A DNA stretch of 64,000 nucleotides from the NCBI GenBank assembly GCA_963707915.1, contig OY970178.1, forward strand, positions 1,504,001 through 1,568,000, written 5' to 3'. Source of the DNA: Candidatus Eiseniibacteriota bacterium (GTDB lineage Bacteria; Eisenbacteria; RBG-16-71-46). Shown here one piece after another: positions 1 to 64,000 of this stretch. Below the pieces are notes generated by a model that was given only the letters and a program-made list of their open reading frames with translations, was not told the origin of the DNA and did not search any database. Position 1 is the first letter of the stretch; each line of letters begins with the position of its first letter. A program made the position numbers and the translations under genes.

Positions 1-126
1 GCGGTCGGGCGGCGATTCGAAACGCACCCCGGGGTAGCGGCGGGCCAGGTCCGCGACCAGCCGGGCGGGCAGCGTCCAGACGCCCTCCGGGTCGCGGATG
101 TATTCGAGCACGGTGATCCGCTCCAT
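1..126 (-). CDS. Partial gene (N-terminus only), probably a D-2-hydroxyacid dehydrogenase-family protein
   Basis: ATG at 126 reads MERITVLEYIRDPEGVWTLPARLVADLARRYPGVRFESPPDR and runs off the window; family guessed from the N-terminus only. Confidence 0.4.
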   Translation of the reverse strand, partial: MERITVLEYIRDPEGVWTLPARLVADLARRYPGVRFESPPDR

Positions 127-305
127 GGCTCCGGATGGTGCCACACGGAGTGGGCGGCTTGCACGCGCGTCCGGCCCCGCGCGGCCGGGGGCCATCGACC
201 GCCCGGGCGAGGCCAGGCCCACTTGCGCAGGCGAGTCGGCGTGGCTACAGTCCCGCAGACCGGTCGTCTTCTACACGCCTATCTCTTCGGAGGATATCGC
301 CGCCC

Positions 306-1214
306 ATGAGCGCGCGCGCCGCGTCATCCGCCCTGATCCTGTCGCTGCTGATCGCCCCCGGCTTCCTCCGCCCGGCCCAGGCCGGGCCCTGGCTGCCTGC
401 GCCGGGCGACTACTACACCGAATTGCGCGGCGGGCTGCTCACCGCCGACACCTACCGCGACGACGCCGGGAACCGTGCCCTCCTCGGCGGCAAGTGGGAG
501 GAGCGCTCGCTCCTCGGCACCGTCGAACTGGGCTGGAAGAAGCGCCTGAGCGTCGTGATGGGTGTGCCGTTCATCGGCGTGACCCGCATGGACGATGCCG
601 GGAGCGCCGTCACCAGCACGGGCCTCGAGGACTTCCGCGGCGGGCTTCGCGTGGGCCTCCTGCAGGGTCCCACGGCCCTGGCGCTGGCGCTCGATTTCCA
701 GGCGCCGCTGGGCTACGACCGGGACCTGTCGCTGCTCGCCGATCCGCTGCGCGGCGGCGCGATGCAGCAGGTCTCCTCCTCCCTCCAGTACGGCACGCGG
801 CTGGCGAAGCGTGGCTTCCTGCAGGTCGGGGCCGGCGGGGCGTACCGCTACTCCTCGAAGGTCGGCAGGGCCCTCGCCGACGTGCCGGACGCCGCCAGCG
901 AGACGCGCAGCACCCTGTTCCTCGCCTCGGCCGACCTCGGCCTGTGGCTGACGCGCTCGCTCCTGCTGTGCGGCCGCTACTCCGGAGCGACCACGCTGTC
1001 GCACGGAGCGCTGGCCCAGGACCGCGCGACGCACCTGGCGGGCCCGGAGCTGGTGTGGCGGGTGGACGACCGGCTCGACCTCGCGGCGGGTTCGTGGTCC
1101 ACGGCGATGGGGAAGAACACGCTTCACTTCGACCAGCTGTACGTCGCCCTGATTCTCAAGCAGACCCGGCTGAACCGGCTGCAGGGCTTCCTCGGCGGTA
1201 CCAAGGCTCCCTGA
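306..1214 (+). CDS. Secreted/outer-membrane beta-barrel-like hypothetical protein
   Basis: Signal-peptide-like MSARAASSALILSLLIAPGFLRPAQA; alternating hydrophobic beta-strand pattern; ATG 306 is in the 135..1214 frame. Confidence 0.6.
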   Translation: MSARAASSALILSLLIAPGFLRPAQAGPWLPAPGDYYTELRGGLLTADTYRDDAGNRALLGGKWEERSLLGTVELGWKKRLSVVMGVPFIGVTRMDDAGSAVTSTGLEDFRGGLRVGLLQGPTALALALDFQAPLGYDRDLSLLADPLRGGAMQQVSSSLQYGTRLAKRGFLQVGAGGAYRYSSKVGRALADVPDAASETRSTLFLASADLGLWLTRSLLLCGRYSGATTLSHGALAQDRATHLAGPELVWRVDDRLDLAAGSWSTAMGKNTLHFDQLYVALILKQTRLNRLQGFLGGTKAP

Positions 1215-1339
1215 GGGGATCCGCCCCGCCAGGGCGGATCGCTTCGCTCCGGGCGGAGAGCCCGGCCGGAAACCGTGGACCCTTCGCCCCGGTCGCGGGC
1301 CGGTTCCGCCGGCCGGCCGGGCCCTGAGGAGGACCGCCC

Positions 1340-3097
1340 ATCCTTGACCTGAGGCTGCGCCTCCTCCCCTACCTCGCGCGCTACCGGCGCGGCCTGGCGT
1401 GGGGGCTGGCGTGCGTGGCGCTCGCCGACCTGGTCGCCCTCACCCAGCCGCAGGTCCTGCGCCTCGCGGTGGACGACCTCTACCGCGGCGTCACGGCGGA
1501 GAAGCTCGGCCGCTACGCCCTCCTGCTGCTCGGCATCGCGGTGATCGCGGGCGTCTTCAAGTTCTGGATGCGCCAGGCGGTGATCGGCATCTCGCGCCAC
1601 GTCGAGTACGACCTCCGCAACGACCTCTTCGCGCACCTCGAGCGGCTGCCGATCGAGTATTTCCAGCGCGGACGCACCGGCGACCTGATGTCCCGGACCA
1701 CGAACGACCTCGCGGCCGTCCGCATGATGCTGGGACCGGGCCTGATGTACTCCGTCAACACCCTCGTGACGGCGCTGGCGTCGATGGGGTTCATGCTCGC
1801 GATCAACCCGCGGCTCACCGCGCTCGCGCTGCTGCCGCTGCCGCTGGTCTCGCTCACCGTCTGGTACTTCGGCGACCGCATCCACCGCCGCTTCGAGGAG
1901 ATCCAGGCGTACTTCTCCTCGCTCTCGGCGCACGCCCAGGAGAACCTGGCGGGCGTGCGGGTGGTGCGGGCCTTCGCCCGCGAGGAGCGCGAGCTCGAGG
2001 ACTTCCGCGCGCTCAACCAGGGGTACCTCGAGCGCAATCTCCGGCTGATCCACACGTCGGGGCTGTTCTACCCGATGCTCGCGTTCCTCTCCGGACTGGC
2101 GGCGCTGCTGGTGCTCTACCTCGGGGGGCGCGAGGTCGTGGCCGGCCGCATCACGCTCGGCCAGTTCGTGGCGTTCACGGTGTACATCGGCATGCTGAAC
2201 TGGCCGATGGTGGCGCTGGGCTGGGTCATCAACATCTTCCAGCGCGGCCTCGCGTCGTGGGAGCGCATCGTCGACGTGCTCGACGTCCCGCCGGTGGCCG
2301 CCGGTGGCCGGGCCGCCGCCGGGGCGCGCCCCGCGCCCGCCGTGGCCCGCGGCGAGGTGGAGTTCCGCCACGTCACCTTCACCTACCCGGGCGCGACGCG
2401 CCCGGCCCTGAGCGACGTGAGCTTCCGCGTGCCCGCCGGGCGGACCGTGGCACTGGTCGGGCGCACGGGCTCGGGCAAGAGCACGCTGCTCGCGCTGCTC
2501 GGCCGCACGTTCGAGCCGCCGCCGGGCACGGTGTTCCTGGACGGCGTGGACGTCCGCGACTACGACCTGCACGCGCTGCGCGAGAACCTGGCGGTGGCGC
2601 CGCAGGACACCTTCCTGTTCTCCACCACGGTGGCCGCGAACATCGCCTACGGGGTCCCGCACGAGGACCGCGAGGCCGTCGAGCGCGCGGCCCGGGTCGC
2701 GCATCTCGACGGCGACGTGCGCGCCTTCCCCCTGGGCTTCGACACCCTGGTGGGCGAGCGCGGCATCACCCTCTCGGGGGGGCAGCGACAGCGCGCGGCC
2801 ATCGCCCGCGCCGTCCTGCGGGACGCGCCCGTGCTGATGCTGGACGACTGCCTCTCGAGCGTGGACACCCAGACCGAGGAGGCGGTGCTGCACGGCCTGC
2901 GCGACGCGAGCGCCGGGCGCACCACGCTCATCGTCTCGCACCGGGTGAGCACGGTGCGGGACGCCGACGAGATCGTGGTGCTGGAGGACGGCGCGGTCGC
3001 CGAGCGCGGCACGCACGAGCGGCTGCTGGAGCTGGACGGCCGCTACGCCGCGCTCCACCGCCGCCAGCAGCTGGAAGAGGAGCTCGAGGCCTCGTGA
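1340..3097 (+). CDS. ABC exporter, fused TMD-NBD (MdlA/MsbA-like, subunit 1)
   Basis: Walker A GRTGSGKST, signature LSGGQRQR, Walker B LMLDDCLSSVD; frame stays open to TGA 1325; start probably ATC 1340 after GAGGAGGA (ORF track starts at GTG 1415). Confidence 0.92.
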   Translation: MLDLRLRLLPYLARYRRGLAWGLACVALADLVALTQPQVLRLAVDDLYRGVTAEKLGRYALLLLGIAVIAGVFKFWMRQAVIGISRHVEYDLRNDLFAHLERLPIEYFQRGRTGDLMSRTTNDLAAVRMMLGPGLMYSVNTLVTALASMGFMLAINPRLTALALLPLPLVSLTVWYFGDRIHRRFEEIQAYFSSLSAHAQENLAGVRVVRAFAREERELEDFRALNQGYLERNLRLIHTSGLFYPMLAFLSGLAALLVLYLGGREVVAGRITLGQFVAFTVYIGMLNWPMVALGWVINIFQRGLASWERIVDVLDVPPVAAGGRAAAGARPAPAVARGEVEFRHVTFTYPGATRPALSDVSFRVPAGRTVALVGRTGSGKSTLLALLGRTFEPPPGTVFLDGVDVRDYDLHALRENLAVAPQDTFLFSTTVAANIAYGVPHEDREAVERAARVAHLDGDVRAFPLGFDTLVGERGITLSGGQRQRAAIARAVLRDAPVLMLDDCLSSVDTQTEEAVLHGLRDASAGRTTLIVSHRVSTVRDADEIVVLEDGAVAERGTHERLLELDGRYAALHRRQQLEEELEAS

Positions 3098-4968
3098 CCC
3101 CGCTCCAGGAGGAGGAGGCCTCGGGCCGGGGCTACGACCACCGCCTCATGCGGCGGCTGCTGGGGTACCTGCGCCCCTACCGCGGACAGGTGTGGCTCGC
3201 CGGGGCGGTCGTGATGGTCGACGCCCTGGCGCAGCTCGCCGGCCCGATGCTGACCAAGGAGGCGATCGACCGCGGCATCCGCCGCCACGACCTGGTGCGC
3301 CTGGACCAGGTGGCGGTGCTCTACCTCGCGGTGCTGCTGGTCAGCTTCGGCCTGGGCTACGTGCAGAACCAGATCATGCAGCGCGTGGGCCAGCGCGTGA
3401 TGATGGACCTGCGCGTGGCGATCTTCCGCCAGCTGCAGCGCCTGCCGCTCTCCTTCTTCGACCGCAACCCCGTCGGCCGGCTGATGACGCGCGTCACGAA
3501 CGACGTGGACGTGCTGAACGAGCTCGTCACCGCCGGCGTGGTCGCGCTGTTCGCCAACGTGTTCGCGCTGGTGGGCATCCTCGTCGTGATGTGGCGGCTG
3601 AACGCGGAGTTGCTGGGCGTGGCGTTCTCGGTCGTGCCCCTCATCTTCCTGGTGACGCTGACGTTCCGCATCAAGGTGCGCCGCTCGTTCCGCGACGTGC
3701 GCACGCGCCTGGCGCACCTCAACGCCTTCCTCAACGAGAACCTGACCGGCATGGCGACCGTGCAGCTGCTGAACCGCCAGGAGCGCAACCACGCGGAGTT
3801 CCGCGCCGTCAACGCCGGGCACCGGGACGCGAACCTGCAGGCGAACTTCTACCACGCCATCTTCTTCCCGGTGCTGGAACTGGTCAGCGCCCTCGCGGTC
3901 TCGCTCATCGTCTGGTACGGCGGCCGCCAGGTCATGTGGACGGGGATCACGCTGGGGACCCTGGTGGCCTTCATCCAGTACACGCAGCGCTTCTTCCGCC
4001 CCATCTCGGACCTGAGCGAGAAGTACAACATCCTGCAGCAGGCCATGGCCTCCTCGGAGCGCATCTTCGACCTGCTCGACACGCCGGCCGACCCGGCCGC
4101 CGCGCCGCCCGCGGCGGGCGGACCGGCGGGGCCGGACCGGCCCGGCGAGGGGGCCTTCCGCGGACGGATCGAGTTCGACGGCGTCACGTTCGCCTACGAC
4201 GGCGAGACCCGGGTGCTCGAGGACGTCTCCTTCGTGGTCGAGCCCGGCGAGAAGGTCGCCCTGGTCGGGGCCACGGGCTCGGGCAAGACCACGGCGGTGA
4301 GCCTGCTGATGGGCTTCTACCAGCCGCAACACGGCGTCATCCGCGTCGACGGCCGCCCGCTGGCGGAATGGGACATCCGCGGGCTGCGGCGGCACATCGG
4401 GCTCGTGCTGCAGGATCCCTTCCTGTTCTCGGGCAGCATCGCCTCGAACCTGGCGCTGGCCGACGCCACGCTGCCGCGAGAGTCCATCGTGCGGGCCGCG
4501 CGCGAGGTGCACGCCGACCGCTTCATCGAGCGCCTGCCGGGCGGCTACGACGCCGAGGTGCACGAGCGCGGCGCGACCTTCTCGGCGGGCGAGCGCCAGT
4601 TGCTGGCCTTCGCCCGGGCCCTGGCCGCCGACCCCGGCGTGCTGGTGCTGGACGAGGCGACCTCCTCGGTGGACACCCAGACCGAGGCCCTCATCCAGGA
4701 CGGCCTGCGCCGCCTCATGAGCGGGCGGACCTCGCTGGTGATCGCGCACCGGCTCTCCACCATCCAGGACGTGGACCGCATCGTGGTGCTGCACCACGGA
4801 CGCGTGCGCGAGATGGGGAGCCACGCGGACCTGCTGGCGCGCGGTGGCATCTACGCAAGGCTCTACCAGCTCCAGTACCTCGGCGACCGCAGCCTGCGCG
4901 CGGCGGCAGGCCCCGGGCCCGGGCCCCGGGCCGCGTCCGCCGTTGACACCGGGAACCTCGCGCCCTAG
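3094..4968 (+). CDS. ABC exporter, fused TMD-NBD (MdlB-like, subunit 2)
   Basis: GTGA overlap with the upstream gene; GATGSGKTT, FSAGERQL, LVLDEATSSVD, IAHRLSTI. Confidence 0.93.
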   Translation: MTPLQEEEASGRGYDHRLMRRLLGYLRPYRGQVWLAGAVVMVDALAQLAGPMLTKEAIDRGIRRHDLVRLDQVAVLYLAVLLVSFGLGYVQNQIMQRVGQRVMMDLRVAIFRQLQRLPLSFFDRNPVGRLMTRVTNDVDVLNELVTAGVVALFANVFALVGILVVMWRLNAELLGVAFSVVPLIFLVTLTFRIKVRRSFRDVRTRLAHLNAFLNENLTGMATVQLLNRQERNHAEFRAVNAGHRDANLQANFYHAIFFPVLELVSALAVSLIVWYGGRQVMWTGITLGTLVAFIQYTQRFFRPISDLSEKYNILQQAMASSERIFDLLDTPADPAAAPPAAGGPAGPDRPGEGAFRGRIEFDGVTFAYDGETRVLEDVSFVVEPGEKVALVGATGSGKTTAVSLLMGFYQPQHGVIRVDGRPLAEWDIRGLRRHIGLVLQDPFLFSGSIASNLALADATLPRESIVRAAREVHADRFIERLPGGYDAEVHERGATFSAGERQLLAFARALAADPGVLVLDEATSSVDTQTEALIQDGLRRLMSGRTSLVIAHRLSTIQDVDRIVVLHHGRVREMGSHADLLARGGIYARLYQLQYLGDRSLRAAAGPGPGPRAASAVDTGNLAP

Positions 4969-4971
4969 CCT
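4943..4971 (+). promoter_or_regulatory. Sigma70-type promoter of the XRE regulator
   Basis: TTGACA (4943-4948), 17-nt spacer, TAGCCT (4966-4971). Confidence 0.55.
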
Positions 4972-5018
4972 GCGTACAGGATCGACCTTCTCCTCACCGA
5001 ACCACAGGGAATGTGACC

Positions 5019-5630
5019 ATGCAGCTCGGCCGAAAGATCAGGGACCTGCGCCTGCGCCGCGGCCTCACGGTCCAGAAGCTCGCCGACGCGACCCACCTGT
5101 CCAAGGGCTTCATCAGCCAGGTGGAGAACGACCGCACCTCGCCCTCGCTGACCACCCTGCGTGCGCTCGCCGGGGCCCTGCGGACGTCGATGGCCTACCT
5201 CGTCGTCGAGGACGACCCGACCCTGCACGTGGTGCGCGCGGCGGAGCGTCCGCTGGCCCCGTCCGACGGCGACGCGACGCGGATCGAGGTGCTGTCCGCC
5301 CTGCCGAAGCGCAACCTCGAGCTGCTCGTCCTGCAGCTGCCGGCGGGCCTGCCGCCCGGGGGACAGCGCCACTCCCACCCCGGCGAGGAGTGCCTCCTGT
5401 GCGTCGAGGGGCGCGTGCGCGTGCAGCACGGGGAGCGGGAGCTGGTGCTCGAGACCGGTGATTCCTGCCACTTCGACGGCCGCGTCCCGCATTCGACCGA
5501 GAACCTGGGCCCCGCCCCGGCGCGGCTGCTCAGTGCGATGACGCCGGCGGCGATCGAGCCGGTCCCGCGCGTGGACGGGACGCCGGCCGCGCCGCAGGGC
5601 GAGCCCGTGGAGACGCCGACCTCGGGATAG
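5019..5630 (+). CDS. XRE-family HTH transcriptional regulator with cupin domain
   Basis: LGRKIRDLRLRRGLTVQKLA..SKGFISQVEND..SPSL HTH; cupin HSHPGEE..LETGDSCHFDGRVPHSTEN. Confidence 0.92.
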   Translation: MQLGRKIRDLRLRRGLTVQKLADATHLSKGFISQVENDRTSPSLTTLRALAGALRTSMAYLVVEDDPTLHVVRAAERPLAPSDGDATRIEVLSALPKRNLELLVLQLPAGLPPGGQRHSHPGEECLLCVEGRVRVQHGERELVLETGDSCHFDGRVPHSTENLGPAPARLLSAMTPAAIEPVPRVDGTPAAPQGEPVETPTSG

Positions 5631-5704
5631 GTTGCGCGCCGCGGCGCACATGCCTACGGTGAGACGTCGACTCCACGCAGGAGGCCGCTTCCCTGGAGGC
5701 AACC

Positions 5705-6079
5705 ATGATGCGCTTCCTCTTGCTGGTCCTGTTCGCCTTCGCGCTGTGGTACGGCTGGCAGCACCGGGGCGAGCTGCTCAACCGGCGCTCGGGCCACGAG
5801 GCCGTGGTCGAGAACATGAGCGGCCGCGAGATGACGCGCGTGCGCGTCAGCGTCGGCGGCCAGACCTTCGTGAAGGAATCGATCCCCGACGGCGAGAAGG
5901 CCGTATTCCCGTTCCGCGTGGCCGCCGACGCCACGTTCGAGCTGGTCTGGCGCTTCGCCGGCGCCGCGAACGACCGTTCCTGGTCGGGCGGCATGGTGCC
6001 CCGGGGGCCCATGCTCCAGCGGCACATCATGACCGTGGACGCGGACGGGACGGTCTTCTACCGGCCGGAGAACAAGTAG
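5705..6079 (+). CDS. Small membrane-anchored hypothetical protein
   Basis: GGAGG RBS; N-terminal hydrophobic helix MRFLLLVLFAFALWYGW; host-like codon usage. Confidence 0.75.
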   Translation: MMRFLLLVLFAFALWYGWQHRGELLNRRSGHEAVVENMSGREMTRVRVSVGGQTFVKESIPDGEKAVFPFRVAADATFELVWRFAGAANDRSWSGGMVPRGPMLQRHIMTVDADGTVFYRPENK

Positions 6080-6145
6080 GCGCGTCGGGGCCGGACGGCG
6101 CAGGGCTGAACGCCGGGTTGACGCGGGGGCCGGAGGCCGGGCGGC

Positions 6146-6218
6146 GCGGGGGCCGGGGACCACGGTGGGGCGAGCGCATGGTGCCTCTGCTCGCCCCACC
6201 GTGGTCCCCGGCCCCCGC
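6146..6218. repeat. REP-like palindromic element, copy 1
   Basis: Perfect 30-bp inverted repeat GCGGGGGCCGGGGACCACGGTGGGGCGAGC around the loop GCATGGTGCCTCT, between convergent genes. Confidence 0.85.
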
Positions 6219-6241
6219 TGCTCGGCGCCTGTCCTGCCGGG

Positions 6242-7984
6242 CTACGCGACCGCGCTCGTCTTCTTCTCGGCGGTCTCGGCGGAGAGGTTCTGGCGCCGGA
6301 TCTTCCCCGTGGTGGTCTTGGCGAACTCCTCGCGCCGCACGATGACGCGCTTCACCCGCTTGTAGGGCGCCAGCAACTGGCAGCGCGTCTCCACCTCCCG
6401 GCGCAGCGCCTCCTCGGCGTACGCCTCGTCGAACGCACGGCCCTGGCTGCGGGCCAGCGCCCCGAGCGCCTGGAAGTCCGGGAACACGTGGGCGTGCACC
6501 TCCTCGCGCTCGCCGCGCGCGTCGCGCCCCCCCACCACCACGACCTCGAGGATGTAGGGCGAGTTGCCGAGGTGGATCTCGACCTCCTCGGGGTAGATCT
6601 TCTTCCCGGCGGCGGTCGCGATCATGTTCTTCACGCGACCGGTGATCTTCAGCCGGCCGTCGGAGAGGATGCGTCCCAGGTCCCCGGTCAGGAACCAGCC
6701 GTCGCGCAGCACCTCGGCCGTGGCCTGCGGATTGCCGTAGTAACCGAGCATCACGTTGGGACCGCGCACCATGATCTCGCCGTCGCCCTCGGCGTCCGGC
6801 TGGTCGATGCGCACCTCGATGCCCGGGAGCGGGTGCCCCACGCCGGCGGGCTCCGGCCGGTCCGTGCGGTTGGCCGCCACCACGGGCGAGCACTCGGTCA
6901 GCCCGTACCCCTCGGCCACCGGGATGCCGAGGTTGACGAAGCCCCAGAACACGCCGCGGGGCAGCGCGGCCGCACCCGAGACGAACAGGCGCATGCGCCC
7001 CAGGCCGGCCTTCGCGCGCAACGGCCGGAGCAGCCGCGCGCCGAGGCGCGCGCCGGTCAGCCGGCTCGCCAGCCACACCACGAGGAGCAGCCCCTTCACC
7101 AGCAGCCGGCTCCCCAGCGGCGCATCGGCGATGCCGCGACGGATGGCGGCGAGCAGCTTCTCGTAGAGCAGCGGCACGCCCACCAGGATGGTCGCCTGCG
7201 CGGTGCGCAGGTCCTCGCGCAACTCGTTCGACTTGAGCCCGCGGGCGTAGGCCACGCTCCCGCCCCCGCGCAGCGGCACCAGGAAGCCGATCGTGGTCTC
7301 GAAGGTGTGGTGGAGCGGCAGCACCGAGAGCATGCGGTCGGCCGGCCCGTAGGGGATCGCGCTCATCAGGGCCTCGACGTTGTGCAGCAGGTTCGAGTGC
7401 GACAGCATCACCGCCTTGGCCTGCCCGGTCGTGCCCGAGGTGAAGAGCAGCACCGCCAGGTCGTCGGGCGCGGCGCGCTCGGGGCGCGGACGCTCGTCGG
7501 GGAAGCGCTCCAGCCCCGCGGACCAGGAGGGCAGGTCGTCGGACGGGTCGAGCGAGAACAGCCGCAGGCCGGGCAGGCGCGAGTCCCGCGCGCGTTCCAC
7601 CACCGGGCGCTGCCGGGCGCTCACCACGCAGAAGCGCGCCCCGGACTGGACGAGGATCTCGCCCACCTCCTGCTCCTTGAGCAGCGCGTCCAGCGGCACG
7701 ACCACCGCCCCCGCCTCGAGCGCGGCCAGGTAGGCCAGTCCCCACTCCGGGCGGTTCTCGCTCTGGATGGCGACGCGGTCGCCGGGCTTCACACCCTCCT
7801 GCTCGAGCAGCGCCGTGAAGGCGTGCATGCGGCGCGCGGCCTCGGAGAAGGTCCAGGGCTCCCAGCCCGCCGGCGTCCAGCGCAGGAGGAAGGAGGCCTC
7901 GCCGTAGCGCCGGGCCGCGAAATCCGCGAGTTGCGGCAGGAGGCGAACGACGGGCCGGGGCGGGCTCTGCGAGACCGAAGGCAC
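6242..7984 (-). CDS. Long-chain fatty acid--CoA ligase (AMP-binding)
   Basis: FTSGTTGQAKAV, EGYGLTECSP, GWFLTGDLG, TGRVKNMI. Confidence 0.92.
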   Translation of the reverse strand: MPSVSQSPPRPVVRLLPQLADFAARRYGEASFLLRWTPAGWEPWTFSEAARRMHAFTALLEQEGVKPGDRVAIQSENRPEWGLAYLAALEAGAVVVPLDALLKEQEVGEILVQSGARFCVVSARQRPVVERARDSRLPGLRLFSLDPSDDLPSWSAGLERFPDERPRPERAAPDDLAVLLFTSGTTGQAKAVMLSHSNLLHNVEALMSAIPYGPADRMLSVLPLHHTFETTIGFLVPLRGGGSVAYARGLKSNELREDLRTAQATILVGVPLLYEKLLAAIRRGIADAPLGSRLLVKGLLLVVWLASRLTGARLGARLLRPLRAKAGLGRMRLFVSGAAALPRGVFWGFVNLGIPVAEGYGLTECSPVVAANRTDRPEPAGVGHPLPGIEVRIDQPDAEGDGEIMVRGPNVMLGYYGNPQATAEVLRDGWFLTGDLGRILSDGRLKITGRVKNMIATAAGKKIYPEEVEIHLGNSPYILEVVVVGGRDARGEREEVHAHVFPDFQALGALARSQGRAFDEAYAEEALRREVETRCQLLAPYKRVKRVIVRREEFAKTTTGKIRRQNLSAETAEKKTSAVA

Positions 7985-8017
7985 GAAGCCGAAATTAGCA
8001 TCGGCTTCTGAAGAGGG

Positions 8018-8731
8018 TCAAGGGGCGATGCGCGCCACCACCACGTGCGTCACGACCTCGTTCGAGCCCGACCACAGCCGGTCCATCAGCTCGGCGAACG
8101 ACTGCACGAGCACGTAGAGCAGGCGCACGGGCAACTCGGTGAGGAACCGCCGCCGGCCCCGGTTGAGGCGGTTGAGCCAGCCCAGGACGGAGAGCCCGAC
8201 GTAGCCGGGCAGCCGCCCCAGCGGGAGGACCTCGACCGGCTCGAGCCCGGCGTCCGCCAGCAGCCGCTCCACGCCGGGCCGCGTGAAGCGCCACATATCC
8301 GGCGAGCCCCGGTAGACCGGCACGGTCTGCACGAACTCGACGATGAGCACCCCGCCCGGGGCCAGGACGCGCCTCATCTCCGCGAGCGCCCGGACGGGCT
8401 CGCGCACCAGGTCCATCACCGACAGGCTCAGCACGGTGTCCACGCTGCCGGTGCGGATCGGCAGGCAGGAGGCGTCCCCGAAGACGTCGGGGCGGGCGCT
8501 GTGGTACTCGGGGGAACCGGGCAGGTCCAGCCCCAGGTAGCGCTCGGCGAAGCCGCGGAACAGCGGCGCGAACGGCCGCGAGCCGCACCCCACGTCGAGC
8601 AGCGTGCCGTGCGCGTGGCGGCGGGCGCGCTCGAGCCCGCTCACCAGCTTGTGGTTGGCGAGCCAGTTGTAGCGCCACACCGACCAGCGGCCGCAGGGCA
8701 GCCGGCCGTCGAACCCCGCGCCCGGGCTCAC
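8018..8731 (-). CDS. Class I SAM-dependent methyltransferase (Methyltransf_11-like)
   Basis: LLDVGCGSRP motif I, ALAEMRRVLAPGG; GTG 8731 overlaps the upstream stop (GTGA). Confidence 0.85.
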   Translation of the reverse strand: MSPGAGFDGRLPCGRWSVWRYNWLANHKLVSGLERARRHAHGTLLDVGCGSRPFAPLFRGFAERYLGLDLPGSPEYHSARPDVFGDASCLPIRTGSVDTVLSLSVMDLVREPVRALAEMRRVLAPGGVLIVEFVQTVPVYRGSPDMWRFTRPGVERLLADAGLEPVEVLPLGRLPGYVGLSVLGWLNRLNRGRRRFLTELPVRLLYVLVQSFAELMDRLWSGSNEVVTHVVVARIAP

Positions 8732-9798
8732 CCGGGCCTCCGCCCGCCCGCGGCCAGGTCGCGCACCTTCGCATCGGTCAGGAACACGGCGCCATCCTCG
8801 CACAGCCCGCGCAGCAAGTCGCGCAGCGCCGCACGGCCGGCCGCGGACCAGGCGGGGTCGAGGTGCGCGTAGTTGTGGCGGTGGCTGCTCACGACCGCGG
8901 GCCGTCCGAGGCCCCACGCGGCGCGCGCCGAGGCCCGCGCCCGCGCGGCGCCCAGGCGCGACCCGGGCGCGGCGTCGCCGCGCGGCTCGAAGGCGATGCG
9001 CGGCGGCATGCGCAGGAGCCCGCCGCTGCGCTCCGGCCAGCGCCAGCCGTGCCACAGGCGACGCAGCCGCGGCCAGCGGCCGGCGTGCTCGGCGGCGCCC
9101 TGCAGGACGGTCGCGCCCAGCCGGGAGGCCTGCGCCTCGAGCACCCGGTCCCAGCGGTAGTCGGGCGGGCACAGGGACGCTGGCGGGCGGCCGAAGCGCC
9201 GCGCGAAGAGCGCGAACGCCTGTTCGAGGGAGCGCGTCCGGAGGGCCTCGGGCTCGGACGCGTCGTACTCGCCGCTCGCCTCGACCGCCTCGCAGACCGG
9301 GCACTGCTGGGCGAGGGCCAGCCGCGCGTCGGCGTCGCCGCGCCGCAGGGCATCCAGCCAGGCCCGCGCCGGCAGGTGGTGCAGGCCGTGGAGCTCGGGC
9401 CACCAGACCCCTGCCGCGATGCTCTCCCGCACCTCGTCCCACAGCCCCTCGCGCCGCCAGCGCGAGGGCGCCTCGGGGTGGACCGCGAGCGGCAGCGCGT
9501 CGGCCACGAAGCCCTCCCGGGCCAGCCGTTCGAAGTCGGGCGAGGCCATCACCGTATTGGCCTGCCACACCGGCGGGGCGCCGTCGGCGCCGCGGAACTC
9601 GAGCAGCGTCTCGCGCAGTGCGCGCACGTCGGCCGCGCTCTCGAGGGTGGAGCGGCCGTAGACGCGCCCGGCCGCGCTCGCGAAGGCGGGGGTCGAGGCC
9701 AGCGCCCGGTGCGCGGCCTCGTCCGCCGACCAGGCGCAGAGTCCCCAGTCGTCGCTCTCGAGGACGACCGCCCGCAGGCGGCCCCAGTCGGTTCTCAC
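8728..9798 (-). CDS. Hypothetical protein, possibly polysaccharide deacetylase/NodB-like fold
   Basis: ESDDWG and ELHGLHH putative metal motifs, CPPDYRW, SSHRHNY. Confidence 0.6.
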   Translation of the reverse strand: MRTDWGRLRAVVLESDDWGLCAWSADEAAHRALASTPAFASAAGRVYGRSTLESAADVRALRETLLEFRGADGAPPVWQANTVMASPDFERLAREGFVADALPLAVHPEAPSRWRREGLWDEVRESIAAGVWWPELHGLHHLPARAWLDALRRGDADARLALAQQCPVCEAVEASGEYDASEPEALRTRSLEQAFALFARRFGRPPASLCPPDYRWDRVLEAQASRLGATVLQGAAEHAGRWPRLRRLWHGWRWPERSGGLLRMPPRIAFEPRGDAAPGSRLGAARARASARAAWGLGRPAVVSSHRHNYAHLDPAWSAAGRAALRDLLRGLCEDGAVFLTDAKVRDLAAGGRRPG

Positions 9799-9903
9799 GT
9801 GCGGCCCTCGTTCATGGCAGGAGGCGGACTATAGCACGGGGTTCGCGCGTCCGTGCCCGCCGATGCTTGCGTCGCGCCGCGACGCCATGCCAAGGTCACC
9901 CGC

Positions 9904-11400
9904 ATGGTCGCCCGAGATCCCCGCGCCCGGCTCTGGTTCACGGCCGTCCTCGTGGCGGTGTCGCTGTTCTGGGTGTTCGACCTCGCCGGCCTCCGCGCCG
10001 GCGTCCCGGACCTGCTGGACGACACCTGGGAATACGGCGTCGCCGCCCGCCACCTGCTGGCGGGCGACGGGTTCCGCACCAGCGTCATCCACCCGCCGCT
10101 GTGGGGCCTGCGCGACGACGCCTTCACCGTGCCGCTCCTGGTCCACGGCCCGCTGCAGCCGCTGCTGTTCGCCCCCGCGCTCGCCCTGCTCGGCCCGGAG
10201 GCGCTCGACCGGATCGCCTGGTTCGGCGCGTTCTTCGCCACGCTGACCGCGCTGCTGCTGTGCCGCCTGGGCACGCGCCACTTCGGCCCGCCGGTGGGCG
10301 CGGCCGCCGCGATGATCTTCACGCTCGCGCCGCTCACCCTGCGGACCGTGCACCACGACGCCTCGCTCCTGTTCGGCGCCTTCCTGCTGCTGCTCGCCTT
10401 CGATCTGCTCGCGCGCGAGCGCCCGCGGCGCCTCGGGGCGGCCCTCGCGCTGGGACTCGGCCTGCTGGTGAGGACCGAGATGATCCTCGCGCTGTTCGGC
10501 CTCGCGATGCTCGCCGGCGGCGCGGGCACGGTGGCGCTCGTGCTCGGCGCGGCGGCGGTCGCCGGCGGGTGGTGGTGGCACAACTGGAGCGCCGCCGGCT
10601 CGCCCTTCTTCAGCCTCTCGGCCTACCTGATGGTGGGCTACTCCGAGCGCTGGCCCGGGATCTCGGTCCTGCGCGACTTCGCGCTGACGCCCGAACGCTG
10701 GCCGCACGTGTTCCGCGAGCGCGTCCCCGACCTCCTGCGCAAGGCGCAGGCCAACCTGCATCACGCCCTCAAGCTCGCGATCCTGGAGCCGAGCCCGCTC
10801 ACCGGCTGGCTCGCCGCGCTCGGCCTCGTGGTCGGCGCCGCGCGCGGCTCGACGCGCCGGGTCGCCCTCGCCGCCCTCGCCTGCGCGCTCGTCCCGGTGG
10901 CGGTGATCACGGTGACGCTGCTCGACACGCGCTACTTCGCGCCCTTCCTGCCGCTGTGGGCGCTCTCGGTCGCGGTCGCGGCGGAGTGGCTGTGGGGCCG
11001 GATCCCGCGGGCCGGCCATGGCCCCGCCTGGCTCCCGCTGCTCGCGCTCCTCATGCTGGTCGCCACCGTGCCCGCGCTCCGGCGGGAGGCGCGCGAGTCG
11101 CGCGCGAGCGCGGCACTGCTCGCCACCGACCGGGCGGCGCTGAAGGCCCGCTTCGCGCCCGCCGCCACCCTCCCCCGCCTCACGCGTCGGGGCCTCGAAC
11201 GGCCGCCCATCACCGCACGCCCGCGGCTCGTGTTCTCGGACACCCCCGACTTCGTGGCGTGGACGACCGGCCGGCCGACCGTGTGGATCACCCGCGACGA
11301 GTACGAGCGGCTCCCCGCGCGCGGCACTCCCCGGTCCGCGGACTCGCCCCCCGTGCGCCGGAAGGACGACGACACCTGGTTCCACGACGGCTGGCACTGA
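9904..11400 (+). CDS. GT-C family (ArnT/PMT-like) membrane glycosyltransferase
   Basis: DDTWEY..ARHLLAGDGF periplasmic loop, many TM helices, RYFAPFLPL motif. Confidence 0.7.
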   Translation: MVARDPRARLWFTAVLVAVSLFWVFDLAGLRAGVPDLLDDTWEYGVAARHLLAGDGFRTSVIHPPLWGLRDDAFTVPLLVHGPLQPLLFAPALALLGPEALDRIAWFGAFFATLTALLLCRLGTRHFGPPVGAAAAMIFTLAPLTLRTVHHDASLLFGAFLLLLAFDLLARERPRRLGAALALGLGLLVRTEMILALFGLAMLAGGAGTVALVLGAAAVAGGWWWHNWSAAGSPFFSLSAYLMVGYSERWPGISVLRDFALTPERWPHVFRERVPDLLRKAQANLHHALKLAILEPSPLTGWLAALGLVVGAARGSTRRVALAALACALVPVAVITVTLLDTRYFAPFLPLWALSVAVAAEWLWGRIPRAGHGPAWLPLLALLMLVATVPALRREARESRASAALLATDRAALKARFAPAATLPRLTRRGLERPPITARPRLVFSDTPDFVAWTTGRPTVWITRDEYERLPARGTPRSADSPPVRRKDDDTWFHDGWH

Positions 11401-11424
11401 CCAGCCCGGCACCCGGACCTCGGC

Positions 11425-11447
11425 AGGCGAGCGCATGGTGCCTCTGC
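11425..11447. repeat. Partial third copy of the REP-like element core
   Basis: AGGCGAGCGCATGGTGCCTCTGC matches the inner stem and loop of the two full copies. Confidence 0.75.
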
Positions 11448-11469
11448 GATTCGGGGCCGGCACTGGCAA

Positions 11470-11540
11470 GCGGGGGCCGGGGACCGTGGTAGGCGAGCGC
11501 ATGGTGCCTCTGCTCGCCTACCACGGTCCCCGGCACCCGC
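11470..11540. repeat. REP-like palindromic element, copy 2
   Basis: 29-bp inverted repeat (1 mismatch) with the identical loop GCATGGTGCCTCT, between convergent genes. Confidence 0.85.
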
Positions 11541-11595
11541 GCCATCTCGCGTCCCGGCCCCGTGCCACTTCAGCGCCCCCGCGCCGACCCCGCGA

Positions 11596-12813
11596 TCACT
11601 CGTAACGCAGCGAGTCCACCGGGTCGAGGCCCGCCGCGCGACGGGCCGGGTAGAAGCCGAAGAAGAGCCCGATCAGGCTCGAGAAGCCGAACGCCAGCAG
11701 CACCGCCCCCGGCTGTACCACCGTCGGCCAGTGGGCGAACTGCGAGACCGCCTTCGCCGTCACGCTCCCCAGCAGCACCCCGATCGCGCCCCCGCCCAGC
11801 GACAGGAACGCCGATTCGAACAGGAACTGCAGCAGGATGTCGGTCTTGCGCGCTCCCACCGCGCGGCGCAGGCCGATCTCGCGGGTGCGCTCGGTCACCG
11901 ACACCAGCATGATGTTCATGATGCCGATGCCCCCCACCAGCAGCGACACCGCCGCGATGCTGGCCAGCAGCGTGGTCATCACCTTCGACGTGGCCTCCGC
12001 CGCGCTGGCGATGTCGAGCTGCGTGCGCAGGAAGAAGTCGTCGTTGTCGCCCGGCTTGATGCGGTGCCGCTGGCGCAGCAGGCCCGTGATCTGCTCCACC
12101 GCCGCGTTCACCTGCTTCTCGCCGGTCGCGGACAGCACGACCGACTGGACGTGGGAGATGTGCAGGAACTTCCGTTGCACCGTCGTGTACGGGGCGATGA
12201 CCACGTCGTCCTGGTCGTCGTGCCCGTTGGAGCCCTTCGCGACCAGCGTGCCCACCACCTTGAACGGCATGTCCTTGACGCGGATCGTCGCACCGATCGG
12301 GTCGGAGTCGCCGAACAGTTGCTTCACGACGCTCTGGCCCAGCACGCAGACCTTGGCCGCGCCGCGCACGTCGGAGTCCGTGATGAAGACCCCGTCCTTC
12401 ACCACCCACTGGCGGGCGATCGCGAAGTCGGGCGTGGTCCCCTGCACCGGCGAGTTCCAGTTCTGGTCGCCGAACACGAGCTGCGCGTAGGTGCGGACCG
12501 TGGGCGCCACCGCGTCCACCGCGGGGCACTCCTGCTTGATGGCGGCCGCGTCCTCGGGGGTCAGCGTGGTGTTGCCGCCCATCGGGCCGTGCGCGCCCCC
12601 GCCCGCGCTGACCGTGCCGGGGATCACCACGATGACGTTCGAGCCCATGGCGCGGATCTGGGCCTGGACCGCCGAGCGCGCGCCCTGGCCGATGGCGAGC
12701 GTGGCGATGACGGCCGCGACGCCGATCACGATGCCGAGCACGGTGAGGGCCGAGCGCATGCGGTTGCGCGTGAGCGCGTCGAGGCCGAGCGGGATCAGCG
12801 CGCCGAAGGTCAA
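11596..12813 (-). CDS. MacB/FtsX-like ABC transporter permease (no NBD)
   Basis: RSALTVLGIVIGVAAVI; SLLVGGIGIMNIMLVSVTERTREIGLRRAVGA; FFGFYPARRAAGLDPVDSLRYE. Confidence 0.93.
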   Translation of the reverse strand: MTFGALIPLGLDALTRNRMRSALTVLGIVIGVAAVIATLAIGQGARSAVQAQIRAMGSNVIVVIPGTVSAGGGAHGPMGGNTTLTPEDAAAIKQECPAVDAVAPTVRTYAQLVFGDQNWNSPVQGTTPDFAIARQWVVKDGVFITDSDVRGAAKVCVLGQSVVKQLFGDSDPIGATIRVKDMPFKVVGTLVAKGSNGHDDQDDVVIAPYTTVQRKFLHISHVQSVVLSATGEKQVNAAVEQITGLLRQRHRIKPGDNDDFFLRTQLDIASAAEATSKVMTTLLASIAAVSLLVGGIGIMNIMLVSVTERTREIGLRRAVGARKTDILLQFLFESAFLSLGGGAIGVLLGSVTAKAVSQFAHWPTVVQPGAVLLAFGFSSLIGLFFGFYPARRAAGLDPVDSLRYE

Positions 12814-14123
12814 TGCCGGCCTCCCCCCATCCCGGGCGGCGGCGCCATGCCCTGGCCCTCGCGCGCCACGATGTCGAGCCCGGTCGCCACCGTATCGCCG
12901 ACCTTGAGCTCACCGGCCAGGATCTCGACCGAGGTGCCGTCCGTGAGGCCGGTCACGACCTCGCAGCGCACCGGCTTGCCGTCGCGCAGCAGGTAGACCG
13001 TCCCGGGCTTCGGCGCGGGCAGGTCGAGGCTGCTGCCCCCGGCGAGGGCCGCGGCCCCCCGCGGCGCACCTCCGGCGCGCGGCCCCGGCGCTCCGCGGCC
13101 TTCGCGCGGCCCCGGCGCCCCGCGGCCCTCGCGCGGCCCCGGCTCGCGCGGTCCGGCCTGGGCCATGCCGCCCTCGCGCGCGCTCCCGCCGTGGCCGTTC
13201 CTGCCGGGTTCGGGCGGGCGGAAGCGCAGCGCGGCCGCCGGGACCTTGAGCACGTCGTCGTGCCGCGCCACCAGCACCGTGACGTTGGCGGTCATGCCGG
13301 GCCGCAGCTTCAACTCCGGGTTCTGCGTGCGGATCACGGTGGTGTAGGTCACCACGCCCTGCTCCACGATCGGCTCGAGGCGCACCACCGAGACCTCACC
13401 GCGGAACTGATCGTCCGGGAAGGCGTCGACCGTGAAGGTGACCGGCAAGCCGGGCCGCACGCTGCCGATGTCGGCCTCGTCGATGCGAGTCTCGACCTGC
13501 ATCTGCGTCAGGTCGCGCGCGATCACGAACAGCTTGGGGGCCTGCAGGCTCGCGGCCACCGTCTGCCCGAGGTCGATGTTGCGCGAGATCACCACCCCCG
13601 AGATCGGCGCGCGGATGATGGCGTTGCGCTGGTCCACGCGCACCGCCGCCAGTTGCGCGCGCGCCGCCTTGAGATCGGCCTCGCGCTGCAGGACGGTGAC
13701 CTCGGCGGTCTCCAGATCGGCCTGCGAGACCAGCCGCTCGGCCGACAGCTCCCGCGCCCGGCGCAACTGGCGCCGCCCGTCTTCGAGCGCGGCCTCGGCG
13801 CGCGCCACCGCCGCCTCGTTCTGCGCGACGCGGGCGTTGAGCCCCGAGGGCTCCAGCTCGCAGAGCACCTGGCCCTCCGCGACGCGCGAGTTGTAGTCGG
13901 CGTGCAGGCGGTAGACCGTGCCGCTCACCTGGGAGCCGACCTCGACCTGCTCCACCGGCTGCACCGTGCCGGTCGCCGCGACCGTGGACTCGATACTGCC
14001 GCGCTCGATCGGCGCGGAACGGAACCTGGGCGCCTCGCGCGCGGTGCGCGAGCGCCAGACCCATCCGGCTCCGACCACGACGACGACGGCGACGGCGACG
14101 AGGATCCAGGGCGTTCGTCTCAA
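12810..14123 (-). CDS. MacA-like periplasmic adaptor (membrane fusion protein)
   Basis: GGAGG RBS then TTG; ATGTVQPVEQVEVGSQVSG, IRAPISGVVISRN, LRPGMTANV. Confidence 0.92.
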   Translation of the reverse strand: MRRTPWILVAVAVVVVVGAGWVWRSRTAREAPRFRSAPIERGSIESTVAATGTVQPVEQVEVGSQVSGTVYRLHADYNSRVAEGQVLCELEPSGLNARVAQNEAAVARAEAALEDGRRQLRRARELSAERLVSQADLETAEVTVLQREADLKAARAQLAAVRVDQRNAIIRAPISGVVISRNIDLGQTVAASLQAPKLFVIARDLTQMQVETRIDEADIGSVRPGLPVTFTVDAFPDDQFRGEVSVVRLEPIVEQGVVTYTTVIRTQNPELKLRPGMTANVTVLVARHDDVLKVPAAALRFRPPEPGRNGHGGSAREGGMAQAGPREPGPREGRGAPGPREGRGAPGPRAGGAPRGAAALAGGSSLDLPAPKPGTVYLLRDGKPVRCEVVTGLTDGTSVEILAGELKVGDTVATGLDIVAREGQGMAPPPGMGGGRH

Positions 14124-14218
14124 GCGTCCTCCGGGACCGGAGCCGGCCAGGCGGCCGCTCCGGCGATGGATGGTCCAGTGACAGGGGCGGGCATTCTAGC
14201 CCACTCCTCGCGCGTCGC

Positions 14219-14233
14219 GCATCCAGCGTGCCA
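14219..14233 (-). promoter_or_regulatory. Possible sigma54 (-24/-12) promoter of the macA/macB-like operon
   Basis: TGGCACG-CTGG-ATGC vs consensus TGGCACG-N4-TTGC. Confidence 0.4.
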
Positions 14234-14323
14234 CCGGCGCGACCCGGGCCGGGCACGGGCACGGCTCGCGCCGGGCCCGCTCGGTGGAAGCGCGACGCTC
14301 GCGGGGGAGATCCCGGGCGGAAC

Positions 14324-14977
14324 CTACGGCCGGGGCCCCTCCGCCAGGCCCCGGCGCAGCGCCTGCGCCAGCTCGCCGAGGCGCCGGTCGAAGAAGTGGC
14401 CGGCCCCCTCGATGGTCTCCAGGCGCCGGGGCTCGGCCCAGGCCTCGAACTCGGGCTCCAGTGCCGACAGCGGGCAGATCTCGTCGGCCGTCCCCTGGAT
14501 GACCAGCTTGGGGACGGTCGCGCGGCGCAGCGCCGAGAAGTCGGCGCCCGCCACCGGCGGCCCGACCAGCACCAGCCGCCCGACCCCGGGCTCCGCGACT
14601 GCCAGCCGGGCCGCCACCCAGGCGCCGAACGAGAAGCCGGCGGCCAGCAGCGGCACGCCCGGCAGGCGCGCGCGCAGCCAGCCGAGCGCCGCGCGGGCAT
14701 CCTCGAGCTCACCGGCCCCGTGGTCGAAACGGCCCTCGCTCCTGCCCACCCCGCGGAAGTTGAAGCGCAGCGTGGTCCCGCCCAGGTTGTGGAGCGTGGA
14801 GGCGACGCGGTGCACGACCTTGTTGTCCATCGTGCCCCCGTGCTGCGGGTGCGGATGGCAGACCAGCGCCGCGAAGGCGGGAGGGCCGCCGGCGCACTCC
14901 TGCAGCAGCGCCGCGATGCGCCCCGCGGGCCCGGCCAGGTCCAGCGCCATGAGCCGGGAGGCGCCTTCGCAGCTCAT
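14324..14977 (-). CDS. Alpha/beta-fold hydrolase
   Basis: CHPHPQHGGTMDNKVV, RFNFRGVGRSEG, GFSFG nucleophile elbow, GTADEI, GAGHFF. Confidence 0.92.
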   Translation of the reverse strand: MSCEGASRLMALDLAGPAGRIAALLQECAGGPPAFAALVCHPHPQHGGTMDNKVVHRVASTLHNLGGTTLRFNFRGVGRSEGRFDHGAGELEDARAALGWLRARLPGVPLLAAGFSFGAWVAARLAVAEPGVGRLVLVGPPVAGADFSALRRATVPKLVIQGTADEICPLSALEPEFEAWAEPRRLETIEGAGHFFDRRLGELAQALRRGLAEGPRP

Positions 14978-15462
14978 CCGCCGCGGGCGGCCCGGAAGCG
15001 GGCCGAGAGGCGCTCCGCGATCTCGTGGTCGGGCGTCGCGAAGTTCAGTCCGGCGCCGTCCCCCAGCGCGAGCAGGCAGCCCGCCTCCAGCATCCAGTCC
15101 TCCAGCCCGAGCGGGGTGGCCTCGCTGAAGTCGCTGAGGTCGGAGGTGATCCGGGTGGGGTAGGTCTCGAACTCCTCGTTCCACTCGGCGCAGAGGTAGA
15201 TCTCGTCGAAACCGCGGAACAGGCCGACCGTCGCGCACTGGTCCAGCTCGCCGGGCGGGAGCAGCAGCACGCCGCGGTTCTGCACGAAACGGATCCCCTC
15301 GGCGCGCAGGCGCCGCCGCACGGCGGGCCACTCGCCCGGGCGGTCGGTCCCGTCGAGCACCGGGACCGCGGCCAGCTCGAAAGCGGGCAGCATGTCGAGC
15401 CCGGCGTCGAGCACCTCGGACACCGTCCCCGCCAGGCAGCCAAAGTAGATTCGCTCGCTCAC
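14974..15462 (-). CDS. Hypothetical protein
   Basis: GTG 15462 (VSERIYFGCLAG..); host-like codon usage; stop overlaps the hydrolase start (ATGA). Confidence 0.65.
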   Translation of the reverse strand: MSERIYFGCLAGTVSEVLDAGLDMLPAFELAAVPVLDGTDRPGEWPAVRRRLRAEGIRFVQNRGVLLLPPGELDQCATVGLFRGFDEIYLCAEWNEEFETYPTRITSDLSDFSEATPLGLEDWMLEAGCLLALGDGAGLNFATPDHEIAERLSARFRAARGG

Positions 15463-15535
15463 GGGCCGCAGTCTACGCCGCACGCTGGCGCGCGCCAAAC
15501 GGCGATGTCCGCCGGCCGGCGGGGCTTCCCGCGGG

Positions 15536-17569
15536 CTACGCCCGGCGCGAGCGGATGCTCAGCACCGGGCAGGAGACGCGGTGCCGCAGCCCCGAGGCGG
15601 TCGAGCCCAGGAACAGGTCACCCAGCAGCCGGTGCCCGTGCGAGCCGGTGATGAGCAGGTCGGCGCCCCACTCGCCCACCATGCGCGCCAGCTCGGTCTT
15701 CACGTCGCCGTTGCCCAGCGTCACGCCGGCCTCGATCCCGAACGAGCGCAACTCGGCGGCCAGCCGCTCGAGGGTGGCGAGGTCGGTGCGGCTCTCCTCG
15801 TCCAGGGCCTCCGGGCCGAGGTAGCGGCTCGCCGCGCTCTCCGCCACGTGCATGAGCATGACCTCCACGTCGGCCGGCAGCGCCATGCCGTGCACGTGCT
15901 CGAGCACCGCCGGGTCGGCCCGGCCCAGTTCCAGCGCCAGCGCCACGCGCCGCGGGCCGGCCGCCGAGAGCACGCGCGCGCCGGTGGAGCGCTCGGCCGG
16001 CAGGGTCAGCGCGGGGATCCCCGGACCCACGCGCACCGGCAGGTGGCCGATCGCCGGCACCAGGCGCCGCAGCAGCGGCATGAACATGACGACCAGGATC
16101 AGCACGATGGCGCCGCCGACCACGGGGAGCACGAGGAAGCGGTGCCAGGACGCGGCGGGGCCGGCGGCGCCCAGCCCCGCGGTGACGAAGTCCCACACCA
16201 GCTTGCCGTTCAGCGCCGCGATGCCGATGGCGACCAGCCAGGCCAGCGCCGACAGCCACGGCGGGTTCACGAACTCGCCCATGCGGCGCCGGTCGCCGGT
16301 GAAGGTCACCAGCGGGATCACCGCGAAGGAGAGCTGCAGGCTCAGCACCACCTGCGAGAGGACCAGCAGCCCGTCCACCGCGTCCGGGCCGCGCAGGCCG
16401 ATGACCAGCGCCGCGGGGATGATGGCGAGTCCGCGGCTGATGACGCGGCGCAGCCAGGGCTGGAGGCGCAGCCGCAGGAAACCCTCCATCACCACCTGGC
16501 CGGCGAGCGTGCCGGTGATGGTGCTGGACTGGCCCGCGGAGAGCAGCGCGATGGCGAAGATCACCGAGGCGGCCCCGGAGCCGAGCAGCGGCGCGAGCAG
16601 ACGGTGGGCGTCCTCGAGGCGCGCCACGTCCTGGTGGCCGCTGCCGTGGAAGGTCGAGGCCGCCAGCACCAGGATCGCGGCGTTCACCAGGAAGGCCGCG
16701 TTGAGCGCCACGACCGAGTCCACCAGGTTCATGCGCGTCGCCTCGCGCTTGCCCTGGTCCGATCGCGCGACCGAGCGGCTCTGCACCAGCGCGCTGTGCA
16801 GGTAGAGGTTGTGCGGCATCACCGTCGCCCCGAGCATCGCGATCGCGACGTAGAGCGACTCGCCGTGCAGCCCCAGCACCGACCAGCCTCCGCCCGGCGC
16901 CGGGGAGAAGAGGCTGGCCCGGCCGTCCTCGCCGCGCGGCAGGAAGCCGCGCAGCACCTCGCCGAGCACCGGCTTCGAGAGCGCGATCTCGAACGCGAAG
17001 GCGGCGCCCATGGTGGCGATGAGCACGAGGATCACCGCCTCGAGCCGGCGCATGCCGAGGCGCGAGAGCCCCAGCAGCAGCAGCACGTCGAACGCGGTGA
17101 CGACCACGCCCCAGAGGAGCGGCAGGCCGAAGAGGAGCTTGAGCCCGATCGCGGCGCCCAGCACCTCGGCCAGGTCGCAGGCCACGATGGCCACCTCCGC
17201 GCCGATCCAGAGCGGGATGGCGACCGCGCGCGGGTAGGAGTCGCGGCACTCCTGCGCGAGATCCTTGCCGGTCACCACCCCGAGCCGCACCGACAGCGTC
17301 TGCAGCAGCACCGCCATGAGGTTGCTCGCGAGCAGCACCCAGATGAGCTGGTAGCCGAAGCGCGCCCCGCCGGCCAGGTCGGTGGCCCAGTTGCCGGGGT
17401 CCATGTAGCCCACGCTCACCAGGTAGGCGGGGCCCGAGAACGCCAGCAGCCGCCGCAGCCAGCGGGCGCCCGCCGGGACCGGGACCGTGCCGTGCATCTC
17501 CGGCAGCGAGGGGGCGCCGCGCTCAGGCCGCACGCGGGCCTCCCGGCACGCGCCCGCCGGCGCGCGCAC
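15536..17569 (-). CDS. mntH: Nramp-family Mn2+/divalent metal transporter with C-terminal USP domain
   Basis: GYMDPGNWATD, GATVMPHNLYLHS, GQSSTITGTLAGQ; C-terminal ADLLITGSHGHR..LGSTA USP motif; start position uncertain. Confidence 0.92.
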   Translation of the reverse strand: MRAPAGACREARVRPERGAPSLPEMHGTVPVPAGARWLRRLLAFSGPAYLVSVGYMDPGNWATDLAGGARFGYQLIWVLLASNLMAVLLQTLSVRLGVVTGKDLAQECRDSYPRAVAIPLWIGAEVAIVACDLAEVLGAAIGLKLLFGLPLLWGVVVTAFDVLLLLGLSRLGMRRLEAVILVLIATMGAAFAFEIALSKPVLGEVLRGFLPRGEDGRASLFSPAPGGGWSVLGLHGESLYVAIAMLGATVMPHNLYLHSALVQSRSVARSDQGKREATRMNLVDSVVALNAAFLVNAAILVLAASTFHGSGHQDVARLEDAHRLLAPLLGSGAASVIFAIALLSAGQSSTITGTLAGQVVMEGFLRLRLQPWLRRVISRGLAIIPAALVIGLRGPDAVDGLLVLSQVVLSLQLSFAVIPLVTFTGDRRRMGEFVNPPWLSALAWLVAIGIAALNGKLVWDFVTAGLGAAGPAASWHRFLVLPVVGGAIVLILVVMFMPLLRRLVPAIGHLPVRVGPGIPALTLPAERSTGARVLSAAGPRRVALALELGRADPAVLEHVHGMALPADVEVMLMHVAESAASRYLGPEALDEESRTDLATLERLAAELRSFGIEAGVTLGNGDVKTELARMVGEWGADLLITGSHGHRLLGDLFLGSTASGLRHRVSCPVLSIRSRRA

Positions 17570-17649
17570 GGTCGCGGAGCGCGATCGGGCGCTCCTGCAT
17601 GGGACGATTGACCGGTGTCATCGGGGGCCAGCCTAAGCGAATCCGCCGA

Positions 17650-17664
17650 TTCGGCAAGTCCGAA
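17650..17664. promoter_or_regulatory. Possible DtxR/MntR-type operator upstream of mntH
   Basis: Palindrome TTCGG-CAAGT-CCGAA with a nearby TTAGG half-site on the minus strand; inference from context. Confidence 0.35.
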
Positions 17665-17707
17665 CCTCGGCGCCCCGGACACCGCCCCGCGTGACCTGCG
17701 AACACCA

Positions 17708-17733
17708 CGGGCCCGGGCTCGCGCCCGGGCCCG
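17708..17733 (-). terminator. GC-rich hairpin after the PorV-like gene
   Basis: 11-bp perfect stem CGGGCCCGGGC with TCGC loop; only a weak U-tract. Confidence 0.4.
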
Positions 17734-17762
17734 CGTGCTTCGGCCCCCAGGAGAAGGGTCCG

Positions 17763-18845
17763 TTACTTCTGCTGCGCCGCCTCGTCCCGCGGGGTCGCCG
17801 CCGTTCCCGGCCCGGCCGGCTCGTCGAACGACCGCGGCATGCTCTTCTGGCCGAACGGGTCACCCGCGCGCCACCCGAACTGGCCGGGCCGGAGGCTGAC
17901 CGCGAGCCGGTGCTGCGCCTCGCCCACGCCCGGGATGAGGTAGGCGTAGTCGATCCACATGCCATGGGCCCCGGCGCCGATGCCGAAGCTCGGGCCGTCC
18001 TCGCCGAGGTCCGCCGGAGCGTCGAGCTCGCGCCGGTAGCCCGCGCGCAGCGCCACGAGACCGTGCCAGCGCCACTCGGCGCCGACGCGCACGTCCTGGT
18101 AGTAGGCGCTCGGGAAGTTCGCGTCGAGCGCGAGGCGCAGCCCGGTGAGCGGCAGGTCGACCGCCGCCCCCACCCCGACGTTCATGGGCAGGTCGTAGCT
18201 CGTGCCGCCGTACTTCATGCTGCCGCCGAGATTGGTGACCGCCACGCCGGCGCCCAGCATCCCGGCGCGCACCTGGAGCCCGGCGTCCATCGCGAAGCCC
18301 GCGCCGCTCACGGCGCCGAGCTTCTCCCCCACGTACTTGCCGCCCACGCCCACCGTGGCGAGCGGTCCGAGCCGGTGCGCGAGGTGGAGCCCCAGCGCCA
18401 TGCTGGCGACGTCGAAGGTGCCCGTGGCGTTGTTGAGCGCGTCACGGCCCTCGAACGAGCCCTCGCTCTGGTAGAGGCCCTCGACCGACCAGCGCAGCCC
18501 CGAGCGGCCGGCGCGGCCGCCCACCGCGGCCCATTCCTGCTGCGTCTGGTCCGGCAGCGTGGCGTGGGCGAGCGCGACCTGCGTCTCGTCGATCCAGCCC
18601 AGCGCGGCCGCGTTCCACGGCACGACGGCGAGGTCGCCCCCGAGCCCGAGCGTGGCGCCGCCGCGACCCAGCACGCCGGCGCCCGTGCCGACGCTGAGGA
18701 ACCCCGCCGCGGTGGTCCCCGCCGCCTCGCCGCCCGCGAGCGCGGAGGCGGGCACGGCCAGCGCCGCGAGCAGCATCCAGGCCATCACGATCGCGGCCCG
18801 GCTGCGCTTCGGGCGTCCCGCGCCACGGCGCACATGACGGCTCAT
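17763..18845 (-). CDS. PorV/PorQ-family (FadL-like) outer-membrane beta-barrel
   Basis: Signal peptide, then GTTAAGFLSVGTGAGVLGRGGA, WNAAALG, LRAGY, IDYAY, HRLAV; ATGA overlap with the upstream gene. Confidence 0.8.
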   Translation of the reverse strand: MSRHVRRGAGRPKRSRAAIVMAWMLLAALAVPASALAGGEAAGTTAAGFLSVGTGAGVLGRGGATLGLGGDLAVVPWNAAALGWIDETQVALAHATLPDQTQQEWAAVGGRAGRSGLRWSVEGLYQSEGSFEGRDALNNATGTFDVASMALGLHLAHRLGPLATVGVGGKYVGEKLGAVSGAGFAMDAGLQVRAGMLGAGVAVTNLGGSMKYGGTSYDLPMNVGVGAAVDLPLTGLRLALDANFPSAYYQDVRVGAEWRWHGLVALRAGYRRELDAPADLGEDGPSFGIGAGAHGMWIDYAYLIPGVGEAQHRLAVSLRPGQFGWRAGDPFGQKSMPRSFDEPAGPGTAATPRDEAAQQK

Positions 18846-19891
18846 GGCACCCTCACAAGGCGGATGCTGCGCCGCATGTCGCCCGCGATCAGCCAGGCCC
18901 GGTACGGTCCCGGCGCGACCGCGCGCCCCGCGCTGTTCTTGCCGTCCCATTTGACCTCCGCGTGATCGGAGTACTGCCCGATCGCGAGGTTCTGCAGATC
19001 GGCGTTGCGCCACACCAGGCGCCCTGCCGCGTCCACGATGTCGATGCGCGCTGCGGTTTCGTCCACCAGGTCGACCGGGATGGACACGGTTTCGCCCTCG
19101 CGGCTCGGGTTCGGGTAGGCCGGCTCGATGGCCCAGGCGAGCGCGGGCACCACCGCCCGCACGGCCGGCGCGACCGAAGGCACGGCCGTGCTGTGGGCGC
19201 TCTCGTTGCCGCTCAGGTCGGTGGCGGTGACCTGGTACCACAGCGGGGTGACGCCCGCGGTGGCGCCGGCGGGGAGCGCGTCGTCCTGGTACTCGGCCGC
19301 CGTGACCAGGTCGAGGTTGAGTTTCGTGTACGGGCCCTCCGCGGCGGTCGCGCGGTAGACCGAGTAGCCCGCGAGGTCCGGCGCGCCGCTCGGCGTCCAG
19401 CTCACGTGCACGCCGGTCCCCATCACCTCGGTGACCAGCCCGGAGGGGGCCGCGGGCGGCGCGCCGTCGAACGTGCCGTCCCAGCGCACCACGTTCGAGA
19501 CCCCCGACCAGTTGCCGGCGCCGTCGCGCACGCGCAGGGCGAAGTAGTAGATGGCGCCCGGGGTCAGCCCGCGGACCGTCACCTGCTGCGCGGTCCCGCT
19601 GACCAGCGGCGCGGGCAGCCCGTCCAGCACCGTGGCCGCGCCCCAGCTCGACAGCGTGATGGGTGCGTCGGACATGCGCAGCTCGTACGCCGCGGCCGTC
19701 CCCGAGAGGCTGTCGTCACCCACCGCCGTCCAGCGCAGCGTCACGCTGTCCGCCGCCGCACCCTGGGCGCGCACCAGCGCCGGAGCGAGCAGCAGCAGCC
19801 CGATCAGCGCGAACAGCGGGAACCAGGCCCGCCAGTGGGCGCGCCCGCGCCGCACGGGGCGCCACGGGCGCGCGGGCGGCCTGCGTCTCAC
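18842..19891 (-). CDS. Secreted fibronectin type III protein with C-terminal FlgD-Ig (T9SS-CTD-like) domain
   Basis: VTLRWTAVGDD..YELR, YYFALRVRDGAGNWS; C-terminal AYPNP..IVDAAGRLV..WDGKNSAGRAVAPGPY. Confidence 0.85.
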   Translation of the reverse strand: MRRRPPARPWRPVRRGRAHWRAWFPLFALIGLLLLAPALVRAQGAAADSVTLRWTAVGDDSLSGTAAAYELRMSDAPITLSSWGAATVLDGLPAPLVSGTAQQVTVRGLTPGAIYYFALRVRDGAGNWSGVSNVVRWDGTFDGAPPAAPSGLVTEVMGTGVHVSWTPSGAPDLAGYSVYRATAAEGPYTKLNLDLVTAAEYQDDALPAGATAGVTPLWYQVTATDLSGNESAHSTAVPSVAPAVRAVVPALAWAIEPAYPNPSREGETVSIPVDLVDETAARIDIVDAAGRLVWRNADLQNLAIGQYSDHAEVKWDGKNSAGRAVAPGPYRAWLIAGDMRRSIRLVRVP

Positions 19892-20712
19892 AGCCGGGCC
19901 CCCTGTGCCTCACGAGCGGACGGCTCCGCCGTGCGGTGCCACGACATCCAGACGAAGCTCGCGGCCAGGTTGCGGATCGCGGCCGGGGCCATGGTGTCGG
20001 TCGTGGTCGCCGAGGGAACGTTCGAGAGCGCGGAAGGGTTGCCCGCGTCGTCGGTCGTGCGCAGCGCGAAGTAGTAGGTGACCCGGCGGCTCAGGCCGCG
20101 CACCACCGCGGTCTGCGCCGTGCCGGCGACGGCGGGAACGGGCGCGCCGGTGACCGCGGTCGCGCTCGCGAAGTTGGCGGGCGTGATGGGCGCGGTCGAG
20201 TAGCGGATGTCGTACGAGGTGGCCGTGCCGGTGAGGCTGTCGTCCCCCACCGCGGTCCAGGCGAGCGTCGCGCTGGTGTCGTTCACGGCCGAGACGGCCA
20301 CGCTCGCGGCGGCCGGCCGGGTGACGTCGGGCGCGGCGCTGGTGGTCCGCGTGACCACGTTGGAGATCAGCGACCAGTTGCCGGCCGCGTCGGCCGTCTT
20401 GATCGCGAACCAGTACGCGGTCGCGGGCTGGAGCCCGGTCACCGTGGTGCCCTCGCTCGAGCCGGGCGCGGCGGGCGCGGGCATCCCGGTCACGCGCGTG
20501 GCGCTCGCGAAGTTCGCCGCAGTGATCAGCGAAGTCGCGTAGCGCAGGTCGTACTGGGCCGCCGTGCCGGTGATGCTGTCGTCGCCCGACGCGGTCCACG
20601 CGAGGTGGACGCTGTTCCAGGCGCTCTGGGCGAGCGAATCGGCAGGCGTGAACCCGACGAGCAGGAGGAGGAACACGAGAGAGGAGGCAGTTGCGAGGCG
20701 AGGATGTCTCAT
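19888..20712 (-). CDS. Secreted protein with two fibronectin type III repeats
   Basis: GGAGG RBS; signal peptide MRHPRLATASSLVFLLLLVG; two repeats LAWTA.GDDS.TGTA..YD.RY..Y.FA..T.D.AGN.S..SNV. Confidence 0.85.
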   Translation of the reverse strand: MRHPRLATASSLVFLLLLVGFTPADSLAQSAWNSVHLAWTASGDDSITGTAAQYDLRYATSLITAANFASATRVTGMPAPAAPGSSEGTTVTGLQPATAYWFAIKTADAAGNWSLISNVVTRTTSAAPDVTRPAAASVAVSAVNDTSATLAWTAVGDDSLTGTATSYDIRYSTAPITPANFASATAVTGAPVPAVAGTAQTAVVRGLSRRVTYYFALRTTDDAGNPSALSNVPSATTTDTMAPAAIRNLAASFVWMSWHRTAEPSAREAQGARL

Positions 20713-21269
20713 CAGGTCCTCCGGCGACCCGGCTGCCGGGATGCAGTCCCGTGGCCGAGAGCCTTCCGCTGGTGTGTTCCAAGGGGTCATCGGTGCGGAC
20801 TCGGCGGAGGGCTCGAAGACCGTCCTTCCCTGGGCGGCTCTCGGGACCCGCGGGTGACGTCCGGACCACGAAAACCGCGCCGCGATTCAGCACGAAGCGT
20901 GCCCTCCACGGAACCCGGTCCGCGGACCGAAGCGACCCGAACGGCGATCCCACAAACCCGCCTCAGCAGCGGCACTACGCGCGCCGTTGCAAGTCGCTTG
21001 GAAACGGGCGGCCGGCAACGCGGGCCGGAATCTGCATCCCCGGAGGCGCGGGCGTCGAGCGGACTGCAACGCGGCGCCGCGGCGGCTCCGACCGGCACTC
21101 GCGCCGGAGCCCCCGCCCCGCAGGGGGGCCGTCCACGAAGGGAGCGGAGCGCAACCGGACGCGACCACACGGAGCGCGGGGCCGGACCGCCGGGGGGGGT
21201 GTCGGGATCTGGGTCACATTCCCCGGCGGCCGCCCCTTGGAGCGTGCCCGGGACGCCCCGGATCGCCCG

Positions 21270-21299
21270 TTGACACCCCGCCGGAAGCGAACCTATCCT
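21270..21299 (+). promoter_or_regulatory. Sigma70-type promoter of the pilus operon
   Basis: TTGACA (21270-21275), 18-nt spacer, TATCCT (21294-21299). Confidence 0.5.
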
Positions 21300-21506
21300 G
21301 CGGCGTCGCTGGGCTTTCATCCATTCGGCACCGGTGCCGGCGTGGAAGCCGATCGTCAGCGGAACGTTCCATGCGTCCCTGCGCACGGGGGAATCCCTGC
21401 GTCGGCTGCGCCATGGGGTTGCCTCGGGCACGTGCCGGATATCCCCGTGACCTGACATACCCCAGGACATCCAAACGAGGACCGAACCGGGCGTGACCGC
21501 TTGCCA

Positions 21507-22631
21507 ATGACCCCATCCCCCCTGCAGCGCGACGCGATCCTGCGCCAGGCCGTCGACCTGGGCGCTTCCGACCTGCTCATCACCGCGGGCCACCCCGTGA
21601 TGGTGACCGTGGCCGGCGTGCTCCAGCCGCTGCCGGGTACCGAGCCGCTGACTCCCATGGAGTCCCGCCGCCTGGCCGAGGGCTTCCTCACGCCGGCCCT
21701 GCACGAACGCTTCCTGCGCGACCTGGAGCTCGACACGCGCTGCTTCCTGCCGGGGGTGGCCCACTTCCGCGTGAACCTCTTCATCCAGCGCGGCCACTGG
21801 GGCGCCGCGATCCGCGTCGTCCCGCTCCGCATCCCCCTGCCCTCGGAGCTGGGACTGCCGCCCCACGTGGTCAGCCGCGTGCTGGGCATCGCGCGCGGCC
21901 TGGTGCTGGTGACCGGCCCGACCGGCGCCGGCAAGTCCACCACCATCGCCTCGCTGCTCGAGCAGCTGAACCAGCAGGGCCAGCGGCGCCACGTCGTGAC
22001 GGTCGAGGACCCGATCGAGTTCGTGTTCGAGGCGAAGAACGCGGTGTTCGAGCAGCGCGAGGTCGGCACCGACACCAAGAGCTACGCGCGCGGCCTGCGC
22101 GGGGCGCTGCGCCAGATGCCGAACGTCATCTTCGTGGGCGAGATGCGCGACCTCACCAGCATGGCCATCGCGCTCAGCGCCGCCGAGACCGGCAACCTGG
22201 TGATCTCCACCATGGCGACGCAGAGCGCCTCGCAGACCGTGACGCGCATCATCGATTCGTTCCCCCCGCACCAGCAGTCGCAGATCCGCTCGCAGCTCGC
22301 GCTCACGCTGAAGGCGGTGATCGCGCAGGTGCTGCTGGCGCGGGCGGACGGCCGCGGCCGGGTGGCCGCGCGCGAGGTCCTGTTCGTCAACCCGGCCGTC
22401 GCCAACCTGATCCGCGACGACAAGATCCACCAGGTCCCCAACGCCATCGCCACCGGCGGCCGCGAGGACATGATCTCGCTCGACGACGCGCTCGCCGACC
22501 TGGTGGACCGCGGCACCGTCACGTTCGAGACCGCCTACCCGTTCTTCGAGGACTCCGAGAAGCGCGGCGCGCTGCAGAAGCGCTACTACCGCGTGGCGGC
22601 CATCCCCGCAGCGGGCGCACGGAGGGCATGA
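21507..22631 (+). CDS. pilT: PilT/PilU-family type IV pilus ATPase (degenerate His box)
   Basis: GPTGAGKSTT, VTVEDPIEF, QREVG.DT, VGEMRD, AVANLIRD (AIRNLIRE-like). Confidence 0.88.
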   Translation: MTPSPLQRDAILRQAVDLGASDLLITAGHPVMVTVAGVLQPLPGTEPLTPMESRRLAEGFLTPALHERFLRDLELDTRCFLPGVAHFRVNLFIQRGHWGAAIRVVPLRIPLPSELGLPPHVVSRVLGIARGLVLVTGPTGAGKSTTIASLLEQLNQQGQRRHVVTVEDPIEFVFEAKNAVFEQREVGTDTKSYARGLRGALRQMPNVIFVGEMRDLTSMAIALSAAETGNLVISTMATQSASQTVTRIIDSFPPHQQSQIRSQLALTLKAVIAQVLLARADGRGRVAAREVLFVNPAVANLIRDDKIHQVPNAIATGGREDMISLDDALADLVDRGTVTFETAYPFFEDSEKRGALQKRYYRVAAIPAAGARRA

Positions 22632-22632
22632 C

Positions 22633-24354
22633 ATGAGCCTCTCGTTCCGGCTTTCGACCCGGCGTTTCGGCGAGCTGCTGATGGAGCGCGGCTGGGTCAC
22701 GCCCGAGCAGCTCGCGCTCGCGCTGCGTTCGCGCCAGGACGCGCGCGAGCGCCTGGGGCAGACCCTGGTGCGCCTCGGGCTGCTGAAGGAACGCGACGTC
22801 ACCGAGCTGCTGGGCGAGCAGTTCTCGCTGGTGGTGGTGGACGCGGAGCAGCTGGCCAAGGCCGACCCCGAGGCCGTCGCGCTGGTCCCCGAACACCTCG
22901 CCCGCCAGGCCCTGCTGCTCGCGCTGCGGCGCGAGGGCGACACCCTCGACATCGCCGTGGGCGACCCGCTCGACGTGGTCTCGCTCGACCACCTGCGGGC
23001 GCTCACCGGCTGCACGCTGCATGTCTGCCTGGCCCGCCCGAGCGAGGCGAACGAGGCGATCGACAACTTCTACCAGCAGATCCGCAGCTCGGAGAACCTG
23101 GGCCAGATCCTCGACAAGATCGACCTGTCGGCCGCGGCCCAGGAGGAGGACGTGGACCTCGCCGCCCTGCGCCAGCAGGTCGAGGACGCGCCGGTCGTGC
23201 GGCTGGTCAACCTGATGCTGGCCGAGGCGATCGACGCCCGCGCCAGCGACATCCACGTGGAGCCCCTGCGCGACCGCCTCACCGTGCGCTTCCGCATCGA
23301 CGGCGCCCTGCACGAGGTGATGAAGCCGCCCAAGAACCTGCAGATGGCCATCGTCTCGCGCATCAAGGTGCTCGCCGACGTGGACATCGCGGTGCGCCTG
23401 CTGCCGCAGGACGGGCGCCTGACCGTGCACCTGCCCGACCGCGAGGTGGACATCCGCGTCTCGACCCTGCCCACCGCCTTCGGCGAGAAGGTCGTGATGC
23501 GGCTCTTCGACAAGAAGGCGTTCACCCGCGAGATCGAGCGCCTGGGCCTCGACGGCGCCGGGCTCGAGGCCTTCCGCCGCGCCATCCACCTGCCCCACGG
23601 CATGATCCTGGTCTCCGGGCCGACCGGCAGCGGCAAGACCACGACGCTCTACTCGGCGCTGAGCGAGATCAAGACGGTCTCCAAGAACCTGATCTCGGTC
23701 GAGGACCCGATCGAGTACCACATCGAGGGCGTGAACCAGGTGCACGCGAACCACAAGGTCGGCATGACCTTCGCGCGCGCGCTGCGCTCCATCCTGCGCC
23801 AGGACCCCGACATCATCATGATCGGCGAGATCCGCGACGCCGAGACCGCCGACATCGCGGTCAAGAGCGCCCTCACCGGGCACCTGATGCTCTCGAGCGT
23901 GCACGCCAACGACGCCCCCGGCACGGTGACCCGGCTGATCGACATGGGCGTGCCGCGCTACCTGGTGGGCTCGGCGGTCGCGCTGGTGATGGCGCAGCGC
24001 CTGGTGCGCCGGGTCTGCGAGCGCTGCAAGGAGAGCTACATCGCCGACCCCGAGCAGCTCGCCCCGCTCGGCGACGACGGCGCGCTGCTGGCCGGCCGCC
24101 GGCTGTGGCGCGGGCGCGGCTGCCTGGCGTGCAAGCAGACCGGCTACCTGGGGCGCACCGCCCTGTTCGAGGTGCTCGAGCTCTCGCGCGGCATGCGGCG
24201 CATGGTGCTGGATGGGCTCAACGAGGACCAGATCAAGCAGCACGCCCTGGGCGAGGGCCTGGTGACGCTGCGCAAGAGCGGCATCCGCAAGATCCTCGAG
24301 GGTGTGACCACCATCGAGGAAGTGCGCTACGCCACGCTCGCGGACCACGCCTGA
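22633..24354 (+). CDS. pilB: PilB/GspE assembly ATPase with N-terminal MshEN-type domain
   Basis: ASDIHVEP, GPTGSGKTTTLY, LRQDPDIIMIGEIRD, TGHL..SSVHAND, CxxC..CxxC Zn site; N-terminal RFGELL..G / RLGQTLVRLG. Confidence 0.93.
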   Translation: MSLSFRLSTRRFGELLMERGWVTPEQLALALRSRQDARERLGQTLVRLGLLKERDVTELLGEQFSLVVVDAEQLAKADPEAVALVPEHLARQALLLALRREGDTLDIAVGDPLDVVSLDHLRALTGCTLHVCLARPSEANEAIDNFYQQIRSSENLGQILDKIDLSAAAQEEDVDLAALRQQVEDAPVVRLVNLMLAEAIDARASDIHVEPLRDRLTVRFRIDGALHEVMKPPKNLQMAIVSRIKVLADVDIAVRLLPQDGRLTVHLPDREVDIRVSTLPTAFGEKVVMRLFDKKAFTREIERLGLDGAGLEAFRRAIHLPHGMILVSGPTGSGKTTTLYSALSEIKTVSKNLISVEDPIEYHIEGVNQVHANHKVGMTFARALRSILRQDPDIIMIGEIRDAETADIAVKSALTGHLMLSSVHANDAPGTVTRLIDMGVPRYLVGSAVALVMAQRLVRRVCERCKESYIADPEQLAPLGDDGALLAGRRLWRGRGCLACKQTGYLGRTALFEVLELSRGMRRMVLDGLNEDQIKQHALGEGLVTLRKSGIRKILEGVTTIEEVRYATLADHA

Positions 24355-25616
24355 TGCCGAGCTTCTTCTACCGCGCGCGCGACCTGGAAGGGCGTCCTCA
24401 CGAGGGGGTCGAGGTGGCCAACTCGGAGGAGGAGGTGCTGCGCATGCTGGAGGGCGCGCAGCTCGTGCCGGTCGCCATCGAGGCGCGCGCGGTCGAGGGC
24501 GAGGCCGCCCCGGGACTGGACCTGGGGACCTTGTGGCACGGCTTCGAGCGGCGCCTGAGCGGCACGGTGAAGCCCGCCTCGGTGGCGCTCTTCGCGCGCC
24601 AGCTCTCGACCATGGTCGGCGTGGGACTGCCGCTGGTGAAGTCGCTGCGCTCGATCGCCCGGGACCACGAGGACCGGCGGCTGGCCGCCATCCTCAGCCA
24701 GGTGGCCGACGACGTGCAGAAGGGCGACACCCTGTCCGCGGCGATGGCCCGCCACCCCCATGCCTTCGACGACGTGTTCGTGAGCCTGGTGAACACCGGC
24801 GAGGTGAGCGGCACGCTCGACCAGATCCTCGACCAGACCGCCACCTACCTCGAGCGCGCCGAGGAGCTGCGGCTCAAGGTCGAGGCGGCCCTGCGCTACC
24901 CGACCTTCGTGCTGGTCTTCTCGATGCTCGTTCTGGTCGGGATGATGCTGTGGGTCGTCCCGCGATTCTCGGAGATCTACGGACGCTTCAAGGTGCCGCT
25001 GCCCTGGCCCACGCTCGTCCTGCTGACCGTCAGCCGCACGATCACGCAGAACATGGCGGTGGCGCTGCTGCTCGCGGGGGCGGCCGTGCTGGCCGGCTGG
25101 AACGCGGCGCGCACGGAGGCCGGCCGGCTGTGGGTCGACCGGACCAAGTTCGGCCTGCCGATCTTCGGCCCGCTCATCCGGATGTACGCGATCACCAAGT
25201 TCGCGCGCACGCTGGGGATGCTGACCGCGAGCGGCACGCAGATCCTCTACGCGTTGAAGGTGCTGCAACCGGTGCCCGGGAACAAGGTGCTCGAGCAGGG
25301 CATCGAGCAGGTGCGCGCGCGGGTCGAGCAGGGCAGCAGCCTCTCGCGCGCGATGACGGAGACCGGGGTCTTCCCCGAGATGCTCGTGCAGATGACCGCC
25401 ACGGGCGAAGAGACCGGGCAGTTGGACAACATGCTCAAGCGCACCGCCGACTTCTACGAGCAGCGTGTGTCGGCGGCAGTGCAGGGGCTCAGTTCGCTGG
25501 TGGAGCCGATCGCGATCGTCATCCTCGGGGCGATCGTGGGCGTCATGCTGATCGCGCTCTACCTGCCCATCTTCAGCCTCGGCCAGGCCATGCGTCAGGG
25601 CGTGCTGGGGCATTGA
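24354..25616 (+). CDS. pilC: PilC/GspF inner-membrane platform protein
   Basis: FARQLSTMVGVGLPL, GEVSGTLD, ALRYP, GEETGQLDNML, LVEP..IALYLPIF; TGATG overlap. Confidence 0.93.
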   Translation: MPSFFYRARDLEGRPHEGVEVANSEEEVLRMLEGAQLVPVAIEARAVEGEAAPGLDLGTLWHGFERRLSGTVKPASVALFARQLSTMVGVGLPLVKSLRSIARDHEDRRLAAILSQVADDVQKGDTLSAAMARHPHAFDDVFVSLVNTGEVSGTLDQILDQTATYLERAEELRLKVEAALRYPTFVLVFSMLVLVGMMLWVVPRFSEIYGRFKVPLPWPTLVLLTVSRTITQNMAVALLLAGAAVLAGWNAARTEAGRLWVDRTKFGLPIFGPLIRMYAITKFARTLGMLTASGTQILYALKVLQPVPGNKVLEQGIEQVRARVEQGSSLSRAMTETGVFPEMLVQMTATGEETGQLDNMLKRTADFYEQRVSAAVQGLSSLVEPIAIVILGAIVGVMLIALYLPIFSLGQAMRQGVLGH

Positions 25617-25758
25617 CCGGGTCCGGGACCGGAAGGGCCCGGACCGAAGCACCGGACGCCGGCATCCGCGGCGGCCGGAGGTTGCACCACTCGCGGCACG
25701 GCGACGCCGTCCGCCCATGCGTCGTTCGTCGGAGCCAGCAACCCTGAGGAGAGACATC

Positions 25759-26148
25759 ATGCACCGGAACGAGAAGGGCTTCACCCTGATGGAACTCATG
25801 GTGGTCATCGTGATCGTGGCCATCCTCGCCGCGGTGGCGGTCCCGCTCTACATCAACTACGTCAAGGACGCACAGCGCACCGATGCCAAGGCTGCGATCG
25901 GCGCGATCATCACGGCAGAGCAGTCGTACTTCTTGAAGGGCCAGGCGGGCACACCGACGTTCACCGCGGACATAGACCAACTGATTGCCTCGGGTGTGCT
26001 CGACGAGGCCTTCAAGGCAGACGTAGCGAAGCGATGGGAGATAACGCTGACCGGTGACGGTGACGGCTTCGGCGTGACGGCGAGACGTGACTCTCTTGCC
26101 GTTTCATATACGTACGACAAGACCACCGGAGGGACCTGGGAGCCCTAG
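25759..26148 (+). CDS. pilA: Type IV major pilin
   Basis: GAGGAG RBS; prepilin motif NEKG|FTLMELMVVIVIVAILAAVAVP. Confidence 0.9.
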   Translation: MHRNEKGFTLMELMVVIVIVAILAAVAVPLYINYVKDAQRTDAKAAIGAIITAEQSYFLKGQAGTPTFTADIDQLIASGVLDEAFKADVAKRWEITLTGDGDGFGVTARRDSLAVSYTYDKTTGGTWEP

Positions 26149-26152
26149 CCGA

Positions 26153-26584
26153 GTGATCACCGAGTCGCCCTGGAGCCTTGGAGAGCGAGGCATCGGCCTC
26201 ATGGAGGTGGTGGTCGCGACCGTCATCGCGGTCATCGCCGTCGTCGCTCTTGCCTACTCCTTCGGCATGGGGCGCGGGCTCGTCAATCAATACGAGGTCG
26301 CCCGCATGGCGCTGGCCGCCGCGCAGCGTCGCATGGAGATGCTGGCGGCGGCGCCCACGTCGGCCGACTTGGCATTGGGTCCGGGGAACACCACCGTGAC
26401 CCGCGGCCCGCTGGACGTCGTCGTGGATGGGAGGACCTCCTGCCGGGAATCCTGGACCGTCGAGCGGTTCGCCGACCCGGTGAATCCCGCATCGGCCGAT
26501 CTCAAGAAGGTGACCGTGACCGTCGAGTGGGGCCAGTCCCGCCCCAACGAGTCCATCACGCTGACCCGGCTGTTCTCCCGGTGA
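26153..26584 (+). CDS. Minor pilin (PilV-like)
   Basis: ERG|IGLMEVVVATVIAVIAVVAL; C-terminal LKKVTVTVEW. Confidence 0.8.
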   Translation: MITESPWSLGERGIGLMEVVVATVIAVIAVVALAYSFGMGRGLVNQYEVARMALAAAQRRMEMLAAAPTSADLALGPGNTTVTRGPLDVVVDGRTSCRESWTVERFADPVNPASADLKKVTVTVEWGQSRPNESITLTRLFSR

Positions 26585-27099
26585 AGTCCGTGGATCGTCG
26601 TTCGTCGCGGGGACTGACCCTGATCGAGGTCACGATCGTGGTGGCCCTTTCCATGCTGGTGGTGATGGGGATGATCAGCTTCTACATCAGCTCCCAGTCC
26701 ACCTGGATGGCCGGCTCCACGCAGGCCCTGACCCAGCGGGACGCCACCCTGCTGATCGAGACCATCTCGGACCAGGTCCGCGCTTCGGCCCACGCGGAGG
26801 TCACGGGCTCGCGCGACCAGTTCCTCATCCTTCGCGACCCGCACGGAGACGAGACCTGGCGCTTCTGGTGGAACGATGAACCCGGCTCCGACTCGCTCGT
26901 CTACCAGGCCGGAGTCGACTCGCTCGGCCACCAGGTCGACCGTGGCCCGGTGGTCGCCTCACGGGTGACGCGCTTCCAGATCGACACGCTCACGCAACTG
27001 GTCGAGATCCGCACGGTCGAGCTGCGCGCTGGCGATGGCCAGCTCGTGCGCATGTCCTCGTCCGCGGCGCTCTACAACCGCGGGACCCCGTCGCCATGA
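26581..27099 (+). CDS. Minor pilin (PilW-like)
   Basis: SRG|LTLIEVTIVVALSMLVVMG; GTGA overlap. Confidence 0.8.
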   Translation: MKSVDRRSSRGLTLIEVTIVVALSMLVVMGMISFYISSQSTWMAGSTQALTQRDATLLIETISDQVRASAHAEVTGSRDQFLILRDPHGDETWRFWWNDEPGSDSLVYQAGVDSLGHQVDRGPVVASRVTRFQIDTLTQLVEIRTVELRAGDGQLVRMSSSAALYNRGTPSP

Positions 27100-28409
27100 C
27101 CCCCCGCGCCCACGGGCCCCACCACGGCGAGGCCGGCTTCGTCCTCATCGGGGTCGTCATCTTCGTGCTCGCGCTCACCATCATCGGCATCTCGCTCTTC
27201 AGCCTGTCGAGCTACGAGGCGCAGTTCCTCCAGCGCTCGCTCGACAGCGAGCAGGCGTTCCAGTCTGCTGTCGGGGGCATGGAACGCGCCAAGGTCATGC
27301 TCACAAATCCCCCGTACGCTCTCGAGAGCGTGGTGCCATCGAGCGCGCCAGTCGAGAACGTCATCGCCGCCGTAGCCATTCAGGTGCGGAACGGTGACTC
27401 GGTCTCGATCGGACCAGTAGAGTGGGTCGCGGACCAGTCCGTCCACCTGCGGGTGACCGCCCGGGTGAACGGCCAGCAGTGCACAGTGGCGGGGATCTTC
27501 ACACCGCAGGAGGCCTCAAACTATTATCGGCAGCTAATGACGACGAGCGGACGGATCGCGGTGGACCCGCCAGCCAGTGCCGACTCCACAATGCCGCCGC
27601 TGCCCACGATTGACCTCGGCGGCACTGTTTGGCAGGGGACAATCGAGAGCCCGCTTGACACGGTTTGGACTTTGACTAGCAGCTTGCGGTCGTGGGAACA
27701 GCGGTACCTGCTCAAGGACTATGCGGACGATCCGGACGTGATCTCGTACTTCGCAAGCAATGCCCCGAGTGCTGCACTACTGCCCCAATATTCGTACGAT
27801 GAGGAGCCGATTGACGTAAGTCACTACACCTTCGCGGCCAACTCCAATTCCCCCACCTACTACCGTGTCCCCAACGGGTTCAACCTCGGCTTGTACCTGT
27901 ACGACATGTGCGGCGGCGCGGAGATCATGGTCACGGGCCAAGGCTGTGTGGTTTGGGAGTTGCCCGCCGGCGTGCGCTTCCTGAACCCCCCGCATATCCA
28001 GGGTCCCCCGGGGACCGTCCTTGTCATCGTGGCCGGCCCAGACCCGACGGACCCAAACAAGCCTGCAATCTTCTTCGAGGGCGGAGTGCGGTCGGACATT
28101 CCCCTGATCCTGGTCTCGAATGGCACCGTGGCAATCCAGCACATCAACAACCAGGGCTTCACTGACCAAGCCGGGTTCTCTACCAGGGTTGAGGAGATCG
28201 CCATCTACGCGCAGAACATCGTCCTGCGCGGGCCCCGCAGCCACACTCAGGGCAACCTCCTCATGGAGCTGCGACACCCCGAGAACGGTGATCTGAACCG
28301 AATCTGGGTCCCCTACCTCGCCGAGCAAGACGGACTCCCCAACCTCAACTCCACCAGCGGGCACGACCTGGTCCTGCAACCGGGCACTTGGCACGCGAGC
28401 GACCGGTAG
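27096..28409 (+). CDS. PilX/GspK-like large minor pilin
   Basis: EAG|FVLIGVVIFVLALTIIG (no E5, typical of PilX), QAFQSAVGGMERA; long divergent C-terminal region. Confidence 0.75.
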   Translation: MTPRAHGPHHGEAGFVLIGVVIFVLALTIIGISLFSLSSYEAQFLQRSLDSEQAFQSAVGGMERAKVMLTNPPYALESVVPSSAPVENVIAAVAIQVRNGDSVSIGPVEWVADQSVHLRVTARVNGQQCTVAGIFTPQEASNYYRQLMTTSGRIAVDPPASADSTMPPLPTIDLGGTVWQGTIESPLDTVWTLTSSLRSWEQRYLLKDYADDPDVISYFASNAPSAALLPQYSYDEEPIDVSHYTFAANSNSPTYYRVPNGFNLGLYLYDMCGGAEIMVTGQGCVVWELPAGVRFLNPPHIQGPPGTVLVIVAGPDPTDPNKPAIFFEGGVRSDIPLILVSNGTVAIQHINNQGFTDQAGFSTRVEEIAIYAQNIVLRGPRSHTQGNLLMELRHPENGDLNRIWVPYLAEQDGLPNLNSTSGHDLVLQPGTWHASDR

Positions 28410-28425
28410 CCTATAACTTGCGTTC

Positions 28426-29478
28426 ATGAGAGCCAGCCTGGTTTCCCGGCCGTGGGTCGGCCTCGACCTCGGAGGCTTCAGCGTCAAGCTCTTCGCCCTG
28501 CAGCCGGGCGTGGGGACGGCACGCGTGCTGGCCGCCGAGGCCGCCTACCCGATCGCGGCCTCGACCGACCGCGCCCCCTCCGCCGAGGCGGTCGCGCAGG
28601 CCATCTCGGCTTGCGCCGCCCGCGTCGGCGTCTCGCTGCGCGCGATGCGCGGCATCACGGTGGGCATCTCGGGCGCCGACGTCATCGTCAAGCAGATCCA
28701 GCTGCCGCTCATGGACGAGGCCGAGGTCGGCCCGGCGCTGCGTTTCGAGGCGCGCAAGCACCTGCCCTTCGATCCGCAGGCCATGGTCATCGACTTCCAG
28801 GTGCTGGGGCGGTACGTCTCCGAGCGCCGGGTGGACGTGCTGATCGCCGCGGTCTCGCGCGAGCACCTCGAGCGCCACCTGGAACCGCTCGCGCGGCTGG
28901 ACCTGGCCGCCGACATCGTGGACGCTGCCCCGCTCGCCCTGACGAACGCGGTGGCGCACATGGCCACGGGCGACCGCGAGGCGCGGCTGCTGCTCGACAT
29001 CGGGGACGCGGCCTCGCACCTGACGCTCCACCAGCGCGGCGAGCCCTACTTCGCGCGGCGCCTCGACTTCGGCGGCCGCCACCTCACGCAGGCCATCGCC
29101 ACGGCGCTCCAGGTCCCGTTCGAGGAGGCCGAGGAGTGGAAGCTGGCCGCCGGCTCCGACGAGCCGGGCTTCCGCGTGGACTGGGCCGGCCGGGAGCTGC
29201 ACGCGGTGCACGAGGCGCTCGAGGACGAGCTGGTGGACGAGGTGCGGCGCTCGCTCGCCTTCTACCGCACGCTCGGGCGCCTGCCCGATCCGCTGCAGCT
29301 GCAGCTCTCGGGCGGGACGGCGCGCCTGCCCGGCATCGCCGAGCGGCTGGGAGAGATGCTGGAGTTCCCGGTCACGGTCTTCGACCCGTTCGCCGGGCTG
29401 GGCGGCGCCGGCCGCGCGCGCGTCGAAGGCGGGCCGCAGTTCGCCCAGGCTTCCGGCCTCGCGCTGAGGAAGTCATGA
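28426..29478 (+). CDS. pilM: PilM (actin-like) pilus assembly protein
   Basis: VGLDLGGFSVK, FEARKHLPF, LLDIG, FGGRHLTQAI, LSGGTARLPG, FAQASGLALR. Confidence 0.9.
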   Translation: MRASLVSRPWVGLDLGGFSVKLFALQPGVGTARVLAAEAAYPIAASTDRAPSAEAVAQAISACAARVGVSLRAMRGITVGISGADVIVKQIQLPLMDEAEVGPALRFEARKHLPFDPQAMVIDFQVLGRYVSERRVDVLIAAVSREHLERHLEPLARLDLAADIVDAAPLALTNAVAHMATGDREARLLLDIGDAASHLTLHQRGEPYFARRLDFGGRHLTQAIATALQVPFEEAEEWKLAAGSDEPGFRVDWAGRELHAVHEALEDELVDEVRRSLAFYRTLGRLPDPLQLQLSGGTARLPGIAERLGEMLEFPVTVFDPFAGLGGAGRARVEGGPQFAQASGLALRKS

Positions 29479-30056
29479 GCCCCGTCTTCACCGTCAACTT
29501 CCGACGCGAGGCCTACCGGCTGGAGCTGGCGCGCACGCGCCGGCGCGCGGTGGCCGTGGGCGTCTGGGTGGCCTATTTCGGCGTGCTGGCCATCGCGCTG
29601 GGGCTCTATGGCCTCAACTGCGCATCGCTCACCCGGCGCGCGCACCTGCTCGACGTCCAGAACACGCGCGCGCTCGCCCGCCCCAATCCGATCGCGGCCT
29701 GGACACCCGGGTCTGCCGAGCTCGCGCAGGTCGAGCGCGCGCTCGCCAACCCCCGCCAGTGGCAGGTCCGGCTGGCACGGCTCGCCACGCTGCTGCCCGC
29801 CGATGCGATGGTGACCTCGGTGAGCGCGAATCCGGACAACCAGTCCAGCGACGCCGACCGGGAGCGGTTGGTCATCGTCGGGATGCTGCGGCCCGCGCCC
29901 GGGGCGGATCGGATGCAGGGCATCATGGCCCTGGTCACCGCGCTGCACTCCGACTCGCTGTTCTCGGCGCAGTACCCGACCATCCGGCTGGTGGAGTCCC
30001 GCACCGGCGGCGGCGCGGACGCGCCGGCCGAGTTCCGCATCGAGTGCCGCCGATGA
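29475..30056 (+). CDS. PilN-like pilus assembly protein
   Basis: N-terminal TVNFRR (INL-like PilM-binding motif), one TM helix, position after pilM, ATGA overlap. Confidence 0.7.
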   Translation: MSPVFTVNFRREAYRLELARTRRRAVAVGVWVAYFGVLAIALGLYGLNCASLTRRAHLLDVQNTRALARPNPIAAWTPGSAELAQVERALANPRQWQVRLARLATLLPADAMVTSVSANPDNQSSDADRERLVIVGMLRPAPGADRMQGIMALVTALHSDSLFSAQYPTIRLVESRTGGGADAPAEFRIECRR

Positions 30057-30613
30057 GCCCCACCTGGATGAATCTCGCGCGCCGCAACCGGCAGGCCTTT
30101 GCCGCGCTGCTCGTCTGCCTGGCGTTCGCCGTCGCGCACGCTGCCGTCTTCCAGCCCGTGCTGGCCCGCTATCGCAAGGACGCGCGCCGGGCCACCGAGT
30201 TGGGCATGCCGCTCGACGCCGACAGCGCGCTGCCGGCCCCCTCGCAGCGTGCGGCGATCCTGTTCGCCGGCAACTCGCTCAATGCCGTGGTCGCCGAGGA
30301 GCAGGGCGCCTCGGGCGCGCTCACCGCGGGCCTGCTCGACGAGGTGACGAGGAGCGTGGCGAAGTGCGGTCTGGAGGTCGTCTCCACCGAGCAGGGTCTG
30401 GTGACGCAACTGCCCTCCAGCGTCCAGGTGCGCGCGCACCTGAAGCTGCGGGGCCGCTATTCCGCCTTCGTGGACCTGCTCGGCGAGCTCTCGCGCTCGG
30501 GGAACCTGATCGCGGTGGAACGCTTCTCCCTGCAGGCCGGCGCCGCCGGCGGCCAGGACATCGAGATCTGGATGAGCCAGCTCATCCTCAAGCGCACGCG
30601 GGGCTCCCGATGA
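30053..30613 (+). CDS. PilO/GspM-like pilus assembly protein
   Basis: One TM helix; LRGRYSAFVDLLGELSRSGNLIAVERF PilO-like motif; ATGA overlap. Confidence 0.7.
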   Translation: MSPTWMNLARRNRQAFAALLVCLAFAVAHAAVFQPVLARYRKDARRATELGMPLDADSALPAPSQRAAILFAGNSLNAVVAEEQGASGALTAGLLDEVTRSVAKCGLEVVSTEQGLVTQLPSSVQVRAHLKLRGRYSAFVDLLGELSRSGNLIAVERFSLQAGAAGGQDIEIWMSQLILKRTRGSR

Positions 30614-31095
30614 GATTCGACCTCTCGCGGCTGGTAGGCCCGCTGGTCGCCGCCCTGGTGCTGGTACTGATCCTCCAGCAGACGATCGGCGCGCTGCGCG
30701 CGGGGGGGGTCTGGGGCCAGCCTCACGGCACCGCCGCGCCGCCGGCGAGCCCCTTCACACGGATCGAGGGCCTGCTCGCAGCCGACGCCGGCGATCCGCC
30801 GGCCGCGCTGCGCGACCCGTTCTCCTTCGGGCGCGCGCCGGCCCCCGTGCCGGCACGCCGGCCGGCGGCGCGGTCTGCGCCCGCGCCGGCCGCGCCCGCC
30901 CGGCCGGTGCTCACCTCCATCGTCTGGCTGGAGAGCAACCCGAGCGCGACGCTGCGCTGGAACGGCCGCGACTACCCGGTGCAGACCAACACGCTGTTCG
31001 ACGAATTCCGGGTCCAGAACATCACCCGGAACCAGGTGACCCTCGTGCGCGGAGGCGAGACCTTCGTGCTGCAGCTCCCCAAGAAAGGAGACTAG
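30610..31095 (+). CDS. PilP-like protein
   Basis: RDPF motif, LTSIVW, VQNITRNQVTL; located between pilO and the secretin. Confidence 0.65.
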   Translation: MRFDLSRLVGPLVAALVLVLILQQTIGALRAGGVWGQPHGTAAPPASPFTRIEGLLAADAGDPPAALRDPFSFGRAPAPVPARRPAARSAPAPAAPARPVLTSIVWLESNPSATLRWNGRDYPVQTNTLFDEFRVQNITRNQVTLVRGGETFVLQLPKKGD

Positions 31096-31097
31096 GC

Positions 31098-32393
31098 GTG
31101 CACCGCTTCCTCCGCGCCTCCCGCAACGTGTCCCTGGCCGTGGGGCTGGGGCTGCTCGCCGTGCTGGTCCGGCCCGTGCTCGGCGCCGCTCCCGCGACTG
31201 CTCCGGCGGTGGTGGACCGGCTCATCACCCTCGACGCCGAGGACGCGCCGCTGCCCAGCGTGCTCAAGATCCTCGCCGAGAAGGGTGACCTCAACATCAT
31301 CACCGGGGTCGGGGCCTCGAGCAGCGGACGGCTCACCATCCACATGAAGGACGTCCCGCTCGACCAGGCGGTGAACCTGGTCGTGCGGGCGGCCGGCCTG
31401 GCCTACGAACGCATCGGCAACTCCATCCTGGTGGCGGCACCCCAAGCGCTCAAGGAGGAGACCGGGCTCTCGTCCTACGTCGTGGACCTCAAGTACGCCG
31501 ACGCCGCCGACGTCAAGGAGGCGCTCAAGACCATCGCCGGCGACATCCAGGTGGACCGGGGCGGCAACCGGCTGGTGGTGGTGACGAGCCCGCGGGTGAT
31601 CTCGCAGATCGCGGAGATCGTGCGCGTCCTGGACGTGCCCGCGCGGCAGGTGGTGCTCGAGGCGCGCATCCTCGAGGTCTCGACCGGCGACGCGATCAAG
31701 CTCGGCATCGACTGGGACCGGCTCAACAGCCAGGGCTTCGTCATCGTCGAGGGCGGCTCCGGTACGGCCAAGCAGGGCGCCATACCCGACTCGCTGTCGT
31801 TCTTCGGCTCGGCGGGATCCAAGACCCTGTTCGACGTGCGCCCGATGGCCCGGCAGGCCCTGGCGTGGCAGACGGCCGTGGACCTGATGATCCACGAGGG
31901 CAAGGCGCGCGTGCTCGCCAGCCCCAAGATCGCCACGCTGAACGGGCGCGAGGCCTCGATCCTGATCGGCTCGCGCATCCCCTTCGTCGTGACCGGGACG
32001 GTGTTCGCCGGCGGCGGCGCCGCGCCGGTGCAGCGGGTCGAGAAGGAGGAGGTCGGCATCAAGCTGCGCATCACGCCGCTCATCAACGCCGACGGCTACA
32101 TCACCACGCAGATCACGCCCGAGGTCTCCTCGGTGGTGGGTTACAAGGGGAGCAACAACGACCTGCCGGTGATCGCCACGCGGCAGGCCTCGACCACCGT
32201 GCGGCTCAAGGACGGCAACTCGGTCATCATCGGCGGGCTGCTGAGCGAGGAGAAGACCACCGACGTCACCAAGCTGCCCCTGCTCGGCGACATCCCGCTG
32301 CTCGGGCTGCTGTTCCAGCACCGCGTCGTCTCGACGACGAAGCGCGACCTGGTGATCGAGGTGACGCCGCATATCATGCCCGAGCAGCAGTAG
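31098..32393 (+). CDS. pilQ: PilQ/GspD secretin
   Basis: LDVPARQVVLEARILEV, VLASPKIATLNGREASI, GIKLRITP, KLPLLGDIPLLGLLF, LVIEVTPHI. Confidence 0.92.
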   Translation: MHRFLRASRNVSLAVGLGLLAVLVRPVLGAAPATAPAVVDRLITLDAEDAPLPSVLKILAEKGDLNIITGVGASSSGRLTIHMKDVPLDQAVNLVVRAAGLAYERIGNSILVAAPQALKEETGLSSYVVDLKYADAADVKEALKTIAGDIQVDRGGNRLVVVTSPRVISQIAEIVRVLDVPARQVVLEARILEVSTGDAIKLGIDWDRLNSQGFVIVEGGSGTAKQGAIPDSLSFFGSAGSKTLFDVRPMARQALAWQTAVDLMIHEGKARVLASPKIATLNGREASILIGSRIPFVVTGTVFAGGGAAPVQRVEKEEVGIKLRITPLINADGYITTQITPEVSSVVGYKGSNNDLPVIATRQASTTVRLKDGNSVIIGGLLSEEKTTDVTKLPLLGDIPLLGLLFQHRVVSTTKRDLVIEVTPHIMPEQQ

Positions 32394-32472
32394 CGCTCCG
32401 GGCGGCGACGGAGGTCCGGGGGGGGCCGGCCAGGTTCCCCGCCCCGGGCCACGGCCGGGCGCGAGGGGGACG

Positions 32473-32793
32473 CTACAGGCGCGCGAGCAGGGCGACGTGG
32501 ATCACGCCGGCCATCCAGCCCAGCCACTGGCCCACCGCCAGGGTCAGCGCCACCAGCACCACGGCCAGGCCGGCGGAGGCGATCACTGGTGAGCTCGCGC
32601 GGAGGAAGTGAAGGCGGACGATCAGCAGCGGCACCAGGAGCCCCTTCACCAGCACGAACAGCAACCAGCTCTGATGCGCCAGGCCGGCGAGCAGCGGATT
32701 GCCTTCGCGGTTCCCGAGCCAGTGGATCCCGAGGGTGGTCGCCACGAGGTCGAGACTGTTGGCCAGGACGGCCAGGAAGAGGACGATGCGCAT
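32473..32793 (-). CDS. Small membrane protein (DUF5658-like)
   Basis: MRIVLFLAVLANSLDLVATTLGI..GNREGNPLL, D..T..G..E.NP pattern, 3-4 TM helices. Confidence 0.7.
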   Translation of the reverse strand: MRIVLFLAVLANSLDLVATTLGIHWLGNREGNPLLAGLAHQSWLLFVLVKGLLVPLLIVRLHFLRASSPVIASAGLAVVLVALTLAVGQWLGWMAGVIHVALLARL

Positions 32794-32886
32794 GATTCCC
32801 ACCCACGATAGGGGGCTCGCGCGGGCTTCGCGCCTCAGCCGTATCCTCCCAGACCGCGCCACCGCCTGCAACAACGGGCGCCCCTC

Positions 32887-33678
32887 GTGTTGAGCCTCGA
32901 TCTCGCCTCCGGCGCGGCGTTCGCCGCCTTCGGACTGATCATGGGCAGCGCGGTCACCGCGATCGCCTGGCGCGTCCCCCGGAACATCTCCTGGGTGCGC
33001 GGACGCTCGTCCTGCCCCCGATGCGGGAAGGCGTTGGGGCCGGCCGACCTGGTGCCCCTGTTCTCGTTCATCTTCGCGCTCGGCCGCTGCCGAAGCTGCC
33101 ATCAGCCCATCTCCTGGCGCTACCCGCTCACCGAGCTCATGTGCGGCGCCTGGTCGGTGCTTCTCTTCCTCCAGCTGGGGTTCGCCTGGGCGTTCCTGCC
33201 GCTCGCCCTCTGGGGCTTCCTGCTCGTCGCGCTGCTGTGGATCGACCTCGACTTCAAGCTGCTGCCCGACGTGCTCACGTACCCGGGCATGCTGCTCGGG
33301 CTGGCGGCGACCCTGCTCCGCTTCGGCGCCGGACCCGGTGCGTGGCACGCGCTGCTCGGGCTGCTCACGGGCAGCGGCGTGCTCTGGCTGCTGGCCTGGG
33401 TGTGGCTGCGCTTCCGCAGGATCGAGGGCATGGGCGGCGGCGACATCAAGCTCGCCGCGATGTTCGGCGTGGTGCTGGGCTGGCAGCTCACGCTGCTGAC
33501 GATGTTCGTAGCCTCGCTCGCCGGCAGCCTGTGGGGGGCGGCGCTGATGGTGAAGGGGCGCGGCGGCATGAAGAGCGAGCTGCCCTTCGGCACGCTGCTC
33601 GCCCCGGCGGCGATGGTCGTGCTGCTGTGGGGCCACGGCTGGATCGCGTCGTACGTCCGGCTCCTCGGCGGACGGTAG
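32887..33678 (+). CDS. pilD: Prepilin peptidase (A24A)
   Basis: RSSCPRCG..GRCRSC Zn motif, ISWRYPLTE, IDLD..LLPD, GMGGGDIKLAAM, LPFGTLL. Confidence 0.93.
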   Translation: MLSLDLASGAAFAAFGLIMGSAVTAIAWRVPRNISWVRGRSSCPRCGKALGPADLVPLFSFIFALGRCRSCHQPISWRYPLTELMCGAWSVLLFLQLGFAWAFLPLALWGFLLVALLWIDLDFKLLPDVLTYPGMLLGLAATLLRFGAGPGAWHALLGLLTGSGVLWLLAWVWLRFRRIEGMGGGDIKLAAMFGVVLGWQLTLLTMFVASLAGSLWGAALMVKGRGGMKSELPFGTLLAPAAMVVLLWGHGWIASYVRLLGGR

Positions 33679-33707
33679 GCGGCCCCTCCCCCCGCTCCCC
33701 GGGAACG

Positions 33708-33736
33708 TTGACCGCGCCGCGCCCCGATGGAACAAT
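33708..33736 (+). promoter_or_regulatory. Possible sigma70 promoter of fabH
   Basis: TTGACC, 17-nt spacer, AACAAT. Confidence 0.35.
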
Positions 33737-33793
33737 GCCGGGCCGCGAGCCTGCCCGGGTGACCGTCCGGACCGGCTTTCGCCAGGAGGGCTC

Positions 33794-34789
33794 ATGAGCC
33801 GTTCGCGCATCACCGGCCTCGGCCTGCACCTGCCCGAGCGCGTGGTCACCAACGCCGACCTCGAACGGGTCATGGACACGACCGACGCGTGGATCGTCGA
33901 GCGCACCGGCATCCGTGAGCGCCGCTTCGCCGCGCCCGGGGTCGGCACCACCGACCTCGCCGCCGAGGCCGCCCGCCGGGCGCTGGCGGACGCCGGCCGC
34001 GAGGCCGCGGACGTGGACTTCATCGTCTTCGCGACCATCACGCGCGAGCACGCCTTCCCCGGCTGCGGATCGCTCCTGCAGGACCGCCTGGGCATCCCCG
34101 GCATCGGGGCGCTAGACGTGCACAACGCCTGCTCGGGGTTCGTCTACGCGCTCGCCATGGCCGACGCGGTGGTGCGCGCCGGGCAGTACCGCTGCGTGCT
34201 GGTGGTGGGCGCCGAGGTGCTGAGCACCGGGCTGGACTTCTCGACCCGCGGCCGCGATCTCGCGGTGCTCTTCGGCGACGGCGCGGGCGCGGTGGTGGTC
34301 GAGCCGGGCGCCGACGACGGGCCCGGGGTGCTCGCCTGGGCGCTGCACTCCGACGGCTCGCACGCGCAGGACCTGGTGTGCGAGGCGCCGACCTCGCTGG
34401 CGCAGGGGCGGGTCACGCCGGAGATGCTCGCCGAGGGCCGGCAGTACCCGCGGATGAACGGCCGCCAGGTCTTCAAGCACGCCACCACGCGCTTCCCCGA
34501 GGTGATCCGCGAGGTGCTCGGCCGTTGCGGGCACACGCTCGACGAGGTCCGGCTCATCGTGCCCCACCAGGCCAACCAGCGCATCGGCGACGCCGTGGCC
34601 GAGCGGCTGGGCGTGCCCCCGCAGAAGCTGTTCCAGAACATCCAGGACCGCGGCAACACCACCGCCGCGAGCATCCCCATCGCGCTCGCCGAGGCGCGCG
34701 ACCAGGGCCGTTTCGGCCCCGGCGACCTGGTCGTGCTCGCCGCCTTCGGCAGCGGCTTCACCTGGGGCGCCGTCGCGCTGCGCTGGTGA
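33794..34789 (+). CDS. fabH: 3-oxoacyl-ACP synthase III
   Basis: WIVERTGIRERR, NACSGF (catalytic Cys), FGDGAGA, PHQANQRI, GNTTAASIP, FGSGFTWG. Confidence 0.94.
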   Translation: MSRSRITGLGLHLPERVVTNADLERVMDTTDAWIVERTGIRERRFAAPGVGTTDLAAEAARRALADAGREAADVDFIVFATITREHAFPGCGSLLQDRLGIPGIGALDVHNACSGFVYALAMADAVVRAGQYRCVLVVGAEVLSTGLDFSTRGRDLAVLFGDGAGAVVVEPGADDGPGVLAWALHSDGSHAQDLVCEAPTSLAQGRVTPEMLAEGRQYPRMNGRQVFKHATTRFPEVIREVLGRCGHTLDEVRLIVPHQANQRIGDAVAERLGVPPQKLFQNIQDRGNTTAASIPIALAEARDQGRFGPGDLVVLAAFGSGFTWGAVALRW

Positions 34790-34826
34790 CGTCCCTCCCA
34801 TCCCTCATCCCCGAGAGGCCCATCCC

Positions 34827-36155
34827 ATGAAGTCCCCGAGCTGCGCCGCTCCACCCGCCGCCCGCACCCCGCGACCCCGCCGCGCCGGGCCGCTCGCCGC
34901 CCGGTGGCTGATCTGCGCCGTCGCGGCGGCCACGCAACTCGGCGCCGCCGTCGCGGCCGAGCCCCCCATCGGCCTGGTCGAGACCCGTCCGGTCGAGACC
35001 GCGCTCGGCAACCCCACGCTGCCCTCGGCGCTCGGCACCTGGACCAAGCTCTTCGAGGGCGCGCGGCGCACCATCGACATCGAGCAGTTCTACCTCTCGA
35101 CCTGGCCGCACGAGTCCATGGACGACGTGCTGCGGACCCTGGGCGACGCGACGAAGCGCGGCGTGCGCGTGCGCCTGCTGCTCGACGCCGGCATGATCCG
35201 CACCTACCCGCGCGCCGCCGACTCGCTGGCGAAGCTGCCCGGCTTCGCGGTGCGGCTGGTGGACTACCGGCGCATCGCGGGGGGCGTGCAGCACTCGAAG
35301 TTCTTCCTGGTGGACGGCGAGACCGCCTTCCTCGGCAGCCAGAACTTCGACTGGCGCGCGCTCAAGCACATCCACGAGCTGGGCGTGCGCATCCGCGACC
35401 CGCGCGTGGCGGCCGACTTCCAGCGGGTCTTCGAGATGGACTGGGACATGGGCACGCCCGTCGGCCAGGCCCCGGACACCACCCGCGTGGCGCTCGCCGT
35501 GCAGGTCCCGCACGCGCCCGGCACGCTGCCCTACCGCATCGCGCAGGCGCCGGGCGACACCGTGCTGCTCTGGCCCTCGTGGAGCCCGCGGCGCTTCGTC
35601 CCCGACACCACCCTGTGGGACCAGGACATGATCGTGCGCACGCTCGACGGGGCGAAGCACGAGATCGTGCTCCAGCTGCTCTCCTACTCGCTCGGCGACC
35701 GGCGGCTGCGCGACGAGACGCTCGACCAGGCCCTGCGGCGCGCCGCCGCCCGCGGCACGAAGGTGAAGCTGATCGTCTCGGACTGGGAGACCGGCTCCTC
35801 GGGGCTCAAGGCGATGCAGGCGCTCACCCGCGTGCCCGGCATCGAGGTGCGGATGTCCACGGTGCCCGAGTGGAGCGGCGGCTACATCCCCTTCGGCCGC
35901 GTCGAGCACTGCAAGTACGTGGTCGCGGACACGCTCTGGACCTGGGTGGGAACGAGCAACTGGTCGCCCGACTACTTCCACTCCAGCCGCAACATCGCGG
36001 TGACCATGAAGAACCGCCAGATCGCCCGCGATGCGCGCGAGATCTTCGAGACCAGCTGGCGGACGGTGGCCGTCCCGCTGGCCCCGGACTCGACCTACAC
36101 GCCCAAGGTCCGCGGCGAGGATCCGCCGCCGGGACGGGTCAAGTACGGAGGCTAG
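34827..36155 (+). CDS. Secreted phospholipase D-family protein
   Basis: Two HKD motifs: HSKFFLVD..GSQNF and HCKYVVAD..GTSNW. Confidence 0.9.
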   Translation: MKSPSCAAPPAARTPRPRRAGPLAARWLICAVAAATQLGAAVAAEPPIGLVETRPVETALGNPTLPSALGTWTKLFEGARRTIDIEQFYLSTWPHESMDDVLRTLGDATKRGVRVRLLLDAGMIRTYPRAADSLAKLPGFAVRLVDYRRIAGGVQHSKFFLVDGETAFLGSQNFDWRALKHIHELGVRIRDPRVAADFQRVFEMDWDMGTPVGQAPDTTRVALAVQVPHAPGTLPYRIAQAPGDTVLLWPSWSPRRFVPDTTLWDQDMIVRTLDGAKHEIVLQLLSYSLGDRRLRDETLDQALRRAAARGTKVKLIVSDWETGSSGLKAMQALTRVPGIEVRMSTVPEWSGGYIPFGRVEHCKYVVADTLWTWVGTSNWSPDYFHSSRNIAVTMKNRQIARDAREIFETSWRTVAVPLAPDSTYTPKVRGEDPPPGRVKYGG

Positions 36156-36181
36156 CCTGGACGGCTCACGAATCGTCCAGG

Positions 36182-36355
36182 CTAGGCACCCAGCGCGGCG
36201 ACGACCCGGGCCATCACGCCCCGCAGGGCTTCGTGGAGGCCGCCGTGGGCCATCAACACGATGAAGATCGCGGCGGCGAAGGCGGCGAGCAGGCCGTACT
36301 CGATCAGGTCCTCGCCCTGCTGGTCCCGGACCAGGCTGCGGATGAGATGCTTCAT
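36182..36355 (-). CDS. flp: Flp (type IVb/Tad) pilin
   Basis: GAGGAG RBS; MKHLIRSLVRDQQG|EDLIEYGLLAAFAAAIFIV, 57 aa. Confidence 0.85.
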   Translation of the reverse strand: MKHLIRSLVRDQQGEDLIEYGLLAAFAAAIFIVLMAHGGLHEALRGVMARVVAALGA

Positions 36356-36407
36356 GGGGTCTGGCGCTCCTCGCAGAGGTGGCATCCCGGCGTCACGCCG
36401 GTGTGAG

Positions 36408-36448
36408 CGTGTCGTACGGCCGGCGCAGGCGGCCCGCCGTACGACACG
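36408..36448. other. 13-bp perfect hairpin in the flp leader
   Basis: CGTGTCGTACGGC (36408-36420) pairs with GCCGTACGACACG (36436-36448). Confidence 0.6.
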
Positions 36449-36518
36449 TCCCGGCCGGCCCCCGCGTTCGCTCCCTTCGCGAGTCCGGCAGCCGGGCACA
36501 CGGGCCACCGGGGAACAC

Positions 36519-36533
36519 GCAAGCGGCGGGCCA
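36519..36533 (-). promoter_or_regulatory. Sigma54 (-24/-12) promoter of flp
   Basis: TGGCCCG-CCGC-TTGC; GG-N10-GC spacing is correct. Confidence 0.55.
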
Positions 36534-36790
36534 GCCGCGCCCGGTCCCGGCCGCCCGGTTGCAACCCGGGACGCCCGAACCACCTGACGCGGTGCGGCCC
36601 GCCGGCGTCCGCGACGAGCCGCGGCGGCAGGATTGCAGAGCGCGATCCGGGCGACGCGGCACGCGCCAGGATGCGGGCGATCCGGCCCGGCGGTCCTCCC
36701 GCGGAGCCGGCGCAACGGCGGGCGCCGTCCGCGCTATACTGCCGCCCGGTCGTCGCCCGCGCTTCCCATCCCTGGCCCGGAATCCTTCCC

Positions 36791-37177
36791 ATGCTGCTGA
36801 ACGTCCCGACGTCGCCCGGTGAGTTCCTCGACAAGCTCACGATCCTCGAGATCAAGTCTGAGCGCATCGCCGACGCCGCGAAGCTGGCGAACGTGCGAAG
36901 GGAACTGGAGCAGTTCCGCGCCGCCTGGGCCGGCTCGCCGCTGGCCGGGCGGGACGTGTCGCGGCTGCTCGCCGATCTCAAGGCGGTCAACGTGACGCTG
37001 TGGGAGATCGAGGACGGGATCCGTCGCCACGAGGCCGAGCGGCGCTTCGACGAGGCGTTCGTCGAGCTGGCCCGCGCGGTCTACCGGAACAACGACCGGC
37101 GCGCGGCGCTCAAGCGCGAACTCAACCTCGCGCTGGGCTCCGACCTGCTCGAGGAGAAGTCCTACACCGCCTACTGA
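36791..37177 (+). CDS. DUF6165-like protein
   Basis: PTSPGEFLDKLTILEIKSERI, LWEIEDGIR, ARAVYRNND.RA.LKRELN..GS.L.EEKSY. Confidence 0.82.
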   Translation: MLLNVPTSPGEFLDKLTILEIKSERIADAAKLANVRRELEQFRAAWAGSPLAGRDVSRLLADLKAVNVTLWEIEDGIRRHEAERRFDEAFVELARAVYRNNDRRAALKRELNLALGSDLLEEKSYTAY

Positions 37178-37211
37178 GCCGCGGCCCGTCGGGGAGGCCC
37201 CGCCGCTCCGC

Positions 37212-38774
37212 TCAGGCGCCGGAGGAGCGCAGGCGGGCGACCAGGGCGGCAGCCAGCACGCGCGTGTCCCGCCAGCCGACGGCGGTGAGCAGCGAACCGG
37301 CCAGGCAGAGCACGCCGCCCACCACCCCCGCGATCAGGACCGACGCCAGCGACTGCGAGAAGTAGGGCTTGAGGAAGTAGAGGAGCAGGAGCGCGGGCGC
37401 CCCGCCCGCCAGCGCGGCCGGCAGCGTGAGCAGCGTGGCCTGCATCGACGGCAGCGCCGTCTCGGAGCGATTCAGCAGCGGCCGCAGCAGCAGGTTCTTG
37501 GCCAGCAGCGCGGCGGTGTTGCCGAGCGCGAAGCCCAGCAACCCGAGATGGAAGTGCAGGGCCAGGACCAGGCTCAGCACGGGGTTGGCCACGGCCACGC
37601 TGATGTCGCTCAGGGCGATCCAGCCGATCCTCCCCCGCGCGACCAGGGTCATCCAGATCGGCTCCAGCGTGATGGCGACCAGCGTCGGCGCCAGCATGGC
37701 GATCATGTAGACGGCGCTGCCGCGGTACTCGGGGCCGACCCAGCGCGCGAGGAAGACGTCCCCGATCACGCAAGGCACGAGGCAGAGCGGCACGCCCAGC
37801 GCGGAGCTGAATCCCACCGCGCGCAGCACCACCCGCCGGGTCCGGTCCACCTCGCCCCGGGCGTCCATCTGGGTCAGGAGCGGGGCCAGGGCCGAGACGC
37901 CGGCGTAGAGGAAGCCGGAGATGAGCGGCGCCCAGCGCGTGCCGAGCGAGTACTCGGTGACCTGGGCGGGACCGTAGATGCGCCCGATCAGCAGATTGTC
38001 CGTGGCCAGGTAGAGGATGCCCGCCGCCTGCGAGACCAGGCCCAGGCTGGCGAACTGGAAGAGCGACTTGCGCAGCGCCGGCGAGCCGAAATCCGGCCGC
38101 GGGAAGACCGCGACGACGATCCGCTTCCTCGCGCTCCAGATGCCGAGGGTGACGGCCACGACCAGTTCGGCGACGCAGACCGTCACCCCGTACAGGGTGA
38201 GGCTCGGCACGAAGACCAGGAACGCCGGGACCACGAGCGCGATCTTGAGCAGCGCGCCGCAGGCGCGCACCAGGGACACCGAGGCGGTGTGGCCGGTGAC
38301 GTAGATCGGCATCTCGAGGATGCCGCCCGTGTCGCTCAGCCCCGCGGCGACGAAGACCAGGATCATGCCGCCGGTGGCGTCCGCGACGAGGCTGGTCGGG
38401 ACCCGCATGAACAGGCAGAGGCCGTGCGCCAGGGCCACGCCGGTCAGCACGACCACGGTGCGCAGGACGGCGGTCCACCAGAAACCGGCGGAGTAATAGC
38501 GCTCCGCCAGCTCGCGGTCCCCCGCGTGGTAGTGGACCGTCACGTAGCGCCGCATCGCGCTGCCGAGCCCCCCGCGCAGCAGCCAGAGGTACTCGAGCAG
38601 GGCGCCGGCGGCCGCGGCGATGCCGTAGAGCTCCCGGCCCAGCCGGTGGAGGACGAACGGCGTCAGGACGATGCCGACGGCCAGCGTCAGGAACCGCGCA
38701 GCCAGGCTGGCGGCGGCATTCAGCGCCGCGACTCCGGTCAGGCCGTGGGACCGCTTCGCCACCGGCTCGCTCAC
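37212..38774 (-). CDS. Wzx-like polysaccharide flippase (MATE-like)
   Basis: LTPFVLHRLGRELYG, TDNLLIGRIYG..VTEYS, FLARWVG.EY; about 12-14 TM helices. Confidence 0.82.
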   Translation of the reverse strand: MSEPVAKRSHGLTGVAALNAAASLAARFLTLAVGIVLTPFVLHRLGRELYGIAAAAGALLEYLWLLRGGLGSAMRRYVTVHYHAGDRELAERYYSAGFWWTAVLRTVVVLTGVALAHGLCLFMRVPTSLVADATGGMILVFVAAGLSDTGGILEMPIYVTGHTASVSLVRACGALLKIALVVPAFLVFVPSLTLYGVTVCVAELVVAVTLGIWSARKRIVVAVFPRPDFGSPALRKSLFQFASLGLVSQAAGILYLATDNLLIGRIYGPAQVTEYSLGTRWAPLISGFLYAGVSALAPLLTQMDARGEVDRTRRVVLRAVGFSSALGVPLCLVPCVIGDVFLARWVGPEYRGSAVYMIAMLAPTLVAITLEPIWMTLVARGRIGWIALSDISVAVANPVLSLVLALHFHLGLLGFALGNTAALLAKNLLLRPLLNRSETALPSMQATLLTLPAALAGGAPALLLLYFLKPYFSQSLASVLIAGVVGGVLCLAGSLLTAVGWRDTRVLAAALVARLRSSGA

Positions 38775-38820
38775 GACGTCACCCGGTTCGCCGAGCCGGC
38801 CGCTTCGGGCCGCACCGGCC

Positions 38821-39957
38821 TCACGGGCGGGCCGGCCCGGCGCCGGCCCCCGTCCCCGACGCGTAGGGCAACAGCGGCGCATCGGAGTGATTGTAGGTGA
38901 TGTGCAGCGCGGCGGACCGGTCCCAGGCGCCCTTCGGCCAGACGTGGATCGGGACGTCGTAGCCGATGGGCCCGAAGTGGTTGGCGAGCAGCGCCGACTG
39001 CAGGACCGGGCAGCTGGCCCGGGCGTGGATCAGCAGCGGCCGGTCGGCCATGAGCTCCGTGGCGGCTTCCGACACCATCCAGGTGTAGAGGGCGACGTCG
39101 GGCCGCGGGGCGAACAGCTCGACGATGCCCGCCTCGAGCCCATGGTCCCCGATGTAGGTGCGGGTCATCACCCAGCCGCGCAGGCGCCCCTCGACGAGGA
39201 ACGTCAGGAAGCGGTACGTCCCGCTCCAGCGGCCGTCCGTCATCCAGCGGAGGACCTCGGCGTCGGGCTCCTGCACGAAGCCGTAGCCCGTCTCGTCCTG
39301 GTAGAGCCGGCCGATCTCGTCTCCCGGCATCTCGACGCGCTCCACCCGGCCGGTCGCGGGGACCTCGCGCCGCCGGGGCGCGTGGTAGCCCGCCACGACC
39401 AGGTCGAGCGCCCGGCGGGGGAGCACGGAGTGCAGCCCCATGCGGCGCTCGAGGCGTTCCGCCAGGATGTCGCCCGACACCGGCAACTCGTACTTCCTGG
39501 CCATGCCGATCGGCTCCCACTTCATCATGGGCAGCGTCGCGAGCACGTCCCCCGTCCCGCCGACCGAGACCACGGTCTCGGGCTGCCGCATCATGGCCCG
39601 CATCAGGCGGATCCCGATCCCGGAGCCGCGCAGTCCCGGCAGGCAGTGCCAGTCGAAGACCTCCAGGCACGCGACGGACCGGCCGCCGACCCGGTACCGC
39701 TTGCGCAGCGCGAACAGCATGCCGAGGCAGTCGTCGTCCTGCATCGCCACGAACATCCGGCTGTGCGGCTGCGACTGCAGGTAGCGCCAGTCGTAGTAGG
39801 CCTCGGTCCGCGGGCGGGACCAGTAACGCTCGCCGAAGCCGCGCACCGCGGGCAGCAGGTCCGGGGCGAACGGCACGACCCGGGCCGGCCGCTCCCGGTC
39901 CATCGGCACCGCGTCGCGGCCCTCGACGCGCGGGGTCTTCTCCTCGGGCTCGTTCAC
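38821..39957 (-). CDS. GNAT-like acyltransferase
   Basis: YYDWRY, FDWHCLPGLRGSGIGIRLMRAM (acyl-CoA-binding motif A). Confidence 0.7.
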   Translation of the reverse strand: MNEPEEKTPRVEGRDAVPMDRERPARVVPFAPDLLPAVRGFGERYWSRPRTEAYYDWRYLQSQPHSRMFVAMQDDDCLGMLFALRKRYRVGGRSVACLEVFDWHCLPGLRGSGIGIRLMRAMMRQPETVVSVGGTGDVLATLPMMKWEPIGMARKYELPVSGDILAERLERRMGLHSVLPRRALDLVVAGYHAPRRREVPATGRVERVEMPGDEIGRLYQDETGYGFVQEPDAEVLRWMTDGRWSGTYRFLTFLVEGRLRGWVMTRTYIGDHGLEAGIVELFAPRPDVALYTWMVSEAATELMADRPLLIHARASCPVLQSALLANHFGPIGYDVPIHVWPKGAWDRSAALHITYNHSDAPLLPYASGTGAGAGPARP

Positions 39958-40003
39958 GGCTGCACCGCGGTCCGCGGGCGCCCGGCAGGCCCCGCGAGCC
40001 CTC

Positions 40004-40855
40004 TCACTTCGGCCCGGGGAGCCGCGCGAGGAACACCAGCAGCTCCTCCGCCACCCGGCGCCGGCCCGGCCCGTTGAGGTGCGAGCCGTCCGTCGTGTAG
40101 GCCGGGACCAGCGCGTAGCCGCTGCGGTTCCCGAGGCGGATGGTCTCGCGGCTGCCGTCCGGGCGGGTGGACTCGATGGCGGCGAGGTCGAACAGCGGCT
40201 CCGTGCCGCGGTAGGCGCCGCGCATCAGGTCGTTGAAGCGCTCCCGCGCGAGGTTGGCGCCGTAGCGGCCCGGGTCCCGCCCGAGCAGCCGCTTGAGCGC
40301 CGCCCGCGGCCCGGACCCCACCCGCACCAGCGGGGTCGTCACGTGCACGAAGACGACCCCGGGGAACTGGGCACGCAGGTCCGCCATCGTCCTCCGGTAC
40401 TTCTCGAACACGGCCGCGACATCGGTCTTCTCGGTGATGTCCACGTAGCAGTACTTGTGGAACGCCACGTCGACCTTGCCGCGGAGCGGGCCTTCGAGCC
40501 GCCGGGCGAAGTCGTCGGTTTTGCCCCCGGGATCGCCGTTCCGGCCGACCGTCCCGTGCGCGAAGACCCCGCCGCCGCCGTCCAGCGCGCCCTCGCCTGA
40601 GGCCACGCGCAGCCCGATGCGCGGCTCGTCACGGAGGACGTCGGCCACGCCGTCCATGATGTTGGCGCCGACCGACTGGTGGCCGAAGAACACGCGTTTC
40701 CCGGCCAGGCTCTGCCAGGCCGTATCGGGCACCTCGCCGAGCGATGCCCGGCGCACGGATCCCTGTTTCACGGCTCCACCTCGACATGCTCCCGTCAGCA
40801 GCGCTGCAGAGAGCAGCAAGAGACCCACCCAGCGCGTCGCAGCCGGCTTCGCCAT
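40004..40855 (-). CDS. Exported SGNH-like protein (possible lipoprotein)
   Basis: Signal peptide with LTGAC; FFGHQSVG, KYCYVD, TDGSHLN (D-x-x-H). Confidence 0.65.
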   Translation of the reverse strand: MAKPAATRWVGLLLLSAALLTGACRGGAVKQGSVRRASLGEVPDTAWQSLAGKRVFFGHQSVGANIMDGVADVLRDEPRIGLRVASGEGALDGGGGVFAHGTVGRNGDPGGKTDDFARRLEGPLRGKVDVAFHKYCYVDITEKTDVAAVFEKYRRTMADLRAQFPGVVFVHVTTPLVRVGSGPRAALKRLLGRDPGRYGANLARERFNDLMRGAYRGTEPLFDLAAIESTRPDGSRETIRLGNRSGYALVPAYTTDGSHLNGPGRRRVAEELLVFLARLPGPK

Positions 40856-40871
40856 GCCCGTTCGCCTCCCG

Positions 40872-41141
40872 CTACGCCCGATCGCTTCCGGTCACGCGAC
40901 CCCGCGCTTCCGCTCCACGAACGCCGGCGATCCGGACGATGGAGTCCAGGTTCGCCGGCACGATCTCGTCGTCCTCGACCTGCACGGCGAACGCCTGCTC
41001 GAGGAAACCGATGATCTCGAGCACGCCGGTGGAATCTACCACGCCCAGGTCCAGCAAGGACGCATCGTCGGTCAGGCGGGCGGCATCCGAGACGAAGAAG
41101 TTGCTGGTGATGAATTCGCGAACGCGCTGCTTGGTCTCCAT
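40872..41141 (-). CDS. Acyl carrier protein
   Basis: SLLDLGVVDSTGVLEII..LEQAF..EIVPANLDSI. Confidence 0.9.
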   Translation of the reverse strand: METKQRVREFITSNFFVSDAARLTDDASLLDLGVVDSTGVLEIIGFLEQAFAVQVEDDEIVPANLDSIVRIAGVRGAEARGRVTGSDRA

Positions 41142-41148
41142 CGGCTGG

Positions 41149-42735
41149 CTACCTCAGGTCGGTCTTCTTGATCTTGCCCCCGCTGGTGCGCGGCAGGTCG
41201 CTCACGATCTCGACCACCTTGGGCACCAGGAAGGCCTCCAGGCGCTTCCCGCACTCGATCTGAACTGCCTTCCCGGTGAGCGCCGCGCCCTGATCGAGGA
41301 TGACGAACGCCTTCACCGCCTGCCCCAGGATCGGGTCGGGCACGCCGATGACGGCCGCCTCCCGCACGCCCGGGATGTCCACCAGGGCGTTCTCCACCTC
41401 CCGGGGGGAGACCTTCTCGCCGCGGCTCTTGATGATGTCGTCCATGCGGCTGACGAAGTAGAGGTAGCCCTCCTCGTCGAAGCGGCCGTAGTCGCCGGTG
41501 TAGAGCACGAACTCGCCCGGCAGGGGCCCGGGCCGCAGCCGCTCGGCGGTGTCCTCCGGCTTCTCCCAGTAGCCCCGCATGACCGTCGCGCCGCGGATGA
41601 CCAGCTGGCCGATCTCGCCGGGACCGACCTTCCGGTCGTTCTCGTCGACCAGCCAGAGCTCGGTGTTCGGGAGGGCGATGCCGATGCTGTCCGGCTTGCG
41701 GTCCACGTCCTCCGGCGGCAGGTAGGCGCCCCGCGCGCACTCGGTCAGGCCGTACATCGAGTAGACCTGCGCCTGCGGCAGCCAGCTCCCGCAGCATGCG
41801 GATGTACTTCACCGGCAGCGCCGCCGCCGCGTTGGTCACGTAGCGCAGCTTCGAGAGATCGTAGTTCCTCAGCGTCTTCAGCTCGCCGAGCATGGCGAAC
41901 ATCGTGGGCACGCCCGGCAACCCGGTGACGCCCTCCGCCACCAGCGTGCTCCAGCACCTGCGCCGGGTAGGCGAACGAGCGCTCAGCACCAGCCGCGCCC
42001 CCACCTTGACCGAGATGATGAGCTGGTAGAGCCCGTAGTCGAACGCCAGCGGCAGGACGCTGAGGATGACGTCGTCCTCGACGTTCTCCAGGTAGGTGGT
42101 GATCGACGTCGCCGCGGTGAGCATGTTGCGGTGGGTCAGCATGATCGCCTTGGGCGTGCCGGTGGTGCCCGACGTGTAGACGATCGCGGCCAGATCGATG
42201 TCGAGGTTCAGGCGCGGCGGCGGCGCGTCGTGCCGCTCGGCGGCCAGCGCCTCGTCCCAGGCCGCGACCTGCGGCAGGCCGGCGGTGCGCTCCCGGTCGA
42301 TGGCGCCCGGACGATCACGGTGCGCAGGTGCGGCGAGCCGGCCGCCGCCTCGGCGAACGTGGCGGCGTGGCGGGCGTCGCGTGACCAGCGCCGTCGGCCG
42401 GCAGTCGTTGAGCAGGCTGGCGAGCTTGTCGCTCTTGACCTGGGAGGTTGACGATGGCGGTCACCGCGTTGGCCTTGAGCACGGCCCAGAAGGCGATGAC
42501 GGTCTGCGGCGTGTTGTCGGCGAAGATCACGACGCGGTCGCCGCGCTGCGACGCCGCGGCGCACCAGCGCGTGGGCCAGCGCGTTGGACTGGGCCTCGAT
42601 CTCGGCGTAGGTGAGGCGCTGGCCGTCACAGACCAGCGCGATCTTGCCGGGCAACCGCGCGGCCGTCTCGTGGAGGTAGTCGTGGAGCTGCGGCACGGCT
42701 GCGGGCCACCGCTGGACATGCTGGAACGGACTCAC
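41149..42735 (-). pseudogene. AMP-dependent acyl-CoA/acyl-ACP ligase, frameshifted (probably sequence error)
   Basis: YTSGTTGTPKAIMLTHRN, YGLTEC, LYTGD..FVSRMDDIIKSRGEKVSP, LPRTSGGKI, spread over several frames. Confidence 0.85.
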
Positions 42736-44749
42736 GCCGGGCCCTCCCGCAGGCGGTCTGCCACCGTGTGAAACGTGGCCGGCCGGACCGCCCGGACTCC
42801 GCCACCGACGAACGACTCGTGCAGCAGCTGGGTCGAGAGGACGCCGACCAACGCCATGTTGTCGGCGTTCGAGAACTGGGACTCGTCCCGCCGCCCCACG
42901 CACTTCCGACAGAGCTGGCCCGCGACCCCGGGTCGAAGACCCCCGCCCGCGCCAGGGCCTGCTCCGACATCGCTTCCGCCACCCAGCCGGGCGCGTCCGG
43001 CCCGACGAACGAGAGCGCGTCCGGGGCGCGGTACGGCTGCTTCTTCCTCGTCAGGATATCGGCCGGCAGGAGGTCGCGCGCCACGCGTTTGAGGACGTGC
43101 TTCTCGTCGAGGCCGGCCAGCTTGTACGCCGTCCGGCAGCGAGTCGGCAAGCGCCACGACCTCGCGGTCGAGGAACGGGAAGCGGCCCTCCACGGAGTGG
43201 GCCATGAGCATCCGGTCGCCCTGCGACGAAAGGAGGTAGCCCGACAGCAGCGTGCGCACCTCGAGGTACTGGTCCCGGGCGAGGGGGGTCCAGCGCCCGA
43301 ACTCCGGGGGCAGCGTGGCGAGCAGCTCCGCCACCGGATCGAAGTCCCCGACGGCCGCCCGCATCTCCGCCGAGAACAGGCGCTGCAGGGCCGCCGCCGA
43401 GCGCCAGCGCGGCCCGTGGCCGAAGCCCGGCTCCCGCCAGCGGGCCAGGTCCTGGCCGAAGAACTGGCGGGCCATCGCCTCCTGCGCCACCGGCGAGCGC
43501 GCCAGGTACGGGTAGAGGCGCTGCGAGCAGCCGCGGCCGCGACGGCGACTCCGGCTGCCGCGCCCAGAAGCGGCGCAGCCTGCGCCTCGCGGAACAGGTC
43601 GTAGCCGGCGAACATCTCGTCGGCGCCCTCGCCGGTCAGCACCACCTTGATGCCGGCGTCGCGCACCAGCTTCGAGAGCAGGAAGAGCGGCGCGGGCGCG
43701 GTGCGCAGAACGGCCGCTCGGCGTGCGCGACGACGTCGGGGAAGACGCGCGGCGATGTCGGCCCGCGGTGACCGACGATCTCGCGGTGCTCGCTGCCGAG
43801 GCGCTCGACCATCAGCCGCTGGAAGCGCGTCTCGTCGTACTCGGCGTCGTCGAAGCGCAGCGAGAAGGTTGAAGAACCGCTCGCCCTTGGCCCGCAGCCC
43901 GAGCGCGGCGACGAGCGAGCTGTCGAGGCCGCCCGAGAGGTAGCTGCCCACCGGCACGTCGGAGCGCAGCATGCGCAGCCGCGTCGCCTCCTCGAGCGCG
44001 GCGCGGGACGCCGTCGTCGGCGTCGTCCAGCGTGCCGCCGAAGCGCCCCTGGTCGCCCTCGGGGTAGCGCGGCGGAGCGTAGGCGCGGTCGGTGACCCGC
44101 CCGTTCGCGTAGATGCGGACGTGCCCCGGCTCGAGCTCGGCCACCCCGGCGAAGACGCGTCCGGGGCGGCAGCGCGGACCAGAAGGTGAAGACCTCGGCG
44201 AGCCCGCGCGGGTCGAACGCGCGCGGGATGCCGCGGTCGGCGGCGAAGATCGCCTTCACCTCGCTGGCGAAGTAGAGCCGCCCGTCGTGCTCGCAGGTGC
44301 AGAGCGGCCGGACCCCGAGCGGGTCGCGCGACAGCACCAGCGTGGCCGACCGGCGGTCCCACAGGGCGACGGCCCACTGCCCGTTGAAGCGCGCGGAACG
44401 CGCCCTCGCCCCACGCCTCCCAGGCGTGGACGATCACCTCGGTGTCGCTGCGGGTCCGGAAGCGGTGCCCGAGCGCCTCGAGCTCGTCGCGCAGCTCGAG
44501 GTAGTTGAAGATCTCGCCGTTGAAGACGATCCACAGCGTGCCGTCCTCGTTGCGAGAGCGGCTGCTGGCCGGTGGCCAGGTCGATGATCGAGAGGCGCGC
44601 GTGTGCCGAGCCCGGCGCGCGCGTCACGGTAGACGCCGCAGCTCGTCGGGCCCGCGGTGCCGCAGGGCGCCGACCATGCGCGAGAGCTGCTCCAGGCCCG
44701 GCGGCTCGATCCCGTCGCGCAGCGACAGGATCCCGGCGATGCCGCACAT
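42732..44749 (-). pseudogene. asnB: Asparagine synthase (glutamine-hydrolysing)-like amidotransferase, frameshifted
   Basis: MCGIAG N-terminus, [53 protein letters not shown]; multiple indels. Confidence 0.88.
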
Positions 44750-45735
44750 CAGCCGCGGGTCCCGCCCGGGGTCCGGACGAGGAGCGGCCCGAGGTGCAGG
44801 GGGCGCGTCGTGCGCCGCTTCTGGTCGATGTCGCGGTAGACCCGCTCGACCTGCGCGGCGGTCGAGCCCGATCGCGGCCGCCACCTCGGCGGCGGGCACG
44901 CTCGTGGCTGCGGCCGTAGAGGCAGAGGTCCATCGGCCCGTAGGGCAGGCGCGAAGTAGAACTCCTCCTGCGTCTGCGGCAGCGAGAACGTGTCGGTGGT
45001 CGGCAGCTGGCTGCGGATCTCCTGCGGCACGCCGAGGTACTCCGCGAGCTGGTAGACCTGCGTCTTGTACAGGTGCGCGATCGGCTTGAAGTCCGCGGCG
45101 CCGTCGCCCTGCTTCACGAAGAAGCCCTGGTCGTACTCCAGCCGGTTGGGCGTGCCCGCCACCGCGTAGTGCAGCCGGTCGGCGTGGTAGTACTCCATCA
45201 TCTTGCGCATCCGCTGCTTGAAGTTCGTGGCCGCGATCAGCTGCAGGTAGGCCTGCAGCGGCAGCCGCGCGGACTTCCGCTCGCCCGAGGGCGTCTCGAT
45301 GACCAGCTGGGTGACGTTCATGCGATCGTCGTCCATGACCGGCGGCAGGGCCACCTTGCAGCGCCAGCCGTCGCCGTACTCGGGGAAGACCATCCGGATG
45401 GCCTCCGTCCTGGCGCCCGTAGCAACCGGCCGCCGCGAGGATCGGGCCGATGTCCTCCACCCGGGTCTCGACCCCGAGGTGCGCGCCCAGCAGGCGGCCC
45501 AGCGCCAGCGCCGGTGTCGCCCGAGTCGCGCTCGGGCATCAGCAGCGCCAGCACGCGCTCGCGGCCCAGGGCGCGGGCGCAGAGCGCGGCGACCACCGAG
45601 CTGTCGATCGCCGCCCGAGACGCCGACGACCGCGCCACGGCGGCGCAGCGTGCCGAGCACCTGTTCACGGATGGCCTGCTCGATCTCGGCGACCGCGGCG
45701 GCCGCATCCAGCTTCAGCGTGTCCATGGAGAGCAT
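44749..45735 (-). pseudogene. nadE: NH3-dependent NAD+ synthetase-like protein, frameshifted
   Basis: VVGVSGG-IDSS (split by an indel), ATNFKQRMRK, GTPNRLEYDQGFFVKQGDG, HLYKTQVYQLA, PTTDTF. Confidence 0.85.
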
Positions 45736-45802
45736 GGTTCGAGGGTTCCCCTTTCGAGCCGGCAGGATAGCATCCCCGGCACGATCCGCACACGCCGCCG
45801 GC

Positions 45803-46345
45803 CTAGCCCCCGAGCCGGTGCGCGGTCACGGGGCCGGTGAGCAGATCCGCGCCCAGCGTGAGGTAGAGCATGCCGTCCGCCACCGACAGGTCGAACGCCA
45901 TGCGCCGCTCGAGGCGTTCGACCAGCGCGGCGACCAGCGCGCGGTCCAGCCCGTAGAGCTCCAGGGCCTCCGCGCGGTGGATGCGCCCGCCCGCCAGCGA
46001 GTCCCAGTAGCGGGCGGCGTCGCGGTGCGAGTAGACCGCCACGCGCGGCGCGGCCTTGCTGGCCCGGTGCAGCCGGGCGGCATCGGGTGTGCCGATCTCG
46101 ATCCAGGCCTGCAGGGCACCGGTCAGGTCCCGCACCTCGAGCGCCGGCTGGTCGGGGTCCGCCAGGCCCCGGGAGAAGGCGAGCCCCTCCCGGCACTCGA
46201 GGCAGTAGGCGAGCACGCGGGCACAGAGGAACTCCTCGCTCTCCGAGGGATGCCGCGCGGCGCGCAGGTCGAGCGACTCGTAGACCCCGCGGTCCACGTG
46301 GGAGAGTCGCACGGCGAACTGGTGGATCACGGCACCGAGAGCCAG
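45803..46345 (-). CDS. yaeQ: YaeQ-family protein
   Basis: (M)ALGAVIH..LSHVDRG.Y..ARHPSES, LAFSRGL..DQPAL..DLTG..WIEIGTPD..RLHRASK; CTG start inferred. Confidence 0.88.
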   Translation of the reverse strand: MALGAVIHQFAVRLSHVDRGVYESLDLRAARHPSESEEFLCARVLAYCLECREGLAFSRGLADPDQPALEVRDLTGALQAWIEIGTPDAARLHRASKAAPRVAVYSHRDAARYWDSLAGGRIHRAEALELYGLDRALVAALVERLERRMAFDLSVADGMLYLTLGADLLTGPVTAHRLGG

Positions 46346-46456
46346 GGGGACCTCGACTTCGGTTATGGTGGTTCGAGTCGGTGACCGGGTGAGACTACAC
46401 CGGCCGGGCCCGGCGCGTGCAGGTCGCGAACCTTCGAGCGAGGAGATCCGCAGGAC

Positions 46457-48247
46457 ATGGCGCTGATCAGCCTGAACGGTGTGAGCCTCACCTACGCCGG
46501 GCCTCCCCTGCTCGACGCGGTGAGCCTGCAGATCGACGACGGCGAACGGCTCGGGCTGCTGGGCCGGAACGGGGCCGGCAAGTCCACGCTGCTCAAGGTC
46601 CTCGAGGGCACGCTCGCCCCCGACGCCGGCGACGTGGTCCGCCAGCCGGGGCTGCGCGTGGCCGGCCTGCGGCAGGAGGTCCCGCTCGACCTCCCCGGCA
46701 CCGTGCGGGAGCACCTGCACGAGGCCTGCGGCGTCACCCGCAGCGACGCGGCGTGGCGGATCGAGACGCGCATCGACCAGGCCGCCGCCGACCTGGCGCT
46801 CGACCTCGACGCCACCATCGCCACGCTGTCGGCCGGCTCCAAGCGCCGCGTCCTGCTGGCCGCCACGCTGGTGCGCGACCCGGACCTGATGCTCCTGGAC
46901 GAGCCGACCAACCACCTCGACCTCGAGGCCATCCGCCATCTCGAGGAGTCGCTGCTGCAGCGGCGCGGCACGCTGGTGTTCGTCACCCACGACCGCAGCT
47001 TCCTGCGCCGCCTCGCCACCCGCATCCTCGACCTGGACCGCGGCGTGGTCCGCAGCTACCGCTCCGGCTACGACGCCTACCTCGCGACGCGCGACCAGGA
47101 GCTGCGCGTCGAGGGCGAACAGGCCGCGCTCTTCGACCGCAAGCTGGCGCAGGAGGAGACCTGGGTGCGCCGCGGGATCAAGGCGCGGCGCACGCGGAAC
47201 GAGGGCCGGGTGCGGGCGCTCGAGGCGCTGCGGGCCGAGCACGGCGCGCGCCGCGAGGAGGTGGCGCGCGTGAAGGCGCAGCTCCAGGAGGCGGAGCGCT
47301 CGGGACGCGTGGTGCTGCGCTGCACCGGCCTCGGCCACGCCTACGACGGGCCGCCGATCGTGCGCGACCTCACCGCGACGATCCTGCGCGGGGATCGCGT
47401 CGGCATCCTGGGGCCCAACGGCTGCGGCAAGACCACGCTGATCCGCCTGTTGCTCGGGGAGCTCGCGCCGCAGCAGGGCTCGGTGAGCGCGGGCACCAAG
47501 CTCGAGATCGCGCACTTCGAGCAGTTGCACGACGTGCTCGACGACACCAAGACCGTCGTCGAGACCCTGGGAGAAGGGCGCGACACGGTCACCGTGGGCG
47601 GCGTGGAGCGCCACGTCGTCGGGTACCTGCGCGACTTCCTCTTCAGCCCCGAGCAGATCCAGGGCCCGGTCCTGCGCCTGTCGGGGGGCGAGCGCAAGCG
47701 GCTCCAGCTCGCGAAGGTCCTCTCGCGACCCTGCAACCTCCTGGTCCTCGACGAGCCGACCAACGACCTCGACCTGGAGACGCTCGAGCTGCTCGAGGAG
47801 CTGCTGCTGGAGTTCCGGGGCACGCTGCTGCTGGTCTCGCACGACCGCGCGTTCCTCGACAACGTCGTCACCTCGACCCTGGTCTTCGAGGGGGCCGGGC
47901 GGTGGCGCGAGTACGTCGGCGGCTACCAGGACTGGCTGCGCCAGCGGAAGCCAGCGGAGCCGGCGCCCGCCGCGAAGCCGGACCGGCCCAGGCCCGAGCG
48001 GGCCGCGCCCCGACCGCGGCGCATCGGCTTCATGGAGAAGCGCGAGCTGGCCGGGCTCCCCGCACGGATCGAGCACCTCGAGGGCGAGAGGCAGCAACTC
48101 TTCGCGTTGATGGCCTCACCGGGCTTCTACGCCTCGCGGGGCGACGAGGTCGGTGCCACCCGGTCGCGCCTCTCCGCGGTCGAGGCCGAGATCCACGAGG
48201 CCTACGCGCGGTGGGTCGAACTCGAGAGCCTGGCCGGCGGCGACTGA
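46457..48247 (+). CDS. uup: ABC-F family ATPase (Uup-like)
   Basis: Two NBDs (GRNGAGKST / GPNGCGKTT), LDEPTNHLD / LDEPTNDLD, WVRRGIKARRTRNEGRVRAL linker, coiled-coil C-terminal domain. Confidence 0.9.
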   Translation: MALISLNGVSLTYAGPPLLDAVSLQIDDGERLGLLGRNGAGKSTLLKVLEGTLAPDAGDVVRQPGLRVAGLRQEVPLDLPGTVREHLHEACGVTRSDAAWRIETRIDQAAADLALDLDATIATLSAGSKRRVLLAATLVRDPDLMLLDEPTNHLDLEAIRHLEESLLQRRGTLVFVTHDRSFLRRLATRILDLDRGVVRSYRSGYDAYLATRDQELRVEGEQAALFDRKLAQEETWVRRGIKARRTRNEGRVRALEALRAEHGARREEVARVKAQLQEAERSGRVVLRCTGLGHAYDGPPIVRDLTATILRGDRVGILGPNGCGKTTLIRLLLGELAPQQGSVSAGTKLEIAHFEQLHDVLDDTKTVVETLGEGRDTVTVGGVERHVVGYLRDFLFSPEQIQGPVLRLSGGERKRLQLAKVLSRPCNLLVLDEPTNDLDLETLELLEELLLEFRGTLLLVSHDRAFLDNVVTSTLVFEGAGRWREYVGGYQDWLRQRKPAEPAPAAKPDRPRPERAAPRPRRIGFMEKRELAGLPARIEHLEGERQQLFALMASPGFYASRGDEVGATRSRLSAVEAEIHEAYARWVELESLAGGD

Positions 48248-48298
48248 GCGAGGCGCCCCGCCGGGGAGCGCCTCGCGCGTGCGGACCGGCCGTCCGGC

Positions 48299-50014
48299 TC
48301 AGCGCGCCGTGGCCGGCGCCGGGGCTCCCGACGGCACCGGGGGATCGGGCGTGAGCTGCCTCACCCGCCCGCCGGCATCGCGCACGATGGCGCGGTACCA
48401 GGAGTCCGGGTACTTCGGGTGGGTCACCTTCCCCTGCGCGTCGCGCACGTTTCCGTCGAGGTACTTCCAGACCAGGTGCTCGCCCAGCTTGCGCCATCGC
48501 GCGACCACCCTCTCGCCCTGCCGGTCGCAGTGGTCGGTGAGGTAGTCGATCGCGAGCTGCGGGGCCTGGGCATGGAGCTTCAGCGCCGCGGCCTCGATCG
48601 CCGGCTGCTCGGCCACGAAGCCGCCCTCCAGCTCGCGCTGCACCCCCTGCAGGTCCACGACCATGTCGGCGTAGCGCGAGTACACCCAGTTGGAGACGAA
48701 GTTGAACACCCAGAACGCCGACTCCCAGGAGAACGAGCCGAAGTCGGCCGTGCCCGCGTCCCAGCTGTGCGGCGCCCGGGTGATGGCGCAGTAGAACGGC
48801 GTGTAGACCGTCAGGTAGGTGTCGTCCACGCCGAACCACAGGACGCCGCCGATCGGGTCGGGCAGCGCGGCACGGGACTGGGCCACGAACGAGAAGCCGG
48901 TCTGCTGCGTCGAGATCGCCCGCTCGTGCAGGTACTTCACGCTGTCGACCTCCCAGGTCATCGGCCGCCAGCGGTACGGCGACGCGTGGGGCCCCGCCCC
49001 CACGTCCAGCGCCATGTCGAACGGCGTGCCCTCGTAGTGGTCGCGCATCAGCGCCGCGGCGTCCATCACCGAGAGCTTGCGGTCGGGCTTGACCCACAGC
49101 GGCAGGCGCTTCTTCAGAGTGCTGCCGTCCACCATGTCGCTGGTCAGCCCGAGCGACGGGGCGGCGCGGCGGAACACGCTCCAGACGCGCGCCTCGCAGC
49201 TGCGCAGCTTGCCAGCGGTGAGCGGCGCGTAGGTGTCGCAGAACGAGAAGTCCTCGTCGCGGCCGGTGAACCAGCCCTTCTGCCGCGCGAAGGAGATCAC
49301 GTCGGGCGAGTACAGGCAGTTGGCCGGGTCGTTCAGCGGGAACTGCCGGATGCGCGGGTGGTTCGCGTGCGCCGAGAGGTAACCGTCGGGAACGCGGCGC
49401 GCGACCCATACCGCGCCCTTCGCCTTCTCGCCCTTGCCGATCATCTCCAGGAGCCAGACCTCCCTCGGGTCCGAGACCGAGAAGGACTCGCCGGTCGAGG
49501 CGTAGCCGTGCTCCGCCACCAGCGTGGTCATCACCTGGATCGCCTCGCGGGCGCTGGCCGCGCGTTCCAGCGCGATGTAGATGAGCGAGCCGTAGTCGAT
49601 GACGCCGGCCGGGCCCTTGAGCGAGTCGCGCCCGCCGAAGGTGGTCTCGCCGATCGCCACCTGGCGCTCGTTGATGTTGCCGACCACCCGCCAGGTGCGC
49701 GGCGCCTGCGGGATCCGCCCGAGGAACCTGCCGGTGTCCCACTCGACGATGTCGCGCATCGTGCCCGGCGCGAACACCCCCGGGGGCCGCAGCACCAGCT
49801 CGCCGTAGAACGTGTGCGAATCGGCGGAATAGGTGATCAGGCTCGAGCCGTCGGTCGACGCGCCCGGGGTGACCAGGATGTTGGTGCAGGCGCTCGCGGT
49901 TCCGGGCGCGGACAGCGCCAGGGCCAGCAGCAGCGCGCCCCGGATCCGGCTCCGGAGCGCGGCGTTCTTCGCGGCGCGGGGACAGCGGGGGGCTTCGGGC
50001 ATGGTCGGCTCCAT
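48299..50014 (-). CDS. Peptidase C69 family dipeptidase (Ntn hydrolase)
   Basis: Signal peptide then ACTNILV (N-terminal Cys nucleophile), NERQVAIGETTFGG, DPREVWLLEMIGKG, MRDHYEGT. Confidence 0.9.
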   Translation of the reverse strand: MEPTMPEAPRCPRAAKNAALRSRIRGALLLALALSAPGTASACTNILVTPGASTDGSSLITYSADSHTFYGELVLRPPGVFAPGTMRDIVEWDTGRFLGRIPQAPRTWRVVGNINERQVAIGETTFGGRDSLKGPAGVIDYGSLIYIALERAASAREAIQVMTTLVAEHGYASTGESFSVSDPREVWLLEMIGKGEKAKGAVWVARRVPDGYLSAHANHPRIRQFPLNDPANCLYSPDVISFARQKGWFTGRDEDFSFCDTYAPLTAGKLRSCEARVWSVFRRAAPSLGLTSDMVDGSTLKKRLPLWVKPDRKLSVMDAAALMRDHYEGTPFDMALDVGAGPHASPYRWRPMTWEVDSVKYLHERAISTQQTGFSFVAQSRAALPDPIGGVLWFGVDDTYLTVYTPFYCAITRAPHSWDAGTADFGSFSWESAFWVFNFVSNWVYSRYADMVVDLQGVQRELEGGFVAEQPAIEAAALKLHAQAPQLAIDYLTDHCDRQGERVVARWRKLGEHLVWKYLDGNVRDAQGKVTHPKYPDSWYRAIVRDAGGRVRQLTPDPPVPSGAPAPATAR

Positions 50015-50034
50015 GAGGGGTTCGTTTCCTCTCG

Positions 50035-51381
50035 TCAGCGCTTGAGCGGGTGCGTCTCGCGCGCCATCGTCCCGGTGCGGAGCACCTCTTCGATCTTGTA
50101 GACTCCGAGCTTGCGGTTCTTGACGAAGCCGCTGAACGCCTTCTCGGCGAGCACGCCGTCCTTCAGCATGTCGGACAGCCACTCCAGCGCCAGCGAGGGC
50201 GTGTACTGCGGCAGCGCGGCGCCCTTGTCCATCAGCCAGCGCATGTTCTTGTCCTCCTGCGAGCCGAGCGGCGGGGCCATCACGATCGGGATGCCGAGCC
50301 CCGAGTAGAACGACAGCTCGCTCGGCTTGGTCCACAGGATGTCGGTCTCGCGCATCAGCGCGTCGAACCGGTCGAAGTAGGCGGGCTTGTGCGCCTCGCG
50401 GAGGATCAGCACTCCGTCGCCGAGCGCGGCCTCCAACCCGAGGCGGACCACGCACTCGCGCAACATCTGCTCGACCAGCGGATTCACGCCCGCCACCAGC
50501 GCGAGCCGGAAGCGGCCATCCAGGATGCCGGGCTTCAGGCTCTCCGCCAGCTGCATGCCGATCTCGACCTGCGCGCCCGCCCCGCCGACCGCGAAGGTCA
50601 CCGTGACGCGGGCGCCACCGGCCGCGGGCCGCGGCCGCTCCCCCAGCATCTCCTCGACCGTCGAGCCGAAGACCGAGGCGAACCGCCCCTGCGGGTCGAG
50701 CCGCGCCAGCCGCTGCAGCAGGTCCGCGCGAAGGACCTCCATCCCCGGCCCGCCGATGTTCTCGCGCGGGAGCGGGAAGCCGGTGATGAAGATGCGCTCG
50801 TCGGGGACGCCGTACTGGCGCAGGCGCCGCATGACCCGGCCGCAGGGCGCGAAGTACTGGATGCGGCTGCGCGCCGCGTTCGACGCCACCCACACGCGGT
50901 TCAGGTCGGCGTCGCAGATGACGCTGAACACCGGGGCATAGCGGGCGTGCTCGGCGACCAGCGACGGAGCGTAGAAGGTCGAGATCACCGGCAGCCAGCG
51001 GGTGCGCAGCCGTTCGAGCATCGAGCGGCCCAGCCCCTGCCGGATCAGGTAGTCCACGAAGTAGTTGTTAAGCGAGGGCTTCGAGAGGTCCCGCAGCGGG
51101 TAGAAGGGCGGGATGTGCAGCATCTTGTCGAGCACCCCGAAGAGCGCGCCGCCCACGAACGGCAGGTTCCGGGCGCGCGAGAGGGTCTCGTAGGTCCAGG
51201 TGAGGCGTCGCCAGAAGCGGGCCTCGTCGGCATCGGTGAAGTCCGGGCTGCCGGCGGTGAGCACGCCATCGTGCGCGAGGTAGGCCAGCGCGTGCGCGGC
51301 ACGCTGGTGGCCCAGCCCCATGTCGGCGGTCACGATCCAGGCGCGAAGGATGTCCAGGTTGGTGGTCACGATGGTGCCCAT
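50035..51381 (-). CDS. GT-B-fold glycosyltransferase-like protein (MGDG synthase-like)
   Basis: DMGLGHQRAA, ICDAD..W, IFITGFPL, VGGAG, ILWTKPSE, PPLGSQEDKN. Confidence 0.65.
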   Translation of the reverse strand: MGTIVTTNLDILRAWIVTADMGLGHQRAAHALAYLAHDGVLTAGSPDFTDADEARFWRRLTWTYETLSRARNLPFVGGALFGVLDKMLHIPPFYPLRDLSKPSLNNYFVDYLIRQGLGRSMLERLRTRWLPVISTFYAPSLVAEHARYAPVFSVICDADLNRVWVASNAARSRIQYFAPCGRVMRRLRQYGVPDERIFITGFPLPRENIGGPGMEVLRADLLQRLARLDPQGRFASVFGSTVEEMLGERPRPAAGGARVTVTFAVGGAGAQVEIGMQLAESLKPGILDGRFRLALVAGVNPLVEQMLRECVVRLGLEAALGDGVLILREAHKPAYFDRFDALMRETDILWTKPSELSFYSGLGIPIVMAPPLGSQEDKNMRWLMDKGAALPQYTPSLALEWLSDMLKDGVLAEKAFSGFVKNRKLGVYKIEEVLRTGTMARETHPLKR

Positions 51382-51598
51382 GCTAAGCGATAGCCGGCAC
51401 GCGCGTCATCCCGCGGCGGAGAGCGCCGCCAGGGTCCGTTCGCAGGGCTATCGGCAGGGCGGTGCGGATGGCGCACGGAGGCGCGGAATGCGGCACTCGA
51501 CCGGGGACGCCACGGGCGCCGCGGACGCGGCTTCCATCGTCCCCCGAGGCGCAGACGGCTTCCTGGGATCGCGCAGGAGCCGCGCCCACCTGAGGGGT

Positions 51599-54178
51599 TC
51601 AACGCAAGACGACCAATTTCCTCACGCCCACGTCGCGCCCGGCGCGGACTTGCACGAGGTAGACGCCATCACGCACGGGGGCGCCTGAACCGTCCCGTCC
51701 ATCCCAGCGGATGTCGTGCTCGCCCGGGGTCGAGCGTTCGCCAGCCACCAACGATCGCACCTTGCGTCCGGCGAGGTCGAACAGGGCCACATCGACGGTG
51801 CAAGCCGAGGGCAGCAGGAAGCGGATCCCGCTCGTCCCACGCGAGGGATTCGGCCTCGGTGCTGCGAGCTGAAAGGTCCGCGGGAGGCCGGGCGCTGCCG
51901 TTCCGACACCGAGCAGGGTGCGCCCGCCCGTGTTCATCAGCACCGAGACCGAGGCGTAGTTCGCGGTCACGAGGTCGAGCTTGCCATCGCGATTGAGGTC
52001 CCCGACCGCGACGAAGTGGGGGCCAGGGCCGGTCGGGTACAGGCCCTGGGCGCTGAAGGTGCCGTCGCCCTCGCCGAGCAGCACGAAGACAAAGTCCCCC
52101 GCGCCGAAAGTCCATCTAGCGTTGGTCGCCACCAGGTCGGGTTTGCCATCGCCGTCCAGGTCGCCGATCGCCACGGAGCCCGGAATGATCATCCACGTGT
52201 CGTAGTCGGTCTTCATCCCGAAGGTTCCGTCGCCGTTGCCGAGCAGCACCGAGACCCTGGTGGAGCCGGAGTTCGCCGTAACCAGGTCGGGCTTGCCGTC
52301 ACCGTTCAGGTCCCCGATCGCCACCGAGCTGGGACCTGACCCGGTGGCGAAGTCGCTCTTCGGGCCGAAGTCGCCATCACCGCGGCCAAGCAGCACCGAG
52401 ACCGTGTTGGAGCCGAGATTCGCCGTCACCAGGTCAGGCATGCCGTCGCCGTTCAGGTCCCCGATTGCCGCGCAGTAGGGTTCGATCCCCGTGCCGAAGT
52501 CGCTCTTCATCCCGAAGGTTCCGTCGCCGTTGCCGGGCAGCACCGAGACCGTGTTGGAGCCGGAGTTCGCCGTCACCAGGTCGAGCTTGCTGTCGCCGTT
52601 CAGGTCCCCGGTCACCACGGAGTAGGGTTCGGTCCCCGTGCCGAAGTCGCTCTTCAGGCCGAAGTCGCCATCGCCGCGGCCGAGCAGCACCGAGACCGTG
52701 TTGGAGCCGACATTCGCCGTCACCAGGTCACGCTTGCCGTCGCCGTTCAGGTCCCCGGTCGCCACGGAGTAGGGTTCGGTCCCCGTGCCGAAGTCGCTCT
52801 TCATCCCGAAGGTTCCGTCGCCGCTGCCGAGCAGCACCGAGATCGTGTTGGAGCCGGAGTTCGCCGCCACCAAGTCGGGCTTGAGGTCACCGTTCAGGTC
52901 CGCGATCGCGACGGAGGCGGGGGAGCTCCCGATGCCGAGCGTCCTCGCGCCGAAGCTACCGTCGCCGTTGCCGAGCAGAACCGAGACCGTGCCCGGGTCG
53001 TCAGAGTAGCCTTCGTCCGCTGTTGCCAGGTCAAGCTTGCCGTCACCGTTCACGTCTCCGACCGCGAGGGACACAGGAACTCCCGCACCGCCGACGGCAG
53101 TGGGGAACGCAGTCACCACGCCGAAAGTGCCGTCGCCGTTGCCGAGCCAAACGTCGACCTCCGCGCGGTACCCCATCGGGATCACCATGTAGCGGGTGTT
53201 CGGCACCGCCAGATCGGGCTTCCCATCGCCGTTCAGGTCGCAGATCGCGACAGAGCCCGCACCCATCTGAGCCATCCCCCCGTCGAACGGGTAGCCGCTC
53301 GCTGCGTCGAAACTGCCATCGCCTTGGCCGAGGAGCACCGAGACGTTGCTGGAGATGCGGTTCCCCACCACCAGGTCGGGCGCTCCGTCGCCGTTCAGGT
53401 CTCCGATCGCCACCGAGAGGGGACCTGTCCCGGTCGCGAAGTCGGTCTTTGAGCCGAAGCCGCCATCGCCGCGGCCGAGCAGCACCGAGACCCCGTTGGA
53501 GCTCTGGTCCGTCACCGCCAGATCGGGCGCTCCGTCTCCGTTCAGGTCCCCGATCGCCACCGAACTGGGCCCTGATCCGGTGGCGAAGTCGGTCCTCGCT
53601 CCGAAGGCGCCCTCGCCGCTGCCGAGCAGCACCGAGACCGTATTGGAACCCTGGTTGGCCACCACCAGGTCGGGCATTCCGTCATCGTTCAGGTCCCCGA
53701 TCGCCACCGAGCGGGGATTCCCCCCGACGTCGGAGATCCAGCCTTCCCAATACGTCCCATCGCCGTTGCCGTCCAGCACCGAGACCGTGTTGGAGCCCTG
53801 GTTCGCCACCGCCAGTTCGGGAGTTCCGTCACCGTCCAGGTCCCCGATCGCCACCGACGATGGCGCAGTCTCGGTGTCAGAGTCCTGCTTCGTCCCGAAG
53901 CCACCATCGCCGTCACCAAGCAGCACCGAGACCGTGTTGGAGCCCCGGTTCGCCGCCACCAGATCGGCAATTCCGTCATGGTTCAGGTCGCCGATCGCCA
54001 CGGACGAGGGCCAGATCCCGACGCCGAAACCTCGAGGTGCGGAAAAGAGCGGATCGGCGGTGGTTCTGCGCGGAACCGCAGTGGAGGCAGCGAGCAGGAC
54101 GAACACGAGCCAGCCGTTGATCAGGGCGCGGCGTGGAAGCACTCCGCGCACCCGCTCTGGAACATCCTGATGGAACAT
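51599..54178 (-). CDS. FG-GAP/VCBS repeat beta-propeller protein with C-terminal FlgD-Ig domain
   Basis: About 14 repeats of SVAIGDLNGDGKPDLVTAN.GSNTVSVLLG.GDG.FG; C-terminal PRPNP..FDLAGRKVR..WDGRDGSGAPVRDGVY. Confidence 0.9.
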   Translation of the reverse strand: MFHQDVPERVRGVLPRRALINGWLVFVLLAASTAVPRRTTADPLFSAPRGFGVGIWPSSVAIGDLNHDGIADLVAANRGSNTVSVLLGDGDGGFGTKQDSDTETAPSSVAIGDLDGDGTPELAVANQGSNTVSVLDGNGDGTYWEGWISDVGGNPRSVAIGDLNDDGMPDLVVANQGSNTVSVLLGSGEGAFGARTDFATGSGPSSVAIGDLNGDGAPDLAVTDQSSNGVSVLLGRGDGGFGSKTDFATGTGPLSVAIGDLNGDGAPDLVVGNRISSNVSVLLGQGDGSFDAASGYPFDGGMAQMGAGSVAICDLNGDGKPDLAVPNTRYMVIPMGYRAEVDVWLGNGDGTFGVVTAFPTAVGGAGVPVSLAVGDVNGDGKLDLATADEGYSDDPGTVSVLLGNGDGSFGARTLGIGSSPASVAIADLNGDLKPDLVAANSGSNTISVLLGSGDGTFGMKSDFGTGTEPYSVATGDLNGDGKRDLVTANVGSNTVSVLLGRGDGDFGLKSDFGTGTEPYSVVTGDLNGDSKLDLVTANSGSNTVSVLPGNGDGTFGMKSDFGTGIEPYCAAIGDLNGDGMPDLVTANLGSNTVSVLLGRGDGDFGPKSDFATGSGPSSVAIGDLNGDGKPDLVTANSGSTRVSVLLGNGDGTFGMKTDYDTWMIIPGSVAIGDLDGDGKPDLVATNARWTFGAGDFVFVLLGEGDGTFSAQGLYPTGPGPHFVAVGDLNRDGKLDLVTANYASVSVLMNTGGRTLLGVGTAAPGLPRTFQLAAPRPNPSRGTSGIRFLLPSACTVDVALFDLAGRKVRSLVAGERSTPGEHDIRWDGRDGSGAPVRDGVYLVQVRAGRDVGVRKLVVLR

Positions 54179-54389
54179 GAGCGGCCTGCTCCTGCCGCAG
54201 GATGGGCAAGTCCCCCGGCGGGAGCGGCTGCCCCGAAGCGGGCGACTGCGACGACACCGATAACATGTAGAGGTGAGCGCCGGCCGACTCGGCCGAGCCC
54301 GTTCCTAGAGCGTAGCCCCGGACCGCCCGCCCACCTAGCAAAATGCCCATGGATGGCAAGCCCGGCGTCGGCTGGTGGACGCTCAGCGC

Positions 54390-54539
54390 CCCGCCCTCGA
54401 CGAGCTTCAAGGCCTGGGCGAGCTGCTCGACCGTGAACTTGCTCGTCTTCATCCTGGGTCCTCCTCCTTCCGGTTCAGGAGGCCCCGAGGTTAGCGCACG
54501 ATGAGAGTCCGGCTGCTCCAGGAAACCGGGTTCGGATCA
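54390..54539 (-). mobile_element. IS3-family remnant (left end plus first ~21 codons of orfA)
   Basis: TGATCCGAACCCGGTTTCCTGGA IR-like end at 54539; AGGAGGAGG RBS; MKTSKFTVEQLAQALKLVEGG, after which similarity ends. Confidence 0.7.
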
Positions 54540-54540
54540 G

Positions 54541-54732
54541 CCCCACCGTGGACAACGCGGAGAAGTCCTCGTGATTCAACGTCCTGCTGCGCTTCCCGCC
54601 ACCGTCCCGCTCGACCACGCCCACTGGAAGTTGAATGCTAGCCCCGGGGTGGACACAGAGGTCGAAAGCGGCGAGAAGCCCGCTGAATGTGTGCAAAGCG
54701 ACGAGGTCGAAGAGACCCGTTCGGACCCATAG
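54541..54732 (+). pseudogene. Possible NUDIX hydrolase fragment
   Basis: GQRGEVLVIQR..HWKL..VESGEKPAECVQSDEVEET resembles a degenerate Nudix box; no start codon; abuts the IS3 end. Confidence 0.3.
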
Positions 54733-55010
54733 AACCGGGGTCAAACTAGCAGTTCGAGCACAGAACCAGCACAACCAGGGTCGCCGCTACGCACGCAGGA
54801 GAGCCACTTGAAGGTGACCTCTGGCGCCGGGCTCTAGAGGATCCGGCCAGCCCGAGGACTCCCCCCGAGAGTGCGGTGAAGGCCTCGGTTGGACGTGCTG
54901 GAAAGCTCCACTTGGCCAGCCTGCCATCTTCAGGGATTCCGGTTGTTTGCTGCCGCGCTCTGCGATCGAAGCGCTAGACAACCAGTAACCCGCGTGTTCT
55001 TCTGACCGCC

Positions 55011-58000
55011 ATGAGTGAACTCCATGGACCCCGGCAGTTCAGATTCTCTGATCCGCGGCACGAGCGCATCCACCGCCGACTTGCACGGTTGATCGGACCG
55101 GGCGCCGCTGCGTTCTTCCGTGACGCCTGCAAGGTCGTGGAGGAGGCCCCGGCATTTCAGACCACGAGCCACATAGTTGGGCACCTGCTCCGGGAGACTG
55201 AGAGCTCCATCCGCTACGCCTTTCAGCCATTGATCAAGTCTGCGGGGCCGAGACCGAAGGATGCCGGCCATCGCTTTCAAATCGAGCAGACGCTCAGTGC
55301 ACTGAACATCCCGCTTACTGACCCGGTGGCCAAGGCGTGGTTGGCGATCGCCGGCAAGGAGAACGACAAGGGGCTTGCCGGGTTGGCGCATCGCAGAGAC
55401 CTCGGGCCGCCGCGTCCGTTCGATGGTGGCGCTCGGCAGGCGGTTGAGCAGATTGTGACGGTGCTCGATGCCGTCCTCGAGAAAGTCGAGGCGAGGTGGG
55501 AGGTGTTCCTTGCCACCTTTGACGCTCTTGCGAAGACAGAGCACCCGAACGCTAAGCACGCCGAAGAGCTGCGCCTTCGTCTGCCCAATAGCCTTCAAGC
55601 CAGGAGTCACTTCTTCGGACAGCTCGGGAACCCTGAGTGGCTGGACCCGCTCGGGCGAGAGGGCTTCTTCAAACAACCGCCGGAACCGGTCGTCGACGAT
55701 GAGGCGGATACGATCCTCTTTCCCCCCTGGCCCGAGTCACAGTTCTTGCTCAGGATGGCTCAGGCCGGTGTTCGTGCGGTACAGGAACAGGTCGTCGCGA
55801 TAGCTGGCGGTATCCCCGATGCAGATAATGTCCGCGTCTACGACGACTTGGCCTCGATCGCTCTCGCGGTTCCACCTGACCTCGCGAATCGCCTTGTGCC
55901 GCGCATTCAAGCGAAGCTACCGCTCCCGTATTCGTCGCAGTTTCCGCTGCACGTTGCTGACCTCGTTGTTCACTTGACGACAGCGGGGCTGGTCACCGAA
56001 GCCCTTGGCCTAGCGCGCACTCTCCTTGCGCTAGACTCCGATCCGCGGGCCGAGCGCTACGAAACGCCACCGGAGCACCAGATCGCTCCATTGCCCGGTC
56101 CCCAGCCCCGAATGCACCCGGCGTTCTATGACGATGTCTTGGAGAAGATGGTCCCGGCCCTCTTCAAGGCGAGCCCACACCAGACGACAGAGCTGCTGGC
56201 GGACCTTCTCGAGCAAGGGCTCCGTCTGGCGCAGCGGACGGCATCCCAGGCCGGCCCCGAGGCACAGTCGCAGGTATGGTGGCCGGACTTGACGCTCGCG
56301 CGCCCGAGTGTGGCCGACGACCCGCCGGCCATGCTGCTCGATGCTCTGCGCGGGTGCGTCATGGAGCTCGTGGCGAAGGATGCGGGGGCTGCTCTCGGAC
56401 TTGTCGCTGCCTTCGAGGCCAAGCCGTGGCATGTCTTCCGGCGTCTCTCTCTTCTGCTCCTTCGGCTCACTCCTGACCTTCCGGTCGGGGAGATTGAACG
56501 CCGCCTCCTGAGACTCGAGGACCACGAGATTCGAGAGTTCCACCGCGAGTACGTGGACCTGCTTCGCGAGTCGTACCCGAATCTCGGCGCCCCGGCCCAG
56601 CACACCATTCGCGAGTACCTGGCTCGGGAAAGGGACCAGGAGTCGTTGGTCGAGAACTTCCGATTCTGGTCTGGTCGTGACCCCTCTCCCCAGGACATCG
56701 CACAGCGCCAAGATGAATGGCGAGCAGCGCGTCTGGAACCCGTTGCGGAGTACCTGCCGGCCGAGATCAGGGACCAGTACGACGTGTGGGCGAGAACCCT
56801 TGAACCTCGGAGCGAGCCCACCCCTCCCGCCGCCGGCTGGGGATCACCGCGTTCGCCAAGGAAGTCGGAGGACCTTGCCGGCATGGAAGACGACGCGCTT
56901 GTGAACTACCTGGCGAACGTCGACTTGGGCGACGAACGCTTCGGACTCTCCCGGGAAGGGCTGGGCGAGTCCCTGACGCAGGCCGTCACGAGCGATCCGG
57001 ACCGATTTGTTCGCCTTGCCCCCCGGTTTCGCGACTTGGACCCAGCCTATCAACACGCACTATTCGCGGGACTCCACGACGTCTTGGCCAGGCAATCTGT
57101 CTTCAGCTGGCCTCCGATCCTAGACTTGGCAGTCGTAGTCACGTCCTCCACACCCGACCCAGCGAGTAGGCGAGGGGGCGGTCACTCCCCCGATGACCTG
57201 TGGGTCCGGCGAGCGATTCTGGATCTCGTCGCCCGAGGGTTGGAACCCGGACCTGGGGAGCTGCCTTTCGAACTCCGTCCGCGCATCTGGTCGGTCCTTG
57301 AGCCGCTCACGGCTGACCCCGATCCGACGCCGGACGAAGATGCCAAGCACACGAGCGCGGAAGAACGCGAGACGTTGTACCTGAACAGTCTCCGCGGCCG
57401 CGCGCTGGACGCTGTCTGGGGATACTCGGTCTGGATCTACAGGCATGATCACAAGGATGGCAGCAGGCCCATGACCTTCGGGCCCATCCCGGAGGTCCGC
57501 AGCATCCTCGGACGGCACCTCGACCCCGAGCACGAGCCGTCGCCGGCGATTCGTGTCTTCTATGGGCAGCACCTGCAGCAACTCCGCCGCCTCGACCCCG
57601 AGTGGCTGCACAACCAGGTGAAGCGGATCCTCCCTCGGGACCTCGAGTTGCTCTCCCAGAGCGCCTGGCAAGCGTACCTCTCCAGTGCCCAGGTTCAGCC
57701 ACCCGACTTCGAGATTCTCCGGCCCTGGTACGAGCAGGCCGTGGCGGAGGTCGGCTCCGACCTCTCAGGGGACACCCAGCGCTCCGCCGAACACCTGGGG
57801 CGCCACCTCGCAAGACTCCAGTGGCTGGGAGTGATCTCGCCGCGTGAGCCCGGCGGCTTGCTGGAGCGCTACTTCGCTCAGGCATCTCCAGCACTGCGCG
57901 GGGAGACGCTTGAGTTTGTCGCGCTCACGCTCAACAACACTAGCGACGCGCCTGCGCCCGTGCTCGAGCGCATGAGAATGCTCTGGGAGTGGCGGAGAGA

Positions 58001-58391
58001 AACCGCGGAAGGCACTGTTGAGCGGGAACAAGTCGCCGAGGAGATGGCTGCCTTTGGCCGGTGGTTTGCCTGCCCGCAGTTGGACCCCGAGTGGACACTT
58101 CGGGAGCTGAACGCGGCATTGCGGCTGAGTGGGCGCGTGGAACTCGCACCGACTGTCGTCAGCCGGCTGGCAATCCTCTCCGAGCGGTTCCCGAAAGCTG
58201 CCATCGAATGCTTGGATCTGATGGTGGGGGGCCGTGACCGCGACTTTGGCCCCGACTTCTGGCTACACGATGCCAGGCCAGTTCTTGAGAACGCTCGCCG
58301 CAGTCCCGACCCCGCGACTCAACAGGCGGCGATTGTGGTCATTAACCGCCTCTCCGCGCTCGGCTTCACGCAGTTTCGGGATCTCCTCTAG
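55011..58391 (+). CDS. 1126-aa hypothetical protein, putative defence protein (N-terminal HEPN-like effector plus long helical region)
   Basis: Long ORF with island-type codon usage; SHIVGHLLRETESSIR..LAGLAH N-terminal domain; W/L-rich helical repeats; no Walker A seen. Confidence 0.7.
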   Translation: MSELHGPRQFRFSDPRHERIHRRLARLIGPGAAAFFRDACKVVEEAPAFQTTSHIVGHLLRETESSIRYAFQPLIKSAGPRPKDAGHRFQIEQTLSALNIPLTDPVAKAWLAIAGKENDKGLAGLAHRRDLGPPRPFDGGARQAVEQIVTVLDAVLEKVEARWEVFLATFDALAKTEHPNAKHAEELRLRLPNSLQARSHFFGQLGNPEWLDPLGREGFFKQPPEPVVDDEADTILFPPWPESQFLLRMAQAGVRAVQEQVVAIAGGIPDADNVRVYDDLASIALAVPPDLANRLVPRIQAKLPLPYSSQFPLHVADLVVHLTTAGLVTEALGLARTLLALDSDPRAERYETPPEHQIAPLPGPQPRMHPAFYDDVLEKMVPALFKASPHQTTELLADLLEQGLRLAQRTASQAGPEAQSQVWWPDLTLARPSVADDPPAMLLDALRGCVMELVAKDAGAALGLVAAFEAKPWHVFRRLSLLLLRLTPDLPVGEIERRLLRLEDHEIREFHREYVDLLRESYPNLGAPAQHTIREYLARERDQESLVENFRFWSGRDPSPQDIAQRQDEWRAARLEPVAEYLPAEIRDQYDVWARTLEPRSEPTPPAAGWGSPRSPRKSEDLAGMEDDALVNYLANVDLGDERFGLSREGLGESLTQAVTSDPDRFVRLAPRFRDLDPAYQHALFAGLHDVLARQSVFSWPPILDLAVVVTSSTPDPASRRGGGHSPDDLWVRRAILDLVARGLEPGPGELPFELRPRIWSVLEPLTADPDPTPDEDAKHTSAEERETLYLNSLRGRALDAVWGYSVWIYRHDHKDGSRPMTFGPIPEVRSILGRHLDPEHEPSPAIRVFYGQHLQQLRRLDPEWLHNQVKRILPRDLELLSQSAWQAYLSSAQVQPPDFEILRPWYEQAVAEVGSDLSGDTQRSAEHLGRHLARLQWLGVISPREPGGLLERYFAQASPALRGETLEFVALTLNNTSDAPAPVLERMRMLWEWRRETAEGTVEREQVAEEMAAFGRWFACPQLDPEWTLRELNAALRLSGRVELAPTVVSRLAILSERFPKAAIECLDLMVGGRDRDFGPDFWLHDARPVLENARRSPDPATQQAAIVVINRLSALGFTQFRDLL

Positions 58392-58488
58392 CCTTCGTCG
58401 GCGGGGTCTTCGGGAGTGGCGGCACGCCCCGCAAGAATGCCAAGGAGGCAGTTCAAGATGGCCGAGCTCAGCAAGCCACAGCTTCAAT

Positions 58489-58600
58489 TGCGAGTTTCGG
58501 ACCATCGTGAATACCCAGATCGGAGCATCGTGAACACCTGGACCGGCATGGTGAACAGCCAGATCGGGATCGTGAACACCTAGATCGGTGATCGTGTACA
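58489..58600 (+). mobile_element. IS21-family terminal repeat region (orphan end)
   Basis: Starts TGCGAGTTTCGGACCATCGTGAA, followed by five abutting 21-23-bp units AT(C/G)GTGAACACC.AGATCGG (last one partial); no istA/istB follows. Confidence 0.7.
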
Positions 58601-58812
58601 GGCCATCTTGCCCCGGAGGGGGCAGGAGTCTGGTGCCTCAGCTCCGACCAGACGCTCGGCACCCGCGCAGCCAGTAAGCTCCGCGGCTGGGCCCACGCAC
58701 GCCGAATCCGTGCACTCCTTCAACCACCACCCGCTCCCCGAACGAGAGCACCTGAGCCCTCGGCGGATGTTGAACCCGGTCTTGCCTTCTTCAATCCCCC
58801 AAGAGCGACCTA

Positions 58813-59946
58813 CTAACGGGTAGCAAGCGCGGCATGCGCCTCCGCAACGCATTGCCGGAGACGGCAGAACGCCAGCAGGAAGTGCCTCCTGGGTTCGACG
58901 ACCGCCATGAGCCCTGCATGTGCGGAAGCAATCGCGAGGGGCAGTCGCCAACTCATGGTCGCATCATCCAGATTGTGTCCGAGACGTTGGATCTCTCTAT
59001 CGAGCGCGTCGGCGCACATCTGCCTACGGCGTTCAATGATACCTGAGCGCCTGCCAGTCCCCGTGCGGATCGCCCACGTCATCCGCCCGTCTGCCACCGT
59101 GACATCGAATGCCCTGCGCCCACGGCGCCCACCCTTGCTTCGCCGCGCCTCGTGGTTGATATAACCCAACACATCCAGCCAGTGGTACAACTTGCCCACG
59201 TCAAACAGATAGTCCGTTTCACCGGCCGCCGGGTTCGGGTCGATCAGCCGCAGTCGATGTCGTCGCACCTGTTCGCGAACGAGGATGTTGCCAAGGTGCA
59301 GGTCGCCATGCGCCCGTCGTACCGGCACGCACACGCGCCGCGAAGCGGCCGCCAGCACCCGCAGCGACGTCTGAAGCGGAGGTACGCCCCCCCCGCCGAT
59401 GGTCACAGGTCCCATGACCACCGCTGCACCATGTCTCTTGCGTGCGGCTGCCAGGCGCGTCCGAATCCGATGCACGTATGGAAGCTCGATAGTGCGCCTT
59501 CGGAGTCCCACACTGAGATGCTGAGTAATCTGCTGCATGGCGCTCGTGACGATGGGAGCGACGGCGGACGTCGGGCGCGGGTCCTCATAGACCAGGGTGT
59601 AGAGGGAGCGATAGCCCTCAAGACGCTCGATCAGCATCCCATGCCGGCCGTCACCCAAGGGGAACGTCCCGAGCACGGCTGGCGTCAGTCGCGGCTGCGT
59701 CGTACGAAACAGCTCCTCCATGAGCGCAGCCTGTTCCACGATTTCCTCGCCGCCGAGCTTCAGGACGACATGCAGTTCGATTCCAAGGTCAGCAACCAGC
59801 GGACTCATGAATCCATCCGAGTATGGGATCCCATCCCCGAGGCGTACGTTAGGCCCAAGGTCTGTGCGCTTCACTCCGTTGGCGACAAGCGCGATCAACT
59901 CCCGACGGACCTTCCCGAAGTCGTCCTTGCTCAGGAGCTTGCTCAT
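58813..59946 (-). CDS. APH/choline-kinase-like phosphotransferase
   Basis: VVLK, MLIERLEGY, AHGDLHLGNIL catalytic loop, LIDP, DYLFDVGKL; ATG 59946 after GAGG. Confidence 0.82.
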   Translation of the reverse strand: MSKLLSKDDFGKVRRELIALVANGVKRTDLGPNVRLGDGIPYSDGFMSPLVADLGIELHVVLKLGGEEIVEQAALMEELFRTTQPRLTPAVLGTFPLGDGRHGMLIERLEGYRSLYTLVYEDPRPTSAVAPIVTSAMQQITQHLSVGLRRRTIELPYVHRIRTRLAAARKRHGAAVVMGPVTIGGGGVPPLQTSLRVLAAASRRVCVPVRRAHGDLHLGNILVREQVRRHRLRLIDPNPAAGETDYLFDVGKLYHWLDVLGYINHEARRSKGGRRGRRAFDVTVADGRMTWAIRTGTGRRSGIIERRRQMCADALDREIQRLGHNLDDATMSWRLPLAIASAHAGLMAVVEPRRHFLLAFCRLRQCVAEAHAALATR

Positions 59947-60207
59947 GACACCCTCACAGGGTCTGCGCGACGACGAGTGATTCGCGACACTCTCTCGTGT
60001 CCCTGCCAGCCCCGCCCGTTCATGGCTCGGGCCAGCATGCAGACACGAGCAGCTCCCGTCCCGGAGCATGCGGCTGATGCAACCCGGCTCGCGTGTTTGC
60101 CACGATCCCGCCCGTCCCCGCGAGTAGGCCACGGTACTCCTGGCAGAGTGACATCACGTTGCTGCGCCCCCCACACGCGCCGCACGGAGACAGCGGCATC
60201 GGGTCCC

Positions 60208-61392
60208 TCAGGACCCGCCACGATCGGGGCCACTTTCCAGCGGGTGCACCGCACCGCCGGGCGGTCGCCCGAGCAGTTCATCGAGACGGTCGAGATCAGC
60301 ACTTGAGCAGATCCGCACGAGATCCTGCAGCTCGTTCGCGGTTTGCCAGATATCGCGAAGCCGGCGCATCTCGGAGCGCGACCGGCTTGCAGAGGTCCCA
60401 AGCCACCGAGGCATCTGATAGGCAATGCTCCCGTAGCCCCCCATCACCGACAGATCCTGATAGAGCCCTCTCTTCTGGAGGACGTTCCCCTCCACGAAGC
60501 TGATCGGGGCCCCGACGCGGCCGAACATCGTGGCCAGCCTTCGAAGGGACGCGGCCTGTGGCGTCCCTCGAAGTGCGTCAAACGACGACACCGTCACGAT
60601 CGTCTTGTATGAGCCAGGAGCTCTCTGCGCAGCCTCCATCGCGGTGTTGAGTAGGTGCGAGAATGGGCCAAAGGACTCCCAATAGTCGTAGCCCACTTGT
60701 TCGAGACTGGTGTCGAGGCAAAGGACCTCCCCACCGGATGGCAGTGTACACAGGTAGCCATGCTCCTCGAATGTCAGCAGTTCCGATTTGAGTAGCGCTA
60801 GCACTTCGGCGCGCTGTGACTTGAACCGTGGGAGGAGTGCGGGATCATCGTTCGCCGCTATGAGCTCGTCCATCTGACTGACCATTTCCTGGAGTCGCGA
60901 TCCCTCACCCACGCCGGGCAGAACCGTATATCCCGAGTCACCGAGAAGGAAGCAATAGAGTGGATGACTGTTGAGAAACGTGACGAGCTCCTGAACGTCC
61001 CAGATCAGAACGGTCGGACGTCCAGTGAACTGTTCGCCAAGGACGGCCGCTTCGTCATGGCATTGGGCCGAGCATCGGAAGTTGACGATCATGATGTAGT
61101 ACGCAGGAAGATGCAGGCGCCGCTCAAGCTCCGCCAGAGCTCGCGTCAGCAGTTGCAGGACACCACGCCGCGCAAGACTCTTCGTCCTGAACTTGAGCTG
61201 GAACACCCACTCGCCGCTCATGCCGGCGAAGTCTCCCCGACCAGGACCTGAGTAGGTTGCATCGCGTCCCCGGTCCTTCCCACTCACAGGATGAAGCCGC
61301 ACGCGCTCCGAGATGCGTCGCTTCAGCATCACAAGTGCGAGTTGATTGAAGGCGTCTTCCGTCAGGGTGGCGAGGCGCGCTTCGTCGATCAT
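60208..61392 (-). CDS. PD-(D/E)xK restriction-endonuclease-like N-terminal domain fused to an uncharacterised C-terminal domain
   Basis: LTEDAFNQLA..GKDRGRDA..WVFQLKF..YYIMIVN..IWDVQEL; ATGA overlap with the aminotransferase stop. Confidence 0.72.
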   Translation of the reverse strand: MIDEARLATLTEDAFNQLALVMLKRRISERVRLHPVSGKDRGRDATYSGPGRGDFAGMSGEWVFQLKFRTKSLARRGVLQLLTRALAELERRLHLPAYYIMIVNFRCSAQCHDEAAVLGEQFTGRPTVLIWDVQELVTFLNSHPLYCFLLGDSGYTVLPGVGEGSRLQEMVSQMDELIAANDDPALLPRFKSQRAEVLALLKSELLTFEEHGYLCTLPSGGEVLCLDTSLEQVGYDYWESFGPFSHLLNTAMEAAQRAPGSYKTIVTVSSFDALRGTPQAASLRRLATMFGRVGAPISFVEGNVLQKRGLYQDLSVMGGYGSIAYQMPRWLGTSASRSRSEMRRLRDIWQTANELQDLVRICSSADLDRLDELLGRPPGGAVHPLESGPDRGGS

Positions 61393-62510
61393 GGGTCTCG
61401 CTCGAAGGAGCCTCGGAGACGCGCGACTGCTTTGTGGAGATAGGGCACCGGTCGCGCGAAGACGATGCGCACGTGACGCGGGCATGGAGGCCAGAACGCC
61501 GTGCCCGGCAAGAGCACCACTTCTGCCCTCCGAATGGCGTGGCGGCATAGACGGCGGGCGTCCCATCCGGGCTTCACGACACGCGCCCAACAGAAGAGTC
61601 CGCCGTCCGGGGACCTCGGGAGGATGAGTCGCAAGAGACCTGAGCGCAGTGCGTCCACAAGAGCAGCGCGCGAACGGGCGAAACGGCCGGAGAGCAGGTC
61701 GAGCGGCGACCGCAGAAGATGCAGCGCAGCCTCCTGGCTGAGACCGGAAACACCGATACGCAGCGTTTCCGCTGTCGCCGCAAAGGCCCGTGAGAGCGCA
61801 CCCGACGCTGTGATCCACCCGATGCGGAGTCCGGGCGCACCGAATGTCTTCGACACGGAGTTCACCTTCACCAGCCACCCGTGCGCGAGGACCGCCCGCG
61901 GCTCGTGGCTTCGCGCACTCTCGTACAGGAACTCATCATAGACCTGATCGAGGATGAGAAACGTCCGGGCCCGCTCGCATTCTCGTGCCAGCCGAGTCAG
62001 AGTCGACTGCGCGTAGACGACGCCGGTCGGGTTGGATGGACAGTGGAGAAGCAGAGCTCTCGCCTGCCGCAATTGAGCGGCGGTCAAACGCTCGGGATGA
62101 CGAACCGGGACGGCATCCGCACCCAGCCGGTGGACGACTTGAGCGTAGAAGGCGAGCGCCGGAGCTTGGATCAGGACACGACAGCCACGTGACAGCACGC
62201 AGAGGAGGATGATGGACAATGCCTCGGACGCACCATTGGTGACGGTTATGTGCTCCGCGGACACATTAAGTGCGTACTTGCTGTTCTCCCGCGCGGCGAT
62301 GGAATCACGCAGCCGCGCGTCACCGCGGGTGTCCGGGTAGCTCCACGCACGGGACGCCGGAAGCCGCGGAAGCCCAATGCGCACCGACGGCACGGGCTCC
62401 GCCAGATCCAGAAGGGGGCGTCCGGTCGCCCGCGCCAGTCGGGCCAGGCCCTCCATGGGTGACGGGGAGCCACCCGACATCCACACCAAGCCGCGATGCG
62501 GTCGCATCAT
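61389..62510 (-). CDS. PLP-dependent class I/II aminotransferase, MrsB-like (beta-methylarginine biosynthesis)
   Basis: YPDTRG..LR, ITVTNGASEAL, PSNPTG, ILDQVY, NSVSKTFGAPGLRIGW (PLP Lys); ATGA-coupled to the MrsA-like gene. Confidence 0.85.
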   Translation of the reverse strand: MMRPHRGLVWMSGGSPSPMEGLARLARATGRPLLDLAEPVPSVRIGLPRLPASRAWSYPDTRGDARLRDSIAARENSKYALNVSAEHITVTNGASEALSIILLCVLSRGCRVLIQAPALAFYAQVVHRLGADAVPVRHPERLTAAQLRQARALLLHCPSNPTGVVYAQSTLTRLARECERARTFLILDQVYDEFLYESARSHEPRAVLAHGWLVKVNSVSKTFGAPGLRIGWITASGALSRAFAATAETLRIGVSGLSQEAALHLLRSPLDLLSGRFARSRAALVDALRSGLLRLILPRSPDGGLFCWARVVKPGWDARRLCRHAIRRAEVVLLPGTAFWPPCPRHVRIVFARPVPYLHKAVARLRGSFERDP

Positions 62511-63526
62511 CGACCCTGTAGCGCAAGGGCGTGCTCCAACTCTGTTGGGTCGAGCCGATGATCGACGATTGTCTCGGCCAAGAGGTTGAAGCCACATTCT
62601 GAGAACAGCGTGCGCCAGAACGTGAGAGGGCGCAGCGCCTGTCGAGTCAGCTCGTGGAGCAGGAAGTATCCGTTGTAGTACCCAAGTCCTGAGGGGGTGG
62701 CCATCGCGGCCGGCGCGGCGGCGCGGTCCACTTCGACCACGATGACGAGTGCTCGCGGATGCTCCTTCGCTAGCGTCGTCAGCAGGAGCCGCACGGCCTC
62801 TTCCCCGTAGGTCCCGAGCAGCTCGTGCAACAGGAAGGCAAAGACGAAGACGTCCGCCCCCTTGGATGACGCGCTGCTCAAGAAGTGGACCGCATCTTCG
62901 CAGACAACGCTGACGCGGTCCGTCAGCCCCATGCGTGCCACCAATGCCTCAGCGCCGGCCGTGCTCACCGTGTTCCCCTCGACACCGATCGCTCGGATAC
63001 TCGGTAGCGCGGTGCACAGATCCACCAGGTACTGCGCATTGCCACAGCCGACATCAACGACCAGCTTCGCGTGAGGGCGGAAGCGATTGACATGACCAAG
63101 CACAAGCGGAATGGAATCGTGCGCGCTGATGGCGCAGCTGGCTCGACTGACCTCCCCGATGTTGCGACGTTGCGGAATCGGCCCCGTGCGAAGCGCGTCA
63201 GGAATGTGCGCAAAGACATCGCCATACCCACCGCAGAAGAGCGTGAGCCACCCCTCATGGCTTCGGATGTCGGCAAGCAACTCCGTGGTCCAGTAGTGTC
63301 CGGACTCCTGCACGGCGAGCCCCTCGGTTACAAGGAACTCCAACACCGCCCGAGTGATCGAGGGATCGAACCCAAGCCGCTCAGCCACGGACTCAGACGT
63401 GGCGCCCTCGTGGGTGAGCGCTCCTGCAAGACCAGATGTCACGACCGCATTCAAGACGTGGGTAACAACATAACCCCTGGACTGTGCGAGCAAGTACGCG
63501 AGGCCGTTGCTTGGCGCGAGTGGCAT
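62507..63526 (-). CDS. mrsA: 2-ketoarginine methyltransferase (MrsA-like)
   Basis: Motifs shared with MrsA as recalled: EGW..L..GGY..F, SC.IS..D.IPL, DVGCGN..YL..C.ALP.I, F.LHE.LG..G..AV, EVD, YYN.Y.LLH..T.Q.L, D.T.LE. Confidence 0.82.
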   Translation of the reverse strand: MPLAPSNGLAYLLAQSRGYVVTHVLNAVVTSGLAGALTHEGATSESVAERLGFDPSITRAVLEFLVTEGLAVQESGHYWTTELLADIRSHEGWLTLFCGGYGDVFAHIPDALRTGPIPQRRNIGEVSRASCAISAHDSIPLVLGHVNRFRPHAKLVVDVGCGNAQYLVDLCTALPSIRAIGVEGNTVSTAGAEALVARMGLTDRVSVVCEDAVHFLSSASSKGADVFVFAFLLHELLGTYGEEAVRLLLTTLAKEHPRALVIVVEVDRAAAPAAMATPSGLGYYNGYFLLHELTRQALRPLTFWRTLFSECGFNLLAETIVDHRLDPTELEHALALQGR

Positions 63527-63696
63527 TGCGGCTCTTGTGCTCCTTCTCCGAGTAGGTTGGCTTGTCAATGGTCGTCGGCATCGAACCACATCTCAGAATG
63601 GTAGCCATCCCGGTGCGGGTATGCAGAACAGGCGTGCGCCGGCGCCGGCGCCACCAGCATAGGCATCCAGCGACTGCTCACTCGCTTTGTACTACT

Positions 63697-63999
63697 TCAT
63701 GTTTCGGTGGTGTCGCTCTCGCTCCTGTAGTAGGGGTCACCGGATCGCGACCACTCGACGACCTTGCGGTCGAGAAGCGTCTCGAATCGGAGCTTGCCAT
63801 CCATGATCGCGTCCCACTCTTCCCCGTCCATCAAGATGACTGCATGGTGCTCGCCCATTCGGCGCGCAGACTCCACAGCCGTGGACCTATAGCCTGACAT
63901 CGAGATGACGATGCCACGCACCTCAGCTTGCTTGAGCCTTGCCTCCAACCCGTCAAGATCGCTCTGATCCAGCGGCTCCTTCTGCCACTTGACCTCGAC
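63697..63999 (-). CDS. Mrr-like restriction endonuclease, C-terminal part (runs off the window)
   Basis: VEVKWQKEPL (ExK), RGIVISMSGY, VILMDGEE, LLDRK..SGDPY. Confidence 0.78.
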   Translation of the reverse strand, partial: VEVKWQKEPLDQSDLDGLEARLKQAEVRGIVISMSGYRSTAVESARRMGEHHAVILMDGEEWDAIMDGKLRFETLLDRKVVEWSRSGDPYYRSESDTTET

Positions 64000-64000
64000 G

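Follow-up and report, generated by a model that had tools for sequence, protein, structure and literature searches.

In Pseudomonas syringae, 3-methylarginine is made by MrsA and MrsB and exported by the LysE-type MrsC, and a homologous pair is involved in arginomycin biosynthesis. Nuclease domains of the PD-(D/E)xK type are found in the ligand-gated nucleases Cap4 of CBASS and Card1 and Can2 of type III CRISPR systems, beside enzymes that make small molecules, and also in Avs4 and in the modification-dependent enzymes MspJI and AspBHI. The metabolic anti-phage system Ukko of Streptomyces, which consists of four enzymes including an aminotransferase, has been validated experimentally, and its authors propose a small-molecule product (bioRxiv 10.1101/2025.01.08.631966). 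The locus described here combines an MrsA-like methyltransferase, an aminotransferase and a nuclease in one operon of a Candidatus Eiseniibacteriota bacterium.

The window, i.e. the whole stretch of DNA analyzed, is 64,000 nucleotides long. Direct reading of the sequence confirmed the positions given for four genes in an earlier note on this DNA. All are in the same orientation on the minus strand: a methyltransferase gene at 62507-63526, an aminotransferase gene at 61389-62510 (MT and AT, used for both gene and protein), the gene for a nuclease fusion at 60208-61392 and a kinase gene at 58813-59946. The stop codon of MT and the start codon of AT overlap in the sequence ATGA at 62507-62510, and the stop codon of AT overlaps the nuclease start in the same manner at 61389-61392. 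Homologues whose N-termini align from residue 1 onwards support position 61392 as the start of the nuclease gene. A single translationally coupled operon comprises MT, AT and the gene for the orphan nuclease. Coupling held for these three genes but not for all five genes of the row, as gaps of 170 bp before MT and 261 bp before the kinase gene were present. No consensus promoter or terminator and no Rfam family was found in the 261-bp spacer between the nuclease and kinase genes (59947-60207). PADLOC models gave no match for MT, AT, the nuclease or the kinase, apart from generic methyltransferase matches.

MT encodes a SAM-dependent alpha-keto-acid C-methyltransferase of 339 aa. The earlier note matched it to MrsA motifs along its whole length, and it proved to be specifically MrsA-like, with a full-length match to TIGR04543 of 256.4 bits (E 3.6e-76, model positions 13-331 of 336), but the score was below the equivalog cut-off of 425 bits. 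The closest relative in the PDB was 8r4z, a 2-ketoarginine methyltransferase (E 5e-41), followed by SgvM (8ftr, E 1.7e-9) and then MppJ. At E <= 1e-30, TIGR04543 matched none of 14 control genomes and none of 205 other genomes of the phylum. The SAM motif DVGCGN begins at residue 158, and the motifs FLLHELLG and YYNGYFLLHE begin at residues 231 and 283. The segment YYN(G/P)Y(F/Y)LLH is common to MT and MrsA, and H296, the second zinc ligand of SgvM, lies there. MT and MrsA also have nine of the 12 residues of SC(A/G)IS..D(S/A)IPL in common, a segment aligning with S141 and M144, which are named as pocket residues of SgvM (PMC10502145).

AT encodes a class I/II PLP-dependent aminotransferase-fold enzyme of 373 aa (Aminotran_1_2, E 2.4e-39), with the PLP lysine, K221, in the sequence SVSKTFG. 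Its likeness to MrsB and GntC was only modest. AT was the top match of the genome to TIGR04544 (MrsB), with 156.7 bits and runners-up at 113, 104 and 81 bits, but the cut-off is 350 bits and GntC scored better (181.4 bits, cut-off 415 bits). The lead of these two models over generic aminotransferase models (~138-143 bits) was only ~15-40 bits, and TIGR04544 at E 1e-20 matched all 14 control genomes. Both top NCBIfam models describe enzymes acting on arginine derivatives, and a protein from a Streptomyces plasmid that PGAP names MrsB was 30% identical to AT (E 1e-27). The product of MT and AT is uncertain, because both scores are below the equivalog cut-offs and AT is only modestly MrsB-like.

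The adjacent and overlapping cassette of MT followed by AT is like MrsA/MrsB. Unlike MrsA/MrsB, AT is slightly closer to GntC, and no MrsC/LysE exporter accompanies the cassette, which is coupled to a nuclease gene instead and is located in a defence island. MT was 31-34% identical to MrsA-like genes on eight plasmids. Other MrsA-like cassettes on plasmids are found in what look like biosynthetic clusters, together with oxygenases, ATP-grasp enzymes and MFS transporters. An MT/AT overlap of 4-7 bp was also seen in two of the three plasmid loci inspected, so the nuclease gene appears here as an addition to a conserved two-gene cassette.

The product of the third gene is an orphan protein of 394 aa. 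The PD-(D/E)xK nuclease domain previously seen in it was supported by homologues, motif and structure matches. The domain is of the Mrr/MspJI type and covers residues 1 to ~150 (60943-61392, minus strand), with D40, D44, Q65 and K67 as candidate catalytic residues. In a search among 1.84 billion representatives, 15 matched this N-terminal part alone. The GxDxGxD...FQxK motif was kept in all four N-terminal homologues aligned. NACHT, nSTAND or AAA_16 modules were present behind the homologous domain in six of 17 matches scanned, and one of the 17 gave a weak Mrr_cat match. With an AF2 model of the domain (pLDDT ~70-86), VIA-align gave Z scores of 9.3 for AspBHI, 8.9 for the N-terminus of Avs4 (PDB 8dgf, rmsd 3.6 over 130 residues), 8.5 for LlaBIII, 8.3 for MspJI, 7.6 for Card1 and 7.3 for Can2. 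Foldseek matched the domain to EcoT38I (E 0.011, probability 0.97). By homology and predicted structure, the domain is of the kind that serves as effector on STAND/Avs-like proteins. Unlike Avs/STAND ATPases, the orphan has no NTPase module, and where these have the STAND and repeat sensor it has a helical hairpin followed by an unclassified domain (~160 residues). The D44-X20-Q65-x-K67 spacing equals the D-X20-QxK motif of MspJI. In contrast to MspJI and AspBHI, its top structural neighbours, the orphan has no SRA-like DNA-recognition domain, and its nuclease is at the N-terminus, opposite to the order in those enzymes.

The remainder of the orphan (60208-60942, minus strand) comprises the helical hairpin (residues ~160-211), the unclassified alpha/beta C-terminal domain (~212-370) and a tail. 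It gave no Pfam match even at E 10 and no PDB sequence match, and the AF2 model had a pLDDT below 50 here. P0004 (281 aa, E 2e-42) and P0005 (336 aa, E 2.7e-30) were the only other proteins with the C-terminal domain among the 1.84 billion representatives, and the motifs VLCLDTSLE, YDYWES, YKTIVTV and FVEG were invariant. In P0005 the domain stands behind a Cro/C1 HTH, which is the pattern expected for a regulatory or sensor module, and it is assumed here to be a sensor. A PD-(D/E)xK nuclease joined to a putative regulatory domain, beside small-molecule enzymes, is also the arrangement of Cap4, Card1 and Can2. However, no SAVED or CARF domain was detected in the orphan by domain searches, and the enzymes of the locus modify amino acids and are not nucleotide cyclases; we infer that the orphan may bind a ligand.

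The kinase gene encodes a divergent APH-family (protein-kinase-like) phosphotransferase of 377 aa. Profile matches were all under cut-off (APH_6_hur E 3e-5, TCAD9 E 0.002, APH E 0.005), the NCBIfam model for APH(6) matched at E 3.5e-4, and a language-model atlas placed the protein with APH-family clusters at 0.98. The catalytic-loop motif HGDLHLGN begins at residue 213 and D236 is found in LIDPN. No PDB sequence match was obtained. At the other end of the locus, an Mrr-like gene ahead of MT was verified: it encodes a 669-aa protein with an Mrr_cat match of 21.2 bits (cut-off 21) at residues 552-633 and sub-threshold TPR matches at 385-465. This gene is located 170 bp upstream of MT, and only its last 100 codons are inside the window (63697-64000, minus strand), the gene continuing to the equivalent of position 65706.

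The locus is part of an integrase-bearing island of ~40.4 kb, bounded by att-like direct repeats of ~48 bp. The left copy is at 54590-54636 of the window and the right copy at G000 1,598,924-1,598,971, in the 3' end of the tyrosine integrase gene. In a congener without the island (G004), the two flanks are ~1.2 kb apart. The island carries a Prim-Pol in addition to the integrase, and the proposed defence setting was well founded: anti-phage genes are dense, with SIR2 (497 bits) and HerA (833 bits), a DruE-like helicase, a Type IIG enzyme (1500 bits) and a Dsr1-like protein. The lower GC content mentioned in the earlier note was found (61-67% compared to 72.2% for the genome), but the IS remnants were not, as no transposase family was matched; the only hint was an HTH_32 match below threshold in the Dsr1-like protein (1126 aa). 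In support of the view in that note that the compound is not secreted, no LysE-type exporter is present in the island, and the single LysE gene of the genome is ~730 kb away.

The coupled trio is cargo of this ~40-kb integrative island and is most likely an anti-phage unit. Our leading explanation, which is tentative, is that of a candidate operon for defence, with the nuclease tied to a beta-methyl amino acid derived from arginine. Acting on arginine or a close analogue by way of the 2-keto acid, the aminotransferase-fold enzyme and the MrsA-like methyltransferase would use SAM to make a beta-methylated amino acid. The product would be kept inside the cell, since no exporter is nearby. The C-terminal domain of the orphan would read this product, or a phosphorylated derivative if the downstream APH-like kinase belongs to the system, and would control the MspJI/Mrr-type nuclease domain of the same protein. 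Gating of the nuclease by methyl-arginine or a phospho-derivative is proposed from gene order. Neither enzyme has a sensor domain, so it is more economical to suppose that the metabolite would be made constitutively and hold the nuclease off. The nuclease would then be set free by an infection that drains SAM or arginine or shuts off expression in the host.

That the units are independent and only happen to be neighbours is nearly as likely as the candidate operon, while still being on the unlikely side. MT and AT would then be a self-contained metabolic module, either a Ukko-like chemical defence with an arginine antimetabolite against phage replication or a metabolic passenger; the nuclease would be an effector-sensor encoded by one separate gene, with the kinase as a third unit. 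MT and AT alone are enough for the known pathway, the cassette recurs on plasmids without the nuclease, and relatives of the N-terminal domain commonly combine nuclease and sensor in one protein. On this view the ATGA overlap would result from the dense packing of a mobile element, with no function in common, and some clearly different island genes are only 43-57 bp apart, which indicates that close packing is common in the island. No second genome with the linkage of MT, AT, nuclease and kinase was found. The reason is that relatives of the nuclease, kinase or MT with retrievable gene context were not found at all, and not that relatives occurred in other contexts; no close relatives of the four proteins were found. 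Metabolic defence has a precedent in Ukko (bioRxiv 10.1101/2025.01.08.631966), where amino-acid-modifying enzymes including an aminotransferase act in defence. Its enzymes differ from those of the locus and include a tryptophan dioxygenase, an N-oxygenase and a reductase; Ukko has neither nuclease nor methyltransferase and shows no sequence relationship to the locus. Against independence, a start/stop overlap of 4 bp normally means co-translation within one operon, the trio is set off by the 170- and 261-bp gaps, and an antimetabolite module would lack both an exporter and an obvious self-protection gene, unless the kinase serves as such.

A small antimetabolite cluster for inter-bacterial competition is considerably less probable. 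Here 3-methylarginine or an analogue would be released, as in Pseudomonas syringae, with the kinase providing self-resistance or product modification, the cluster riding on the element and the nuclease unrelated. The nearest characterized relative of MT is indeed a 3-methylarginine enzyme, plasmid relatives are situated in biosynthetic contexts, and the kinase has a weak match to APH(6), of a family whose enzymes commonly inactivate guanidino- or amino-bearing antibiotics. However, the island offers no means of export, no further biosynthetic genes are nearby, many other identifiable cargo genes match anti-phage defence models, and the nuclease gene is translationally coupled to AT.

There is only a slight chance that the genes are decaying or inert cargo, intact by chance, as a singleton without relatives might suggest: each of the four reading frames is open, the catalytic motifs are kept (SAM motif, PLP lysine, D-D-QxK, and HGDxxxxN with its downstream D), and the gene overlaps are preserved. 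Least probable is a modification-dependent restriction-like system, in which a group derived from an amino acid would be built or attached on DNA or a nucleotide by MT, AT and kinase and the nuclease would tell marked DNA from unmarked; the top structural neighbours of the nuclease domain, AspBHI and MspJI, are modification-dependent, and kinases and PLP enzymes take part in thymidine hypermodification in phages, but those kinases are of the P-loop type and this one is APH-like, MT is related over its full length to 2-keto-acid C-methyltransferases of small molecules and not to DNA methyltransferases, and a glycosylase, a transferase and a DNA-binding modification enzyme are all absent.

The candidate defence operon remains the preferred explanation. 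The gene combination has no other occurrence so far, and as a possible immune system linked to a small molecule it is intriguing but unproven.

Four intact open reading frames were read from the sequence between 58,813 and 63,526, all on the minus strand of a 3.62-Mb single-contig genome with a GC content of 72.2%, in which the window occupies positions 1,504,001-1,568,000. In the direction of transcription they encode a MrsA-like methyltransferase (MT, 62507-63526, 339 aa), a PLP-dependent aminotransferase resembling MrsB and GntC (AT, 61389-62510, 373 aa), an orphan nuclease protein (P3, 60208-61392, 394 aa) and an APH-like kinase (58813-59946, 377 aa). The ATGA overlaps described in the earlier note were found as claimed, the MT stop and AT start sharing positions 62507-62510 and the AT stop and P3 start positions 61389-61392. 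The ATG at 61392 as the start of P3 is supported by its homologues, whose first residues align to P3 residue 1. The same note had spoken of a five-gene block, of which MT, AT and P3 are indeed tightly coupled, whereas the two outer genes are set apart by gaps. The minus-strand gene for a 669-aa TPR-Mrr protein, whose 3' end lies from window position 63697 with the last 100 codons inside the window, ends 170 bp upstream of MT, and a spacer of 261 bp separates P3 from the kinase. Tight coupling therefore covers three genes and not five. Searching the block for consensus promoters and terminators gave nothing, with the reservation that the consensus may not hold in the Eisenbacteria phylum, and no Rfam family was found in the window between 54 and 64 kb.

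MT was MrsA-like along its whole length, as had been proposed, and matched positions 13-331 of the 336 positions in the NCBIfam MrsA model TIGR04543 (E 3.6e-76). The score of 256.4 bits (255.9 in the genome scan) was nevertheless below the equivalog cut-off of 425 bits. The second-best NCBIfam model reached 57.7 bits, and at E <= 1e-30 TIGR04543 matched 0/14 control genomes and 0/205 other genomes of the phylum. Judged from these comparisons, the match is specific to the MrsA model and not that of a generic methyltransferase. The best PDB match was the 2-ketoarginine methyltransferase 8r4z (E 5e-41), followed by the keto-acid C-methyltransferases SgvM (8ftr, about 1e-9) and MppJ. For SgvM, H244 and H296 are given as zinc ligands, S141 as part of the substrate pocket lining and M144 as one of three positions altered in an engineered pocket-widening mutant (PMC10502145). 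HMMER alignments placed the first zinc histidine of SgvM in the FLLHELLG segment of MT, while the position of the second is an Asn in both MT and MrsA. Six residues after that Asn the two share a His (YYNGYFLLH in MT, YYNPYYLLH in MrsA), and they are identical at 9 of the 12 positions in the segment aligned with SgvM 140-151. By these aligned positions MT is MrsA-like where MrsA departs from SgvM. The defining MrsA reaction turns 5-guanidino-2-oxopentanoate into its 3-methyl product, and for MT the MrsA-type pocket and metal-site segments are an indirect hint, not proof, that the substrate may be a guanidino-keto acid.

AT has a class I/II aminotransferase fold (E 2.4e-39) with the PLP lysine at K221 in SVSKTFG. 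Its assignment as MrsB was not borne out by score, since TIGR04544, the MrsB model, gave 156.7 bits against a cut-off of 350 bits. The GntC model gave a higher score of 181.4 bits, which again fell short of the model's cut-off (415 bits). Generic aminotransferase models reached about 138-143 bits, so that the GntC and MrsB scores are only modestly higher, and the two best NCBIfam models of AT both describe enzymes for arginine derivatives. No protein of the genome scored higher than AT against TIGR04544, and housekeeping paralogues came next with 113, 104 and 81 bits; at E 1e-20 this model matched all 14 of the 14 control genomes. By score, MT and AT fall outside the MrsA and MrsB equivalog families, yet they very probably work like them.

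Eight plasmid relatives of MT were found by tblastn (31-34% identity), and three of the eight loci were inspected. A Streptomyces plasmid carries the canonical MrsA-MrsB pair, in which a class I aminotransferase overlaps the MT stop by 4 bp; AT likewise lies directly after its methyltransferase and overlaps it, and is 30% identical to the Streptomyces aminotransferase (E 1e-27). On an Alisedimentitalea plasmid the methyltransferase is followed by an aminotransferase with a 7-bp overlap (23% identity to AT, E 3e-21). At the third locus an unrelated protein follows the methyltransferase. MT followed by AT is a recurring two-gene cassette in these plasmid loci, and the present locus is unusual for what the cassette is joined to.

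The Alisedimentitalea scapharcae plasmid (NZ_CP123587.1, 6523-15481) also gave the best tblastn match of MT (E 8e-39). Its cassette is flanked by genes for a 2OG-Fe(II) oxygenase, an FAD oxidoreductase, RidA and a 952-aa SUMF1/EgtB-family protein, and is directly adjoined by a cytosine-methyltransferase/MvaI-BcnI restriction pair and a large DEAD-box helicase. It is a second MrsA-like cassette beside defence genes, in this case on a mobilizable plasmid. A comparison with the unnamed proteins of that locus revealed no similarity.

P3 matched no Pfam, NCBIfam, PADLOC or PHROG model, Pfam Mrr_cat included. An exhaustive phmmer search of 1.84 billion protein representatives at E <= 0.001 returned 19 proteins, P3 itself among them, and 15 of the 19 aligned solely to P3 residues up to about 170. 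Pfam scanning of 17 relatives placed NACHT, nSTAND or AAA_16 domains behind the shared N-terminal domain in six, a weak Mrr_cat match in one (P0008, E 0.003) and a Cro/C1 HTH in another (P0005), and found no family in nine. One of the 19, the 3959-aa cadherin-repeat protein P0006, was discarded as a likely spurious repeat match in our judgement. The motif GxDxGxD...FQxK was conserved in 4/4 aligned N-terminal homologues and corresponds to D40, D44, Q65 and K67 of P3.

AlphaFold2 modelling of P3 with a 7-row alignment gave pLDDT values of about 70-86 at residues 1-147 and in a helical hairpin at about 163-211, and below 50 in the C-terminal domain; from the single sequence the value was 38.8. 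Foldseek gave no match to the model at E <= 0.001; EcoT38I ranked first (E 0.011, probability 0.97), followed by AspBHI and MspJI. In a VIA-align scan of 48,161 chains, with matches concerning residues 1 to about 157, restriction-fold nuclease domains stood at the top of the list. AspBHI (Z 9.3, rmsd 3.8, 140 aligned) and the N-terminus of Avs4 (Z 8.9, rmsd 3.6, 130 aligned) were followed by LlaBIII (Z 8.5), MspJI (Z 8.3), EcoT38I (Z 7.9), Card1 (Z 7.6), FokI (Z 7.4) and Can2 (Z 7.3), where Z values of 7-8 are frequent even for unmatched models. The nuclease call is consequently based on the coherence of the list together with the sequence evidence, and not on Z scores alone. The D...(E/Q)xK catalytic motif and a restriction-endonuclease-like alpha/beta core, as indicated by the fold matches, uphold the PD-(D/E)xK domain announced in the earlier note, and the N-terminus of P3 is a predicted nuclease of Mrr/MspJI type.

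Many charged and aromatic positions in the C-terminal domain of P3 (about 212-370) are invariant among its three known members. Pfam gave no match to it even at E 10, and a profile search of PDB sequences found none. The language-model atlas gave no usable match for P3. P0004, a 4-member cluster from JGI/IMG and Logan with a longest contig of 22,244 bp, aligned to P3 residues 98-368 (E 2e-42), and P0005 to residues 157-370 (E 2.7e-30). In P3 the domain follows a nuclease and in P0005 an HTH, a pattern that would fit a regulatory or sensor module. P0005 itself is a 336-aa NCBI protein on a contig of 19,930 bp, with a Cro/C1-type HTH fused to the rare C-terminal domain, which suggests that the module also exists as a transcription factor.

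The kinase scored below threshold throughout. Pfam APH_6_hur gave 23.9 bits against a gathering threshold of 27 (E 3e-5), APH 17.1 against 23.2 (E 0.005) and NCBIfam APH(6) 19.9 against a cut-off of 325 (E 3.5e-4), and the match to TCAD9 was likewise sub-threshold (E 0.002). APH-type enzymes are marked by an HxDxxxxN catalytic loop and a downstream metal-binding D. The protein has the loop HGDLHLGN at residues 213-220, with D236 downstream in LIDPN, and its nearest atlas clusters were APH-bearing (0.98). No sequence relative of it was found in the PDB.

The lower-GC island of the earlier note was seen: starting near window position 54,000, GC is 61-67% over about 40 kb, against 72.2% for the genome. 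The IS remnants said to lie in it were not recovered, as no transposase match was found. The island is about 40.4 kb long, and an imperfect direct repeat of about 48 bp, identical over a 22-bp core, marks either end. The left repeat lies at window 54,590-54,636. The right repeat lies at genome positions 1,598,924-1,598,971 inside the 3' end of a tyrosine integrase gene (L015, a stretch of the island, 7553-9016, plus strand). In the congener G004 the flanks are about 1.2 kb apart, compared with about 43.6 kb here, and the site is empty; the congener G005 has a single repeat copy next to the same flank. Beyond window position 54,774 there was no match among the listed matches for seven congeners. 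Repeats, integrase and the empty site in G004 together identify the block as cargo of an integrative element of about 40.4 kb.

Among the element's other cargo genes that could be identified, many match models of anti-phage defence. Upstream of the block, and reaching beyond the window, lie, in order, the TPR-Mrr protein (sub-threshold TPR, and Mrr_cat at 21.2 bits against a 21-bit cut-off), a 492-aa protein without family, HerA (PADLOC, 833 bits), SIR2 (497 bits), an LRAT-like protein, a 1829-aa DruE-like helicase with an MZB domain, DUF6998, a 1729-aa Type IIG restriction-modification enzyme (1500 bits), RmuC, an SNF2 helicase, a sigma-70 region-4 regulator, a Prim-Pol/AAA_25 protein and the tyrosine integrase. 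No similarity was found when the island proteins were compared among themselves.

Several features of the island and its border were observed in addition. The 669-aa TPR-Mrr protein (stretch L002, 13697-17451, minus strand) consists of 380 unknown N-terminal residues, TPR-like repeats and a C-terminal Mrr_cat; the adjacent 492-aa reading frame, without family match, has an odd GC1 of 0.84, and both lie between SIR2-HerA and MT. Further along, the genes for the LRAT-like (161 aa), DruE-like (1829 aa), DUF6998 (315 aa), Type IIG (1729 aa) and RmuC (485 aa; PADLOC RTasRmuC, E 1e-57) proteins are tightly packed on the minus strand (stretch L003, 1358-14954), the DUF6998 gene overlapping its neighbours on both sides, and this run could be a Druantia- or DISARM-like composite. 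Downstream of the block a plus-strand gene (window 55011-58391) encodes a 1126-aa protein in which residues 611-904 match PADLOC Dsr1 (E 1e-22). It has a sub-threshold HTH_32 at residues 364-410, no SIR2 domain was detected in it, and it could combine a Dsr1-like sensor body with another kind of N-terminal effector. A 155-bp element at window 54389-54543 recurs at about 89% identity at genome positions 451222, 3450792 and 3451859 and at 89-92% in the congeners G004 and G007; it has no Rfam match and might represent either a small RNA or a repeat of the MITE type. In the stretch that separates the conserved flank from the left repeat, a minus-strand gene (window 51599-54178) encodes an 859-aa protein with FG-GAP repeats and, at its C-terminus, a FlgD Ig-like domain. 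The gene is missing at that place in G004 and G005, and paralogues of the protein elsewhere in the genus are 66-71% identical.

From the family-level identities, the gene overlaps and the defence-island setting, all observed directly, we tentatively infer a single functional unit, a reading that is possible but held with less than even confidence. The MrsAB-like pair would make a beta-methylated arginine-type amino acid, and this product would be tied to the P3 nuclease through its C-terminal domain, with the kinase as a possible fourth member. The product would be kept inside the cell, because no LysE-type exporter was found in the island and the sole LysE-family (PF01810) match in the genome lies at 2,294,126, about 730 kb away. 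Since MT and AT have no sensor domain, a constitutive inhibitory ligand would be more economical than an infection-induced activator. The Panoptes system reportedly follows such a logic, with an inhibitory ligand that is made constitutively. One report describes a Panoptes-like system (10.64898/2026.08.10.743927). A more elaborate version, a new mechanism of amino-acid-signalled immunity in which an amino acid takes the place of a nucleotide as the signal, is distinctly unlikely as it stands. Arginine and SAM would continuously be converted by the MrsAB-like pair to beta-methylarginine or a phospho-form, whose binding to the C-terminal domain would silence the MspJI/Mrr-type nuclease. A phage that depleted SAM or arginine, or shut down host gene expression, would thereby lower the ligand and release the nuclease.

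Nearly as likely as one functional unit, and itself somewhat doubtful, is a close packing of two independent units, the MT-AT cassette and the nuclease. The ATGA overlap joins P3 to the cassette; the linkage of MT, AT, P3 and kinase is a singleton that was neither confirmed nor contradicted in other genomes, and the MT-AT-P3 link may be accidental. For P3, neither the word-index search nor tblastn against plasmids and phages returned a relative with context, and none was found in the genomes of 60 relatives. No usable relative of MT with context came from the word index, genome contigs or phages (tblastn), and alignment A1, used as a query against the word index and genome, metagenome and viral contigs, yielded no usable locus. 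Metagenome contigs and plasmids (tblastn) gave no usable relative of the kinase, and in 205 other genomes of the phylum it had weak N-lobe matches only, in nine. By sequence, MT, P3 and the kinase are each without a close relative in these searches. A literature search on aminotransferases in defence turned up no account of the gene combination, which is not proof of absence.

A hitch-hiking antimetabolite cluster, with the kinase providing resistance, is unlikely. MrsC of mrsABC is a LysE-type exporter, and the present locus differs from that 3-methylarginine toxin locus in being without it, while the cassette itself resembles that of the toxin locus. That the block is inert cargo is considered quite improbable: its four reading frames are intact. 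The GC3 of the four genes, 0.70-0.74, is like that of the remaining island and has no power to separate the models. Least probable is a DNA-modification system. In PADLOC, MT matched generic methyltransferase models alone (mad2, E 5e-7, and MTase_II). These generic matches aside, no component protein matched a system model in PADLOC-DB v2, which returned no families for AT, P3 or the kinase.

In our judgement the locus combines known kinds, namely a predicted nuclease effector with a putative regulatory domain beside small-molecule enzymes on a defence island. To our knowledge, the known bacterial signalling immune systems use nucleotide-derived messengers, and the validation of purely metabolic defence systems is only now under way. 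Ukko, a validated all-metabolic defence system, includes an aminotransferase (10.1101/2025.01.08.631966), and amino-acid chemistry can therefore be defensive. The operon is shorter than 5 kb and comes from an uncultured, non-pathogenic soil lineage, and would be cheap to synthesise and test. If the nuclease effector is wired to the MT-AT cassette, immune signalling or chemical defence would be extended to modified amino acids. In that case 3-methylarginine-type chemistry would gain an intracellular role, and the C-terminal domain of P3 would be a regulatory module of a new kind, found so far in one HTH protein as well. Should the product in addition act as the signal that silences P3, it would serve as a metabolite 'antitoxin' that guards the cell's economy of methylation and translation.
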